Assembly: GCA_030390025.1 (NCBI GenBank)
Contig: CM059432.1
Location: 80,106,001-80,170,000, forward strand
Origin: Squalus acanthias
Lineage: Eukaryota
DNA: 64,000 nucleotides
Reading direction: 5' to 3'
Shown here: positions 1 through 64,000 of the stretch, one piece after another
Layout: each line of letters starts with the position of its first letter
Position numbering within the stretch: the stretch's first letter is position 1
Translations under genes and position numbers: made by a program
The notes under the pieces: model-generated
Database searches by the model: none
What the model saw: only the letters and a program-made list of their open reading frames with translations
Told to the model about the DNA's origin: nothing

Positions 1-916
1 CAAGACCTGCAGCCTCCGAGCAGGGCGACGATAGCTTTCTCAGTGGCCGTCAAGGTCACCGTGGTCCTCAACTTTTTTCGCCAGCGGATCCTTCTAGTCT
101 GTAACAGGAGACATAGCTAACATCTCCCGGGTTGCCGTCCATCGCTGCATCCGGGAGGTCACAGAGGCTCTCTACTCCGTGAGAAGGGACTTCATTGTCT
201 TCTCTCTGAACAGGATGAGCGCACATGTGACTTTGTCAGGATAGCGGGCTTTCCCATGGTGCAGGGCGGCATCGACTGCACACATGTGGCTTTGCGGGCA
301 TCATGCAACAATGCTGAGATGTTCCGTAACTGCAAAGGCTACCACTCACTTAATGTGCAGCTGTTGTGAGACCACGCCCAGCACATCCTGACGGTTAATG
401 TCCACTATCCTGGCAGCAGTCATGATGCCTTCATCCTGCGCCAATTCGGTGTGCCAGCAAAATTCCAGCCATCACGTCAAACCCGAGGGTGGCTGCTCGG
501 TGACAAGGGCTATCCGCTCTGCACCTGGCTGATGACTCCCCACCACTCATGGCCAGCAATCATAATGACAGCCATGTTGCAATGAGGAGCATCATCGAGC
601 AGACCATCGGGCTGCTGAAGCAATGGTTCCGCTGCCTTGACCACTCGGGAGGAGCCCTCCATTAGTTGCCAGAGCGTGTGTCCCATTTTGTGCTGGTCTG
701 TTGCATGCTCCACAACGTGGCCATCATGAAGGCACAGCCCTTGCCACCAGGGGTTGCGGGACCACCTCAGGAGGAGGAGGAGGATGAAGAGGAGGAGGAG
801 GAAGAGGAGAGGAAGAGGAAGAGGAAGAGGAGGAGGAGGAAAGGATGAGGCAGGCAGCAAATTCCCATTCCAGACAGGCTGTCCATGAGTGTCTCATCAG
901 ACTCCGATTTGACTGA
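1..916 (+). pseudogene. Harbinger (HARBI1-like) DDE transposase pseudogene, 5' part outside the window
   Basis: GIDCTHVAL (~268-294), WLLGDKGYPL (~490-520), CCMLHN, a Glu-rich tract and an LIRLRF-type terminus, collinear with 18332-19525. Contains stops and frameshifts. Confidence 0.92.
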
Positions 917-969
917 ATGAAACCCCAGATCCCCGTTGCTCACCACTTCCCAATCATACCATCCCTCTG

Positions 970-3179
970 TCACGGAACATCACAGCGTCCTCCTGAGCAC
1001 AAAGCTGAAATGAGAGCCACCACAAAACACACATTCCAAACAAAATTAATAAATTTATCAAAATCCAATCTCAATGACAATACCAACGATTCACCCTTGT
1101 GCATTCCCTTGGTGTTGGTCTTTCGTGTGATTTTTCCTAGTCTAGTGGTCCTATGCAGTGCTCCCCCAGTGGCTGCAGCATGGCTGGTGGAAGGCTGCTG
1201 ACTTTCAGTGGTGGAGACTTCAGATGGCCTTGCAGGACAACCTTGAACAGCTCTGTACCCATAAGGCCCAGGCGTAGACTGCACCACCTTGGCATGGGCA
1301 GCAGCAGTCTGGGCTGGATGGCTGATAGGCAGCAGTAACGGCAATGGCGGAGTGGCAGTGGTGGGAGAAGGAATGCTGTCATCCTGAGAGAGGACAGCAG
1401 GTTCTTGCTCCAGAGACTCACTGCCACTTCCCTGGGGTGGCGCCTCAGCATTCCTAGCAATCTGTTGGAGCACAGATTGCTGGACTACTGTGACACCCTG
1501 CAAGCCCCTTTCGACACTCATAAACCCAATGATGATGGCAGCAGTCTGAGCTTGCGTGGCAGCAAGCTGAGCCTGCAGGAGAGCAGTCTGCACTTCCACT
1601 ACAGCACTGAGATGTTGGGTCGCTTCCGCCTGTGCTGCAATGGAAGCTGAAAGATCGCCCATCACACGCAGCATCATCCGTGGGTCCACAAGGTCTCTCC
1701 TGGAGTGGTCCATCATTTCCATCCTGGAAATCATGGGCTCCAAGCTCTGCACAAAGTCCTGTGCAATGTTGGAGCCGGACTCCTCCATGCTCCTTGACAT
1801 TGCCAAGAGGCTCTCTGGCAGGCTTGCCATTGCACCTAGCATTTTAGTGTGCATGGCCATCACCCTCCTTCTGAAGGCTGCCCCATCGAAGTCAACATCT
1901 GAGTCCTGTGGAGCAGAATTCATGTGCGAATTCGCCCTCCAGGGAGCTGACACCCGAGCTACCCTTTCCCCCTGACCTAGCTGCAGTCTACTCATGCCCG
2001 GTGCCTCATCACGTGCAGATCCCACCTCTATACTACCCTCTACATTCCGCACAGTACCATTTTCTGAGCTGGTGTCTGCGAGTGTCAGTATCTCTTCTTC
2101 TTCTTCTTCTTCTTCTCCTCCGTCAGTTTGCTGAAGATGATGAGGGACAAGCTGTGCTGGTGACACTTCTTGTGTATCTGAAAGCAGAAAGGCACAAGGA
2201 TCGGGTTGTCGTGAGGAGGCAGCAGTGGGAGGGTGGAAAGCAAGATATCCATGCATACACCTTCAGCAGCTTGTAAGTGAGCAGAGATTGTGGGATGAGG
2301 GGGAAGTGGGATGTGAAAAGAAGGATTAGATATGGCCATATCGTCATCAGCAGCAAAAGTTTCAACTTCTCCATTGTTACTGCCCCTCCAATAATTTGAA
2401 AGACGGATTCCTTGAGGTCAATCAGGATGTGAATCAATGTTCCTCGTAATTTCTTTTAGGCCGTGCAGCCCCTTTAACGGGCTGCGCGGCCCATTCAAAC
2501 GTCCGTGCATGTGCGCTTTTTCAATTTAAAAGCTGGCTCACCAGCTGCGCGGGAGGCCTGGAGCGCTGTGCGACCGCATGGCTGCGCAGCTTAAAGGGAA
2601 CATTGGTCTAAATCCTGGCTTGGCTGCCTCCCGTCTGTTGTTGCTCTCTGCCGTTGTGAGCCACCTTGGCCTGCAAGAGAAAGGGAAGTGTGTCAGTGAG
2701 TGTGGTGCAATGTGTTTGGGTGATGTGCCTGCCATGGTTGAATAGCTGTCAGTGTGTGCAAGGTGTGAGCAGTGGTAAGTGTGTGAGGGTGAAGTGAAGC
2801 CATGATTGTAAGGTATGAGTGGTGATAGCTAGAAATTGTTGATAGGTGATTGATGGGGTTGTGGTGCATTGAACAGTGTGTGAGGCTTGTGGTGGAGATG
2901 TTGGGATATGGCATTTGCTGAAGCCTTCACTTCACTCACCTTGATCAGCCGTGTGAGGTCATTAAACTTTTTGCGGCACTGGATCCATGTCCTTGGGACA
3001 ACTCTGGTGGCCGTGATGGAGTCAGCAATCTCTTCCCAAATCCTTCTGGTGATGAGCTTTGATGGCCTCTTGCCTCCCTACGGGTAAAGCACAGCCCGCC
3101 TTCGTTCCACCCCCAGGACCAAGGCCCCCAGTGCAACTTCGAAAAAACGTCTCGCTCTCCCTCTCGGCTGTTGGGCCAT
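970..3179 (-). pseudogene. Harbinger Myb/SANT-like partner gene (3 exons), decayed
   Basis: Exon 1 ~2940-3179 (..WIQCRKKFNDLTRLIK|GTGAGT), exon 2 ~2339-2670 (interrupted by a MITE), exon 3 within ORF 970-2256 after TTTCAG. Homologous to 16139-18020. Confidence 0.85.
2435..2605. mobile_element. Small hAT-like MITE inserted in Myb exon 2
   Basis: TIRs CAATGTTCC...GGAACATTG. Degenerate 8-bp flanks ATGTGAAT / GTCTAAAT (5/8 match). Confidence 0.6.
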
Positions 3180-4520
3180 TGTGTCTTTTCATCTGACAAT
3201 GAGGTGCTTCTGCAACAAAGCAGCTCCCCTTTAAGTAGTGCAGAGAGCCTTGGCCAAACTTTATTGGCCAATAGACTGCCCCTGATATTGCACCCCCCCC
3301 ACCCCCCGTTTAGCGTTAAGCCAATCAGCAGCATGTTTAGCCCTGAGATCTGCGCTCCAATCATGTTAAGGAGCACAAATTTTGCATGCTGCCTCACCGC
3401 TTAGAAGAGGAGCAGGCAAATAATGCAGGCCCGTACCACCGCCCGTTTTCGGGTCTTATCCAATTTCTAGGCCCTACTTTCTCACTCATTATTGCTTAGG
3501 TTTTCCATACATACACTGTTATGCAATAATTTTAAATCCAATGCGTATGTTGCATTATGTACAATACAAAGATAATAAGCTTCCATTAGCAGTTAGTATG
3601 AATTGATTCATGTTCATTGAACCAAAAAAAAAATCAACTCTTTGAGACAATTGTAGGGTTAGGTTATACATATTTGAAAAGATTTAATTCAATCAGAGAA
3701 TGCTGCAACCATGGAAATACTCTGTCATTCCATGCCCTTCGGCACAGATAAAATGATTGTGCAACTTTACAAAATAATTTTGCATTAGCTTTGAAGAGTA
3801 TGAGTAATAGCCATTACCAGTTGAACTGAGATACCATTTGACTTTTGCTGTTTTCTTGCTCATTTATGTGGCCTTTCGAATTTATCTCAAATTCTCGTCC
3901 CTAGCTAGTAATGGAAATATTACACACTGCAATATATACAGCAGGTGTATCAACTGCATGAGCAGTGGTGTGATTGATTGGGCTGGGACACTAAAATTTT
4001 GGATATGGCCCAAAAACGGGCGGTGTCATGGCCCAGCGCTATTTGGCTGCGCCAGTTCAAAGTGCTCCAGGCAGCACGTAAAATTTGTGCTGACTACTCA
4101 TTTACATGATTGCAGTGCTGATCTCGGCGCTAAACACACTGCTGATTGGCTTACCGCTCAAAAGGTGGGCCAATATCGGGTGTAGTGGTAATGTTTGGCC
4201 TAGTCTTTCTCCACTACTTAAAGGGGAGGTGCTTTGATGCAGCTGCACCTCATTGTCGTTGGAGCTGGAATTGGAATTGCAGTTGGAACACATGGCTGAG
4301 CACCAGCAAAGAGAATGAGCCAGAAGGTTCTCCGATGCGGCTCTGAAGACATTGGTACTGGCCGTGTAGAGGAGGTGGGCTGTCCTCTTCCCGCAGGGTG
4401 GCAGGAAGCCATCAGCCCATACATCGAGACGGCTGTGGCAAGAGATAGCTGGGTACATAACAGCCAACAGTGTGGTACGGAGAACATGGATCCAGTGCCA
4501 CAAGAAGTTTAATGACCTGC

Positions 4521-4965
4521 GAGGAGTCAGCGGCAGAGGCAGCAGAGAATAAAGAGAGCAGGACCCGAGGACAGTGGAGAGCTGTGAGGAGTCGGCGGCA
4601 GAGAATAAAGTGAGCAGGACCCGAGGACAGTGCAGAGCTGTGAGGAGTCAGCGGCAGAGGCAGCAGAGAATAAAGAGAGCAGGACCCGAGGACAGTGCAG
4701 AGCTGTGAGGAGTCAGTGGCAGAGGCAGCAGAGAATAAAGAGAGCAGGACCCGAGGACAGTGCAGAGCTGTGAGGAGTCAGCGGCAGAGGCAGCAGAGAA
4801 TAAAGTGAGCAGGACCCGAGGACAGTGCAGAGCTGTGAGGAGTCGGCGGCAGAGAATAAAGTGAGCAGGACCCGAGGACAGTGCAGAGCTGTGAGGAGTC
4901 GGCGGCAGAGAATAAAGTGAGCAGGACCTGAGGACAGTGCAGAGCTGTGAGGAGTCGGCGGCAGA
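4521..4965 (+). repeat. Tandem 65/56-bp monomer array at the CR1 5' end
   Basis: Units start at 4521, 4586, 4642, 4707, 4772, 4837 and 4893, with a partial unit at 4949. Each full unit contains AATAAA. Short units lack 9 bp. Confidence 0.95.
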
Positions 4966-5092
4966 CACAAATCCGGCGAATTCCAAAAGAATAGGCAGCA
5001 GTTTATACAATAGCAAAATACTGTGGATGCTGGAAATCTGAAATAACAACAGAAAACACTGGAAAAACTCAGCAGGCCAGCCAGCATCCGTG

Positions 5093-5131
5093 GAGTTCTG
5101 ACGAAAGGTCTTCGACCTGAAACGTTAACTC
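5093..5131 (+). ncRNA. Minimal type I hammerhead ribozyme motif (family 1) in a rearranged Penelope-like repeat fragment (5011-5136)
   Basis: GAGTT-CTGACGA-A-AGGTC-TTC-GACCT-GAAAC-GTT-AACTC: conserved core, 5-bp stem II, 5-bp stem I and a palindromic ACGT. Confidence 0.8.
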
Positions 5132-8100
5132 TGTTCTGAGTACTGGTGGGGGCGATGCTTCCTCTGGGGAGCGCAGCTAGAGACAAGTCCACGACACCAC
5201 GGGTGGCTCAGCTGTACAGGTGGTGAGGAAAAAGAGTGGAAGAGCAATAGTGGTATGGGATTTGATCGTTAGGGGAGCAGATAGGCGTTTCTGCGGCCGC
5301 AGACATGACTCCAGGATGGTATGTTGTCTCCCTGGTGCCAGCGTCAAGGATGTCACTGAGCGGCTGCAGGACACTCTGAGGGTGGAGGGTGAACAGCCAG
5401 AGGTCGTTGTTCAACGAAATAGGCAGAAAGAGGGATGAGGTCCTGCAGGCAGAGTTTAGGGAGTTAAGGAGAGAGATTAAAAAGCAGGACCTCAAAGGTA
5501 GTAATCTCCAGATTACTCCTGGTGCCACACGCTAGTGAGTACAGGAATAGGAAGATAGAGCAGATGAATGCATGGATGGAGAGATGGTGCAGGAGGGAGG
5601 GCTTTAGATTCCTGAGGCATTGAGACCATTTCTGGGGAAGGTGGGACCTGTACAAGCCAGACGGGTTACACCTCAACAGAGCCGGGACCAATATTCTCAC
5701 GGGGAGGTTTGTTAGTGCTGTTGGGGAGGGTTTAAACTAGCTTGGTAGGGGGATGGGCACCAGCATATAGAAGTAGAAAAGAGGAATAAGGTGCATAAAA
5801 GAGTGAGTGTGTTGGATAGTACTAGAGAAGAAAGTAGTACTAGAGGCGGAATTAGTACCATATTAAATAGTAGCAGACTAAGAAAGACTTCGAAAAATTC
5901 AAAAATGGGTTTGAATGCATGTATGTAAACGTACAAAGTGTGGTGAATAAGGTTGGAGAGCTACAAGCGCAATTAGCTGTGTGGCAATATGATGTTGTGG
6001 CAATAACAGAAACGTGGCTTAAAAATGGTGAGTACTGGGCACTTAATATTCAAGGGTACAAGGTGTTCAGAAAAGATAGGGAAGGAAAAAAGGGAGGTGG
6101 GGTGGCAGTGCTGATTAAGGAAGACATTGTACTGTTGGAAAGGGAGGATGTTCTTGAGGGTACAAGGACAGAATCCATTTGGTTAGAGTTCAGGAGCAAA
6201 AAGGGTATGATCACGCTATTGGGGGTATTCTATAGGCCTCCAAATAGTGAGAGGGAGGTAGAGGAGCAAATCTGCAGGGAAATCGCAGAAATATGCAAGA
6301 GCGATAGAGTAGTGATATTGGGGGACTTTAATTACCCAAATAGCGATTGGGATAATGCTAGGGTAAAGGGAAAGGAGGGGGAGGAATTTCTGAAATGTGT
6401 TCAGGAGAATTTCCTTGACCAGTATGTTCTTGGCCCAACTAGGAAGGAGGCATTGCTGGATCTGGTGCTGGGGAATGAGATGGGCCAGGTCGACTAAGTG
6501 TCTGTGGGAAAACACTTGGGTACGAGTGATCATCATATCATAAGATTTAGATTAGCAATGGAGAGGAGCAAGGAACAATCTAGAGTGGAACTTTTAAACT
6601 GGAATAGGGCTAACTTCAATGGGATGCGAAAGGATCTAGCCAGGGTAAAATGGAACCAAAGACTGACAGGAAAAACTGTAATGGAACAATGGGTGATCTT
6701 CAAGGAGGAGATGTTCCAAGTACAGACTAGGTACATTCCAACATGAGGGAAGGGTAAGGGAACCAAAGCAAGGGCTCGTTGGATGACGAGGGAGATAGAG
6801 AAGATGATGAAACAAAAAAAGAGGATGTATGATGCATGTCAGGTGAATTCTTCAAGGGAGAACCAGACCAAATACAATAAGTTGAGAGGGGATGTGAAGA
6901 TGAATATAAGATTGGCAAAGAGAGAAAATGAGAGTAGAATGGCGGTTAACATAAAAGGGAACCCAAAAATCTTCTACCGGCATGTTAGTAGTAAGCAGGT
7001 AGTAAGAGGCGGGGTGCGGCCTATTAGGGACAAAGAAAGTGATATATGCTTAGAGGCGCAGGGCAAGGCTAGAATACTCAATGAGTACTTTGTATCAGTG
7101 TTTACTAAGGAGGTGGATGCTGACAAAATATCGGTAGAAGTGGAAAAGGCAGAAGCAATGGAAGGAGTGAAAATTGAAAGACAGGATGTACTAGAAAGGC
7201 TGGGTATGCTTACAGTGGATAAGTTGCCTGGTCCAGATGGTTGCTAAGGGAACTGGGGGAGGAGATAGCGGAAGGGCTTGCCATAATTTTCCAATCTTCC
7301 CTAGATGCGGGGGGAGGTGCCTGAGGATTGGAAAGTGGCAAATGTGACACCATTGTTCAAGAAAGGGTGTAAGGATAATCCTAGTAACTACAGGCCAGTC
7401 AGTTTAACATCAGTGGTGGGTAAAGATTTAGAAACAATAATAAAGGAAAAAATTAACGGGCACTTGGAAAGGTTTAAGCTAATTAAGGAGAGCCAACACA
7501 GATTTGTGAAAGGCAGATCATGTTTGATTAATCTAATTGAATTTTTTGATAAAGTAACAGGGAAGATTGATGAAGGAAATGCAATGGTTGTTGTCGACAT
7601 GGATTTTAGGAAGGCATTTGACAAAGTACCACATAGAAGGCTAGTTAACAAAATTGGGGCTCATGGAATAGGTAGGTCAGTGGCAGCTTGGATAAGGAAT
7701 TGGCTTAAGGACAGAAAACAGCGAGATGTGGTAAATGGCTGTTATTCAGACTAGAGGATGGTAGACAGTGGTGTTCCCAAAGGGTCAGTGCTGGGGCCAC
7801 TGCTTTTTTTGATATATATATAAATGACCTGGATATTGGAATACAGAGTAGAATTTCTAAATTTGCTGATGATACCAAACTTGGGGGTGTGGCAAACAAT
7901 GATGATGATACCAATCCACTGCAACAGGACATAGAAAGGCTAGCAGAATGGGCAGACAAGTGGCAGATGGAATTTAATACAGAGAAGTGTGAGGTGATGC
8001 ATTTTGTCAGAAGGAACAGGGAGAGGCAATATACACTTAATGGCACAGTTTTAAAGAGTGTGCAGGGACAGAGGGACCTGGGAGTTAATGTGCATAGGTC

Positions 8101-8147
8101 CCTGAAGGTGGCAGGACATATTGAGAGAATGGTTAGCAAAGCATATG

Positions 8148-9038
8148 GGGGGAAAAATTCAGTTGGTTGCGCCTCCCGTTAGCGCCTTAAGAGGGCGCTA
8201 ATGGGGCGCAAAACAACTAGCGCCCAGGTGCGGCGATGTTTGCGCTGCTCGCGAAAATAACTAGACATTTTGCAGTGGCGCTAAACACTAGCGCCACCAT
8301 CTCCTGCGCTGGCAGATCGTGACGTCAGTCGAGTGCGCAACGCCCCGGTAGCGCCCCGGAGCGGATATTGAGTGGCGCCCCCTGCCTTACCGCCTGCCGC
8401 TAGCAACGACAGGTTGAGGGGAGCGTTTTGCAGTCAGGAAGGGACTGGGGGAGCGCTATTTAAAGGCGAACGCGTCCTGCCTTTTTTTGTTGGTGACATT
8501 TTTGAACCATGCATTCTGAGAGAGAGAGAGAGACTTCTGGAGAGATTCAACGCTGTGTGAAGGAGTTTTGGGTACTGAGCAGCACTTTGCAGGTTCATTT
8601 TGATTTGCCCTTCCTTGTATCGATTTAGAAGAGACTGTAGGGGCTGCACTCTGAGCTCTTTCCCTGGTACTCTCCATTGTTCTTTCCAGCAGATTTGATG
8701 TGCAGGTCTCACCAGGCCGAGATTCAAGGCTGCAATGAGCAGGATGTGGATGGAAAGCAAGATCAACCCTCCCCTTTAAGAACTGGCCCATTCCATTGTG
8801 TGTGTGTTCCATTGCTGACTGACATCACATGAGCTTCGCCAGCGTTCTGAGTTAGCGCCTCGCTCCTCGGCCTTTACGCCTTAAGACAGATGTGTAGCGC
8901 CTGATTTAGCGCTCCAATCACCTCCAGGGGCGATAAAAGTCAAGTTTGCAGTCGGAGGCGATAATTAGCGCTAGACGCTAATCTTTGCGCCCGGCCGATA
9001 ATTGCGCCCCAAATGGGGCGATACTGAATTTCTCCCCC
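8148..9038. mobile_element. Harbinger MITE, deletion derivative of the family at 15779-20036
   Basis: 16-bp TIRs GGGGGAAAAATTCAGT / ACTGAATTTCTCCCCC and TSD ATG. Both ends are homologous to the ends of 15779-20036. Removing it restores CR1 KAYGILGF. Confidence 0.93.
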
Positions 9039-9070
9039 ATGGGATCTTGGGCTTCATAAATAGAGGTATT

Positions 9071-9757
9071 GGGCTGGATTTTGATACTGGGGCGGGCTGG
9101 GGTTGTGTCATCCACTGTTCGTGTTATCCACCCGACTGCAATTGAATGTGGGAGATTGATGCAATTTTCACCTAACTGGGCAATTGAGTTCCAGCATGTG
9201 GGAACCCATGAACTAATTAGTGTTTTCAGTCTGAAAGTCGCCTCTGATGATGTCATCATTGCTGCTGCATTGAAGTTCTTCAAACACTGCCTGGCCTTTG
9301 CTGTGAGAGGACCTGCAAAATGAGCAGCAGCAGTCCTAAGTCTGCGCCCAGATATTTTCACACCACCACTCCCAGATATGTCTCCTTTCCATCCATATAT
9401 ACATCCATCCACATATGCATCACCCAGCCAGCCAGCGTCAACTATCCATATCCAAATGTGCTCCCGCCAGGTTTCACAATCGTGGTTCAGAACAGGCGTG
9501 CTTCACGTATAACAAGGGTTAAAATCACAAAGGCCTTTCAAAATGGCATTATAGAGCCAATTTAGTGCTTGTTAAGGGCCTTAACAACCTATCCCGCCTC
9601 TTAAAGGCGGGACGGAGTTGGGACCAGCAGACACGATTCAATGAAAATTGCGTGGAGGTGGGATGGAGGCGGGCTTGTGCCCGCCCGCCAGTTTTCGCAA
9701 TTTTAACCCCCCACACGTCTCCAAACCCGCCTCCACGGGTCAATGAAAATCCAGCCC
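9071..9757. mobile_element. Harbinger-type MITE (GGGCTGGATTTT family)
   Basis: TIRs GGGCTGGATTTT / AAAATCCAGCCC and TSD ATT. A near-identical copy lies at 34909-35497. Confidence 0.92.
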
Positions 9758-12211
9758 ATTGAGTACAAAAGTAGAGAAGTTATGCTGAACCTTTATAAAG
9801 CGCTGGTTAGGCCACATCTGCAGTATTATGTCCAGTTCTGGTCACCACACTTTAGGAATGATGTGAAGGCCCTGGAGAGGGTGCAGAGGAGATTTACCAG
9901 AATGGTTCCGGGGATGGGGGATCTTAGCTACAAGGACAGGTTGGAGAAGCTGGATTTGTTTTCATTAGAGCAAAGGAGGTTGAGGGGTGATTTGATAGAG
10001 GTGTACAAGATTATGATGGGTTTGGATAGGCTAGATGGGGAAAGGCTGTTCCCACTAGTTGATAGTACAAGGACTAGGGGACACAGATTGAAGGTTTTGG
10101 GCAAGAGATACAGGGAGGATGTGAGGAAAACCTTTTTTACGCAGCAAGTGGTGAGGACCTGGAACTCGCTGCCGATGGAAGTGGTGGAAGCAGAAACACT
10201 GAATGTTTTCAAGGGGAGACTGGATAGGCACTTGAGGGAAAAAAACATGCAGGGCTACGTGGATAGAGCGGGGGAATGGGACTGACTGGATTACTCTACA
10301 GAGAGCCAACACGTACTTGATGGGCCGAATGGCCTCCTCCTGTGCTGTTATGACTCTATGACCTCACACGGCAGGTCATATCCCACCATCTGCACCAGAA
10401 GCCTCACACACTGCTCAATGCACCACATCCCCATCACACACCTACCAACAATCTCTACCTTTCACCACTCAGACCTCACAAGCATTGCTTCACTCCACAC
10501 TCACAACCTTACCACTGCTGCAACAGTCACACCCAAATCTCTCACCTTGCACACACTGACAGCTATTCAACTATGGCAGGCACATCACCCAAACACATTG
10601 CACCGCACTCACTGACAGACTTCCCTTTCTCTTGCAGGCCAAGGTGGCTCACAGTCACCACAAGCAGCGGCAGACAGGAGGCGGCCAAGCTGCAATACAG
10701 GCCTTGAGCAAACTGGAGGAGTTGGTGCTCGACATCACTGGAGGGGAAGTCACCGAGGCCGTGGGAACAGGCGAAGTTGAAGCCCTTGTGGACAATAACG
10801 GTATGGTCATTCCTAATCCTTCTTCTCACATCCCCCTCATCCCACAATCTCTTCTCACTTACAAGCTGCTGATGCTGTATGCATGGATGTCTTCCTTTCC
10901 CTGCTTCCCCTCACCATAATCCAACTCTTGTGCTTTTCTGCTTTCAGATGACCAAGATCTGCCACCCACGCAGACTGTCCCCAAAGTAACGGAGGAGAGT
11001 GAAGGAGAAGTGAAGGTACACCGTCACTGCATCTGACACTCGCAGACACCAGCTCAGAAACTGGCACTGCGCGGAATTTAGAGGCTAGTGTAGATGCAGG
11101 ATCTGCACAGGGTGAGGCACCGGGCATGAGTGGGCTACAGCAGCCCAGGGGGATAGGGTAGTTCGTGGGCCAGGTCCCCGGAGGGCAGGTTCGCGGGCGA
11201 GTTCTGCTGTACATAACTCAGATGATGACCTCGATGGGGCGGCCTTCAGAAGAAGGGTGATGGCCATGCACACTAAAATGCTAGGTGCAATGGCAAGCCT
11301 GCCAGAGAGCCTCTTTTCAATGTCAAGGAGCATGGCGGAGTCCGGCTCCAACATTGGATGGGGCTTTGCACAGAGCTTGGAACCCATGATTTCCAGGATG
11401 GAAATGATGGACAACTCCAGGAGTGACCTTGTCGACCCAGCCATGATGCTGCGTGTGATGGGCGATGTCGCGGCTTCCATTGCAGCACAGGCGGAAGCGG
11501 CCCAACGTTTCAGTGCTGCAGTGGAAGTGCAGTCTGCTCTCCTGCAGTCTCAGCTTGCTGCCACGCAAGATCAGACTGCTGCCATCGTGGCTGGGTTTAC
11601 CAGTGTCAAAAGGGGCTTGCAGGTTGTCGCAGCAGCCCAGCAATATGTGCTCCAACAGATTGCTAGGAATGCTGAGGCGCCGCCCCAGGGTAGTGGCAGT
11701 GGGTCTGTCGAGCAGGAACCTGCTATTCTTTGTCAGGATGACAGCATTCCTGTTCCCACCACTGCCACTGCTCCATTGCCCTTGTCACTGCCTGTCAGCC
11801 AGCCAGCCCAGACTGCTGCTGCCTATGCCAAGGTGGTGCAGGCTACAGCCAGGCCTTCTAGGTCCACAGCTGGTTGAGGTCACCCTGCAAGGCCATCTGA
11901 AGTCTCCCCCCAGGGAAACTCAGGAGCCATGCTTCAGCCACTGGGGAAGCACTGTGTAGGAACACCAGAGTAGGAAAGGGCACACAAACGACAGGCTCTA
12001 AGGGATTGCCCAAGGGTGATCAGTTGATATTGTAATGTAAATTGAATAGTTATAAATTTATTAATTTTGTTTGGAATGTTTATTTTGTGGTGCCTCTCAT
12101 TTCAGCTTTGTGCCCCAGAGGACGCTGTGATATTCCATGACAGAGGGATGGTATGAGGGTGATGTGGTTGATAGGGATGTGGTGAACAATGGGGATCTGG
12201 GATTTCATTCA

Positions 12212-12935
12212 CTAGAATCGGAGTCTGATGAGGCGTTCATGGATAGCCCATGCGGAAGGGGGATTTGCTGCCTGCTTCCTCCCAGGATAGCAGGCATTGA
12301 CCATCAGAATGCGTTGGGCGTGGTTGCACAACAACTGCACATTAAGTGAGTGGTAGCCTTTGCAGTTACGGAACATCTCAGGATTGTTATATGGCACCCG
12401 CAAAGCCACGTGGGTGCAGTCGATGACGCCCTGCACAGTGGGAAGTCCGCTATCCTGGCAAAGCCACATCTCGCTCTGCTCAGAGAGAAGTCGACGTAAT
12501 CCCTTCTCCTGGTGAAGAGAGTCTCAGTGACCTCCCAGATGCAGCGATGGACGGCGAACTGGGAGATGTTAGCTATGTCTCCTGCTGCAGACTGGAAGGA
12601 TCCGCTGGCAAAGAAATTAAGGGCCACGGTGACTTTGAGGGCCACTGAGAGAGCCGTGGTCGCCCTGCTCTCAGACTGCAGGTTTGGTTACAGGAGGTGG
12701 CAGAGTTCTGTGACCACCTCCTTGGTGAAGCAGAGCCTCCTAATACACTGCTCCTCATTTAAGTGACTTTCAGAGAAGTGCTCTCAGAAGACCCTAGGTC
12801 GGTAAGGCCTCCTGTGAGAACCCTCCTGGCTCTCCTCCTCCTCCCTCTGTACACATCTTCTCCTCTTCCTTGCTGCCTCCGCTTCCTCTCCCGAAGATAC
12901 TCGAGTGCGAGGGGGATTGCCAGTAGAGCCCCCAT
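12212..12935 (-). pseudogene. Harbinger B transposase with internal deletion
   Basis: MGALLAIP.., VALNFFASGSFQ and VIDCTHVAL are present. The sequence then jumps from NACYPG to the C-terminal IHERLIRLRF*, losing the second Asp and the Glu. Confidence 0.9.
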
Positions 12936-13596
12936 GACTGAGCAAGTGTTGTGAGCAGAAGCCTTTAAATAAGAATGAAGGTGTTCTCCACTTTCAACAA
13001 CACTCCCTGTCACCTTAGGACCTTGAAAGAAGTTTAGAAAACTGCTAGAATTGCAGAAAGTTCCACGGAGCCAAATGAACAAATATGTCAGTTGCAAGTT
13101 GTTGCTGATGATCCCTTTAAATAGCGCTGCTGGGGCTCCTTCCTGCTTGTGAACGCTTGGTCAGCTGGTCGTAATTATCACAGGCCGGTAAGTTGAGCGG
13201 TGCACTCCAAAATGGCAGAACGGGCGTCAGGTGACGGTGAGTTGCACACACACTGACGTCATGATCTAGATATTCCTAGCGAGCACAGACATTGCCGATC
13301 AGCCGAAAATGGCGACCGCCACAGGATCCGCCGACAGTGGGCGGAAATGAGACAGCCGCCTTTTTTTTGCCGAAACGGGCCTTAACGGCCAGCGCTAATA
13401 CTTCCAATTTCTAGGCCTATTATTCCTCTCTTCTCTTTGTGCTGTTCATATGCAAATTTGTGCACTAAATAGGCAATTGCAGAAATCTTGGCGTTTTCAT
13501 GTTGTATGCAGTACATCTCGACAAACATATGTAAATCATTTAAAACAGAAATATGCAGTGCATTAACCTGGCTAAGTTTCTAATTTGTACCTTCAG

Positions 13597-13700
13597 GAGT
13601 TAATCTTGTAAAAATAAAAGTTGGATATGGTCTTCCTGTGCTTGCACCAGGTGGAAGAGTGGAAAATAGGGCCCTGTACACTACTGAGAAATCACTATGG
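13597..13700 (+). CDS. Candidate internal exon of an unidentified host gene
   Basis: Acceptor TTTGTACCTTCAG, donor GTGAGT, and a 104-nt open frame (G)VNLVKIKVGYGLPVLAPGGRVENRALYTTEKSLW in non-repeat sequence. Protein not recognised. Confidence 0.4.
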
Positions 13701-16138
13701 GTGAGTTACTTTCTAATCTTTTTCAGTTGAGAAAGAAAATCAATACCAGAGAGTTTTCACCCTCTATCTCAGATTAATTGAGGTGATTTTCAACTGTTGA
13801 ATGTCCAGTTCTTTTCTCAAAAATGGATGGACAGCAGTTGAAAATCGGCGAGGGAGGTGGGCGGGGGGGGTACCTCAGTTGCCCCACTGATGCCCAAAGC
13901 GAGCCTGTAAGTAGGCAAACAGCTTGCCTGCCCGTTTCTGCCAGGAGGCTGCTTAAATACATTGTTTATAGGATCCTGTTGGCAATTTTCAGGTACTAAC
14001 AGGCGGTGTGTGTACTGTGCATGCTGAAGAAATGGCGCACAAAGCATTTTGGGAAGATTTTTGTGGGACCAGTAGAAACAGGAGTGCTCCACCTAGCGCC
14101 ACAAAAATACTGTGAGCCACTGCCGGCCCGCGCTCAACCCTCTCTGGGATCAGCTCCCCCCTCCAGCCTAACCTACCAGCCAGCTCAGCGTGGGAGCAAG
14201 CCAATTGTCCACCCTTCCACTGCCCATTCGGCACCCTGCTGCAGCTTGCTGGTGGCATTCAAATGAAGCCCGACCGGAGAGGTGCCAAAGTTGACTTTGG
14301 ACAGACGCCGTACCCACTCCGCTGACTCCTTGCCCAGTCTGGGTAAACGATGTAAATTGCCACCATTATCTCTTCATTTTTTTTTCTTTCACATCACTTT
14401 TGTGGTTTAATCTTTTAAAGTTTTCTCCACCAACAACTAAGGCTGTATGAATATCAAAGGTATTTACTTTTATATGATTTACTATTGTTAATGTTGAATG
14501 AATTGCTTTTGCTGAGAGAAAGCATTCTTAAAGACATGCATAATATTTGACGTTTAGTCCTGCTGCACCACAGACCATGGGCCAGCCAAAAAGCCAACAG
14601 TGGAGCCAGCTGAGAGACTTTGGTATGAATTACTTTCTTATTTTCTCCTTCTTGCTGCGGGAAAGTGTCTGACTTCCATCTGGCAACTGTTCCTCTCATC
14701 CTCCACTAACCTGGCAGAGATAACACATTTTTGTGGATGGAGAAGCTGAAGACATGAAGATCAGCCTTTAATGGTGCCACATATAGGTGACTTGGGTTCA
14801 TCCACTTTGAAATGTTGTTACGGAAGGGAACCAGTTACTGAAAAATAGTGCAACAAGATGGTTTTCTGTTTTTTTTAAAATTTACTTTGAACTATTGGTA
14901 GGTCAAGGAAAAACTGCAAAAGCTTTCTTCAGCAGATAGAATGGATTGTACATGGTCTGGAAAAGGAGCGGGATCGGTGGGTCAAATAACATTTTCTTGC
15001 TTAACGCCTTGCTCTTACAGAAAGATATGTCTGTATAGAATCTATATATTCAAGTTCCGAAATAAATATAACTGTACACTCGAACTATTTAGATCAGCCA
15101 TGATCTAATTGAAAGGCAGAACGGGCTCAATGGCCTCGTCCTGTTCCCATGTTCCAAATGAATGAGTGGCTCAAAGACTGGTGTGGGAGAAATGAGTTTT
15201 GATTTGTGGGGCACTGGCACCAGTACTGGGATAAGAGGGAGCTGTTCCGTTTGGACGGGCTTCACTTGAACCATGCTGGGGCTAGAGTCCTGGCGATTCG
15301 AATAACTAGGGCTGTAGAGAGGGCTTTAAACTAAATAGTCGGGGGGAGGGTCCAGGTCAGCGGAAATTTAAAAAGTCAATGAGAAATGAGAAAGCAATAG
15401 AGCAGGATAGAGATGGGGGAAATAATAACCAGAGTGTGACAGGAAGGGACAGAATGTTTAAAAATAAGAGTGCAACAGAAAATGGGGCTAAAACAAGGAG
15501 AAATGGTAAAAAGACAAAGTTAAAAGCTCTATACCTGAATGCATGCAGCATTTGTAACAAGATAAATGAGTTGACGGCACAAATAGATACAAATGGGTAT
15601 GATCTGATCGCCATTACAGAGACATGGTTGCAAGGTGACCTGGGCTGGGAACTGAATATTCCAGGGTGTTTGACAATTCGGAAGGATAGACAGAAAGGAA
15701 AGGGAGGTGGGGTGGCTTTGTTGGTAAAGGATGGGATCAGTGCAGTGGTGAGAAGTGATATTGGCTCAGAAGATCAAGGGGGGAAAAATTCAGTATCGCC
15801 CCATTTGGGGCGCAATTATCGGCCGGGCGCAAAAATTAGCGCCTGGCGCTAATTATCGCCACTGACTGGAAACTTCACTTTTAACGCCCCGGGAGGTGAC
15901 TGGAGCGCTAAATCAGGCGCTGCACACCTGTCTTAAGGCGCAAAGGCCGAGGAGTGAGGCGCTAACTCAGAGCGCGAGCGCAGCGCAGGTGCTGCCAGTT
16001 AGCGAGGGAACACAGACACACTGGCGCCGGCCAGTTCTTAAAGGGGGGGGGGGCGATCTTGCTCCCCAGCCACACCCTGCTCATTGCAGCCTTGAATCTC
16101 GACCTGGAGAGACCTGACCTTCAATTTTCCAGCCAAGG

Positions 16139-18020
16139 ATGGAGAGGGCGAGAGTGCGAGCTCAGCGCTTCAGCGAGCGGGCCTTGGATGCTCTGGTTGG
16201 CGCGGTGGAGCGCCGAGGATCAACACTGTACCCTGAGAGTGGCAGGAGGCCTTTGCCGCGCGACTACAGAAGGGTGTGGAGGGAGGTGGCTCAGCACGTC
16301 TCCTCCAGGAGCATGGTGCCCAGGACCCATATACAATGCCGGAAAAAGTTCAACGACCTCACTCGGGTCGTCAGGGTGAGTGGCTTTTTTGCAATACCTC
16401 TCCATTCCTCCATCTCAGCCTCACTCTATGGCCAGAGGGTCTTAAAACCACAATTAACAGCACTCATCCAACACCTATGGCCCTTTCATGAAGCACACAC
16501 ACACATTCCACACTTTGCATACAGTAAGGGCTATTCACCTATGGGAGGCACATCAGGCAAGACCATGGCTGTAGTACAGTAAGGGCTATTCACCTATGGG
16601 AGGCACATCAGGCAAGACCATGGCTGTAGTACAGTAAGGGCTATTCACCTATGGGAGGCACATCAGGCAAGACCATGGCTGTAGTACAGTAAGGGCTATT
16701 CACCTATGGGAGGCACATCAGGTAAGACCATGGCTGTATATTTACTCAGACGCCGTCCTTTTTCTTGCAGGCCAAGCTGGCGCATAATAGGAGACAGCAG
16801 CAGCGGACGGGTGGAGGGCCGCCTCAGCTGCAACCCCTCAGCGATCTGGAGGAGCGCGTCCACAGGATTGTGGCAAGCCGGATGATCGGTCCCGTCGCCA
16901 CTGGAGACGCCGACCCCGTTCTGGACAGCAATGGTAAGGTCATCACCTTTTTGTCCTCTGTCCTTCCACTTGTCCCTCACAACACCAGCCTTTGACACTT
17001 TCAATCCAACTTACTAACTCGCTGCACTTATTCCTCCCTTACTGCCACCCTGTCCTCACGCTAAAGCCACTCTTGTACCTCCCTGCTTTCAGATGGTGAT
17101 TCACCAGCTGAGGAGACGGCCCTGAAGCTGCAGCTGAGGAGGAAGAGGAAGCCGGACCATCAGAGCCACCCTCTCCCGAGGAAGCCCATGCCAACACTGA
17201 GGACACGCCTTCCCTGGAGGGGAGCAGGGGGGAAGGGTCTGATGAGGGTGAAGCTCCAGGACCCAGCGGGCTGCAGCAACGCCATGGGGGTAGGGAAGCA
17301 CGGGGGCCTTTTCCCCGGAGGGAGAGTAGGCCAGCGAGTCCTGCTGCACTGGACGCAGAGGAGGAGCGGCTGATCGCGGAAATGAACACCCAGGCGGTGG
17401 CCATGCACACTGAGCTCATGGCTGCAGTGGGTAGGGTGCCCGAATGCATTGAAGCACTGGCAAGGAGTGTGGAGCACTTCGCTGCAGCGCAGGCGGATGC
17501 GACACTGAAGCTCAGTGCTGCAATTCAATCTCAGACTGCTCTCATGCAGACTCAGATTGAGGCCACGCGAGCACTGTCTGCTGCCATCCTCACTGGTTCG
17601 GACACATTTCCCCGGGGCTCTCACCGCGCCGCAGCAGGCCAGCAATCTGTGCTCCAGCAGATTGCTCCGGATGCTGAGGTGCTGCCCCGTGGGAGTGCCA
17701 GTGTGCCGGTCGAGCAGGGAGTTGCTGTCCTCGCTCAAGATGACAGCATTCCTGCTGCCACCACTGTCACTTCTCCACTGCAGTTGCCACCGCCTGTAGG
17801 ACAGACTGCTGCCGCCCATGCAGAGTTGGTGCAGTCTGCAGCCGGGCCCTCCAGGCCCAGAACTGGTCGAGGCCGTCCCTCAAGGGCATCTGCATTGTCA
17901 GGGCCTGACAGTCAGCAGCCTTCCACCAGCCTTGCTGCAGCCACTGAGGTCCCATTGCGGAGGAGCAGTAGGGTAAGAAGGGGGGAAGGGCGCACGGGAA
18001 GGAGTTCACCCTTGATGTAG
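16139..18020 (+). CDS. Myb/SANT-like DNA-binding partner protein (exons 16139-16375, 16771-16933, 17093-18020), apparent 1-nt frameshift near 17113
   Basis: RAQRFSERALDALV..W..VA..R...QCRKKFNDL trihelix signature and RTGGG motif. GT-AG introns at the same positions and phases as in copies A and B. Confidence 0.85.
16521..16738 (+). repeat. 4 x 55-bp near-perfect tandem repeat in intron 1 of the Myb-like gene
   Basis: Units start at 16521, 16576, 16631 and 16686. Confidence 0.95.
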
Positions 18021-18331
18021 GAGGTGTGACAAAATGCTGGTTATTTTTTTATTAAAGGCCGAGGTTCGAGGTCAAACTTTTGTTGAGTGTTTTGCACATG
18101 ATCTCCACATTGTGAGAACCAGTTATGGTAATGACTGTTTTTTTGTGTTTATTTGTATGAGTGTGTCATGAGTAAATGACACACACAGAGTTTGTAAAAT
18201 AAATAAGTTTTGGTACTCAAAATATACATGTTTGGTGTTTGGAATCATTGGTGCCTTGGCCGGCTTAGGGGTTGCGTGTTGGGTTAATTCATGCTGTTCT
18301 CAATGGCAGAAGCCATTTCCACAGCAGGGGC

Positions 18332-18439
18332 CTAGAAGCGGCTTGCTATCAGCCGTTGACGGACGGCCCTTGCAGTTTCACCATTGTGGGCCGCCCTCAC
18401 GCCTTGGTGCTGCTGCTGATCATCCTCCTCCTCCTCTTC

Positions 18440-18494
<55 letters not shown>

Positions 18495-19525
18495 GGTGGT
18501 GCTCCAAGGCCTGGTGGCATTGGCTGGGTCCTGAGGATTGCCATGTTATGCAGCATGCAGCACACAACTACGATGTGGGAAACTCGCTCAGGCGAGTACT
18601 GCAGGGCTCCTCCAGAATGGTCGAGACAGCGGAACCGTTGCTTGAGCACGCCGATTGTGTGCTCCACGATGTTCCTGGTAGCTTGATGGCTCTCGTTGTA
18701 CCGCAGCTCAGCAGGGGTGTTGGGCGTACGGAGCGGTGTCATCAGCCAGGTGCTCAGTGGATACCCCTTGTCCCCGAGAAGCCAACCAACTGGCTGATGC
18801 GGTGCCTCGAAAAGTTCTGCCACAGTAGTCTGGCGCAGGATGAAAGCATCGTGGCAGCTGCCAGGATAGTGGGCATTGACAGCGAGTATCAGCTGTCTGT
18901 GGTCACAGACCAACTGAACATTCAAGGAATGGAACCCCTTTCTGTTCCGGAAATCCTCGGCATTCTCATGCGGAGCACGCAAAGCCACATGCGTGCAGTC
19001 AATGGCGCCCTGCACCATGGGGAAGCCCGCTATCCTGGCAAAGCCCAGAGCGTGTTCTTGCTGCTTGTCTGGGGTCATGGGGAAAGAGATGAACTCTCGT
19101 CTCCTTTTAAAGAGGGCATTTGTGACCTTCCTGATGCAGCAATGCACCGCGAACTGGGAGAGATTGGCGATGTCCCCAACAGCAGATTGAAATGAGCCAG
19201 TAGCATAAAAGTTCAGAGCCACTGTGACCTTCACTGCCACCGACAGAGACGTCCTGGACCTCAGTTGAGGCTGCAGATCTGGCTGCAGCAGGTGGCAGAG
19301 CTCAGTGACCACCTCCTTGCTGAAGCGCAGCCTTCGCAGACACTGCTCATCAGACATATGAATGTAGGAGAGCTGTTCACGATATACCCTGGGAGGGTAA
19401 GCTCTCCTGTACAGACGCCTGTTGGCCCTCCTCCGTCTGGCCATCATTGCCACTCTCTCTCTGCGTCTCCGTCTCCTCCGATTCAGCTGGCACAGGACGA
19501 CGCCCCCCATCAGTGCAGCCCCCAT
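18332..19525 (-). CDS. Intact Harbinger/HARBI1-like DDE transposase, ~397 aa
   Basis: Uninterrupted ORF. ATG at 19525 (MGAAL, matching MGALL in copy B). AIDCTH, LLGDKGY and RNIVEHTIGVLKQRF supply D-D-E. C-terminal poly-Glu. Confidence 0.95.
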
Positions 19526-19719
19526 AGTCTCGTAGCAAGCAAAGTTATGAAGGCCAGAAACCAAAGTACCAGCGAAGTTATGATCAGTAGCCAAAACTAC
19601 CTCACACAGCGTTGACTCAATGCACAAGTCTCTCTCTCTCTCTCTCCGAATCTCTCTCTCTCTCTCAGAACGAGTGGTGCAAAAATGTCAACCACAGAGA
19701 AAGACAGGAAGAGGCCCCC

Positions 19720-19864
19720 TTTAAATAGCGCCCCCCCGAGCCCCACAGCGATTGTTAGCGTTCCACTCTACCGGTCGTTGGGTGCGCCAGGCGGTAAGGA
19801 TGGGGGCGCCACTGAATTTCTGCTCCGGGGCGCCACAAGGGCGTTGCACTCTCGTATGACGTCA
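19720..19864 (-). promoter_or_regulatory. Putative transposase promoter: CRE-like TGACGTCA plus TATTTAAA
   Basis: TGACGTCA at 19857-19864 and TATTTAAA at 19720-19727 (-). The same pair and spacing occur in copy B and in the MITE. Confidence 0.55.
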
Positions 19865-22800
19865 CAATCCGCGGGCGCAGGGGACCGCGGCGATAAAGTT
19901 TAGCGCCGCCGCAAAATGTCTAGTGAAGTTCCCGAGCGGCGCAAACATCGCTGCGCCCGGGCGCTAGCTGCTTTGCGCCCCATTAGCGCCCTCTTAAGGC
20001 GCTAACGGGAGGCGCAACCAACTGAATTTTTAGCCCAAGATGTAGAATCGGTTTGGGTGGAGATAAAAAATAATAAGGGGAAAAGGTCTCTGGTGGGCGT
20101 AGTCTACAGGCCCCCGAACTGTAGCAATACCGTTGGACAGAGTATAAATCAACAAATAATGGAGGCCTATAAAAAAGGTACGGTAATAATCATGGGTGAT
20201 TTTAATCTCCATATTGATTGGATAAATCAAATTGGGCATGGTAGCCTTGAGGAGGAGTTCATAGAGTGCATCCGGGATGGTTTCCTAGAACAGTATGTAA
20301 TGGAACCAACCAGGGAGCAGGCTATCTTGGATCTGGTACTGTGTAATGAGACAGAATTAATAAATGATCTCATTGTAAAGGATCCTCTAGGAAAGAGTGA
20401 TCATAGCATGGTTGAATTTCAAATTCAGTTGGAGGTGAGAAAGTTGTATCTCAAACGAGTGTCCTGATCTTAAACACAGGCAATTACAATGGCATGAGTG
20501 CAGAACTGGCTAAAGTGGACTGGAAAAATAAATTAAAGGGTAAGACAGTTGAAATGCAGTGGCGGACATTTAAGGAGATATTTCATAACTCTCAACAAAA
20601 ATATATTCCAGTGAGAAAGAAAGATTTTAAGAGAAGGGAGCACCATCCGTGGCTAACTAAGGAAGTAAAGGATGGTATCAAATTGAAAACGAAGGTATAC
20701 AATGTTGCCAAGATTGGTGGGAGACCAGAGGATTGGGAAATTTTTAAAAACCAGTAAAGGATGACTAAAAAAATAATAAAGAGAGAGAAGCTGAATTATG
20801 AGAGTAAACTGGCAAGAAATATTAAAACAGATAGTAAGAGCTTCTACAGGTATATAAAAAGGAAGAGAGTAGCTAAAGTAAACGTTGATCACTTAGAAAA
20901 TGAGACTGGGGAATTAATAACGGGGAACGGGGAAATGGCAGAGACTCTGAACAAATATTTTGTATCTGTCTTCACGGTAGAAGACACTAACAACATCCCA
21001 ATAATGGATAATCAAGGGGCCACAGGGAGGGGGGAACTAAAGACAATCACTATCACTATCACTAAGGAAATAGTACTTGGTAAAATAATGGGACTAAAAG
21101 ATGACAAGTCCCCTGGACCAGATGGCCTGCATCCCAGGGTCTTAAAAGAAGTGGCTGCAGAGATAGTGGATGCATTGGTTGCAATATACCAAAATTCCCT
21201 GGACTCTGGAGAGGTCCCAGCGGATTGGAAAACCGCAAATGTAACACCCCTATTTAAGAAAGGAGGGAGACAGAAAGCAGGAAACTATAGACCAGTTAGC
21301 CTAACATCTGACGTTGGGAAAATGCTGGAGTCCTTCATTAAGGAAGCAGTAGCAGGGCATTTGAAAAATCATAATGCAGTCAAGCAGAGTCAGCATGGTT
21401 TTATGAAAGGGAAATCATGTTTAACAAATTTGCTAGAGTTCTTTGAGGATGTAATGAGCAGGGTGGACAAAGGTGAGCCAGTGGATGTGGTGTATTTGGA
21501 TTTCTAGAAGGCATTCAATAAGGTGCCACATAAAAGGTTACTGCATAAGATAAGAGCTCACGGAGTTGGGGGTAATATATTAGCATGGATAGAGAATTGG
21601 CTAACTAACAGAAAGCAGAGAGTCGGGATAAATGGGTAATTTTCCGGTTGGCAAACGGTAACTAGTGGGGTGCCACAGGGATTGGTGCTGGGGCTTCAAC
21701 TATTTACAATCTACATTAATGACTTGGATGAAGGAACCGAGTGTAATGTAGCCAAGTTTGCAGATGATACAAAGATGGGTGGGAAAGCAAGTTGTGCAGA
21801 GGACTCAAAGAATCTGCAAAGGGATATAGACAGGTTAAGTGAGTGGGCAAACATTTGGCAGATGGAGTATAATGTGGGAAAGTGCGAGGTTATCTACTTT
21901 GGCAGGAAAAATAAAAAAGCAAATTATTATTTAAATGGAGAGAGATTACAAAATGCTACAGTTCAGAGGGACCTGGGGGTCCTTGTGCATGAAACACAAA
22001 ACGTTAGCATGCAGGTACAGCAAGTAATCAAAAAGGCAAATGGAATGTTGGCCTTTATTTCAAGGGGGTTGGAGTATAAAAGCAGGGAAGTCCTGCTACA
22101 ACTGTACAAGGTATTGGTGAGACCACATCTTGAGTACTGCGTACAGTTTTGCTCTCCTTATTTAAGGAAGGATATACTTGCATTGGAGGCAGTTCAGAGA
22201 CGATTCACTAGGTTAATTCCAGAGATGAGGGGGTTGACTTACGAGGAAAGGTTGAGCAGGTTGGGCCTATACTCATTGGAATTTAGAAGAATGAGAGGTG
22301 ATCTTATTGAAACATATAAGATACTGAGGGGGCTCGACAGGGTAGATGCAGAGAGGATGTTTCCCCTCGTGGGGAAATCTAGAACTCGGGGGCATAGTTT
22401 CAGAATAAAGGGTCGCCCTTTTAGAACTGGGATGAGGAGGAATTTCTTCTCTCAGAGGGCCATAAATCTGTGGAATTCTCTGCCGCAGAGAGCCGTGGAG
22501 GCTGGGTCATTAAATACATTTAAGGTTGAGATAGACAGATTTTTGCAAGATAAGGGAGTGAAGGGTTATGGGGAGTGGGCAGGGAAGTGGCTTTGAGCTC
22601 AAGATCAGCCATGATCTTATTGAATGGCGGAGCAGGCTTGAGGGGCCAAATGGCCTATTCCCGCTCCTATTTCTTATGTTCTTATGGAAAAATAATAATG
22701 TTAAAAGCACTCCAATCAGGTTTCTGCCCCACTACAGGACTGAAACGGCCCTAATCAACATCATTATATACGCTGTGGCTGTGACCATGGTGCACTATCC

Positions 22801-24159
22801 CTCCTCATCCTTCTAGACCTGTCTGTAGCCTTTGATACGGTCAACCACAAACTGCCCAAGCCCACGCTGCAGTCTGTAGCCGGGCCGTTAAGACCCAGAG
22901 CTGTTCGAGGTCGCCCACCATGGCAATCTGAAGTGTCCTCATGGAAGCTCATTAGCTTTCCACCTCCCAAGCTGTAGCCACTGGGAATACACAATGTAGG
23001 ACCGCTAGGATAGGTAATCGAGCACACAAACTAGGCACTAGAGTGTTGCACAAAGTTGATTCTTCATTATTCCAGTTTAACGTTTACTCAAATCTGAAGT
23101 GAGTTACTGAAGTAAAGTTTCTGTTTTCTGGATTTGGCTTTGGTGCTCTTATTTGTAGACAGTTGAGAGCAAGACATACGAGGCTGGACTGAAGGAAAGC
23201 AATTGGATGGTGGTGATAAGGATGGTGGTGAAAAGGATTGCAAGATTGTTGGTATATTGGGGTTTGGAGCGATGATTCATGTGAAGCGCACTTGGATGAG
23301 TTGCTCTCTGAGAGCTCTGGCAGCTAGGGGCACTGGTGGTCGATGCTGCTCGTGCTCTTCCTTCTCCCAGCGGATTGGAAAGTAGCAAATATAACACCGC
23401 TATTCAAGAGAGGAGGGAGAGAGAAAACAGGGAACTACAGGCCAGTTAGCCTGACATCAGTCGCCGGGAAAATGCTGGAATCCATTGTTAAGGAAGTGGT
23501 ATCAGGGCACTTAGAAAATCATAACATGATTAGGCAGAGTCAACATGGTTTTATGAAAGGGAAATTGTGTTTGACAAATCTGCTAGAGTTTTTTGAGGAT
23601 GTTACGAGCAGGGTAGATAAAGGAGAACCAGAGGATGTAGTATATTTGGATTTCCAAAAGACATTCGATAAGGTGCCACATAAAAGGTTATTACACAAGA
23701 TAAGGACTCATGGGGTTGGGGGTAATATAGTAGCATGGATAGAGGATTGGTTAACAGACAGAAAACAGAGAGTAGGGATAAACGGGTCTTTTTCAGGTTG
23801 GCAGGCTGTAACTAGTGGGGTGCTGCAAGGATCAGTGTTGGGGCCTCAGCTATTTACAATCTATATTAATGACCTAGATGAAGGGACTGAATGTAATGTA
23901 TCCAAGTTTGCTGATGATACAAAGCTAGGTGGGACAGCAAGCTGTGAGGAGAACACAAAGAGTCTGCAAAGGGATATAGACAGACAAAGTGAGTGGGCAG
24001 TAAGGTGGCAGATGGAGTATAATGTAGGGAAATGTGAGGTTATTCATTTTGGTAGGAAGAATAGAAAAACAGAATATTTTTTAAATAGTGAGAAACTTTT
24101 AAATGTTGGTGTTCAGAGAGATTTGGGTGTCCTCGTGCAAGAAACACAGAAAGTTAGCA

Positions 24160-24517
24160 CAAAAGCAAAATACTGCGGATGCTGGAAATCTGAAATAAAA
24201 ACAGAAAATGCTGGAAATACTCAGCAGGTCAGGCAGCATCTGTGGAGAGAGAAACAGAGTTAACGTTTCAGGTCGATGACCCTTCATCAGAAGTGGAAAT
24301 AGTTGGAGATGGAACAGGTTTTTAAGCAAGTGCAGGAGCAGGGAAAGAGGGGAGTGGAGGAAAGAACAAAACGGAAGGTCTGTGATAGGATGGAAGGCAG
24401 GAGAGAGTAAGAGACATTAAGAGAGATTAAGAGATGGTGCAAGGCAAAAGGAGATGGTAATGGGACAAGTTAAGAAACAAGAGATGGCTCTAGATGAAGT
24501 GTAAATGGCACTGGCAG
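24160..24517 (-). mobile_element. Penelope-like terminal repeat fragment with hammerhead motif (24258-24294)
   Basis: The minus strand reads CTGATGA-A-GGGTC-ATC-GACCT-GAAAC-GTT-AACT. Homologous to 45860-46175. Confidence 0.72.
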
Positions 24518-24803
24518 AATGTGGTACTTTGTCAAACGCCTTCCGAAAATCCATGTAGACAACATCCATTGCATTCCCTTCATCAATCCTCTCTGTTACT
24601 TCATCAAAAAATTCAATTAGATTAGTCAAACACGATCTGCCTTTTACAAATCCATGTTGGCTCTCCTTAATAAGCTTAAACCTCTCCAGCTCCCCGTTAA
24701 TTTTTTCCTTGATTATTGTTTCTAAAACTTTACCCACCACTGATGTTAAACTGACTGGCCTGTAGTTACTAGGATTGTTCTTACACCCTTTCTTAAACAA
24801 TGG

Positions 24804-24947
24804 ACATGATGCGGAGATGCCGGCGTTGGACTGGGGTGGACAAAAATGAGAAGTCGCACAACACCAGGTTATAGTCCAACAGATTTATTTAAAATTACAA
24901 GCTTTCGGAGCTATCGATCACCCCTTCTTCAGGTAAAGTTCTTCAGG
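24804..24947 (-). mobile_element. 144-bp retroposed insertion headed by a hammerhead motif (family 2)
   Basis: 10-bp TSD TAAACAATGG at 24794-24803 and 24948-24957, inside CR1 VTPLFKKG. Confidence 0.85.
24895..24936 (-). ncRNA. Minimal type I hammerhead ribozyme motif (family 2)
   Basis: Minus strand TTAC-CTGAAGA-A-GGGG-TGATCGATAG-CTCC-GAAAG-CTT-GTAA: core, stem II, stem I TTAC/GTAA and palindromic AGCT. Confidence 0.72.
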
Positions 24948-26996
24948 TAAACAATGGTGTCACATTTGCCACTTTCCAATCCTCAGGCACCTCCCCCGCA
25001 TCTAGGGAAGATTGGAAAATTATGGCAAGCCCATCCGCCATCTCCTCCCCCAATTCCCTTAGCAACCTGGGATGCAAGCCATCTGGGCCAGGTGACTTGT
25101 CCACTCTAAGCATACCCAGCCTTTCTAGTACATCCTGTCTATCAATTGTCACCCCTTCCATTGCTTCTACCTTTTCCACTTCTACCGATATTTTGTCAGC
25201 ATCCACCTCCTAAGTAAACACCGATACAAAGTACTCATTGAGTATCTAGCCTTGCCCTGCTCCTCTAGGCATATATCACCTTCTTTGTCTCTAATAGGCC
25301 CCACCCCGCCTCTTACTACCCGCTTACTGTTTACATGCCGGTAGAAGATTTTTGGGTTCCCTTTTATGTTAACCACCATTCTACTCTCATATTCACTCTT
25401 TGCCAATCTTATTTTCATCTTCACATCCCCTCTCAACTTATTGTATTTGGTCTGGTTCTCCCTTGAAGAATTCACCTGACATGCATTTGCACCCTCTTTT
25501 TTTGTTTCATCATCTTCTCTATCTCCCTCGTCATCCAAGGAGCCCTTGCTTTGGTTCCCTTACTCTTACCTCTTGTTGGAATGTACCTAGCCTGTACTTG
25601 GAACATCTCCTCCTTAAAGATCACCCATTGTTCTGTTACAGTTTTAACTGTCAGTCTTTGGATCCATTTTACCCTGGCTAGATCCTATCGCATCCCATTG
25701 AAGTTAGCCCTATTCCAGTTTAGAAGTTCCACTCTAGATTGTTCCTTGCTCCTCTCCTTTGCTAATCTAAATCTTATGATACGATGATCACTCATACCCA
25801 AGTGTTCTCCCATAGACACTTGGTCGACCTGGCCCACCTCATTCCCAATCACCAGATCCAGCAATGCCTCCTTCCTAGTTGGGCCAAGAACATATTGGTC
25901 AAGGAAATTCTCCCGAACACATTTCAGAAATTTCTCCCCCTCCTTTCCCTTTACCCTAGCATTATCCCAATCGATATTTGGGTAATTAAAGTCCCCCAAT
26001 ATCACCACTCTATAGCTCTTGCATATCTCTGCGATTTCCCTGCAGATTTGCTCCTCTACCTCCCTCTCACTATTTGGAGGCCTATAGAATACCCCCAATA
26101 GCGTGATTGTATCCTTTTTGCTTCTCATCTCTAACCAAATGGATTCTGTCCTTGTCCCCTCAAGAACATCCTCCCTTTTCAACACTACAATGTCTTCCTT
26201 AATCAGCACTGCCACCCCACCTCCTTTTTTTCCTTCCCTATCTTTTCTGAACACCTTGTACCCTTGAATATTAAGTGCCCAGTCCTCACCGTTTTTAAGC
26301 CACTTTTCCGTTATTCCCACACAACTAATTGTGCTTGTAGCTCACCAACCTTATTCACCATACTTTGTGCGTTTACGTACATGCATTCTAAACCCATTTT
26401 TGAATTTTTCATCGTCGTCTTTCTTAGTCTGCTCCTATCTAATATGGTACTACTACTGCCTCTAGTACTATCTTCTCTCGTACTATCCAACACACTCACT
26501 CTTTTATGCACCTTATTCCTCTTTTCTACTCCTATCTGCTGGTACCCATCCCCCTACCAAGCTAGTTTAAACCCTCCCCAACAGCACTGACAAACCTCCC
26601 CGTGAGAATATTGGTCTCGGCTCTGTTGAGGTGTAACCCGTCCGGCTTGTATAGGTCCCACCTTTCCCAGAAACGGTCCCAATGCCTCAGGAATCTAAAG
26701 CCCTCCCTCCTGCACCATCTCTCCAGCCATGCATTCATCTGTTCTATCTTCCTATTCCTGTACTCACGAGCACGTGGCACCTGGAGTAATCCGGAGTTTA
26801 CTACCTTTGAGGTCCTGCTTTTTAATCTGTCTCCTAGCTCCCTAAACTCTGCCTGCAGGACCTCATCCCTCTTTCTGCCTATGTCGTTGGTACCGATATG
26901 GACAACGACCTCTGGCTGTTCACCCTTCCCCCTCAGAGTGTCCTGCAGCCGCTCAGTGACATCCTTGACGCTGGCCCCAGGGTGGCAACGTACCAT

Positions 26997-27198
26997 TGCC
27001 TGAGCTTCGGTAGCGTTCTAAGGTAGCGCCTCGCTCCCTGACGTTTGCGCCTTAAGAGAAGTGTGTAGTGCCTGATTTAACGCTCAAATCACCTCCAGAG
27101 GCGAATTTTAGTCGGAGGCGAGAATTAGCGCCGGGTGCTAAACTTTGCGCCCAGCCGATATTAGCGCCCCAAAATGGGCAATACCCAATTTCTCCCCC
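26997..27198. mobile_element. One-ended fragment of the Harbinger C-related MITE family
   Basis: Aligns by eye to 8830-9038 and ends in CCAATTTCTCCCCC. Confidence 0.82.
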
Positions 27199-30100
27199 CG
27201 GAAGTTTTGTTACAATTGTACAGGGCCTTGGTGAGACCACACCTGGAGTACTGTGCACAGTTTTGGCCTCCTTATCTAAGGAAGGATATACTTGCCTTGG
27301 AGGTGGTGCAACGAAGCTTCACTGGATTGATTCCTGGGATGAGAGGGCTGTCCTATGATGAGAGATTGTGTACAGTGGGCCTATACTTTCTGGGGTTTAG
27401 AAGAATGACAGATGATCTCATTGAAACATTCAAGATTCTGAAGGGGATTGACAGGATAGATGCTGAAAGGTTATTTCCCCTGGCTCCAGTGTCTAGAACT
27501 AGGGAACATAGTCTCAGGATAAGGGGTAGGCCATTTAAGACCGAGATGAGGAGGAATTTCTTCACTCAGATGGTTGTGAATCTTTGGAATTCGCTGCCCC
27601 AGAGGGCTGTGAATGCTGAGTCTTTGAGTATATTCAAGGCTGAGATAGATAGATTTTTGGACTCCAGGGGAATCAAGGGATATAAAGTTCGAGCGGGAAA
27701 GTGGAGTTGAGGTCGATGATCAGCCATGATCTTATTGAATGGCGGAGCAGGCTCGAGGGACCGTCTGGCCTCCTATTTCTTATGTTTTTATGTTCCTCCT
27801 TCTCCATTTCTTGCTGCTCAGGTGGTGGTAAGGGTTGGTCCCTAAGTAAAGTGAAGTTATGCTGCATGTAGCACATGACTACAAATCTGGAAACACGTTC
27901 AGGGGTGTACTGCAGAGCACTTCCCGAACAGTCCAGACAGCAGAAGCGCTGCGTAATTAATTAAATAGTCGCTCATTTATACTTCTGGTGGTGGCATTGC
28001 AGGCATGTTCTGCGTCTGTGCTCAAGTTCTTGACAGGAGTCATGAGTCGTATTCAGAAGGGATATCCCTTGTTGCCAAATAGCCAACCTATAACCTGACG
28101 GCTTAGTTGGGATAAAGGCGGCACAGATGACTGGCACAGGATGAATGAATCATGACTATTGCCAACAAACTGGGCTCAGACCTGCATGATACGCTGCCTG
28201 TGATCTCAAACAAGCTGCACATTCAGGGAATGGTATCCCTTTCTATTAAGAAAGATGCCAGGCTGATGATGGGGAGCATGCCGTGCAATGTGGGTGAAAT
28301 CTATGGCACCTTAGACCCTGCGGAATCTTGTAACGTGGGCAAAGCCTGGTGCTATCTTGTCCTGCTTCGCTCTGTCCATGGGGAATGTGATGTGGGTGTT
28401 CCTCCTAGTGTATAGACCCTCGGTCACCTCTCTGATATAGCGGTGCACAGCAAACTGCGATATGTTGCTGATGCTACATGTTGCAACATGGAACAACGCT
28501 GTGGCGTAAAAGTTAAGAGTCACGGTGTCCTTGGCAGCCACAGGCAGTGCTGTCCATGCCCTGTTTTGGGCTCCAGTTGTGGTTGCAGCAAGTGACGTAG
28601 CTCAGTGACAGTGAAGCGGAATCGCTTTACACATTACTCCTCAGGAAAGTTGAGGTATGAGAAGTGCTCCCTGAAGACCTGCTGTGGGTATAGCCTCCTG
28701 CACAGTGCCCTCCTACTCTCTCTTGTCCCAGCTGCTCCTGCTTTCTCCTGTCTTCTTTGCTACTCCCCATCCCCCTCCAGCCCCAAAGACAACCCGACCA
28801 AACCACCCATCACTGGAATAAACTGTTTCCAAAGCAGACAAACACACCAGCACAAAGATGTTCCCAGAAGTTAACAAGCAACCTAAGAAGTCAAACTAGC
28901 AACTAACCTGTATGGAGGAAATGAGCTCTTTAAATCGTGCTCCTGCAGGGTCCTTGCGAACTGTTAGCACCATGTGTTGCCCGGTGAGTCTATCATGTGA
29001 CAAGTCGGGCGTTGGGGCAGACTAATTCACAAAAGGGTCCTACAAGCAACGTAGGACTCTCACTTACATGTTATAACGAGCTTCCTAAATCGTTCTGATA
29101 TGCGCCCTGGACGCTTATGGAGCAGCCCGATCCAATATGATGGACGGTGCACTTCAAGCATGGAGCGGGCACGCATCACGCTGCCTGCCATATTGAACCC
29201 TTAGGCACCCTTTTTAGTCCTTAAAAACATGATCGAATTTGTAGACCATTATATTTATTCAAGAAAACACATGCCAATTGAAAACAAATTTATTGAGAGA
29301 AAAATACATCTTAAAGTTTATCACAGGATTTTCCTTGAAATTAGACTTGCAGGCATTAGTGTACATCCTTTTAATGACAGAAACATAGATAGTCTTAGCA
29401 TGTCAGGAATGTTTGAACCACTCGTAGCCAGCCAGCCCATTTTTTTCTCATGCCACTCATGAGGCCAGTATATTATAGAAGAGATGCACATGGCTAGAAT
29501 TGGACACTCAGAGGAACTTTGATTAGGAGAAGACAAAAATATTTGGCTGTTGGGAAGTGGCTAAAGCACTTTTGACATGTGTTAACATCATCTATGTTCA
29601 CATAATATGCAGGGATATGTTACTGCCAAGCTCTGATTAAAAGATTAGTGTATACTGATGCCCACAAGTATATTTTCAAGGGAAACCTCTTGAAGGTCAC
29701 CTGATTGATCTGTTGTAAGTGAGAAAGCAGGAGGAAGCTTTTCAAACATATGGATGCACATTTTGTGGCTGAAAGGGGAAAATTAGAAATTCATCAGGAA
29801 AGTGGGAATTAGAATTTTGAAATGAGTTGGTAACAATATAAATGATTGAAAGGAATGTTGAACAAATGGAATGAGGCACTGAGGATTGAGAGGCAACAAG
29901 CATGAAGGCCAACAGGGGAATTATGAATGGGAGGAGACATGAGGGGGATCAGAACCATCAGGACAAAGAACACCAAGAATGAGGGAACATAATATTCATC
30001 AAAACCATTATCTTTTTTCTTTAGTGAATAAAATTCCAGCGTTCAGATAATGTATTCTGTTAACCATGAAAACTCATCATGCCTTCTCTCCTCGGAGTTC

Positions 30101-30718
30101 ACTACCTTCCTGTCCTCCCTTAACCTCTCCCTCCATATAAATTTGCCTACCCATATTCACAGCCACCCTCTCGACCTTGCCATCTCACGTGGCCTCGCTA
30201 CTCCCATTGTGTCAATCACAAATATGCCCATCTCTAATCACTTCCTTATATCCCTCTCCACTCACATACCCCATCCCCTCCCAACCCCGTTTCCTTCTGT
30301 GTCCGCCCCTGGAAGAAACACTCCCCCAATTCACTTACAACGGCATTTTCAAACTCCCAACTAACTAGCCTTTCGCCGTCCAACTGCTCAATCACACCCT
30401 CACCTCCACCTTTGAAACCCTTGTAGTTGAAAAATAGGAGGGGGCCAAGGATAGATCCTTGGGGGACTCCAGAGGTAATGGTGCGGGAGTGGGAAGAGAA
30501 GCCATTGCAGGTGATTCTCTGGCTATGACTGGATAGATAAGAATGGAACCAGACGAGGGCAGTCCCACCCAGCTGGATGACGGAGGAGAGTCGTTGAAGG
30601 AGGATGGTGTGTTCAACCGTGTCAAAGGCTGCAGACATGTTGAGAAAGATGAGGAGGGATAGTTTACCATGGTGACAGACGCATAGAATGTAATTTGTGA
30701 CTTTGATAAGGCCATTTC

Positions 30719-32149
30719 ATAGAAACATAGAAAAATAGGAGCAGGAGTTGGCCATTCGGCCCTTCGAGCCTGCTCCGCCATTCAATATGATCATGGCTGA
30801 TCCTCTATCTCAATACCATATTCCCGTGCTCTCCCCATACCCCTTGATGCCTTTTGCATCTAGAAATCTATCTATCTCCTTCTTAAATATATTCAGTGAC
30901 TTGGCCTCCACAGCCTTCTGTGGTAGAGAATTCCACAGGTTCACTACCCTCTGAGTGAAGAAATTTCTCCTCATCTCAGTCCTAAATGCCCTACCCCATA
31001 TCCTGAGACTGTGACCCCTCGTTCTAGACCCCCCAGCCAGGGGAAACATCCGACCTGCAGCCAGTCTGTCTAGCCCTGTCAGAATTTTATACATTTCAAT
31101 GAGATCCCCTCTCATTCTTCTAAACTCTAGTAAATACAGGCCTAGTCGACCCAATCTCTCCTCATACGACAGTCCTGCCATCCCAGGAATCAGTCTGGTG
31201 AACCTTTGTTGCACTCCCTCTATGGCAAGTATATCCTTTCTTAGGTAAGGAGACCAAAACTGCACACAGTACTTCAGGTGTGGTCTCACCAAGGCCCTGT
31301 ATAACTGTAGTAAGACATCCTTGCTCCTGTACTCAAATCCTCTTGCAATGAAGGCCAACATACCATTTACCTTCCTAACTGCTGGCTGCACCTGCATGTT
31401 TGCTTTCAGTGACTGGTGTACAAGGACACCCAGGTCCCTTTGTACATCAACATTTCCCAATCTATCACCATTTAAATAATACTCTGCCTTTCTGTTTTTC
31501 CTACCGAAGTGGATAACTTCACATTTATCCACGTTATTTTGCATCTGCCATGTATTTGCCCACTCACTCAACTTGTCTAAATTGCCTTGAAGCCTCTTTG
31601 CATCCTCCTCACAACTCACAATCCCACCTAGTTTTGAGTCGTCAGCAAACTTAGAAATATTACATTTGGTTCCCTCATCCAAATCATTGATATATATTGT
31701 GAATAGCTGGGGCCCAAGCACTGATCCCTGCGGTACCTCACTAGTCACCGCCTACCACCCCGAAAAAGACCCATTTATTCCTACTCTCTGTTTCCTGTCT
31801 GTTAACCAATTTTCAATCCATGCCAGTATATTACCCCAATCCCATGTGCTTTAATTTTGCACACTAACCTCTTATGTGGGACTTTATCAAAGGCCTTCTG
31901 AAAATCCAAATACACCACATCCACTGGTTCTCCCTTATCTATTCTACCAGTTACATCCTCAAAAAACTCCAGTAGGTTTGTCAAACACGATTTCCCTTTC
32001 ATAAATCTATGTTGACTTTGACTAATCCCGTTGATATTTTCTAAGTGTCCTGTTATCACATCCTTTATAATAGACTCTAGCATTTTCCCTACTACTGATG
32101 TTAGGCTAACCGGTCTGCAGTTCCCTATTTTCTCTCCCTCCTTTTTTAA
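30719..32149 (-). mobile_element. 5'-truncated CR1 nested in L2
   Basis: ORF 30810-31748 is the RT C-terminal half, followed by the 3' hairpin and a TTTCTATG tail. Confidence 0.93.
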
Positions 32150-32356
32150 ACAGAGCTGTGGAAGGGGCGGAAACCTGATTGGGGGGATTCAATGATAGTT
32201 TCAGATAATTGGGCATGGATTTGGGAGGCGACAAGACTTTCAAGGATTTGGGAGAGGAAAGGGAGGTTGAAGATTGGGCAGTAGTTTGCAAGGACAGAGG
32301 GGTCAAGGGTGGGTTTTTTGAGAGGTGTGGTGGTGGCAGTTTTGAAGGGGAGGGAG

Positions 32357-32636
32357 GAAGAAACTTGTATTTATATAGCGCCTTTCGCGACCACCAGATG
32401 TCCCAAAGTGCTTTACAGCCAATGATGTACTTTTAAAGTGTAGTCACTGTTGTAATGTAAGAAACATGGCAGCTAATTTACACACAGCAAGCTCCCACAA
32501 ACAGCAATGTGATAATGACCAGATCATCTGTTTTTTGGGATAACTCCTCTGCTCTTCTTCAAAATAGTGCCATGGGATCTTTTACATTCACCTGAGAGAG
32601 CAGACGGTGCCTCAGTTTAACTTCTCATCTGAAAGG
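32357..32636 (-). mobile_element. Deu-domain SINE (SacSINE1-like) fragment
   Basis: Minus strand AAAAGATCCCATGGCACTATTTTGAAGAAGAGCAG core and an L2-like tail GGCGCTATATAAATACAAG. Family recognised from memory. Confidence 0.65.
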
Positions 32637-33000
32637 AGGTGGGGCTCAGGGACAAGATGAGCTTGGAGAGGGCATGAGGGGAGATAGGAGAGAAACTAGA
32701 GAAGGATATAAGTTCACGGCTAAGGCAGGGGGATCCTTAGGGGAGGTTTGACCCAGTAGACTAGGGGAAGGAAGCGTCAGAGGCAGCTGAATGGATGGTC
32801 TCAATCTTAGTAACATAGAAGTCCATAGCCTCCTCGCACTTGTTGTTTGAGTTGAGGGTGGAGGAGGCAGGGGAGCGGGGTTTAAGAAGACGGTTTGTAG
32901 TGGAGAAGAAAAGCCGGGGGTTATCTTTGCATTAATAGATTGTTTATCTCATTGTTGTTTGTGGGAAATTGCTTGCTACTATGTTTGTCTACATAACCCA

Positions 33001-33552
33001 TGTGGGTTTGTCGAAGTTTCGACTTCCGAGTAAGACTCTTGAAACAATATCGTCAAAGAAGGCTTTATTATTTACTTGCTTGCAAGGAGAATGCAACCGT
33101 AGTCAAATAGCTACGATGACACACTGAAAAATCACAGAAAATGGAACATTCTTATACACTGATTATACAAGCTTTCCATATCACATGACATGTTGTTTAA
33201 GGTAAGCTAAGTTAAAAGTAAAAAAAAACATAAGAAATGCCTTACGATGAGACTAGCTAATCTCTACAAAATGGAGTCTATCTATCTGTTCTTCTCCTCC
33301 CACCAAGGCCAAGGCACCTGGCTGTTTACTTCACTAGTCCTTGGTTATCTCAAGTTGATTAGAAGAAGCCTTTTTTTTCTCTGTACTAGCAGACTTTGCA
33401 GACCGCATAGTCTGCAAAGTTTAAATTCATCTCCATGAGAAACATAACAACTTTATCTTTTCCCAAACAAGTCAGAGTCGGACATTTTGTATCACTCTTT
33501 GTCTCTAGGAAGCCATTTTGTGTCCGAGACAAAAAATACACTTCCACATTTT
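33001..33552 (-). mobile_element. Possible solo LTR
   Basis: TGTGG...CCACA ends (33001/33548), AATAAA on the minus strand at ~33064-33069, and CCCA repeated on both sides (offset by 4 nt on the right). Confidence 0.35.
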
Positions 33553-33604
33553 CCCATAGTGACACCTTTTATTTGGAGGAAGTGAGTGGAGTCAAAGGAG
33601 AAGT

Positions 33605-33863
33605 TTTTAATCACTCCTGCCTTCAATCCTAGCACAGACCTTCCCTTTTGTTCTTTCATCCCCTCCTCCTCCCCACTTCTTTCCCTGCCTCTGTACTTGC
33701 TTAAAAACTGTTTAATCTCCAACTTCTTCCAGTTCTGACAAAAGGTCACCGACCTGAAATGTTAACCCTGTTTCTCTCTCCACAGATGCTGCCTGACTTG
33801 CTGAGTGTTTCCAGCATTTTCTGTTTTTATTTCAGATTTCCAGTTTCTGCAGTATTTTGCTTT
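33605..33863 (+). mobile_element. Penelope-like repeat fragment with decayed hammerhead (CTGACAA..GAAATGTT)
   Basis: Homologous to 45960-46175. Both core changes are at CpG sites. Confidence 0.7.
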
Positions 33864-34908
33864 CATTATATCAATATGTGCGCCTCTGTCAATATGATGT
33901 TGTAATAAACGTACAACTTCACTAATATTTAACAAGTCGCCATAATTTTCTGCCATGCTCTCCCAGCAGGCGTCACTCCCTGCTGCAAGTGTAGGGGTGT
34001 TGAATAGGTCCTTATGTCCAGTCAGCAAGCCAGCAGTGTCACTGCTGGAGTGGAAAGGCAGCCAAAAAAACTCTTAGAGAAGAGAGTGGTACAGTTCTTC
34101 AGCCTGGAGTGTTTGGAAAATGCATAGAATAAATTTGAAACCCTCTACTACTGAAGCTAATAATGATTTTTCTTTGAGTTCATTTTGTCTTATAAAACAT
34201 TTTGGTCAATTAGAAGATGAGAGAATCTATTATTAGAAACGTATAGTAAATCCTTATGGCATGCATTAAGTCATACAGTAAGACTTTACCAATAAATAAA
34301 TGTAAGCTGTTCTGCTGATGTTGACATAAAGCTATTGTGCTGCAGTTCAATAAAGTACATCTCTGCACAATATGAACCTGGATTATCCCATGTTCAAGAA
34401 CATGCAACCTTGTGCTACAAGCTACTCAAAACACAAGCATCACTGCAAGAAGCACCGGTACAGAGACTGAGCCGCACACACTTACATATGGTACTGAATC
34501 ACCACTATATGAGCACTCACCTTGCATAGAGGGCATAGTATTTTCACTACTAGAGTGGTGGAGAGATTAGTAAGGGTTATAGGTATTACAGGAATTAGGC
34601 ATCAGCAGAGGGGCAGGTGGATAAGGAGGTCTGCTGTTCTTCTATGTAAGAGTATTCAAGCAACATAGGTTATTCACATTACTGCTGGTCAGGAGCACAG
34701 TATGATGGATAAAAGTCACAAAATGTGGAACAGTGATGTATCAATGTGCGATAGGAAAATATTAAAATAAACTCATTCTAAATCAATTTTGAAATACATC
34801 TTTCAGACCAAGTCCAAGATTATTGTACAAGTCCTATATGCTTTTGTAGGTTCTTGATTATATAGAGGAAATTTTATAAAATTGCAATAGAATCATAAGT
34901 GACTCAGA

Positions 34909-35497
34909 GGGCTGGATTTTGATACTGGGGCGGGTTGGGGTCGTGTTATCCACTTTTCGTGTTATCCACCCGACTGCAATTGGATGTGGGAGATTGATGC
35001 AATTTTCACCTAATTGGGCAATTGAGTTCCAGCATGTGGGAACCCATGAACCAATTAGTGGTTTCAGTCTGAAAGTCGCCTCTGATGATGTCATCATTGC
35101 TGCTGCATTGCAGGTCAGAGACTGTCTGGCCTTTGCTGTGAGAGGACCTGGATGCAAAATGAGCAGCAGCTCTGAGAGAGAGAGAGAGAGAGAAATTTTT
35201 TTGCATCCAGGTTTCACAATCGTGGTTCAGAACAGGCGTGCTTCACGTAGATCAAGGGTTAAAATCACAAAGGCCTTTCAAAATGGCATTATAGAGCCAA
35301 TTTAGTGCTGGTTAAGGGTCTTAACAGCCTATCCCACCTCTTAAAGGCGGGACGGAGTCGGGACCAGCAGACACGATTTAATGAAAATTGCGTGGAGGCG
35401 GGATGGAGGTGGACTTGTGCCCGCCCGCCAGTTTTCGCAATTTTAACCCCCCACACGCCTCCAAACCCGCCTCCACGGGTCAATGAAAGTCCAGCCC
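34909..35497. mobile_element. Harbinger-type MITE, second copy of 9071-9757
   Basis: TIRs GGGCTGGATTTT / AAAGTCCAGCCC and TSD AGA. Differs from the first copy mainly in a central simple-sequence block. Confidence 0.92.
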
Positions 35498-36658
35498 AGA
35501 GATTTAGAGAAGTACAGGCATCAATTCAAAGTGCTCTTACTGTATCTGGCAGAGCTGTGAAATTAGGGATGGCAGATCTTGGGGAAAGATTTAAGTCAAA
35601 TGTAAGAAAATCAGACATTCATCAATCTGTTCTCAGTTAAATTAATGGGTGCTTGCACCTTCATAACATCCATAAAAGTTTGTAAATTCTGGGACAATTG
35701 GAGCTTTCAAGACTGAGATCGATAGATTTTTGTTCGGTAAGGCGGGTAAATGGAGTTTAGGTACAAATCAGTCATGATCTAATTGAATAACGGAGCAGGC
35801 TCGAGAGGCTATGTAACATGTAGACTAACATCATTTGAATAATGTGCACGTGATCCAGGCGTGGAACATGCCTGTGAGTGGGAGCTCCCCTGTTGATGGG
35901 CAGGAAATCACATGCTGCAGCAGAAGGCTCAACCTGTGCTTCTAATTTTCATCGTGTATTGTTTAGGGTGGAACATTTGTATGCCCCAAACAAGGTCACC
36001 TGCGTCAGAGCGGTTGTGGCAGAGGGAAAGGGGATTCCAGGTTGATAGTTTTCTTATCTCCAGCCTGGATATGCGCTGTCATGCGGGTTTGCCAGGTGTC
36101 ATGCGGCATACAAGCCTGCTGGCTGGCAGAAGTGGAACCCACCTGGGACGTGGCCTGAATCCCTTAAGATTTAGTTGCATTTTGAGATTTTCTTTGCCTC
36201 TTCTGGACCATTGGTGTTGGCAGACCTGGGAGTGGATTGAGACCTCAACATTTCCTGCCCCTCTTCCTCTGGCAGGTGCCTGACATGAGCTTGTAGGGGC
36301 ATGGGTTCCCACCAGTAATATTTAAATTGGGAGCCTTCCCCAACCCGCAAACTCTGGCATGGCACCTACACTTGGATGCCCCCCCACAGTGGTACTGGGT
36401 ACCCCAAAGGTCAGGGTGCAATAGATGGCAGTCACATAGCATTGCAAGCTCCTGCCATTAACCCCCTCAATTTTATTAATAGGAAGGGATGCCACTTACT
36501 GAATGTTCAGATTGTGTATGACCAGATGTAAAAAATCCTTCATGTGAAAGGCAGACTTGCTGGAAGATGCCATGATGTATTCATCTTCAGGAATTCTGCC
36601 CTCCCTAAGCTCTTCCAAGATGGTCAACTGAATAGAGTCATAGAGTAGAGTCATAGAG

Positions 36659-39600
36659 TTATACAGCATGGATAGAGGCCCTTCGGCCCATTGTGTCCGC
36701 GCCGGCCATCAAGCCCTGTCTAATCTTATCCCATATTCCAGCATTTGGTCCGTAGCCTTGTATGCTATGGCATTTCAAGTGCTCATCCAAATGCTTCTTG
36801 AATGTTGTGAGGGTTCCTGCCTCCACAACCCTTTCAGGCAGTGAGTTCCAGACTCCAACCACCCTCTGGGTGAAAAAGTTCTTTCTCAAATCCCTTCTAA
36901 ACCTCCCGCCCTTTACCTTGAATCTATGCCCCCTTGTTATAGACCCCTCTACTAAGGGAAAAAGCTCCTTAGTATCCATCCTATCTATGCCCCTCATAAT
37001 TTTATACACCTCAATCATGTCCCCCCTCAGCCTCCTCTGCTCCAAGGAAAACAAACCCAATCTGCCCAGTCTCTCTTCATAGCTGAAGCACTCCAGCCCG
37101 GGTAACATTCTGGTGAATCTCCTCTGCACCCTCTCCAAAGCGATCACATCCTTCCTGTAGTGTGGCGACCAGAACTGCACATAGTATTTCAGATGTGGCC
37201 TAACCAGTGTTTTATAGAGCTCCATCATAACCCCCTTGCTCTTATATTTTATGCCTCGGCTAATGAATGCAAGTATCCCATATGCCTTTTTTATCACCTT
37301 ATCCACCTGTTCCGCCGCCTTCAGGGATCTGTGTACTTGCACACCAAGATCCCTCTGACCCTCCGTCTTGCCTAGGGTCTTACCATTCATTGTGTATTCC
37401 CTTGCCTTGTTAATCCCTCCAAAGTGCATCACATCGCACTTTTCCGGATTAAATTCCATTTGCCACTGTTCCGCCCATCTGACCAACCCATCTATATCGT
37501 CCTGCAGACTGAGGCTACCCTCCTCGCTATTTACCACCCTACCAATTTTTGTATCATCCGCAAACTTACTGATCATACCTTTTACATTCATATCCAAGTC
37601 GTTAATGTAGACCACAAACAGCAAGGGACTCAGCACCGATCCCTGTGGTACCCCACTGGCCACAGGCTTCCAGTCACAAAAACAACCTTCGACCATCACC
37701 CTCTGCCTTCTGCCACTGAGCCAGTTTTGTATCCAATGTGCCAAGGCACCCTGGATTCCATGGGCTCTTACCTTCTTGACCAGTGTCCTGTGCGGGACTT
37801 TATCGAAGGCCTTACTGAAATCCATGTATACCACATCCACTGCGTTACCCTCATCCACGCACCTAGTCACCCCCTCAAAAAATTCAATCAAATTAGTCAG
37901 ACATGATCTTCCCTTGACAAAGCCATGTTGGCTAACTCTGATTAATCCTTGCCTCTCCAAGTGGAGACTAATTTTGTCCCTCAGAATTTTTTCCAATAAT
38001 TTTCCTACCACTGATGTTAGGCTCACTGGCCTGTAGTTCCCCGGTTTTTCCCTACTCCCTTTCTTGAATAATGGTACTACATTAGCGGTTCTCCAGTCCT
38101 CTGGCACATCCCCTGTGGCCAGAGAGGTTCTGAATATATGTGTTAGAGCCCCCGCAATCTCCTCCTTTGCCTCACACAGCAGCCTGGGATACATTTCGTC
38201 CGGATCTGGGGATTTATCCATTTTTAGACCTGCTAAAACCGCCAATACCTCCTCCCTCTCGATGTTAAAATGTTCGAGTATATCACAGTCCCCCTGCCCT
38301 AATTTTATGTCTGCATCGTCCTTCTCCATAGTGAAAACAGATGCAAAAAATCCATTTAGAACCCCACCTACATCTTCCGGCTCCACACACAGATTGCCAC
38401 TTTTGTCCCTAATGGGCCCTATTTTTTCCCTAGTTATCCTCTTACCCTTAATATACTTATAAAACATCTTAGGATTTTCCTTTATTTTGCTCGCCAGTGT
38501 TATTTCATGGCCCCTCCTTGATCTCCTAATTTCTTTTTTAAGTATCCCCCTGCACTTTTTGTACTCCTCTAGGGCTTCCTCCGTCTTTAGCATTTTGTAT
38601 CTGCCAAAAGCCCTCCTTTTTTTCCTGATCCATTCTCGTATATCCCCTGACATCCAAGGTTCCCTGGGGTTTTTGGAACCACCCTTGACCTTTACGGGAA
38701 CATGCTGCCATTGTATGATCTCAATCTCCCTTCTGAAAGAATCCCATTGCTCCGATGCGGATTTTCCTACAAGCAGCTGATCCCAGTCCATTTTGGCCAG
38801 ATCCTGCCTTATCCTATTAAAATCGGCCTTCCCCCAATTTAGAACCTTTATTTCCGGCCCATCCCTCTTCTTTTCCATGACCACCTTAAATCTCACCGTA
38901 TTATGGTCGCTGTCACCAAAGTGCTCACCTACTAGCACTTCTTCCACTTGGCCGGCCACATTCCCTAGAATTAGGTCCAGTACCGCCCCTTCTCTTGTAG
39001 GATTTTCTACATGCTGGCTCAAAAAGCTCTCCTGGATGCACTTTAAGAATTTTGAACCCTCTAAGCCTTTCACACTCTGACTATCCCAGTTAATATTGGG
39101 GAAGTTGAAATCCCCCATTATTATTACCCTATTATTTGCACATTTCTCTGAGATTTGCCTACATATCTGTTCCTCTATCTCCCCCTGACTGTTTGGGGGC
39201 CTATAGTACGCTCCCAGCAAAGTGCTTGCCCCCTTTTTGTTGTTAAGCTCCACCCATATAGCCTCATTGGAGGAACCTGCTAATATTTCATCCCTCCTTA
39301 TGGCAGTAATTGATTCCTTAATTAATATTGCGACACCCCCTCCTCTTATACCTCCCCCTCTGTCTCGCCTGAAGATTCTGTACCCCGGAATATTGAGCTG
39401 CCAGTCTTGCCCCTCCCTCAACCATGTCTCCGTGATAGCAATAATATCATACTCCCATGTGTTTACCAACACCTTCAGTTCATCCACCTTATTCGCTAGA
39501 CTCCTTGCATTAAAATAGATGCCTTCCAGCCTTGCTCTTACATGTTTTCCCTGTCTTCCAAGCTGACTTGTTTTTTTCTCTATATTTGACTGTACATCAC

Positions 39601-40258
39601 CCCCTATTGTAGCTCCACTCTGTATCCCATCCCCCTGCCAAGTTAGTTTAACCCCCCCCCCAACAGTGCTAGCAAACCTCCCCGCAAGGATATTTGTCCC
39701 GCTCTGGTTCAGGTGCAAACAGTCCGACTTGTACAAGTCCCACCTTCCCCAGAAGCAGGACCAGTGATCCAGGAAACTAAAACCCTCCCTCCTGCACCAA
39801 CTCTTCAGCCACGCATTCATCTGTTCTATCCTCCTATTCCTATACTCACTAGCACGTGGCACTGGGAGTAATCCAGAGATTACAACCTTTGAGGTCCTGC
39901 TCTTTAATCTGCTGCCTAGCTCCCTAAATTCTTGATGCAGGACCTCATCCCCCTTCCTACCTATGTCGTCGGTCCCAATGTGAACCACGACCTCTGCCTG
40001 CTCACCCTCCCCCTTAAGAATGCCCTGTAGCCGCTCAGTGACATCCATGACCCTGGCCCCAGGGAGGCAACAAACCATCCTGGAGTCACGTTTACGGCCA
40101 CAGAAACGCCTATCTGTTCCCCTTACGATAGAATCCCCTACCACTATTGCTCTCCCACTCTTTTTCCTCCCTTTCTGAGCAACAGAAGCAACCCTGGTGC
40201 CAGGAAGTTGGCTGCTGCCGCTCTCCCCTGGTGAGTCATCCCCCTCAACAGTATCCAA
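36659..40258 (-). CDS. Continuous CR1 ORF1 esterase (SGNH) - APE endonuclease - reverse transcriptase frame
   Basis: GDS, HIGTDD and DCLH esterase blocks; NARS, ITETW, YRPP, GDFN and SDH APE motifs; PQGSVL and FADD RT motifs. The normal ORF1 stop is bypassed by a G10 run and the normal ORF2 stop (after GIWD) is lost. Confidence 0.88.
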   Translation of the reverse strand: MDTVEGDDSPGESGSSQLPGTRVASVAQKGRKKSGRAIVVGDSIVRGTDRRFCGRKRDSRMVCCLPGARVMDVTERLQGILKGEGEQAEVVVHIGTDDIGRKGDEVLHQEFRELGSRLKSRTSKVVISGLLPVPRASEYRNRRIEQMNAWLKSWCRREGFSFLDHWSCFWGRWDLYKSDCLHLNQSGTNILAGRFASTVGGGVKLTWQGDGIQSGATIGGDVQSNIEKKTSQLGRQGKHVRARLEGIYFNARSLANKVDELKVLVNTWEYDIIAITETWLREGQDWQLNIPGYRIFRRDRGGGIRGGGVAILIKESITAIRRDEILAGSSNEAIWVELNNKKGASTLLGAYYRPPNSQGEIEEQICRQISEKCANNRVIIMGDFNFPNINWDSQSVKGLEGSKFLKCIQESFLSQHVENPTREGAVLDLILGNVAGQVEEVLVGEHFGDSDHNTVRFKVVMEKKRDGPEIKVLNWGKADFNRIRQDLAKMDWDQLLVGKSASEQWDSFRREIEIIQWQHVPVKVKGGSKNPREPWMSGDIREWIRKKRRAFGRYKMLKTEEALEEYKKCRGILKKEIRRSRRGHEITLASKIKENPKMFYKYIKGKRITREKIGPIRDKSGNLCVEPEDVGGVLNGFFASVFTMEKDDADIKLGQGDCDILEHFNIEREEVLAVLAGLKMDKSPDPDEMYPRLLCEAKEEIAGALTHIFRTSLATGDVPEDWRTANVVPLFKKGSREKPGNYRPVSLTSVVGKLLEKILRDKISLHLERQGLIRVSQHGFVKGRSCLTNLIEFFEGVTRCVDEGNAVDVVYMDFSKAFDKVPHRTLVKKVRAHGIQGALAHWIQNWLSGRRQRVMVEGCFCDWKPVASGVPQGSVLSPLLFVVYINDLDMNVKGMISKFADDTKIGRVVNSEEGSLSLQDDIDGLVRWAEQWQMEFNPEKCDVMHFGGINKAREYTMNGKTLGKTEGQRDLGVQVHRSLKAAEQVDKVIKKAYGILAFISRGIKYKSKGVMMELYKTLVRPHLKYYVQFWSPHYRKDVIALERVQRRFTRMLPGLECFSYEERLGRLGLFSLEQRRLRGDMIEVYKIMRGIDRMDTKELFPLVEGSITRGHRFKVKGGRFRRDLRKNFFTQRVVGVWNSLPERVVEAGTLTTFKKHLDEHLKCHSIQGYGPNAGIWDKIRQGLMAGADTMGRRASIHAV

Positions 40259-40554
40259 ATCGGTATACCTGTTTGAAAGGGGGATGACCGCAGGGGTCCC
40301 CTGTACTTCCTGCCTGCCTGTGCAGCCCTACCCTGCGGCGTGACCAACTCACTAAACGTGTTATCCACGACCCTCTCAGCATCGCGTATGCTCCAAAACT
40401 CATCCACCCGCAGCTCGAGCGCCGCAATGCGGTCTACAAGTAGCTGCAGCTGGATGCATTTCTCGCACACATGGTCCCCAGGGACACTGGCAGCGTCCCT
40501 GAATTCCCACATGGAGCAAGAGGAGCATAACACAGGGCTGATCTCACCTGCCAT
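40144..40554 (-). pseudogene. CR1 ORF1 N-terminus (CxxC..CxxC zinc finger / leucine zipper), frameshifted from the esterase
   Basis: LCSSCSMWE..VCEKCIQLQLL..IAALELRV, homologous to 52399-52740. Confidence 0.85.
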
Positions 40555-41464
40555 GACCTACTCCTTTAATTAAATTAAAAATGTATTCAATGGCTTGTGA
40601 GTTATAAGACATATCCCCTGCAGCCATAGATAACCACCACTTTAGGAGCTGTAAGAACAGCAGTCAAGGAGCACTACAACAACCAGAGCAGTCGTTGAGA
40701 GAAGCATAGGGATCCTAAAACAATACTTTTGTTGGCTTGATAGATCAGGAGTGGCTCGGCAATATGCTCCAGAGTGTGTATCTGCAGAACCTTGCTATCC
40801 AAAAAAGCCTGGACTTGGAGATTCCTCAGGACGTGATCCTAGCTGATTTGGAGGCTGAGTCTGGAGTGGAACATCAGGAGAAGAGTCACTCCGAAGTGTC
40901 CTCAGTGGCAGCTGCAAAGGGCACTAGACGGCAATTTTTGTGTTCTCATGTGTTGGAACAGTCTCACTTTGTCACCACTCTTGCTCCTTATCCCCAACTT
41001 CACATAAATTACAAATCCTTTAATCCAGTACCCATCCTAGATCACATAACCCTGAGCTGCAACATCAGCACATTGGTTCTTATTGGACAATTAAGAACAA
41101 GTAAATCCTAAGCAGTGCTTACATCAAATATTCCAGTGATTTATTGCAACTATTTACAAAAAACATGACGTGGTTTTGTCTGAGCACACCCTTGTGACCA
41201 CACAAGATTTTCTCTGCCCTATTCTAATACTTCTTCTACCTGCCACCTGAGAGCTTGGGGTCTGAGATGTATATAGTTACTGTAAAATCTAGGGATGGAG
41301 TTGGCCCTTCCCTCAGGGTCTCCAAGTCCTGGGATGGACATGGGACAGACTACGGCTGGAATTTTCTGGGGGTGGTGGGGGGGGAGGGTCAGCGGGTGGG
41401 ATAGTTGGCGGGTCGGGTGGGAAATTTGATTTTTTTTGACAGTGGATCGGGACCCCGCTGTCAA

Positions 41465-41885
41465 CACGGTGGCATAGTGGTTAGCACTGGTGCCTCACAG
41501 CGCCAGGGACCCGGGTTCGAATCTGACCTCGGGTGACTGTCTGTGTGGAGTTTGCACATTCTCCCCGTGTCTGCGTGGGTTTCCTCCGGGTGCTCCGGTT
41601 TCCTCCCACAGTCCAAAAATGTGCGGGTTAGGTTGATTTGGCTATGATAAATTGACCCTTAGTGTTAGGGGGGGATTAAATATGTGGGGTTATGGGGATA
41701 GGATGGGATATGTTAGGGGGAATTAAATACGTGGGGTTACGGGGGTAGGGTGGGATATGTGTACTGTGGGGATTAAGGCAGGGACAGGGTACTGGACTTG
41801 GATGATCAGCCATGATCGTATTGAATGGTGGAGCAGGCTCGACGGGCCGAATGGCCTACTCCTGCTCCTAGATTCTATGTTTCTA
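41465..41885 (+). mobile_element. tRNA-derived V-SINE (HE1-like) with CR1-derived tail
   Basis: A box TGGCATAGTGG, B box GGTTCGAATC, V-domain GTGTGGAGTTTGCACATTCTCCCCGTG..., and the same 3' hairpin and tail as the CR1s here. Sits in a GC-rich element starting GGCTGGAATTTT (~41354). Confidence 0.87.
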
Positions 41886-42811
41886 ACCCACCTTTCCTAA
41901 TGGCGTATGTGATCTCTAATCCGACTTGACCCACAGAGGCGGGCGACGCAATTAAACCAATTACTGGGTTGTTGATAGACCCTTAATAATGCTTTTAACC
42001 TTACCTCTTCACTTTAACTGCTCGCCCATGGGGTCCACGCTGCTCGGGGACCACGTCTGAGAACCTGATGCGGGAGTTGAATGGCCATTGCTCCAGCTGA
42101 TTACTTGACAGCTTCAAATGTACAGTAAAAGCTCCCACCTGACAGATCATCACTTTCCTCAGCCACAAGTTGTTTCACAGTCCATTTCCAGCACAGATTC
42201 TGCAGGTTTTCCACTCTCCATTCACTCTCACCTCATTGGAAGAACTCTCTCACCATTGACAGAATACTTCTGTCATCTCTGTATCACCTGCCATCTATTC
42301 CAACAACATGGGTGCCCTTTATACTGTCTCACCTTGGTCCTCAGAATACGACCACGATCAGCCCCAACACCAGCAGCACCAACCTTCTCCGCAGTCACCT
42401 GATGCTGCATAGGACAGAGGGCTTCAGCACCCGAGCACATTGCTGCCTGGGAGGCCAGGGATGGCTCACCATGGCCACATTTACTTCACTTCACGCTGTA
42501 CACCCTGGCTATCACATGATGCACCAGGTTGGCACCACCCCACACCAACACCATAAAACATCCCATCAATGACCAAGCCATTCCTTTCACACTCACCACC
42601 ATTGCAGGGATTACCATTATGTCTCACCATTCACTGCAACTCACTAAGCCACTTCCAAAGGTGCACACACATCTGTCCAAGAACGCAAAGTGTTGAAAAT
42701 AAAGGTTTCAATGTTTGACAGCATGTTAACAGAAACTTTACATGAACATTGGATAAAACACCCAATTGGCTATCCTTGTGTATTGTTCTTCCAAAGGTGC
42801 ACACAAATCTG

Positions 42812-45210
42812 TCCTAGAGTTTATTATTAAGGACGTGGTAACAGGGCACTTAGAAAATAATGATAGGATTGGGCAGAGTCAACACGGATTTATGAAAGGG
42901 AAATCGTGTTTGACAAATCTATTACAGTTTTTTGAGGTTGTAACTAGCAGGATAAGGGGGAACCAGTGGATGTGGCGTATTTGGATTTTCAGAAGGCATT
43001 CGATAAGGTGCCACACAAGAGGTTATTAAACAAAATTAGGGCTCATGGGATTGGAGGTAATATATTAGCATGGATTGGTTAATGGACAAAAAACAGAGAG
43101 TAGGAATAAACAGGTCATTTTCGGGTTGGCAGGCTGTAACTAGTGGGGTACCACAAGGATCAGTGCTTCATCCTCAGCTATTCACAATCTACTGCAATGA
43201 TTTGGATGAGGGGACCAAGTGTAATATATCCAAGTTTGCTGATGATACAAAGCTGGGTGGGAATGTAAGTTGTGAGGATGCAAGGAGGCTTCAAGGGGAT
43301 ATAGACAGGCTAAGTGAGTGGGCAAGAACATGGCAAATGGAATATAATGTGGAGAAATGTGAAGTTATCCACTTTGGTAGGAAAAATAGAAAAGCAGAGT
43401 ATTTTTCAAATGGTGAGAGATTGGGAAATGTTGGTGTTCAGAGGGACCTGGGTGTCCTTGTACATGAATCGCTGAAAGTTAACATGCAGGTACAGCAAGC
43501 AATTGGGAAAGCAAATGGTATTTTAAAAAATTTGTTTATGGGATTTGGGTGTCGCTGGCAACGCCAGCATTTATTGCCCATCCCTAATTGCCCTTGAGAA
43601 GGTGGTGGTGAGCCGACTTCTTGAACCGCTGCAGTCCGTGTGGTACAGGTACTCCCACAGTGCTGTTAGGTAGGGAGTTCCAAGATTTTGACCCAGCGAC
43701 GATGAAGGATCGGCGATATACTTCTAAGTCAGGATGGTGTGTGACTTGGAGGGGAACTTGGAGGTGGTGGTGTTCCCATGCACCTGCTGCCCTTGTCCTT
43801 CTAGGTGGAAGAGGTCGCGGGTTTGGGAGGTGCTGCCGAAGAAGCCTTAGCGAGTTGCTGCAGTGTATCTTGTAGATTGTACACACTGCAGCCACGGTAC
43901 GCCGGTGGTGGAGGGACTGAATGTTTAAGGTGGTGGATGGGGTGCCAATCAAGCGGGCTGTTTTGTCCTGGATGGTGTCGAGCTTCTTGAGTGTTGTTGG
44001 AGCTGCACTCATCCAGGCAAATGGAGAGTATTCCATCACACTCCTTACTTGTGCCTTGTAGATGGTGGAAAGGCTTTGGGGAGTCAGGAGGTGAGACACT
44101 CGCCGCAGAATACCTAGCCTCTGACCTGCTCTTGTTGCCACAGTATTTATGTGGCTGGTCCAGTTAAGTCTCTGGTCAATGGTGACCCCTAGGATGTTGA
44201 TGGTAGGGGATTCGGTGATGGTAATGCCGTTGAATGTCAAGGGGTGGTGGTTAGACTCTCGCTTGTTGGAGATAGTCATTGCCTGGCACTTCTGTGGCGC
44301 GAATGTTACCTGCCACTTATCAGCCCAAGCCTGAATGACGTCCAGGTCTTTTTGCATGCGGGCATGGACTGCTTCATTATCTGAGGAGTTGTGAATGGCG
44401 CTGAACACTGCGCAGTTATCAGCGATCATCCCCATTTCTGACCTTATGTTGGAGGGAAGGTCATTGATGAAGCAGCTGAAGATGGTTGGGCCTAGGACAC
44501 TGCCCTGAGGAACTCCTGCAGCGATGTCCTGGGGCTGTGATGATTGACCTTCAACCATCAGAACCTTTATGTTGGCATTTATTACAAGAGGATTTGAATA
44601 TAAGAGTAAAGACGTCTTACTGCAATTATACAGGGCCCTGGTGAGACCACACCTGGAGTATTGTGTACAGTTTTGGTCTCCTTACCTAAGGAAGGATATA
44701 CTTGCCATAGAGGGAATGCAACGAAGGTTCACCAGACTGGTTCCTGGGATGGGGGGGATTGTCCTATGAGGACAGATTGAGTAGACTAGGCCTATATTTT
44801 CTGGAGTTTAGAAGAATGAGAGGTGATCGCATTGAAACATACAAAATTCTTACAGGGGTTGACAGGGTAGATGCAGGAGGATGTTTCCCCTGGTTGGGGA
44901 GTCTAGAACCAGGGGTCACAGTCTCAGAATAAGGGGTCGACCATTTAGGACTGAGATGAGGAGAAATTTCTTCACTCAGAGGGTGGTGAATCTTTGGAAT
45001 TCTCTACCTCAGAGGGTAGTGGAGGCTCAGTCGTTGAGTATATTCAAGACAGAGATCGATAGATTTTTAAATCTCAAGGGAATCAAGGGGCATGGGGATA
45101 GTTCAGGAAAGTGGAAATGATGTAGAAGATCAGCCATGATCTTATTAAATGGCGGAGCAGGCTCAAAGGGCCATATGGCCTACTCCTGCTCCTATACCTT
45201 ATGTTCTTAT
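42812..45210 (+). mobile_element. 5'-truncated CR1 split by another LINE
   Basis: RT ORF 43070-43597 resumes as MLAF at 44569, followed by the 3' tail. Confidence 0.9.
43522..44567 (-). mobile_element. CR1-group LINE of a different clade (L2B/Crack-like), 3' fragment
   Basis: ORF 43584-44558 [33 protein letters not shown] and an A-rich tail instead of a microsatellite. TAT on both sides. Clade assignment is tentative. Confidence 0.8.
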
Positions 45211-45801
45211 ACCAGCCAGTTTCTGTACACCATGAGAGAAGCTATGCAGAATCTCCATGTGTCTTATGTTTTGCTTCCCTTCATGGTAGATCCCTTGAGA
45301 TCATCATCCATTATCCTTCCACATGGCCTACAGCATTGGATGTGATGGCTTCTCCCCTGCTACTCCAAGATCCCACAGTTCTCGAATCCGAAACAGCACC
45401 TCCATGTCAGCCTTTCTTTCTAGAGAATTTCCAACCGCAAAAACTGACGTCTTGCAACTGACGTTAGCTTCCAGCTCCTGGCCAATGACTATAGCTTGCA
45501 ATCTCTTATTTAAAAATCTGCCTATCGATGTGTCTCTTTCCCTTTGTTTTCCCAATCAGATGGAGGGCTCAAAATAGAAATCTGAACAGAATTGACTCAG
45601 CTAATATTTTGTCCTATTCATAAATTGCACCTTTTTCATGTAACAGGAAATAATTTATTCATTTACCTTCCAGTATGAGAGAATACAGCCCTTTTTCCTC
45701 CTTTTAAAATAAATTACAATTTATATTTCTTTGTTACGTTAGCAATGAATTATTTTATAAATCTACCTATCTTGAGATTACACAGCCTATCAGCATTTAA
45801 A

Positions 45802-46171
45802 CATTACAAAAGCTAAACAATTTCAGACCAAAACCTCTGCCCCTATTTTTTCAGGTGGCAGCTGTCGATGTTTCTGCCCTTCCCATTTACACCTCTTCTA
45901 GACTCATCTTTTGTTTCTTTACCATCTCCTTTTGCTTTGTACTATCATACCTTTTGTCATTTAGTCTCTCCTGCCTTCCACCCCATCACAGATATTCCCT
46001 TTTGTTCTTTCCTCCCCACTTTCCCTGCCCCTACACTTGCTTAAAATCTGTTACGTCTCTAACTTTTTCCAGTTCTGACGAAAGGTCATCGACCTGAAAC
46101 GTTAACTCTGTTTCTCTCTCCACAGATGCTGCCTGACCTGCTGAGTATTTCCAGCATTTTCTGTTTTTATT
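45802..46171 (+). mobile_element. Penelope-like 3' repeat with intact hammerhead motif
   Basis: Bounded by the direct repeat TCAGCATTTAAA (45790-45801, 46172-46183). Pyrimidine-rich body followed by the hammerhead. Confidence 0.72.
46071..46107 (+). ncRNA. Minimal type I hammerhead ribozyme motif (family 1)
   Basis: AGTT-CTGACGA-A-AGGTC-ATC-GACCT-GAAAC-GTT-AACT. Confidence 0.8.
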
Positions 46172-46346
46172 TCAGCATTTAAAGGTTCTTTCATTTAAGA
46201 TTCAATATATACAATTTTTTCAGCTGTTCTTTCATTTATATTCATCACAGTTTTTCAGGAAAAATGCAATACTTACATGTGCGATGGTGCACATTGCGCT
46301 TACTTATTTTGCTATTATGTGTGCAAAATGAATTGAGATATAATGA

Positions 46347-46863
46347 GGGGAATTTTAACCACCAAAATCAGCTGGGTTTGGGTCAGGTAGGATGTTAAAA
46401 TTTAAAAAGTCTGAAACCCAAACCCAACCCACCCACTTCTGGTTTTAACAGATTGGGGCCGGGGGGGCGGGCAACCAACCCACTCCCAGGAGGCTGGTTG
46501 CTCATTTAAATATTTTAATGAGGCTACTATATCCCTCTTCCAGGTTTAACCCCGGTTGGCCACGGGAAAGCCGACAGCTAAAGGGAGGCGAACACTGCTG
46601 TGTGCAAGAGGTAATTGCTTTTCCAGGACTGCTTGTGAGCCAGGAGGAGCAGGGGGACTTCCTCCCGGACCCCCAAGCTAACCTGCTTCCCTCTCTGCGA
46701 TCAGAATCCCCCCACCCCCCACGTTCACCAACCCCCCTATTTCTGACCCTGTTGTCTCCAACCCCTGGTGATCACTCCACAGCATTTGGGGAAACTTGGA
46801 TTTCCAGGTTTCCCAACCAAAACTCCTCCCCTGCTTGTAAATCCTGCCCCAGTAAAGATCAGG
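46347..46863. mobile_element. MITE-like GC-rich repeat related to 57212-57973
   Basis: Starts GGGGAATTTTAAC. Shares ACCCACTTCTGGTTTTAA and ATTTAAATATT..AATGAGGCT with 57.2 kb. Confidence 0.5.
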
Positions 46864-48382
46864 ATGCATGAGTCTGCATCCAATGGTTGATTAATGATAT
46901 ATTGATTCCTGTCTTTCAATCCACTTTCAAAATGTGATGGCGTAATACATTTGTTATTTTGTAAGTATTTTTTCAAACATTGAAAAATTAAAATTGAAAA
47001 AATAAAAATTGTTTCACTAAATGAATGACCAGGAACAATTTTCAAATTCTTACTTCCCAGGTATTTTTTTTTTCTGATTTATACTTTCTGTTTTATGCAT
47101 GCAGCAGTTGAATTCTAGTCAGAAAAATCCACTACCTTTTCATATTTGACTTTAACTGCTATTTACACAACTCTAAAAGGCTGAAACAGAAAAATAATGG
47201 CAGGGAAAAGAGCCTGTAAATTATTTCCCAACTGCTGACTTTGCCAAATATATATATTTTTGCAAAATCACTTTTTGAAAACAAGAATAAATGTTGCATA
47301 TTTAACCAGCAGTGAATATGACTTCACTATTCTTTGATAGCTAACCTGTAAATCTAGCCTGTTACTTCTGTCCAATTTGATATGAGCCACTGTATAAACA
47401 AGTTATCCATGCCATTTTTCAGGATTTTAAAACATTCGCTAATCCTTCAACATACATTGGAGGAAAAGTTGCTGTACTCACTCGGGACAGTCCGTGTTAT
47501 TGCATTCATAAAGTTTTCTGTGTTTGGTATTCTTAGCAAAATCATAAACACAATCTTTTCGAACGCTGTACAATTTTGCTAGAAATACCTTTCAGAGATC
47601 TTCAGGAATCCGCTTATGATGTTGCTGTGCATAACAACCATCGCAGTTCCGCAACTGTTATTTCCAAACATCGACAAATTAATTTTAAGTGATATTGCTT
47701 AAATAACCTCACTTCCAGTGTTGGATGCTTTACCATTCCTCTGAAAACGCAACTTCAAATCTTAATGCTTTTAACTTTCGGACCCCCTTTGGAGGTTTCA
47801 TTTCTGTAGACATTCTGCATTCTGGTAGGCTACTGCATAGATCTGTGTCAATATTCACACTGTTTTTACACTTGTTTTCTGCAGTTTGATATCTTGTCAG
47901 GGAAGCATTTTACTTAAATTCTGATTTTAATGAGATTTTTGAACACATATTTCAGGCTTAACTAAAGCTACAAAAGGTAATATCCATTAGTGCTGAAGAC
48001 AACTGATATATATCATATTCTTGTCATTAATTATGACAATGTTATAGACAGCCTTAATCAAGCAAGCAGTATTTTCTTGCTATGCAGCGAGTTTCCACTG
48101 AAATGTAAACTAAGTATATTAGCTTACCATTATTTAATATGGCAAAACATTTTTTTACATCAATCTCATTGTGGTTTTGTAAATAATTTAAAAATTGTAA
48201 AGTTAAAATTCCATTTAGCTAGCCAAGTACATTGCTTTCACCAACTATGTAAAATCTCACCATATCATGCATTCTATATAATTTGAAATTTCTCATCTCT
48301 GCATACAAGAGTGACTGCTTCTGCTACTGCAACTAACAACGTTCTTTAAAGTATTAAGGTACACTTTATTTTTCTCTCCCAG

Positions 48383-48419
48383 TCTTTCAAGTCCTGATCC
48401 AATTGCATCAAGATGGAAG
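48383..48419 (+). CDS. Candidate 37-nt host micro-exon
   Basis: Strong acceptor TTTATTTTTCTCTCCCAG and donor AAG|GTGAGC. Two open frames (LSSPDPIASRWK or FQVLIQLHQDG). Confidence 0.35.
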
Positions 48420-49406
48420 GTGAGCTACCTGTTCCCAGGCATGTGCCAATGTTGCTGTGAACTGACTATTTGGTGGTACAAGAGAGTTGCTGGTAATCAG
48501 AGGAGGCTTACAGTAAATGGTCATTCTCAAGACATTTCAGCCTCGGTATTCTTGCTGCAGGGATAAAATAAAATATTAAAAAATGGGATATTTTAAAATA
48601 TGTCACTCAATTGGTAATTTTAAGGTGGAAGATGAAAGCAGTAAAATTTTCTACACTGATTCTTATTCTTAAGACCCTTAGGCCACTTCAGTCGTTTTTT
48701 TTAAAAAAAAGTTGTTCAAAAAATCTGACTTTTTTCCCCCTGTACTTTGCAGTTACTGTAGTAGTTACAATAAAAGCATCAATGAACTTAGATACATTTT
48801 GACAATACTTTGCTGGAATTCATAGTGCAATAAAGCATCTCAATTATAATAAGATAAAAGAGGAATAAGGCTAAACATGTTTGTGTCCTTGATAGTTCGA
48901 AACTGTAAGTTTAGAATCATTTGTGACAATCTTGTCTAAATTCAGATGTGTTCTTGAAAGCTTCACTGTCCAGAATAGTTATAATTTCCTAATTCTTTAA
49001 TTATACAATAATCCATACAGAACACCACATTCTTATGATTTGCTGCAACAGTATATTTGCATATTATGGTGACAAATTTCTGCCATTTGTGGTTGCCAAA
49101 ATACTTAACTTCCATATAAAGATAAAATATAGAAAGAGATGTAAATCTATGGTCAATTTAGCTTATTTAAGCAAAAAATGTTACATTGCAAAATGGTTTG
49201 TACTGTTTAAAAAAAACCAAATCAGGTGGTGATGATGAATAGCTCACTTCAATGGGCATTTCTTAAGAATATGGTTTGTAATATTTTTAACGGCTAATGT
49301 TGTCTCTGTACATGTGGGTTTAATTAGAGATTCTGGCAGCAAAAATCCATAATAACCAGTATCTCGCAGTTCAAATGCAAATGCATAGGGAATGCCATGT
49401 TTATAG

Positions 49407-49444
49407 GCCCAATCCATAGAACTACCAGAAGTGACATCTGAAAG
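49407..49444 (+). CDS. Candidate 38-nt host micro-exon
   Basis: Acceptor TGTTTATAG and donor [21 protein letters not shown] is phase-compatible with the LSSPDPIASRWK reading of 48383-48419. Confidence 0.28.
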
Positions 49445-49994
49445 GTAAGAAGGAAATGTATTATTAGAGCTTACATTTCAATATATCATATCACACGATA
49501 TTTATGGATGAAGACGACCATTTGACCCACCTTAGTTAATTCATCCAGAAAGACTTTAAAGTCCTCAAAAAATTGGTTTTTTTTAAAGAAGGATTCCACC
49601 ACCATGGCACTATCCAGAAGTCCATTCCATTTTTAAAAAAATCACTCTTTGTGCTAAGAATTTCTTGGGATCAGTCCTAAATTTACAGCATAGGAGGCCA
49701 TTCAGCCTATTGTGTCTGTGCCGGCTCTTTTCTGGAGCCATCCAAAACTAATCCCACTGCCCTGGTCTCTCCCCATAGCTTTGTATCTCTCTCTTCAAAT
49801 ATTTACTCAATTTTTCTTAAAGGAAGCAATGGTTTCTGGCTCAACCGCTCCCTGTGGCAAAGCATTAAATCCTCCAGCAATGCTGTGTCAAGAAATTTCT
49901 CCTAACCTTTCTCCTCACTCTCTTACTGATACTTTTAAATTGATGACCTCTCGTTACTGACGCCCCAAACAGAGGAAATAGTCTTTCCTTATTG

Positions 49995-51765
49995 TGCTGA
50001 AGGACTGGAAGGTTGCTAATGTTATACCACTATTCAAGAAAGGGGAGGGGGATAAGCCAGGAAACTACAAGCCAGTCAGCCTAACATCGGTGGTGGGGAA
50101 GTTATTGGAAACCATTATCAGGGACAAAATAAACTTTCATTTGGAAAGGCATGGGTTAATCAAGTCGAGCCAGCATGGATTGGTTGAAGACAAATCATGA
50201 CTGACTAACTTGATTTAATTCTTTGATGAGATAACAGAGAAGGTTGACCAAGGTAGTGCAGTAGATGTTATATATATGGACTTTTGGAAGTCATTCAACA
50301 AAGTGCCACACAGGAGACTTGTTAAGAAGATAGAAGCCCATAGAATTAAGGGAAAAGTGGTGGCATAGAATTACATAGAATATACAGCACAGAAACAGGC
50401 CATTCTGCCCAACGAATCCATGCCGGCATTTATGCTCCACTCAAGACGCCTTCCATCCTTCCTAATCTAAATCTATCAGCATAAACCTCTATTCTCTTCT
50501 CCCCCACATGCTTATCTAGCTTCCCCTTAAATACATCTATACTATTTGCCTCAACTACTCCCTGTGGTAGTGAGTTCCACATTCTCACCACTCTCTGGGT
50601 AAAGAAATTTCTTCTGAATTCCCTATTTGATTTCTTGGTGACAATACAACATTGATGGACTCTAGTTTTTGCTCTTCCCCACAGTATGGATACGGAATTA
50701 GCTCAGTGACAAGAAGCAAAGGTGGTGGTGGATGGATGTTTTTCAGACTGGGAGGTGGTTTGCAATGATGTTCCTCAAGGGTAAGTTTTGGGTCCATTAC
50801 TCTTTCAAATTTTTATAAATGACCTAGACTTGGGTGTGGGAGAAGCATTATAAAGTTTGCAGATACGAAACTTGTCAACGCAATAGATAGTGATGAGGAT
50901 AGTTGTAGATTTCAGGATGACATTTACAGGATGGTGATATGGGCAGATGCATGGCAGATGGCGTTCAATGTGAAGAAATATGAAGTGATGCACTTTGGGA
51001 GAACTAATATGGAAAGACAGTATACTATACATAGCACGATTTTGAAAGATATAGATGAGCAAGAGACTTTGGTGTCCATATACACAAATCCTTAAAGGTG
51101 GCAGGGCAAGTTGATACGGTGGTTAAAAAAGCATATGGGTTACTTGGGTTTATAAATAGAGGCATAGAAGCTAAGAGATCATGCCAGAACTTTATAAATC
51201 GCTGGTTAGGCCTCAGCTGGAGTATTGTGGACAATTTTCGCCACCACACTTCAGAAAAGATGTAGAGGCCTTACAAATGGTACAGTGGAGGTTTATCAGG
51301 TTGTTACCAGGGATGAGGGACTTCCATTATGAAGAGAGGTTGGAAAACTTAGGACTGCTCTCCTTGGAACAGTGAAAGTTAAGAGGTGATCCAATAGAGG
51401 TTTTCAAGATGATGAGAGGTTTTGATAGACTAGACAGAGGAAAACTATTCCCTCGGGCGAGTGGGTCAATAACGAAAGGTCACAGATTTAAAATCATTGA
51501 CAAAAGATCTAGAGGGGAGATGGAGAATTTTTTCACTCAAGAGTTGTCAGAGTCTGGAACGCTCTACCTGAAAAAGTGGTGGAAGCTGATTCCATAAATA
51601 ATTTTAAAAGGGAGTTGGACAGGTACTTGAGGATGAGGAACTTACAGGGTTACTGACAAAAAGCGGGAATGTGGGACTAAGAATGACTGCTCTTTCAAAG
51701 AACCAACACAGGTACGATGGGCCAAATGGCCTCCTTCTGTGCTGTAAGTTCCTATGATTCTATTC
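49995..51765 (+). mobile_element. Decayed CR1 RT fragment, with antisense CR1 3' fragments at ~49690-49994, ~50368-50683 and ~51980-52175
   Basis: DWKVANVIPLFKKG, LVRPQLEYC and 3' hairpins, with many stops. Confidence 0.82.
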
Positions 51766-52174
51766 ACTCGATCAAAACTCTTCATAATGCTAAAAAATTT
51801 CTTAGCTTTCTCTGTTACAATAGAAATTGTCTCATTTTCCCACTCTTGGCATTATCCTGATGAATCTATGCTGAATTCTCTCTGTGGCTCTAACTTCCTT
51901 TCTATAATGGGGTGCCCAACAGTACTCTAACTATGGCCTAACCAATTTTTTTTTAAACCAATTTATCATTACTCGTTATCATAGAATGATAGAGTACAAA
52001 AGGAGGCCATTTGGCCCATCGTGCCTATGCCGGTTCTTTGGTAGAGCTAGCCAATTAATCCCACTCCCCTGCTCTTTCCCCATTGCTCATTAAATGCTTT
52101 CCCTTCAAGTATTTATCCAATTCCCTTTTGAATACTACTATTGAATCTGGTTCCACCGCCCTTTCAGGCAGTGC

Positions 52175-55100
52175 ACAGAGCGGGATTAAATTGAGTGGAC
52201 TTGAACAGAGTGCTTTGGTTGGGAATTTGGAAAGAAAGAGAGTTGTTGCTTTTAGCCTACACTACTTGTAGTGCTGTGTGTTACAGGTAGATATTTAATT
52301 TCAGTACCCATAACTTAATCTAGAACAAGTAAGTAATCAGGAAACTACACTAAGTTACATAATTACAAATTTAATAAATAAATCAAGGTCATATAGGGAT
52401 GGCAGTGCAGGCGGTGTGCTGCAACTGCAGCATGTGGGAGTTTGTGGAGAGCATTGTGATCCTGGACAACCACGTTTGCAGTAAGTGCCTGCATCTTGAG
52501 AAACTTCAGCTCAGAGTTTTTGAGCTGGAGTCTGAGGTGCAGACGTTGCGGGGCATCAGGGATGGGGAGAGTTACCTGGACACTTTGATCCAGGAGGCAG
52601 TCACACCCCTTAGGTTAGGTAGTGGTACAGGTCTGGTTAATGGTCAGGAACAGGAGGGTGTGACGGCAACTCAGGCAGGTAAGGGGACCCCAGGTACAGT
52701 GCTGGAGGAGTCTCACTCTTTGCCCTTGTCCAACAGGTAGGAGGTTCTTGCTGCCTGTGTGGATGAGGGAAAAGCCTGTAGGATGGATAAGCAGGCTGAC
52801 CATGGCACCATGGTGCAGGAGGCCATTCAAGTGGGGTGAGTGAAAGGGAATGTAGTTGTGGTAGGGGACAGTATAGTCAGGGGGATAGATACTGTTCCCT
52901 GCAGCCGCGACCGAGTGTTCCGAAGGTTGTGTTGCCTGCCCGGTGCCAGGGTTAAAGACATCTCACGGCTGGAGAAGAACTTGGAGTGGGAGGGGGAGGA
53001 TCCAGTTGTCGTGGCCCATGTAGTAATCAACGACATAGGTAGAACTAGGAATGAGGTTCTGCTGAGGGAGTTTGAGGAGCTAGGGTCTAAATTAAAAAGC
53101 AGAACCTCAAGGGTAATCATCTTTGGATTGTTACCTGAGCCACGCGCAAATTGTCATAAGGACAAACAGATTAGAGGTTTAAATGCGTGGCTCAAAGAGT
53201 GATGTGGGAGGAAGGCGTTTCAGTTCATGGGGCACTGGCACCAGTACTGGGGAAAGAGGGAGCTGTTCCAATGGGATGGGCTCCACTTCAACCAGGCTGG
53301 GACCAGTGTCCTGGCAAATCGAATAACTAGGGCAATAGAGAGGGCGTTAAACTAATGAAGGGGGGGGGGGGAGGATGCAGGAAAGAGTAAATTTAAAAGC
53401 TGCGAGAGAAATGTCAAGGCTCTAGATCAGAGTAGAGCTTTGGGTAAAAATAAGCAGAGTGGGTCAGGAAGGGACAGAGAGAGTAACAAAGGTAATAAGG
53501 CATCAGTGACTAAGGTGACATCAGGGAAAAAGAGAAATAAGTCAAAGCTAAAGATACTATATCTAAATGCGTGAAGCATTCACAACAAAATAGATGAATA
53601 GCGCAGATAGAAATGAACAGGTTTGATCGAATAGCCATAACGGTGATATGGTTGCAAAGTGGCCAAGGCTGGGAACTAAATATTCCAGGATACATAACTT
53701 TTAGAAGGGATAAGCAAAATGGAAAAGGAGATGGGGTAGCCCTGATAATAAAGGATGGGATAAAGACAGTAAAGTAAAAGGATCTTAGCTCCGAAAATCA
53801 AGTAGAATCAGTTTGGGTGGAGCTAAGAAACAGCAAGGGGCAGAAAACATTGGTGGGAGTTGTTTATAGGCCCCCAAACAGTAGTTGTAATGTAGGGCAG
53901 AGTATAAATCAGAAATTAGAGGGGCATGTAACAAGGGTAATACAGTAATCATGGGGGACTTTAATCTACATATAAGACTGGGCAAACCAAATTTGCAGTA
54001 ATAGTGTGGGAGACGAATTCATGGACTGTATGCAAGATAGTTTTCTAGATCAGTATGTTGAGGAACCAAATAGGGAACAAGCTATTTTAAATCTAGTATT
54101 GTGCAACAAGGGTTAACTAAGTTAGTTAAGGGGCCTTTATATTGAGTTTGAAAGTGACTTAGTTAAATCCGAAACTTAGGGTCTTAAATCTAAACAAAGC
54201 AAATTACGTAGGTATGAAGGACGAGTTGGCTAAGGTAGATTGGGAAACTACATTAAAAGGTATGACGGTAGAGAACCAATGGCTAGCATTTAAAGAATTA
54301 GTACATAATTTACAACAAATATACATTCCTTTAAGGCACAAAAACCCCACAGGAAAAGTGGTCCAACCGTGGCTAACAAGAGAAGTTAAAGATAGTATTA
54401 GATCAAAGGAAGAGGCTTATAATGTTGCCAAAAAGAGAAGTAAGCCTGAGGATTGGGAGGATTTTAGAATTCAGCAAAGGAGGACCAAGAAATTGATAAA
54501 GAAAGGGAAAATAGAATGAGAGTAAACTAGCGAGAGACATAAAAACAGACTGTAAAAGCTTCAATAGGTGTGTAGAAAAGATTAGCGAAAGTAAATGTGG
54601 GTCCCTTACAGGCTGAGACAGGAGAAATTATAATGGGGAATAAGGAAATGACAGAGAAATTAAACAAATACTTTGGGGGCGATTTTGCCAGCCCTGGGGA
54701 GGCGGATAAGGAGGTGGGACTGCCGGGAAAATGGCAGAATCTGGAGGCGGGTACCCATCGCACCCCCAACCTGCCTCCGTGCCATCTTCCCAGGAGGCGG
54801 GTACCCGACCCGCGCCGGGTCCAGTCTCCTCGAGGCGGGAAGATAATTAGTGCCAAATAACTGCCTGTTAACAGGTAGTTAACAGGCAGTTTTTTTGAGA
54901 ATGCCTATTTTCAGCCCTGAAGTGTGGGCTTCCAAGTGTGGGCTTCCCGACGGCTCCGAACCTCGCCAGGGTCAGCAAGGTGGGCCGTCGGGTCTGCGGG
55001 GGTCGGAGGGGTCGAGATGTCCGGTCTGCAGGTGAGTGATGAGTGCAAGTGTGGAGAGGTGAGTGTGTGAGGTGAGTGTAAAGTGTTTTAATAAGTTTTA

Positions 55101-57211
55101 CTTACCTTTACTTCTTCCTGCAGGCTTCATCCCTTCAGTTCTCGGGAGTCCCTCATCTCACCGGCACAGAAAGCAGAATGGCTGCTGAACTGTCAAAAGC
55201 TGCAGCCTTCTGCTTTCTGCTCAGGAGAGATCTCTAACTGAGCCTGAGTGGAAGGGCTCAACTTAGAGGACAGATTGTCAGTGTTTGACAGCTTCACAGA
55301 GCCATCAAACGCTGACATTTCATCTGTCAAAAGCTCTTGACAGATGAAACGTTACTCGCTGACGTCACCTGTAACCGGCTTCCCCTTAATTGGCCTGCTA
55401 AGCCCGCTGGGCAGGCTTAACAAGGTCAATCAAGGGAAAATAGCGTGGGTTGGCCACAAGTCGATGGAGGCGGGGCTAAAACCCGACAAGTGGGAGTCCC
55501 ACCTCCAAAAGCTCCCCATTGAGAAAATCCGTCCCTTTGTGTCTGTCTTCACCGAAGAAGACGCAAAAAACTTCCCGGAAATAGTGGAGAACCAAAGGTC
55601 TAGCGAGAATGAGGAACGGAAAGAAATTAGTATTAGTCAAAAAATAGTACTGTAGAAATTAATGGGACTGAAAGCCGATAAATCCCCTGGACCTGATGGC
55701 CTACATCCTAGGGTTTTCAAAGAGGTGGTTATAGAGATAATGGATGCATTGGTTGTCATTTTCCAGAATTCCATAGATTCTAGAACGGTTCCCATGGATT
55801 GGAAGGTAGCAAATGTAACCCCACTACTTAAGAAAGGAGGGAGAGAGAAAACAGGGAACGACAGACCAGTTAGCCTGACATCAGTAGTAGGAAAAATGCT
55901 AGAATCTATTATTAAGGACGTGGTAACAGGCCACTTAGAAAATAATAATAGGATTGGGCAGAGTCAACACGGATTTATGAAAGGGAAATTGTGTTTGACA
56001 AATCTGTTGGAGTTTTTTGAGGTTGTAACTAGCTGAATAGATAAGGGGAAACTAATGGATGTGGTGTATTTGGATTTTCAGAAGGCATTCGATAAGGTGC
56101 CACACAAGAGGTTATTAAACAAAATTAGGGCTCATGGGATTGGGGGTAATATACTAGCATGGATTGAGGATTGGTTAACGGACAGAAAATAGAGAGTAGG
56201 AAAAAACGGGTCATTTTCGGGTTGTCAGTGGGGTACCGCAAGGATCAGTGCTTGGGCCTCAGCTATTCACAATCTACATCAATGATTTGGATGAGGGGAC
56301 TAAATGTAATATATCCAAGTTTGCTGATGATACAAAGCTGGGTGGGAATGTAAGTTGTCAGGTGGATGAAAAGAGGATTTAAGGGGATATAGACAACATG
56401 GCAAATGGAATACAATGTGGAGTTATCCACTTTGGTAGGAAAAAATAGAAAAGCAGAGTATTTTTTAAAATGGTGAGAGATTGGGAAATGTTGGTGTTCA
56501 GAGGGACCTGGGTGTCCTTGTACATGAATCACTGAAAGTTAACATGCAGGTACAGCAAGTAATTAGGAAAGCAAATGGTATGTTGGCCTTTATTACAAGA
56601 TGATTTGAATATAAGAGTAAAGACGTCTTACTGCAATTATATAGGGCCTTGGTGAGTATTGTGTACAGTTTTGGTCTCCTTACCTAAGGAAGGAAGAATA
56701 TACTTGCCATAGAGGGAGTGCAACAAAGGTTCAACAGACTGGTTCCTGGGATGGGGGGGATTGTCCTATGAGGACAGATTGAGTAGACTAGGCCTATATT
56801 CTCTAGAGTTTAGAAGAATGAGAGGTGATCTCATTGAAACATACAAAATTCTTACAGGGGTTGACAGGGTAGATGCAGGGAGGATGTTTCCCCTGGCTGG
56901 GGAGTCTAGAACCAGGGGTCACAGTCTCAGAATAAGGGGTCGGCCATTTAGGACTAAGAGGAGGAGAAATTTCTTCACTCAGAGGGTGGTGAATCTTTGG
57001 AATTCCCTACCCCAGAAGGCTGTGGAGGCTCAGTCGTTGAGTATATTTAAATCAGAGATCGATAGATTTTTGAATATTAAGGGAATCAAGGGATATGGGG
57101 ATAGTTCAGGAAAGTGGAGATGAGGTAGAAGATCAGCCATGATCTTACTGAATGGCGGAGCAGGCTCGAAGGGCCAAAAGGCCGACTCCTGCTCTTATTT
57201 CTTATGTTCTT
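52175..57211 (+). mobile_element. Near-full-length decayed CR1 (ORF1 52399-53355; ORF2 to ~57123)
   Basis: VCCNCSMWE zinc finger, VVGDS esterase, ERALN*, APE and RT remnants, and tail. Confidence 0.9.
54675..55535. mobile_element. Harbinger-type MITE in CR1 ORF2
   Basis: TIRs GGGGGCGATTTT / AAAATCCGTCCC and TSD TTT. Removal restores NKYF-VSVFT. Confidence 0.85.
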
Positions 57212-57973
57212 AACACACCCACTTCTGGTTTTAATGGAGGCGGGACGGGAAGCAGGACAGGGGCTGGCAGCCATCCCGCTCGCAGGAGGCGGAAGGTCAA
57301 TTTAAATATTACAATGAGGCTTGGAGCCTCTTTAACTGCATGCGGACGGGTTTTACACAATTCGTAAAATCGGTCATTACAGCAAGATGGGGACTCCTGG
57401 ATCCAGGAGTTAAGTGCCTTTATATCTACCTCCTGGATCCAGGGTCCCTATCTAACCCACACCCCGCGATCGGAGAACCCCCACGAGGCCTCCAATCACC
57501 TCCGCCAACCCCCATGATGATGCTGAGGCTGGCCACGATCTTCTCTCGCCCCCCGCCCACCGATCCTCCAGTGGCCGGCCACGATCTTCCCTTCACTGCC
57601 ACTCACCCCAATGATTCAGCCCCGATTCTCTCTCTCTCTTCCCCCCACCCCCCCCCGACCACCTGTCGGATCCTCTGCTCGACCCCCCCACCACTCCGAT
57701 CCTTTCAACGGCCTGGCCCAACCCCAAATCCGTTGCTTGACGCCCACGCCACACCCCCCCCCCCCCCACAAGATCCTTTCAACGGCCTGGCTGCCAAGCC
57801 AACCTTCCCTCCCTCGTCTGTGCGACCTAGTGCCGCAGGCCTACCCGCCCGCAGCCAGCCAGCCTCTCAATCTGTCGGCAGGGCCTGAGGGAAACCCGGC
57901 TTCCCGGGTTTCCAGGCCACCTTGGCGCCTCCACCCCCCTCCCCAACCCACTTTGCTCCTTAAAATTCAGCCC
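57212..57973. mobile_element. One-ended Harbinger-type MITE
   Basis: Ends in AAAATTCAGCCC and is followed by a truncated family-1 repeat (GTTAACTCTG..). Confidence 0.6.
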
Positions 57974-58099
57974 GTTAACTCTGCTTTTCCCACCACAGAT
58001 GCTGCCTAACTTCCTGAGCATTTCCAGCATTTTATGTTATATATGTTATGGGAAGAGGTCGACAGGGCAGGCCGTGTGAGAGCTATCTTGCTTTTCTAG

Positions 58100-58811
58100 G
58101 TGACCCTCCTCGTGCACCAGTCGTTGAAGGTAAGCATGCAGATGCAGCAGGTGGTTAAGAAGGCAAATGGTATGCTGGCCTTCATAGCGAAAGGGTTCGA
58201 GTACAGGAACAAGGATGTCTTGCTGCAGTTGTACAAGACCTTGGTGAGACCACATCTTGAGTATTGTGTGCAGTTTTGGTCGCCTTATCTGAGGAAGGAT
58301 GTTCTTGCCATGGAGGGAGTGCAGCGAAGATTCACCAGGCTGATACCTGGGATGGCAGGAATGATGTATGAGGAGAGATTGGGTCGATTGGTGTTATACT
58401 CGCTGGAGTTTAGAAGAATGAGAGGGGATCTCATTGAAACTTATAAAATTCTAACAGGACTAGACAGACTAGATGCAGGAAGAATGTTCCCAATGGCCGG
58501 GGAGTCCAGAACCAGGGGTCACAGTCTAAGGAGTAAGCCATTTAGGACTGAGATGAGGAGGAATTTCTTCACCCAGAGAGTGGTGAACCTGTGGAATTCT
58601 CTACCACAGAAGGCAGTAGAGGCCAATTCATTAAATATATTCAAGAAGGAGTCAGATATATTTCTTAAAGCTAAAGAGATCAAGGGATATGAGGAGAAGG
58701 CAGGGACAGGGTATTGAATTTGGATCATCAGCCATGATCTCATTGAATGGCGGAGCAGGCTCGAGGGGCTGAATGGCCTGCTCCTGCTCCTATCTTCTAT
58801 GTTTCTATGTT
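58100..58811 (+). mobile_element. CR1 3' fragment
   Basis: ORF 58100-58717, hairpin and TTTCTATG tail. Confidence 0.92.
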
Positions 58812-59057
58812 TAACAGGTAGATGCCACTGTCATGACTGCACTGGTGCAGTTTGGTTCGGGGAGCCTGCATGTGACAATGACTGGATCAAGTTACACATT
58901 GCAGAGACCTTCAATTCCAACAGGCAGGATCAAATTACACATTCCAGACAAACTGTTAGGTGTGTCTTGTCCTCAAGGGGACCAATCAGAAATATTGTAC
59001 ACATTTTTTGTGTGACATTTTCCTTACAATTATGAACTAAATATAATTTCTGATCTG

Positions 59058-59202
59058 ATAGCAAAATACTGCGGGTGCTGGAAATCCGAAATAACAGAAA
59101 ACGCTGGAAAAACTCAGCAGGCCAGGCAGCATCCGTGGAGAGAGAAACAGAGTTAACGTTTCAGGTCGAAGACCTTTCGTCAGAACTGGAAAAAAAGCAG
59201 GA
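59058..59202 (-). mobile_element. 145-bp hammerhead-headed retroposed insertion (family 1)
   Basis: 13-bp TSD AATTTCTGATCTG at 59045-59057 and 59203-59215. Confidence 0.87.
59151..59187 (-). ncRNA. Minimal type I hammerhead ribozyme motif (family 1)
   Basis: Minus strand AGTT-CTGACGA-A-AGGTC-TTC-GACCT-GAAAC-GTT-AACT. Confidence 0.8.
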
Positions 59203-60066
59203 AATTTCTGATCTGCCTATCTAACGTCCGTTAGAGCCCAATTCAAACATTATCAATTTTAAAAGCTTACACAAAGTGCTAGATGCCGGCCCGTGTTTGT
59301 ATTTGATACCATACGCTGAGTAAAGAGCATTGACAGCATTGTATGCTGCAGATTCCTGAAAAATGAAACAAAAAAGTACAACATGTTACTTAAAAAATAT
59401 TAGTCTCAGTTGAATAAATATGCTGCAACATTGTTTAGTGATGCTGTTAACATCAAAGTAAATCACAATGAGTGATTTTAGGGATCACATTTATACTCAT
59501 TAAATTCAGATAATTTCAGTTTATGGGGTTATACACAAACAATATTTTAATCTTGTTTATTTCTGCTTCATTATTTTGTTTCAGTTTTAGACAATGGCAG
59601 CTATATTCACAAAGCATGTCCAATCTTGTGCCTTCATTGAAATAATTAGCATGCTTCCAGCTAAAATTTAGATTCGGACTGTTCTTAACTTTAAGTAACT
59701 GAAACTAGCACTGTCATGTGTACTTTTAAATCAAGTTCATACTGAATCTACAGATCAAAATTTCATGGTATATCTAAAAGACTAGCTCAATTTACCTCTA
59801 AAACGTTGCTTATTAGTTAGTATTACATAAATTGAAATTTGCCTGTGAAATCTGCAGTGAACGAAAGAAGACTAAAGTATCCCTGAAATGTCTACTTTGA
59901 AGTTTCCAGTCGATGCTTTGTTACTGGGGTATATCATAGATGCTTAATAGTGGCGCTTAAGCAACTTAGGCTGGCCATTGTATGCAGTGAATACTAAATG
60001 GAAAATGTTTAATCTACATAGATTCAACCTCATCCAGTGGGGTTATTCACTGTTGACCTACATCCT

Positions 60067-60294
60067 GGCCCAAATCTTGCTGCTGGAGCCAGTTCTCAAA
60101 TAATAACGGGGAGGTTGAGGGCGAGCTGCCATTTGTGCGAGGCAAACAGCGTAGTGGTGTAAATCGACCAACACGTTATGGCGATTCACAACTCACGGCG
60201 CATCTCTTCTTCGCCTGAACTTCCTGGCCAATTTGCACTTCAATAACGGCGTGTGTTGTGAACTTGCTGTTATTTTTCCAGCAAGATTTGGGTC
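60067..60294. mobile_element. Short MITE
   Basis: 16-bp TIRs GGCCCAAATCTTGCTG / CAGCAAGATTTGGGTC (15/16). TSD not clear. Confidence 0.72.
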
Positions 60295-60419
60295 TTTGTT
60301 TATATGATAATAACACTGTGTTTTCCATAGATTCTCAGCACTGATTACTATGGCCAATGTGCATTTAAGCAACTGATCAATCTATAAAAACATATCCTTT
60401 CATTTTTTTAATCAAATAA

Positions 60420-61450
60420 AAGTAACCTGCATTTACAGATCATCTTTCATATCCTCAGGATGTCCCAACGCAGTTCACAGCCAATTAATTACTTTTGAAG
60501 TGTTGGCAAAAAAGGCCCACAATCAGCAATGACCAGTTAGTCCAAGAACGTAAGCAATAGCAGGAGTAGGCCATATTGCCGCTTGAGCCTGGTCTGCCAT
60601 TCAATATGATGCTGATCTTCGACAGAAAGTCTACTTTCCCGCCCATTCTCCATATCCCTTGATTCCTTTAGAGTCCAAAAATCTGCTGATCTCAGCCTTG
60701 AATATACTCAATGACTGAGCATCCACAGCCCTCTGGGGTAGAGAATTCCAAAGATTCACAACCCTCTGAGTAAAGAAATTTCTTCTAATCTCAGTCCTAA
60801 ATTGCCGACCCCTTATCCTGAGACAATGCCCCCTAGTTCTAGATTCTCCAGCCAGGGGAAACAGCCTCTCAGCATCGATCCTATCAATCCCTCTCAGAAT
60901 CTTATATGTTTCAATGAGATCATCTCTCATTCTTCTAAACTCCAGTGTATAGGCCCAATCTACTCAATCTCTCCTCATAGGACAACCCTCTCATCCCAGG
61001 AATCAATCTAGTGAACCTTTGTTGCACCCCCTCCAAGGAAAGTATATCCTTCCTCATATAAGGAGACCAGAACTGTGCGAAGTATTCTAGGTGAGGTCTC
61101 ACCAAAGCCCTGTACAGTTGTAGCAAGACTTCCTTACTCTTGTACTCCAACCCCCTTGCAATAAAGTAGTCTGTTTTGGGGGCTATCAGTTGAGGAATAA
61201 ATGTTGACCAGAACACCAGGAGAACTCCCTGCTCTTCTTTAAATAGTGCCAATTGCTATTTTACACCACCTGAGCAGGCAGATGGCACCTTGGTTTAATA
61301 TTGAATCCAAAAGGCAGCACCTCCAACAATGCAGCATTCTCTTTGTACTGCACTGAAGAGCCAGCCTGAATTATGTGCTCAAGTCCTGAGTAGGGCCTGA
61401 ACTTTCTGACTGAGAGGCAAGAGTGCTACCACTGAGCCAACCGAACACTT
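60420..61450 (-). mobile_element. Deu-domain SINE split by a CR1 3' fragment (60543-61166, -)
   Basis: SINE head and core at 61172-61450, tail at 60420-60537. The CR1 is flanked by TAGTC (60538-60542, 61167-61171). Confidence 0.72.
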
Positions 61451-61649
61451 GAGCATTTAAGGGTGGATTTATTCACTATTTGTAGGGAAATCATAAATGC
61501 ATGTAAACAGAACAGTTTCCACACAGTTTTAAAGCCTTTTACAAAACAGAGGACTTAATTCTCAAAGATGGCATTTCAGAATAAAACTGATACTGAAGGT
61601 TTACAATGATACACAAAGCAAAACTGTCTTGTGATATGACAACACTAAC

Positions 61650-63060
61650 AAGGCACATTTATTGCCCATCCCTGTGAAGGCCGTGGGATTTCTCCTTGAA
61701 CCGCTGCAGCCCCTGTGGTAATGATGCTTGCATGATGATATTAGGCAGGAAATTCCATACTTATGATCCAATGATGATAAAGGAATGACGGTACATATCT
61801 AAGTCAGGGCGGCATGTAACTTGGAGGTCTCATGCTCCCATAATATTGTTGTTCTTGTCCTTCTCGGTAGTAGAGGTCACAGGGCTGGGAGGTGCTATTA
61901 AAATAAGCATCAATTCCTGCAGTGCATCCTGTAGATGGTACATACTGTGCCAATGGTGGAGGAGGTGATATTGAGTTCAGTGGCAATGGTGCTGATCAAG
62001 TGAACTGGTATACAATCCTGCTGATGGTTCACATTACTTCATGAATACCCGACTTTGGGCTGCAAGAGCTCTCCTTAGTTTGTCCCACTTAGCATGGTGG
62101 TAGTGCCACACTAAAGACGAGACTTTGTCTTCACAAGAACTGTGCAGTGGCCACTTCTAACAATGCTATTGTGGACAGATGTGTCTGCAACAGAGAGAGG
62201 TATGTTTGTGAGGGCAAATCGAAGTGGGTTATTCCCTTGTGTTGGTTTCCTCACACCTGACCAGTCTGGCAGCTATGTCCTTCAGGACTCAGTAGTACCG
62301 AGCTAGTCTTGAACATTTAAGTCCCCCACCCAGAGTACATTTTATGTCTGGTTTTCTGCAGTGCTTGCTCCTAGTTTTTAAAGAGGTCTTTAAAATTATG
62401 AAGGGGTTCAATAGGGTAGACGTAGAGGGGAAGTCCAAAACTAGGTGCCATAAATATAAGATGGTCACTAATAAATCCAAACTTCTTTTCTCAAAGAATA
62501 GTGAGAATGTGGAACTTGGTACCACATGGAGTGATTGAGGCAAATAGCATAGATGCATTTAAGAGGAAGCGAGATAAGTACATGAGGGAGAAAGAAATAG
62601 GATATGATGATAGGGTGAGATGAAGTAAGGTGGAAGGAGGCCTGTGTGGAACATAAACACTGGCATAGACCTGTTGGGCCGAATGGCCTGTTACTGTGCT
62701 GTAAAATTCTTACGTAATTCTAGTTTTGAACATGAAGAGTACTGATAAGTCAGTTGAGGGGGGATGGGAGCAGCTGGTAATCATCAAGAAGTTTCCTTGG
62801 CCTTGTTTAGTCTGTAGCCATGAAACTTCATGGGGTCCAGAGCCAATGCTGAAGACTCCCAGAGAGACAAACCCAATTGTGTGTATACCACTGTGCTCCC
62901 TATGGTGAGTCTATCATGCCAATGAGATAAGACAATGGTGATGGAGGATTCAGGGATGTTGGTTGATAGATGTAATTCTGTGAGTATGATTATATCATGC
63001 TGTTGCGTGACTAGTCTGTAGGACAGCTCTCCCAATGTGGGCACCAGCCTGCGATGTTTG
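61650..63060 (-). mobile_element. Old fragments of the LINE family at 43522-44567, with a nested CR1 3' piece (~62375-62720, +)
   Basis: CATTTATTGCCCATCCCT..TTGAACCGCTGCAG is shared with 43568-43634. APE-like GELSYRLV..DIIILTE at 62784-63044. Confidence 0.65.
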
Positions 63061-64000
63061 AGGCCACAATGGAAGGGCTTTAAAAGCAGCTGCTATTATG
63101 ACGTCATCATAGGCAGCCAGCCGACCCGATCCCACTCATTGGACCGGCCAGCGCGCCTCCATGAAATTAAAAAGGTACTTTAATAAAAATCGCAACTCTG
63201 CAGCTGTTCCCGCCGGAAGTGGCTCCTGAACCTGCCCACCACGCAACCCGACTCCAAGCCGCCTCGTGAATTAAAGTCGAGCCCTTGGTGTCTGGAGGCA
63301 CCCAGTAATGTAAAACATTAGGGTGGTAGTTACTTCTCTTCGACTATGAGCATTGTCCTGATGTTGTTGCTTGGTTCCAGGTCTGAAATTATGTCCCTTT
63401 GGTGATGCATCTCTTTAAATACTGTCCCTCACTGAGACGCAGATAGGTGGCATTTCAGCAACACTCACACTGCAGTGGATAAGTGGATAGTAGCAAGTCT
63501 TCAATGCCTGTCTCTACAGTCTTGAACTTTCTGGGCATGGCATCCTACTCTCCCTCTCCTCTAAAATATTTCGCACGGAGATGATAGTTCCAAACCTATG
63601 CCGCTATCTTCATCGAAAGACTCCTCATTCACTAGTTTGGTAAACTACCCATGCTCTGCTCAGCCCTGGAGCTCTATATGTTCCCTCTAGTGCTTTTAAA
63701 GCAGCTTCAACTGTGTGAAATTAACACAATGTGCAAATCAAGTAAATCCTGAGTGAATTTACATGTTAACCATTAATTAATGCTTAATAAGCAATCAACA
63801 AATAAAGTGTTAACGCTAAGTCAATGCATTACAGTCTATTACTCCCGGGAACAATTCTGTAAATTTGTTGCACGTGCTTGAACAGAAACAGAAACTATCT
63901 GGTAACACTTAATACTAATTCAGGTTAATTCTACTTACCACACACTTGAAATTAGGAATGATTGCGTCCTTATAGGAATATGGATATAGTAGCATTTGTG

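Follow-up and report, generated by a model that had tools for sequence, protein, structure and literature searches.

The CR1 LINE elements of Squalus acanthias carry at the very end of ORF1 the heptamer T TTA AAC, directly followed by a stop codon, and this heptamer is a real and deeply conserved signal. It lies in the phase of a -1 slip site relative to ORF1, it is conserved at its silent sites, the -1 frame beyond it is open into the endonuclease of ORF2, and no start codon of ORF2 is common to the CR1 families. CR1 elements thus probably employ programmed -1 ribosomal frameshifting (PRF), which would yield an ORF1-ORF2 fusion protein of ca. 1,290 residues.

CR1 junctions in the window

The window, i.e. 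the whole stretch of 64,000 nucleotides that was analysed (80106001-80170000, in a genome of 3.7 Gb), was crowded with CR1 LINE fragments. Five ORF1/ORF2 junctions belonged to CR1 LINE copies with an SGNH-esterase ORF1 and an endonuclease-reverse transcriptase (RT) ORF2, and were sorted into four families: A (5.7 and 26.5 kb), B (15.3 kb), C (39.6 kb) and D (53.3 kb). Assignment to CR1 was made on the basis of Pfam domain order, which in a CR1 copy was Lipase_GDSL_2, Exo_endo_phos and RVT_1 (SGNH esterase of ORF1, APE endonuclease and RT), together with the by-eye resemblance of the window junctions to published rows labelled LINE/CR1, in the part of these rows that was covered. In the same partial comparison, family D matched the rows SquAca_CR1-17a and -6c. 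Additionally, three open frames of the window produced no Pfam match: 973-2262 (-) of 430 codons, 11116-11874 (+) of 253 codons, and 57235-57885 (+) of 217 codons.

All five heptamers were identified where the preliminary description had placed them, each followed by an in-frame stop codon: TTTAAAC from 5731 (+), 15325 (+) and 26571 (-), and GTTAAAC from 39652 (-) and 53346 (+). The 15.3 kb copy of family B begins with a 3′ fragment of ORF1 (15156-15334 (+)), which encodes the C-terminus of the esterase (...RAVERALN) and ends in the stop codon TAA at 15332-15334. A -1-frame stop TAG at 15307-15309 (+), six codons 5′ of the heptamer, limits the overlap of ORF1 and ORF2 to 22 nt. T TTA AAC, the candidate slip site, occupies 15325-15331 (+) and has X XXY YYZ phase relative to ORF1. 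Downstream of it lie a G-rich tract (15340-15350 (+), beginning 8-11 nt past the heptamer), which is a candidate stimulator without a detected fold, a -1-frame linker without stops between slip site and endonuclease (15335-15531 (+)), and the start of the ORF2 APE endonuclease in the -1 frame (15532-15778 (+)). The copy is dead, being 5′-truncated at 15156 and interrupted by a DDE_Tnp_4 DNA transposon of 4.26 kb (15779-20035), a later insertion with no role in the mechanism; the remainder of ORF2 (endonuclease end and RT) follows at 20036-22590 (+).

The inserted transposon contains the DDE_Tnp_4 ORF at 18335-19687 (-), a second ORF without Pfam match at 17112-18017 (+), and a 55-nt tandem repeat at 16465-16738, and is presumably of the PIF/Harbinger type. 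Related transposon ends interrupt other CR1 copies of the window, e.g. near 8156.

Both family A copies have the junction T TTA AAC TAG, at 5731-5737 (+) and at 26565-26571 (-). The junction of the family C copy is located at 39646-39652 (-), and that of the family D copy at 53346-53357 (+), where G TTA AAC is continued by TAATG, a stop-start overlap with the ATG in the -1 frame. The first G in these two copies is private. In family C, T is present at this position in 28 of 30 relatives (T TTA AAC TAA), and in the cluster of family D TTTAAAC is found in 24 of 33 members and GTTAAAC in the window copy only.

The distance from the heptamer to the first strand of the endonuclease was 207 nt at 15.3 kb and 135 nt at 39.6 kb, both without a stop, 192 nt with one stop at 26.5 kb, 191 nt at 5.7 kb (1 nt short), and 214 nt at 53.3 kb (1 nt long); three window copies therefore keep the phase, and the other two deviate from it by one base. 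This agrees with the earlier statement that ORF2 is exactly in the -1 frame at 15.3 and 26.5 kb. A single-base indel had been proposed to displace ORF2 from the -1 frame in the three other copies, which holds for 5.7 and 53.3 kb. The extra base of the 39.6 kb copy is instead upstream of the heptamer, in a G run, so that ORF2 is exactly -1 to TTA AAC TAA and ORF1 reads through into ORF2 in frame. This family C copy has one open frame of 1,222 codons (36659-40327 (-)), in which esterase, endonuclease and RT are fused.

A -1-frame TAG downstream of the heptamer in the two family A copies (5746-5748 and 26554-26556) had been regarded as counter-evidence to a fusion. This objection has lapsed, as the TAG is a rare mutation, present in 13 copies versus 1,029 copies with CAG genome-wide, and absent from all 29 other top copies of family A. 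On the same counts, a TAG-bearing lineage within family A was rejected. Two of the 13 rare-TAG copies are located in the window, 21 kb apart and in opposite orientation. They share 331/350 identities, versus 333 with the best other copies, and thus show no clear excess of similarity to one another, and their occurrence in one window is due to local conversion or chance.

Conservation of the heptamer in the genome

Since every window copy is damaged, the frameshift reading was tested on families. ORF1 ends were counted genome-wide by using the esterase motif DGLHL as anchor, with any Leu codon, any Asn codon and a stop at fixed distance. Of the 26,395 Leu-Asn-stop ends thus obtained, 25,169 (95.4%) had exactly TTTAAAC-stop. 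A reversed-pattern control gave 0-4 matches versus about 13,000 per strand, which shows that the Leu-Asn-stop matches are not chance. A count of 32,471 ends in which YT occupies the Leu position was left out of the analysis, as it mixes decayed and indel-shifted copies.

Because young families dominate the genome-wide counts, the test was also made at the level of families. For each window family, 30 related loci were collected with queries ending before the heptamer, and to these 120 relatives were added 34 loci from the anchor-only list and 56 from the Leu-Asn-stop list. The resulting 210 loci comprised 196 distinct ORF1 ends, of which 17 remained single and the others fell into 18 clusters of several copies. 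All singletons were left out, as was a cluster that consisted of two family B copies with an insertion, resulting in 17 families with 49-91% identity (median 66%) over the stretch compared. The families share ancestry and hence are not 17 independent trials.

Majority codons were determined in each family from the copies with the stop in frame. Leu and Asn codons, which had been predicted to vary freely if the heptamer had no function, did not vary at all: TTA and AAC were the majority codons in 17 of 17 families, and the preceding nucleotide was T in all 17. The codon before TTA was GCT, GGT, CAT or GAT (Ala, Gly, His or Asp), i.e. T-ending in every family, and the ORF1 stop was TAA in 11 families and TAG in 6. 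Among the other conserved columns, eight of Leu are encoded by 2-6 codons each, and three of Asn by both codons. Single-codon columns are 4 of the 25 invariant degenerate columns in ORF1, two of them outside the heptamer (Pro CCA and His CAC), and one endonuclease column is likewise single-codon (Asp GAT). In six ORF1 copies, TTA accounts for 15 of 152 Leu codons.

The -1 frame and the start of ORF2

The -1 frame was open to the endonuclease in all of the families in which the start of the endonuclease was located (16/16). In each of these 16 families the modal linker is a multiple of three when counted from the first T of the heptamer, with 12 different modal lengths of 135-264 nt. Among the 99 copies of modal length 88 were stop-free, when the other frames had medians of 2-12 stops and shuffled linkers were stop-free with a probability of 0.0005-0.076. 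Three families are represented in this test by one or two copies, and in family D the phase is kept by just 11 of 21 copies, a loss attributed to an unstable G run.

ORF2 lacks a usable start of its own. Met is absent before the endonuclease in 5 of the 16 families and scattered from codon 3 to codon 58 in the other 11. In 9 of 20 long loci the -1 frame extends over 965-997 codons, counted from the heptamer, and the first Met in these long open copies was at codon 255 (two copies), 166 (three), 178 (one) or 19 (three); in family C no Met precedes codon 178. The endonuclease covers approximately codons 45-250 of the -1 frame, so that AUG initiation would cut away its first catalytic strands, as we assume from the residues of the L1 endonuclease. 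Ten forms occur at the codon that overlaps the stop, and family D alone among the 17 families has ATG there. Within 12 codons of the heptamer ATG, CTG, GTG, ACG or TTG is found in only 4 of 17 families, and 6 families have no start, not even a weak one.

Upstream of the heptamer, the -1 frame is closed by a stop at a distance of six codons in 16 of 17 families (TAG in 14 and TAA in 2), under different ORF1 residues. This leaves a 22-nt overlap without a start codon, and an ORF2 start inside the overlapping ORF1 was therefore rejected. By eye, TGA is seen at the same place in an alligator row and TAG in the Aldrovandia row, in the part of the published rows that was covered. The protein sequence would permit this stop in 59 of 90 homologues, no more often than at some neighbouring pairs.

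ORF2 might alternatively be reached by termination-coupled reinitiation near the ORF1 stop, in the -1 frame and with or without AUG as in SART1 and L1, and ORF2p would then be a separate protein. We consider this unlikely. The TAATG of family D suits such a mechanism, and the open linker would be expected with reinitiation too. Additionally, in 16 of 17 families most copies have UGGGA, which we take to be a TURBS motif, at 30-110 nt before the stop, but its position differs by clade, it is missing in the young family 9, and it occurs in 52 of 258 other 80-nt windows. In the parts covered of the publications, the stop-start of SART1 and an unclear mechanism in L1 are documented (PMC3708506, PMC5009743). 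Reinitiation explains, however, neither the invariant TTA, AAC and upstream T nor the constant -1 frame; a start codon overlapping or adjoining the stop is confined to the ATG of one family in 17, and the starts near the heptamer are as scarce as given above. What counts against frameshifting in turn is the Met that occurs somewhere in the linker in 11 of 16 families, and the UAAUG of family D.

Occurrence in other vertebrates

CR1 elements of many other vertebrates seemingly carry the same slip sequence at the end of ORF1. A search for homologues, restricted to proteins of 302 residues or more, found 149. Leu-Asn is the C-terminus of 90 among the 120 listed, and these come from sharks, rays, coelacanth, a teleost, frogs, turtles, lizards and birds. 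The residue before Leu-Asn takes 13 forms in these 90 proteins, and residues that have no T-ending codon (Lys, Glu, Gln, Met and Trp) occupy this position in 3 of 90, versus 37 and 40 of 90 at the two preceding positions. Four read-through copies show F-K-L, which is the -1 reading of TTT AAA CT. An E-L-N end, with which the first U is impossible, was found in three proteins (P0006, P0075 and P0076), and one chimaera protein ends LNY.

The supplement of PMC13343379 was compared by eye over the first 400 letters of each consensus sequence, and counts in this part of it have no true denominator. TTTAAAC-TAR matched at ORF1 ends in 17 of 20 cases, with 11 species codes that we interpreted as alligator, crocodile, bullfrog, coelacanth, bowfin, halosaur, chimaera, two rays and two sharks. 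In the same letters, TAG preceded by any of six alternative codon pairs gave 14 matches, none of them at an ORF1 end.

Among distant homologues, P0084 and P0106 end Q-G-N and might carry G GGA AAC instead. The distant esterase ORF1s P0110, P0111, P0113 and P0134 end LN at other distances from DGLHL, and a distant read-through member continues as F-K-L-V-G-K-G-G into the endonuclease, on the basis of which the signal may reach beyond vertebrates. Searches for relatives in metagenome contigs and viral contigs gave none that was confirmed. Pieces of CR1 ORF1 are also included in host gene models of rays, for example "40S ribosomal protein S24 isoform X2" and "hydroxyacid oxidase 2 isoform X1".

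Alternatives outside translation

The motif could be kept for a non-translational task, i.e. as a protein-binding site in DNA or RNA, an internal promoter, or a splice or packaging signal, with ORF2 made from a spliced or shorter RNA, but we find this very improbable. Two published CR1 rows from shark (SquAca_CR1-3 and -18, in the part of the PMC13343379 supplement covered) contain a similar string, GGTTTAAACTAR and then G-rich letters, in their AT-rich 5′ UTR, and GTTTAAAC is palindromic in some families. The motif is, however, codon-phased with both ORFs, and the linker is open in one frame. With regard to splicing, no GT-AG was seen among the 13 joints listed from four contig sets, and one contig of 2,374 nt was colinear across the junction; the RNA status of these contigs was guessed, and both observations weigh little.

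Fusion at the level of nucleic acid, by slippage of polymerase or RT in G or T/A runs with a base added to some transcripts, has hardly any probability. In its favour, 22 of the first 100 listed copies from families with an upstream G8 run, including the 39.6 kb copy, have +1 or +4 bases, by which the frames are fused, and in family C the G run that precedes the heptamer is one base longer in 9 of 30 copies, which leads to read-through (the window copy, L002, L004, L007, L011, L019, L020, L022 and L023). The full distribution in these first 100 was +1 in 17, +4 in 5, +3 in 11, +5 in 6, +2 in 3, -1 in 7, -3 in 1, and unchanged in 50. As +3, +5 and -1 are common too, the G8 run is simply unstable; moreover, most families lack the G8 run and still keep the heptamer, and the invariant part UUUAAAC is no homopolymer. 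An excess of in-frame fusions in the G8 run was considered as a possible sign that fusions transpose better; the G7 run that served as control is shorter and stable.

That Leu-Asn ends the esterase fold and its codons are merely inherited would fit the two single-codon ORF1 columns outside the heptamer, but appears largely refuted and next to impossible, when no other Leu column is fixed, the T before TTA is constant while the amino acid changes, the letters are identical from shark to crocodile in the part of the published rows covered, and the AUG-less ORF2 is left unexplained.

Candidate downstream stimulator

Four of the features that define PRF were found in CR1, and the usual feature of RNA structure was not; the stimulator is the weak point of the frameshift reading. 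In 15 of 16 copies the first GGG begins at +8 to +11 nt relative to the heptamer, at the place expected for the start of a stimulator, but no more than 10 of the 16 have a four-run G2 pattern. Nested folding of the 90 nt past the heptamer in 16 copies gave no conserved fold (z from -2.3 to +2.0). Duplex scans of whole elements gave no consistent long-range partner for the G tract (best duplex -24.0 versus -22.1 ± 2.0 for shuffled sequences) and no partner position common to 20 long copies. The pseudoknot or hairpin which in PRF usually is located 5-9 nt downstream was accordingly not found by nested folding and duplex scans.

In the part covered of PMC3919603, G-quadruplexes 6-8 nt behind U_UUA_AAC lead to shifting of up to ca. 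7%. Upstream GA-rich sequence is described in the covered part of PMC13341110 as prolonging the pause at termination, yet it lowered random slippage at the stop codon there. For the pause at the adjacent stop codon, which is a candidate stimulator of CR1, this partly covered result cuts both ways.

Proposed mechanism

CR1 RNA would be translated from the ORF1 start, and most ribosomes would end at the UAA or UAG past Leu-Asn and release an ORF1 protein of ca. 315 residues. A minority of ribosomes would move one base back on U UUA AAC, continue through a flexible linker of 45-88 codons, and reach the endonuclease and RT, with the fusion of ca. 1,290 residues as the predicted product and ...X-L-N-L... 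as its junction. One putative stimulator is the G tract, which may form a quadruplex or bind a protein at the mRNA entry channel; another is the pause at the directly adjoining stop codon, in which case slippage may take place before or after translocation. No protease was among the Pfam matches of CR1, and the fusion would accordingly remain uncleaved.

Tandem slippage on U UUA AAC gives ...X-Leu-Asn-Leu..., and the peptides with ALKL or AFKL, which had been suggested as markers of the fusion, are thus not its canonical product. The Gag-Pol-like fusion itself, as put forward in the preliminary description, gained support from the fixed codons (17/17) and the open -1 frame (16/16). From these sequence features we infer that ribosomes shift at the heptamer, and the efficiency of the shift and the identity of its stimulator are likewise predictions. 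U_UUA_AAC is among the most shift-prone heptamers according to the part covered of PMC5009743.

Significance and comparison with known systems

Translation of LINE ORF2 is a long-standing question, to which the answers so far have been unusual initiation (L1 and SART1). If the conserved slip site works, a major vertebrate LINE clade uses a retrovirus-like solution. The predicted CR1 enzyme would then change from an ORF2p of ca. 110 kDa to a protein of ca. 145 kDa with the ORF1 esterase, and CR1 ORF2 annotations without a consistent start would be explained. CR1 elements would also provide natural variants, in the tens of thousands, of a frameshift signal without visible RNA structure. We suggest tentatively, and as somewhat short of an even chance, that the canonical CR1 lineage, which dominates among the LINEs of most vertebrate groups, has kept one -1 site for over 400 million years for an esterase-endonuclease-RT fusion that is driven by a stop codon and a G tract and not by a pseudoknot. 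A non-LTR element would then follow a Gag-Pol-like strategy, and its natural frameshift stimulator would be of a type not described before; neither has so far been demonstrated in print.

No report on CR1 frameshifting was found in the open literature covered, to which the founding CR1 papers do not belong. Haas et al. 2001 reportedly noted in their abstract that one chicken subfamily lacks the first Met of ORF2 and that expression of ORF2 may take place in fusion with ORF1, and Kajikawa et al. 1997 are said to have described overlapping ORFs. For this reason the idea of an ORF1-ORF2 fusion is probably not new; the clade-wide evidence of a slip site appears to be, and the -1 frameshift route is not established for CR1-class elements. 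In the parts covered of the sources, LINE ORF2 is attributed to unusual initiation, with CR1 unmentioned (PMC5009743), frameshifting is mentioned for retroviruses only (PMC11835228), and the word "frameshift" is absent from the SART1-related PMC3708506.

The vertebrate CR1 elements with an esterase ORF1 in PMC13343379, PMC4316615 and PMC3905857 have the same order of esterase, APE and RT; in the parts covered, ORF1p and ORF2p are treated as separate proteins and "frameshift" is absent from the main text. The gag frameshift of HeT-A is likewise in a non-LTR element, but it is located within gag, and HeT-A is without RT and forms no ORF1-ORF2 fusion (PMC5009743, part covered). With the UAAUG of SART1 and the AUG-independent initiation of L1, CR1 shares a bicistronic LINE RNA and a low level of ORF2, and family D has the UAAUG as well; in CR1, however, no start codon is common to the families, and the conserved letters precede the stop and form a slip site. 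The heptamer and its phase are those of coronavirus -1 PRF on U_UUA_AAC. As in retroviral and LTR Gag-Pol, a structural ORF is upstream and the polymerase ORF is in the -1 frame without a start of its own, and the overlap is short (22 nt in CR1). In contrast to both of these systems, in place of a detected pseudoknot or hairpin CR1 has a purine-rich unstructured linker and a G tract, the 0-frame stop follows directly after the heptamer, and the host of the signal is a non-LTR element.
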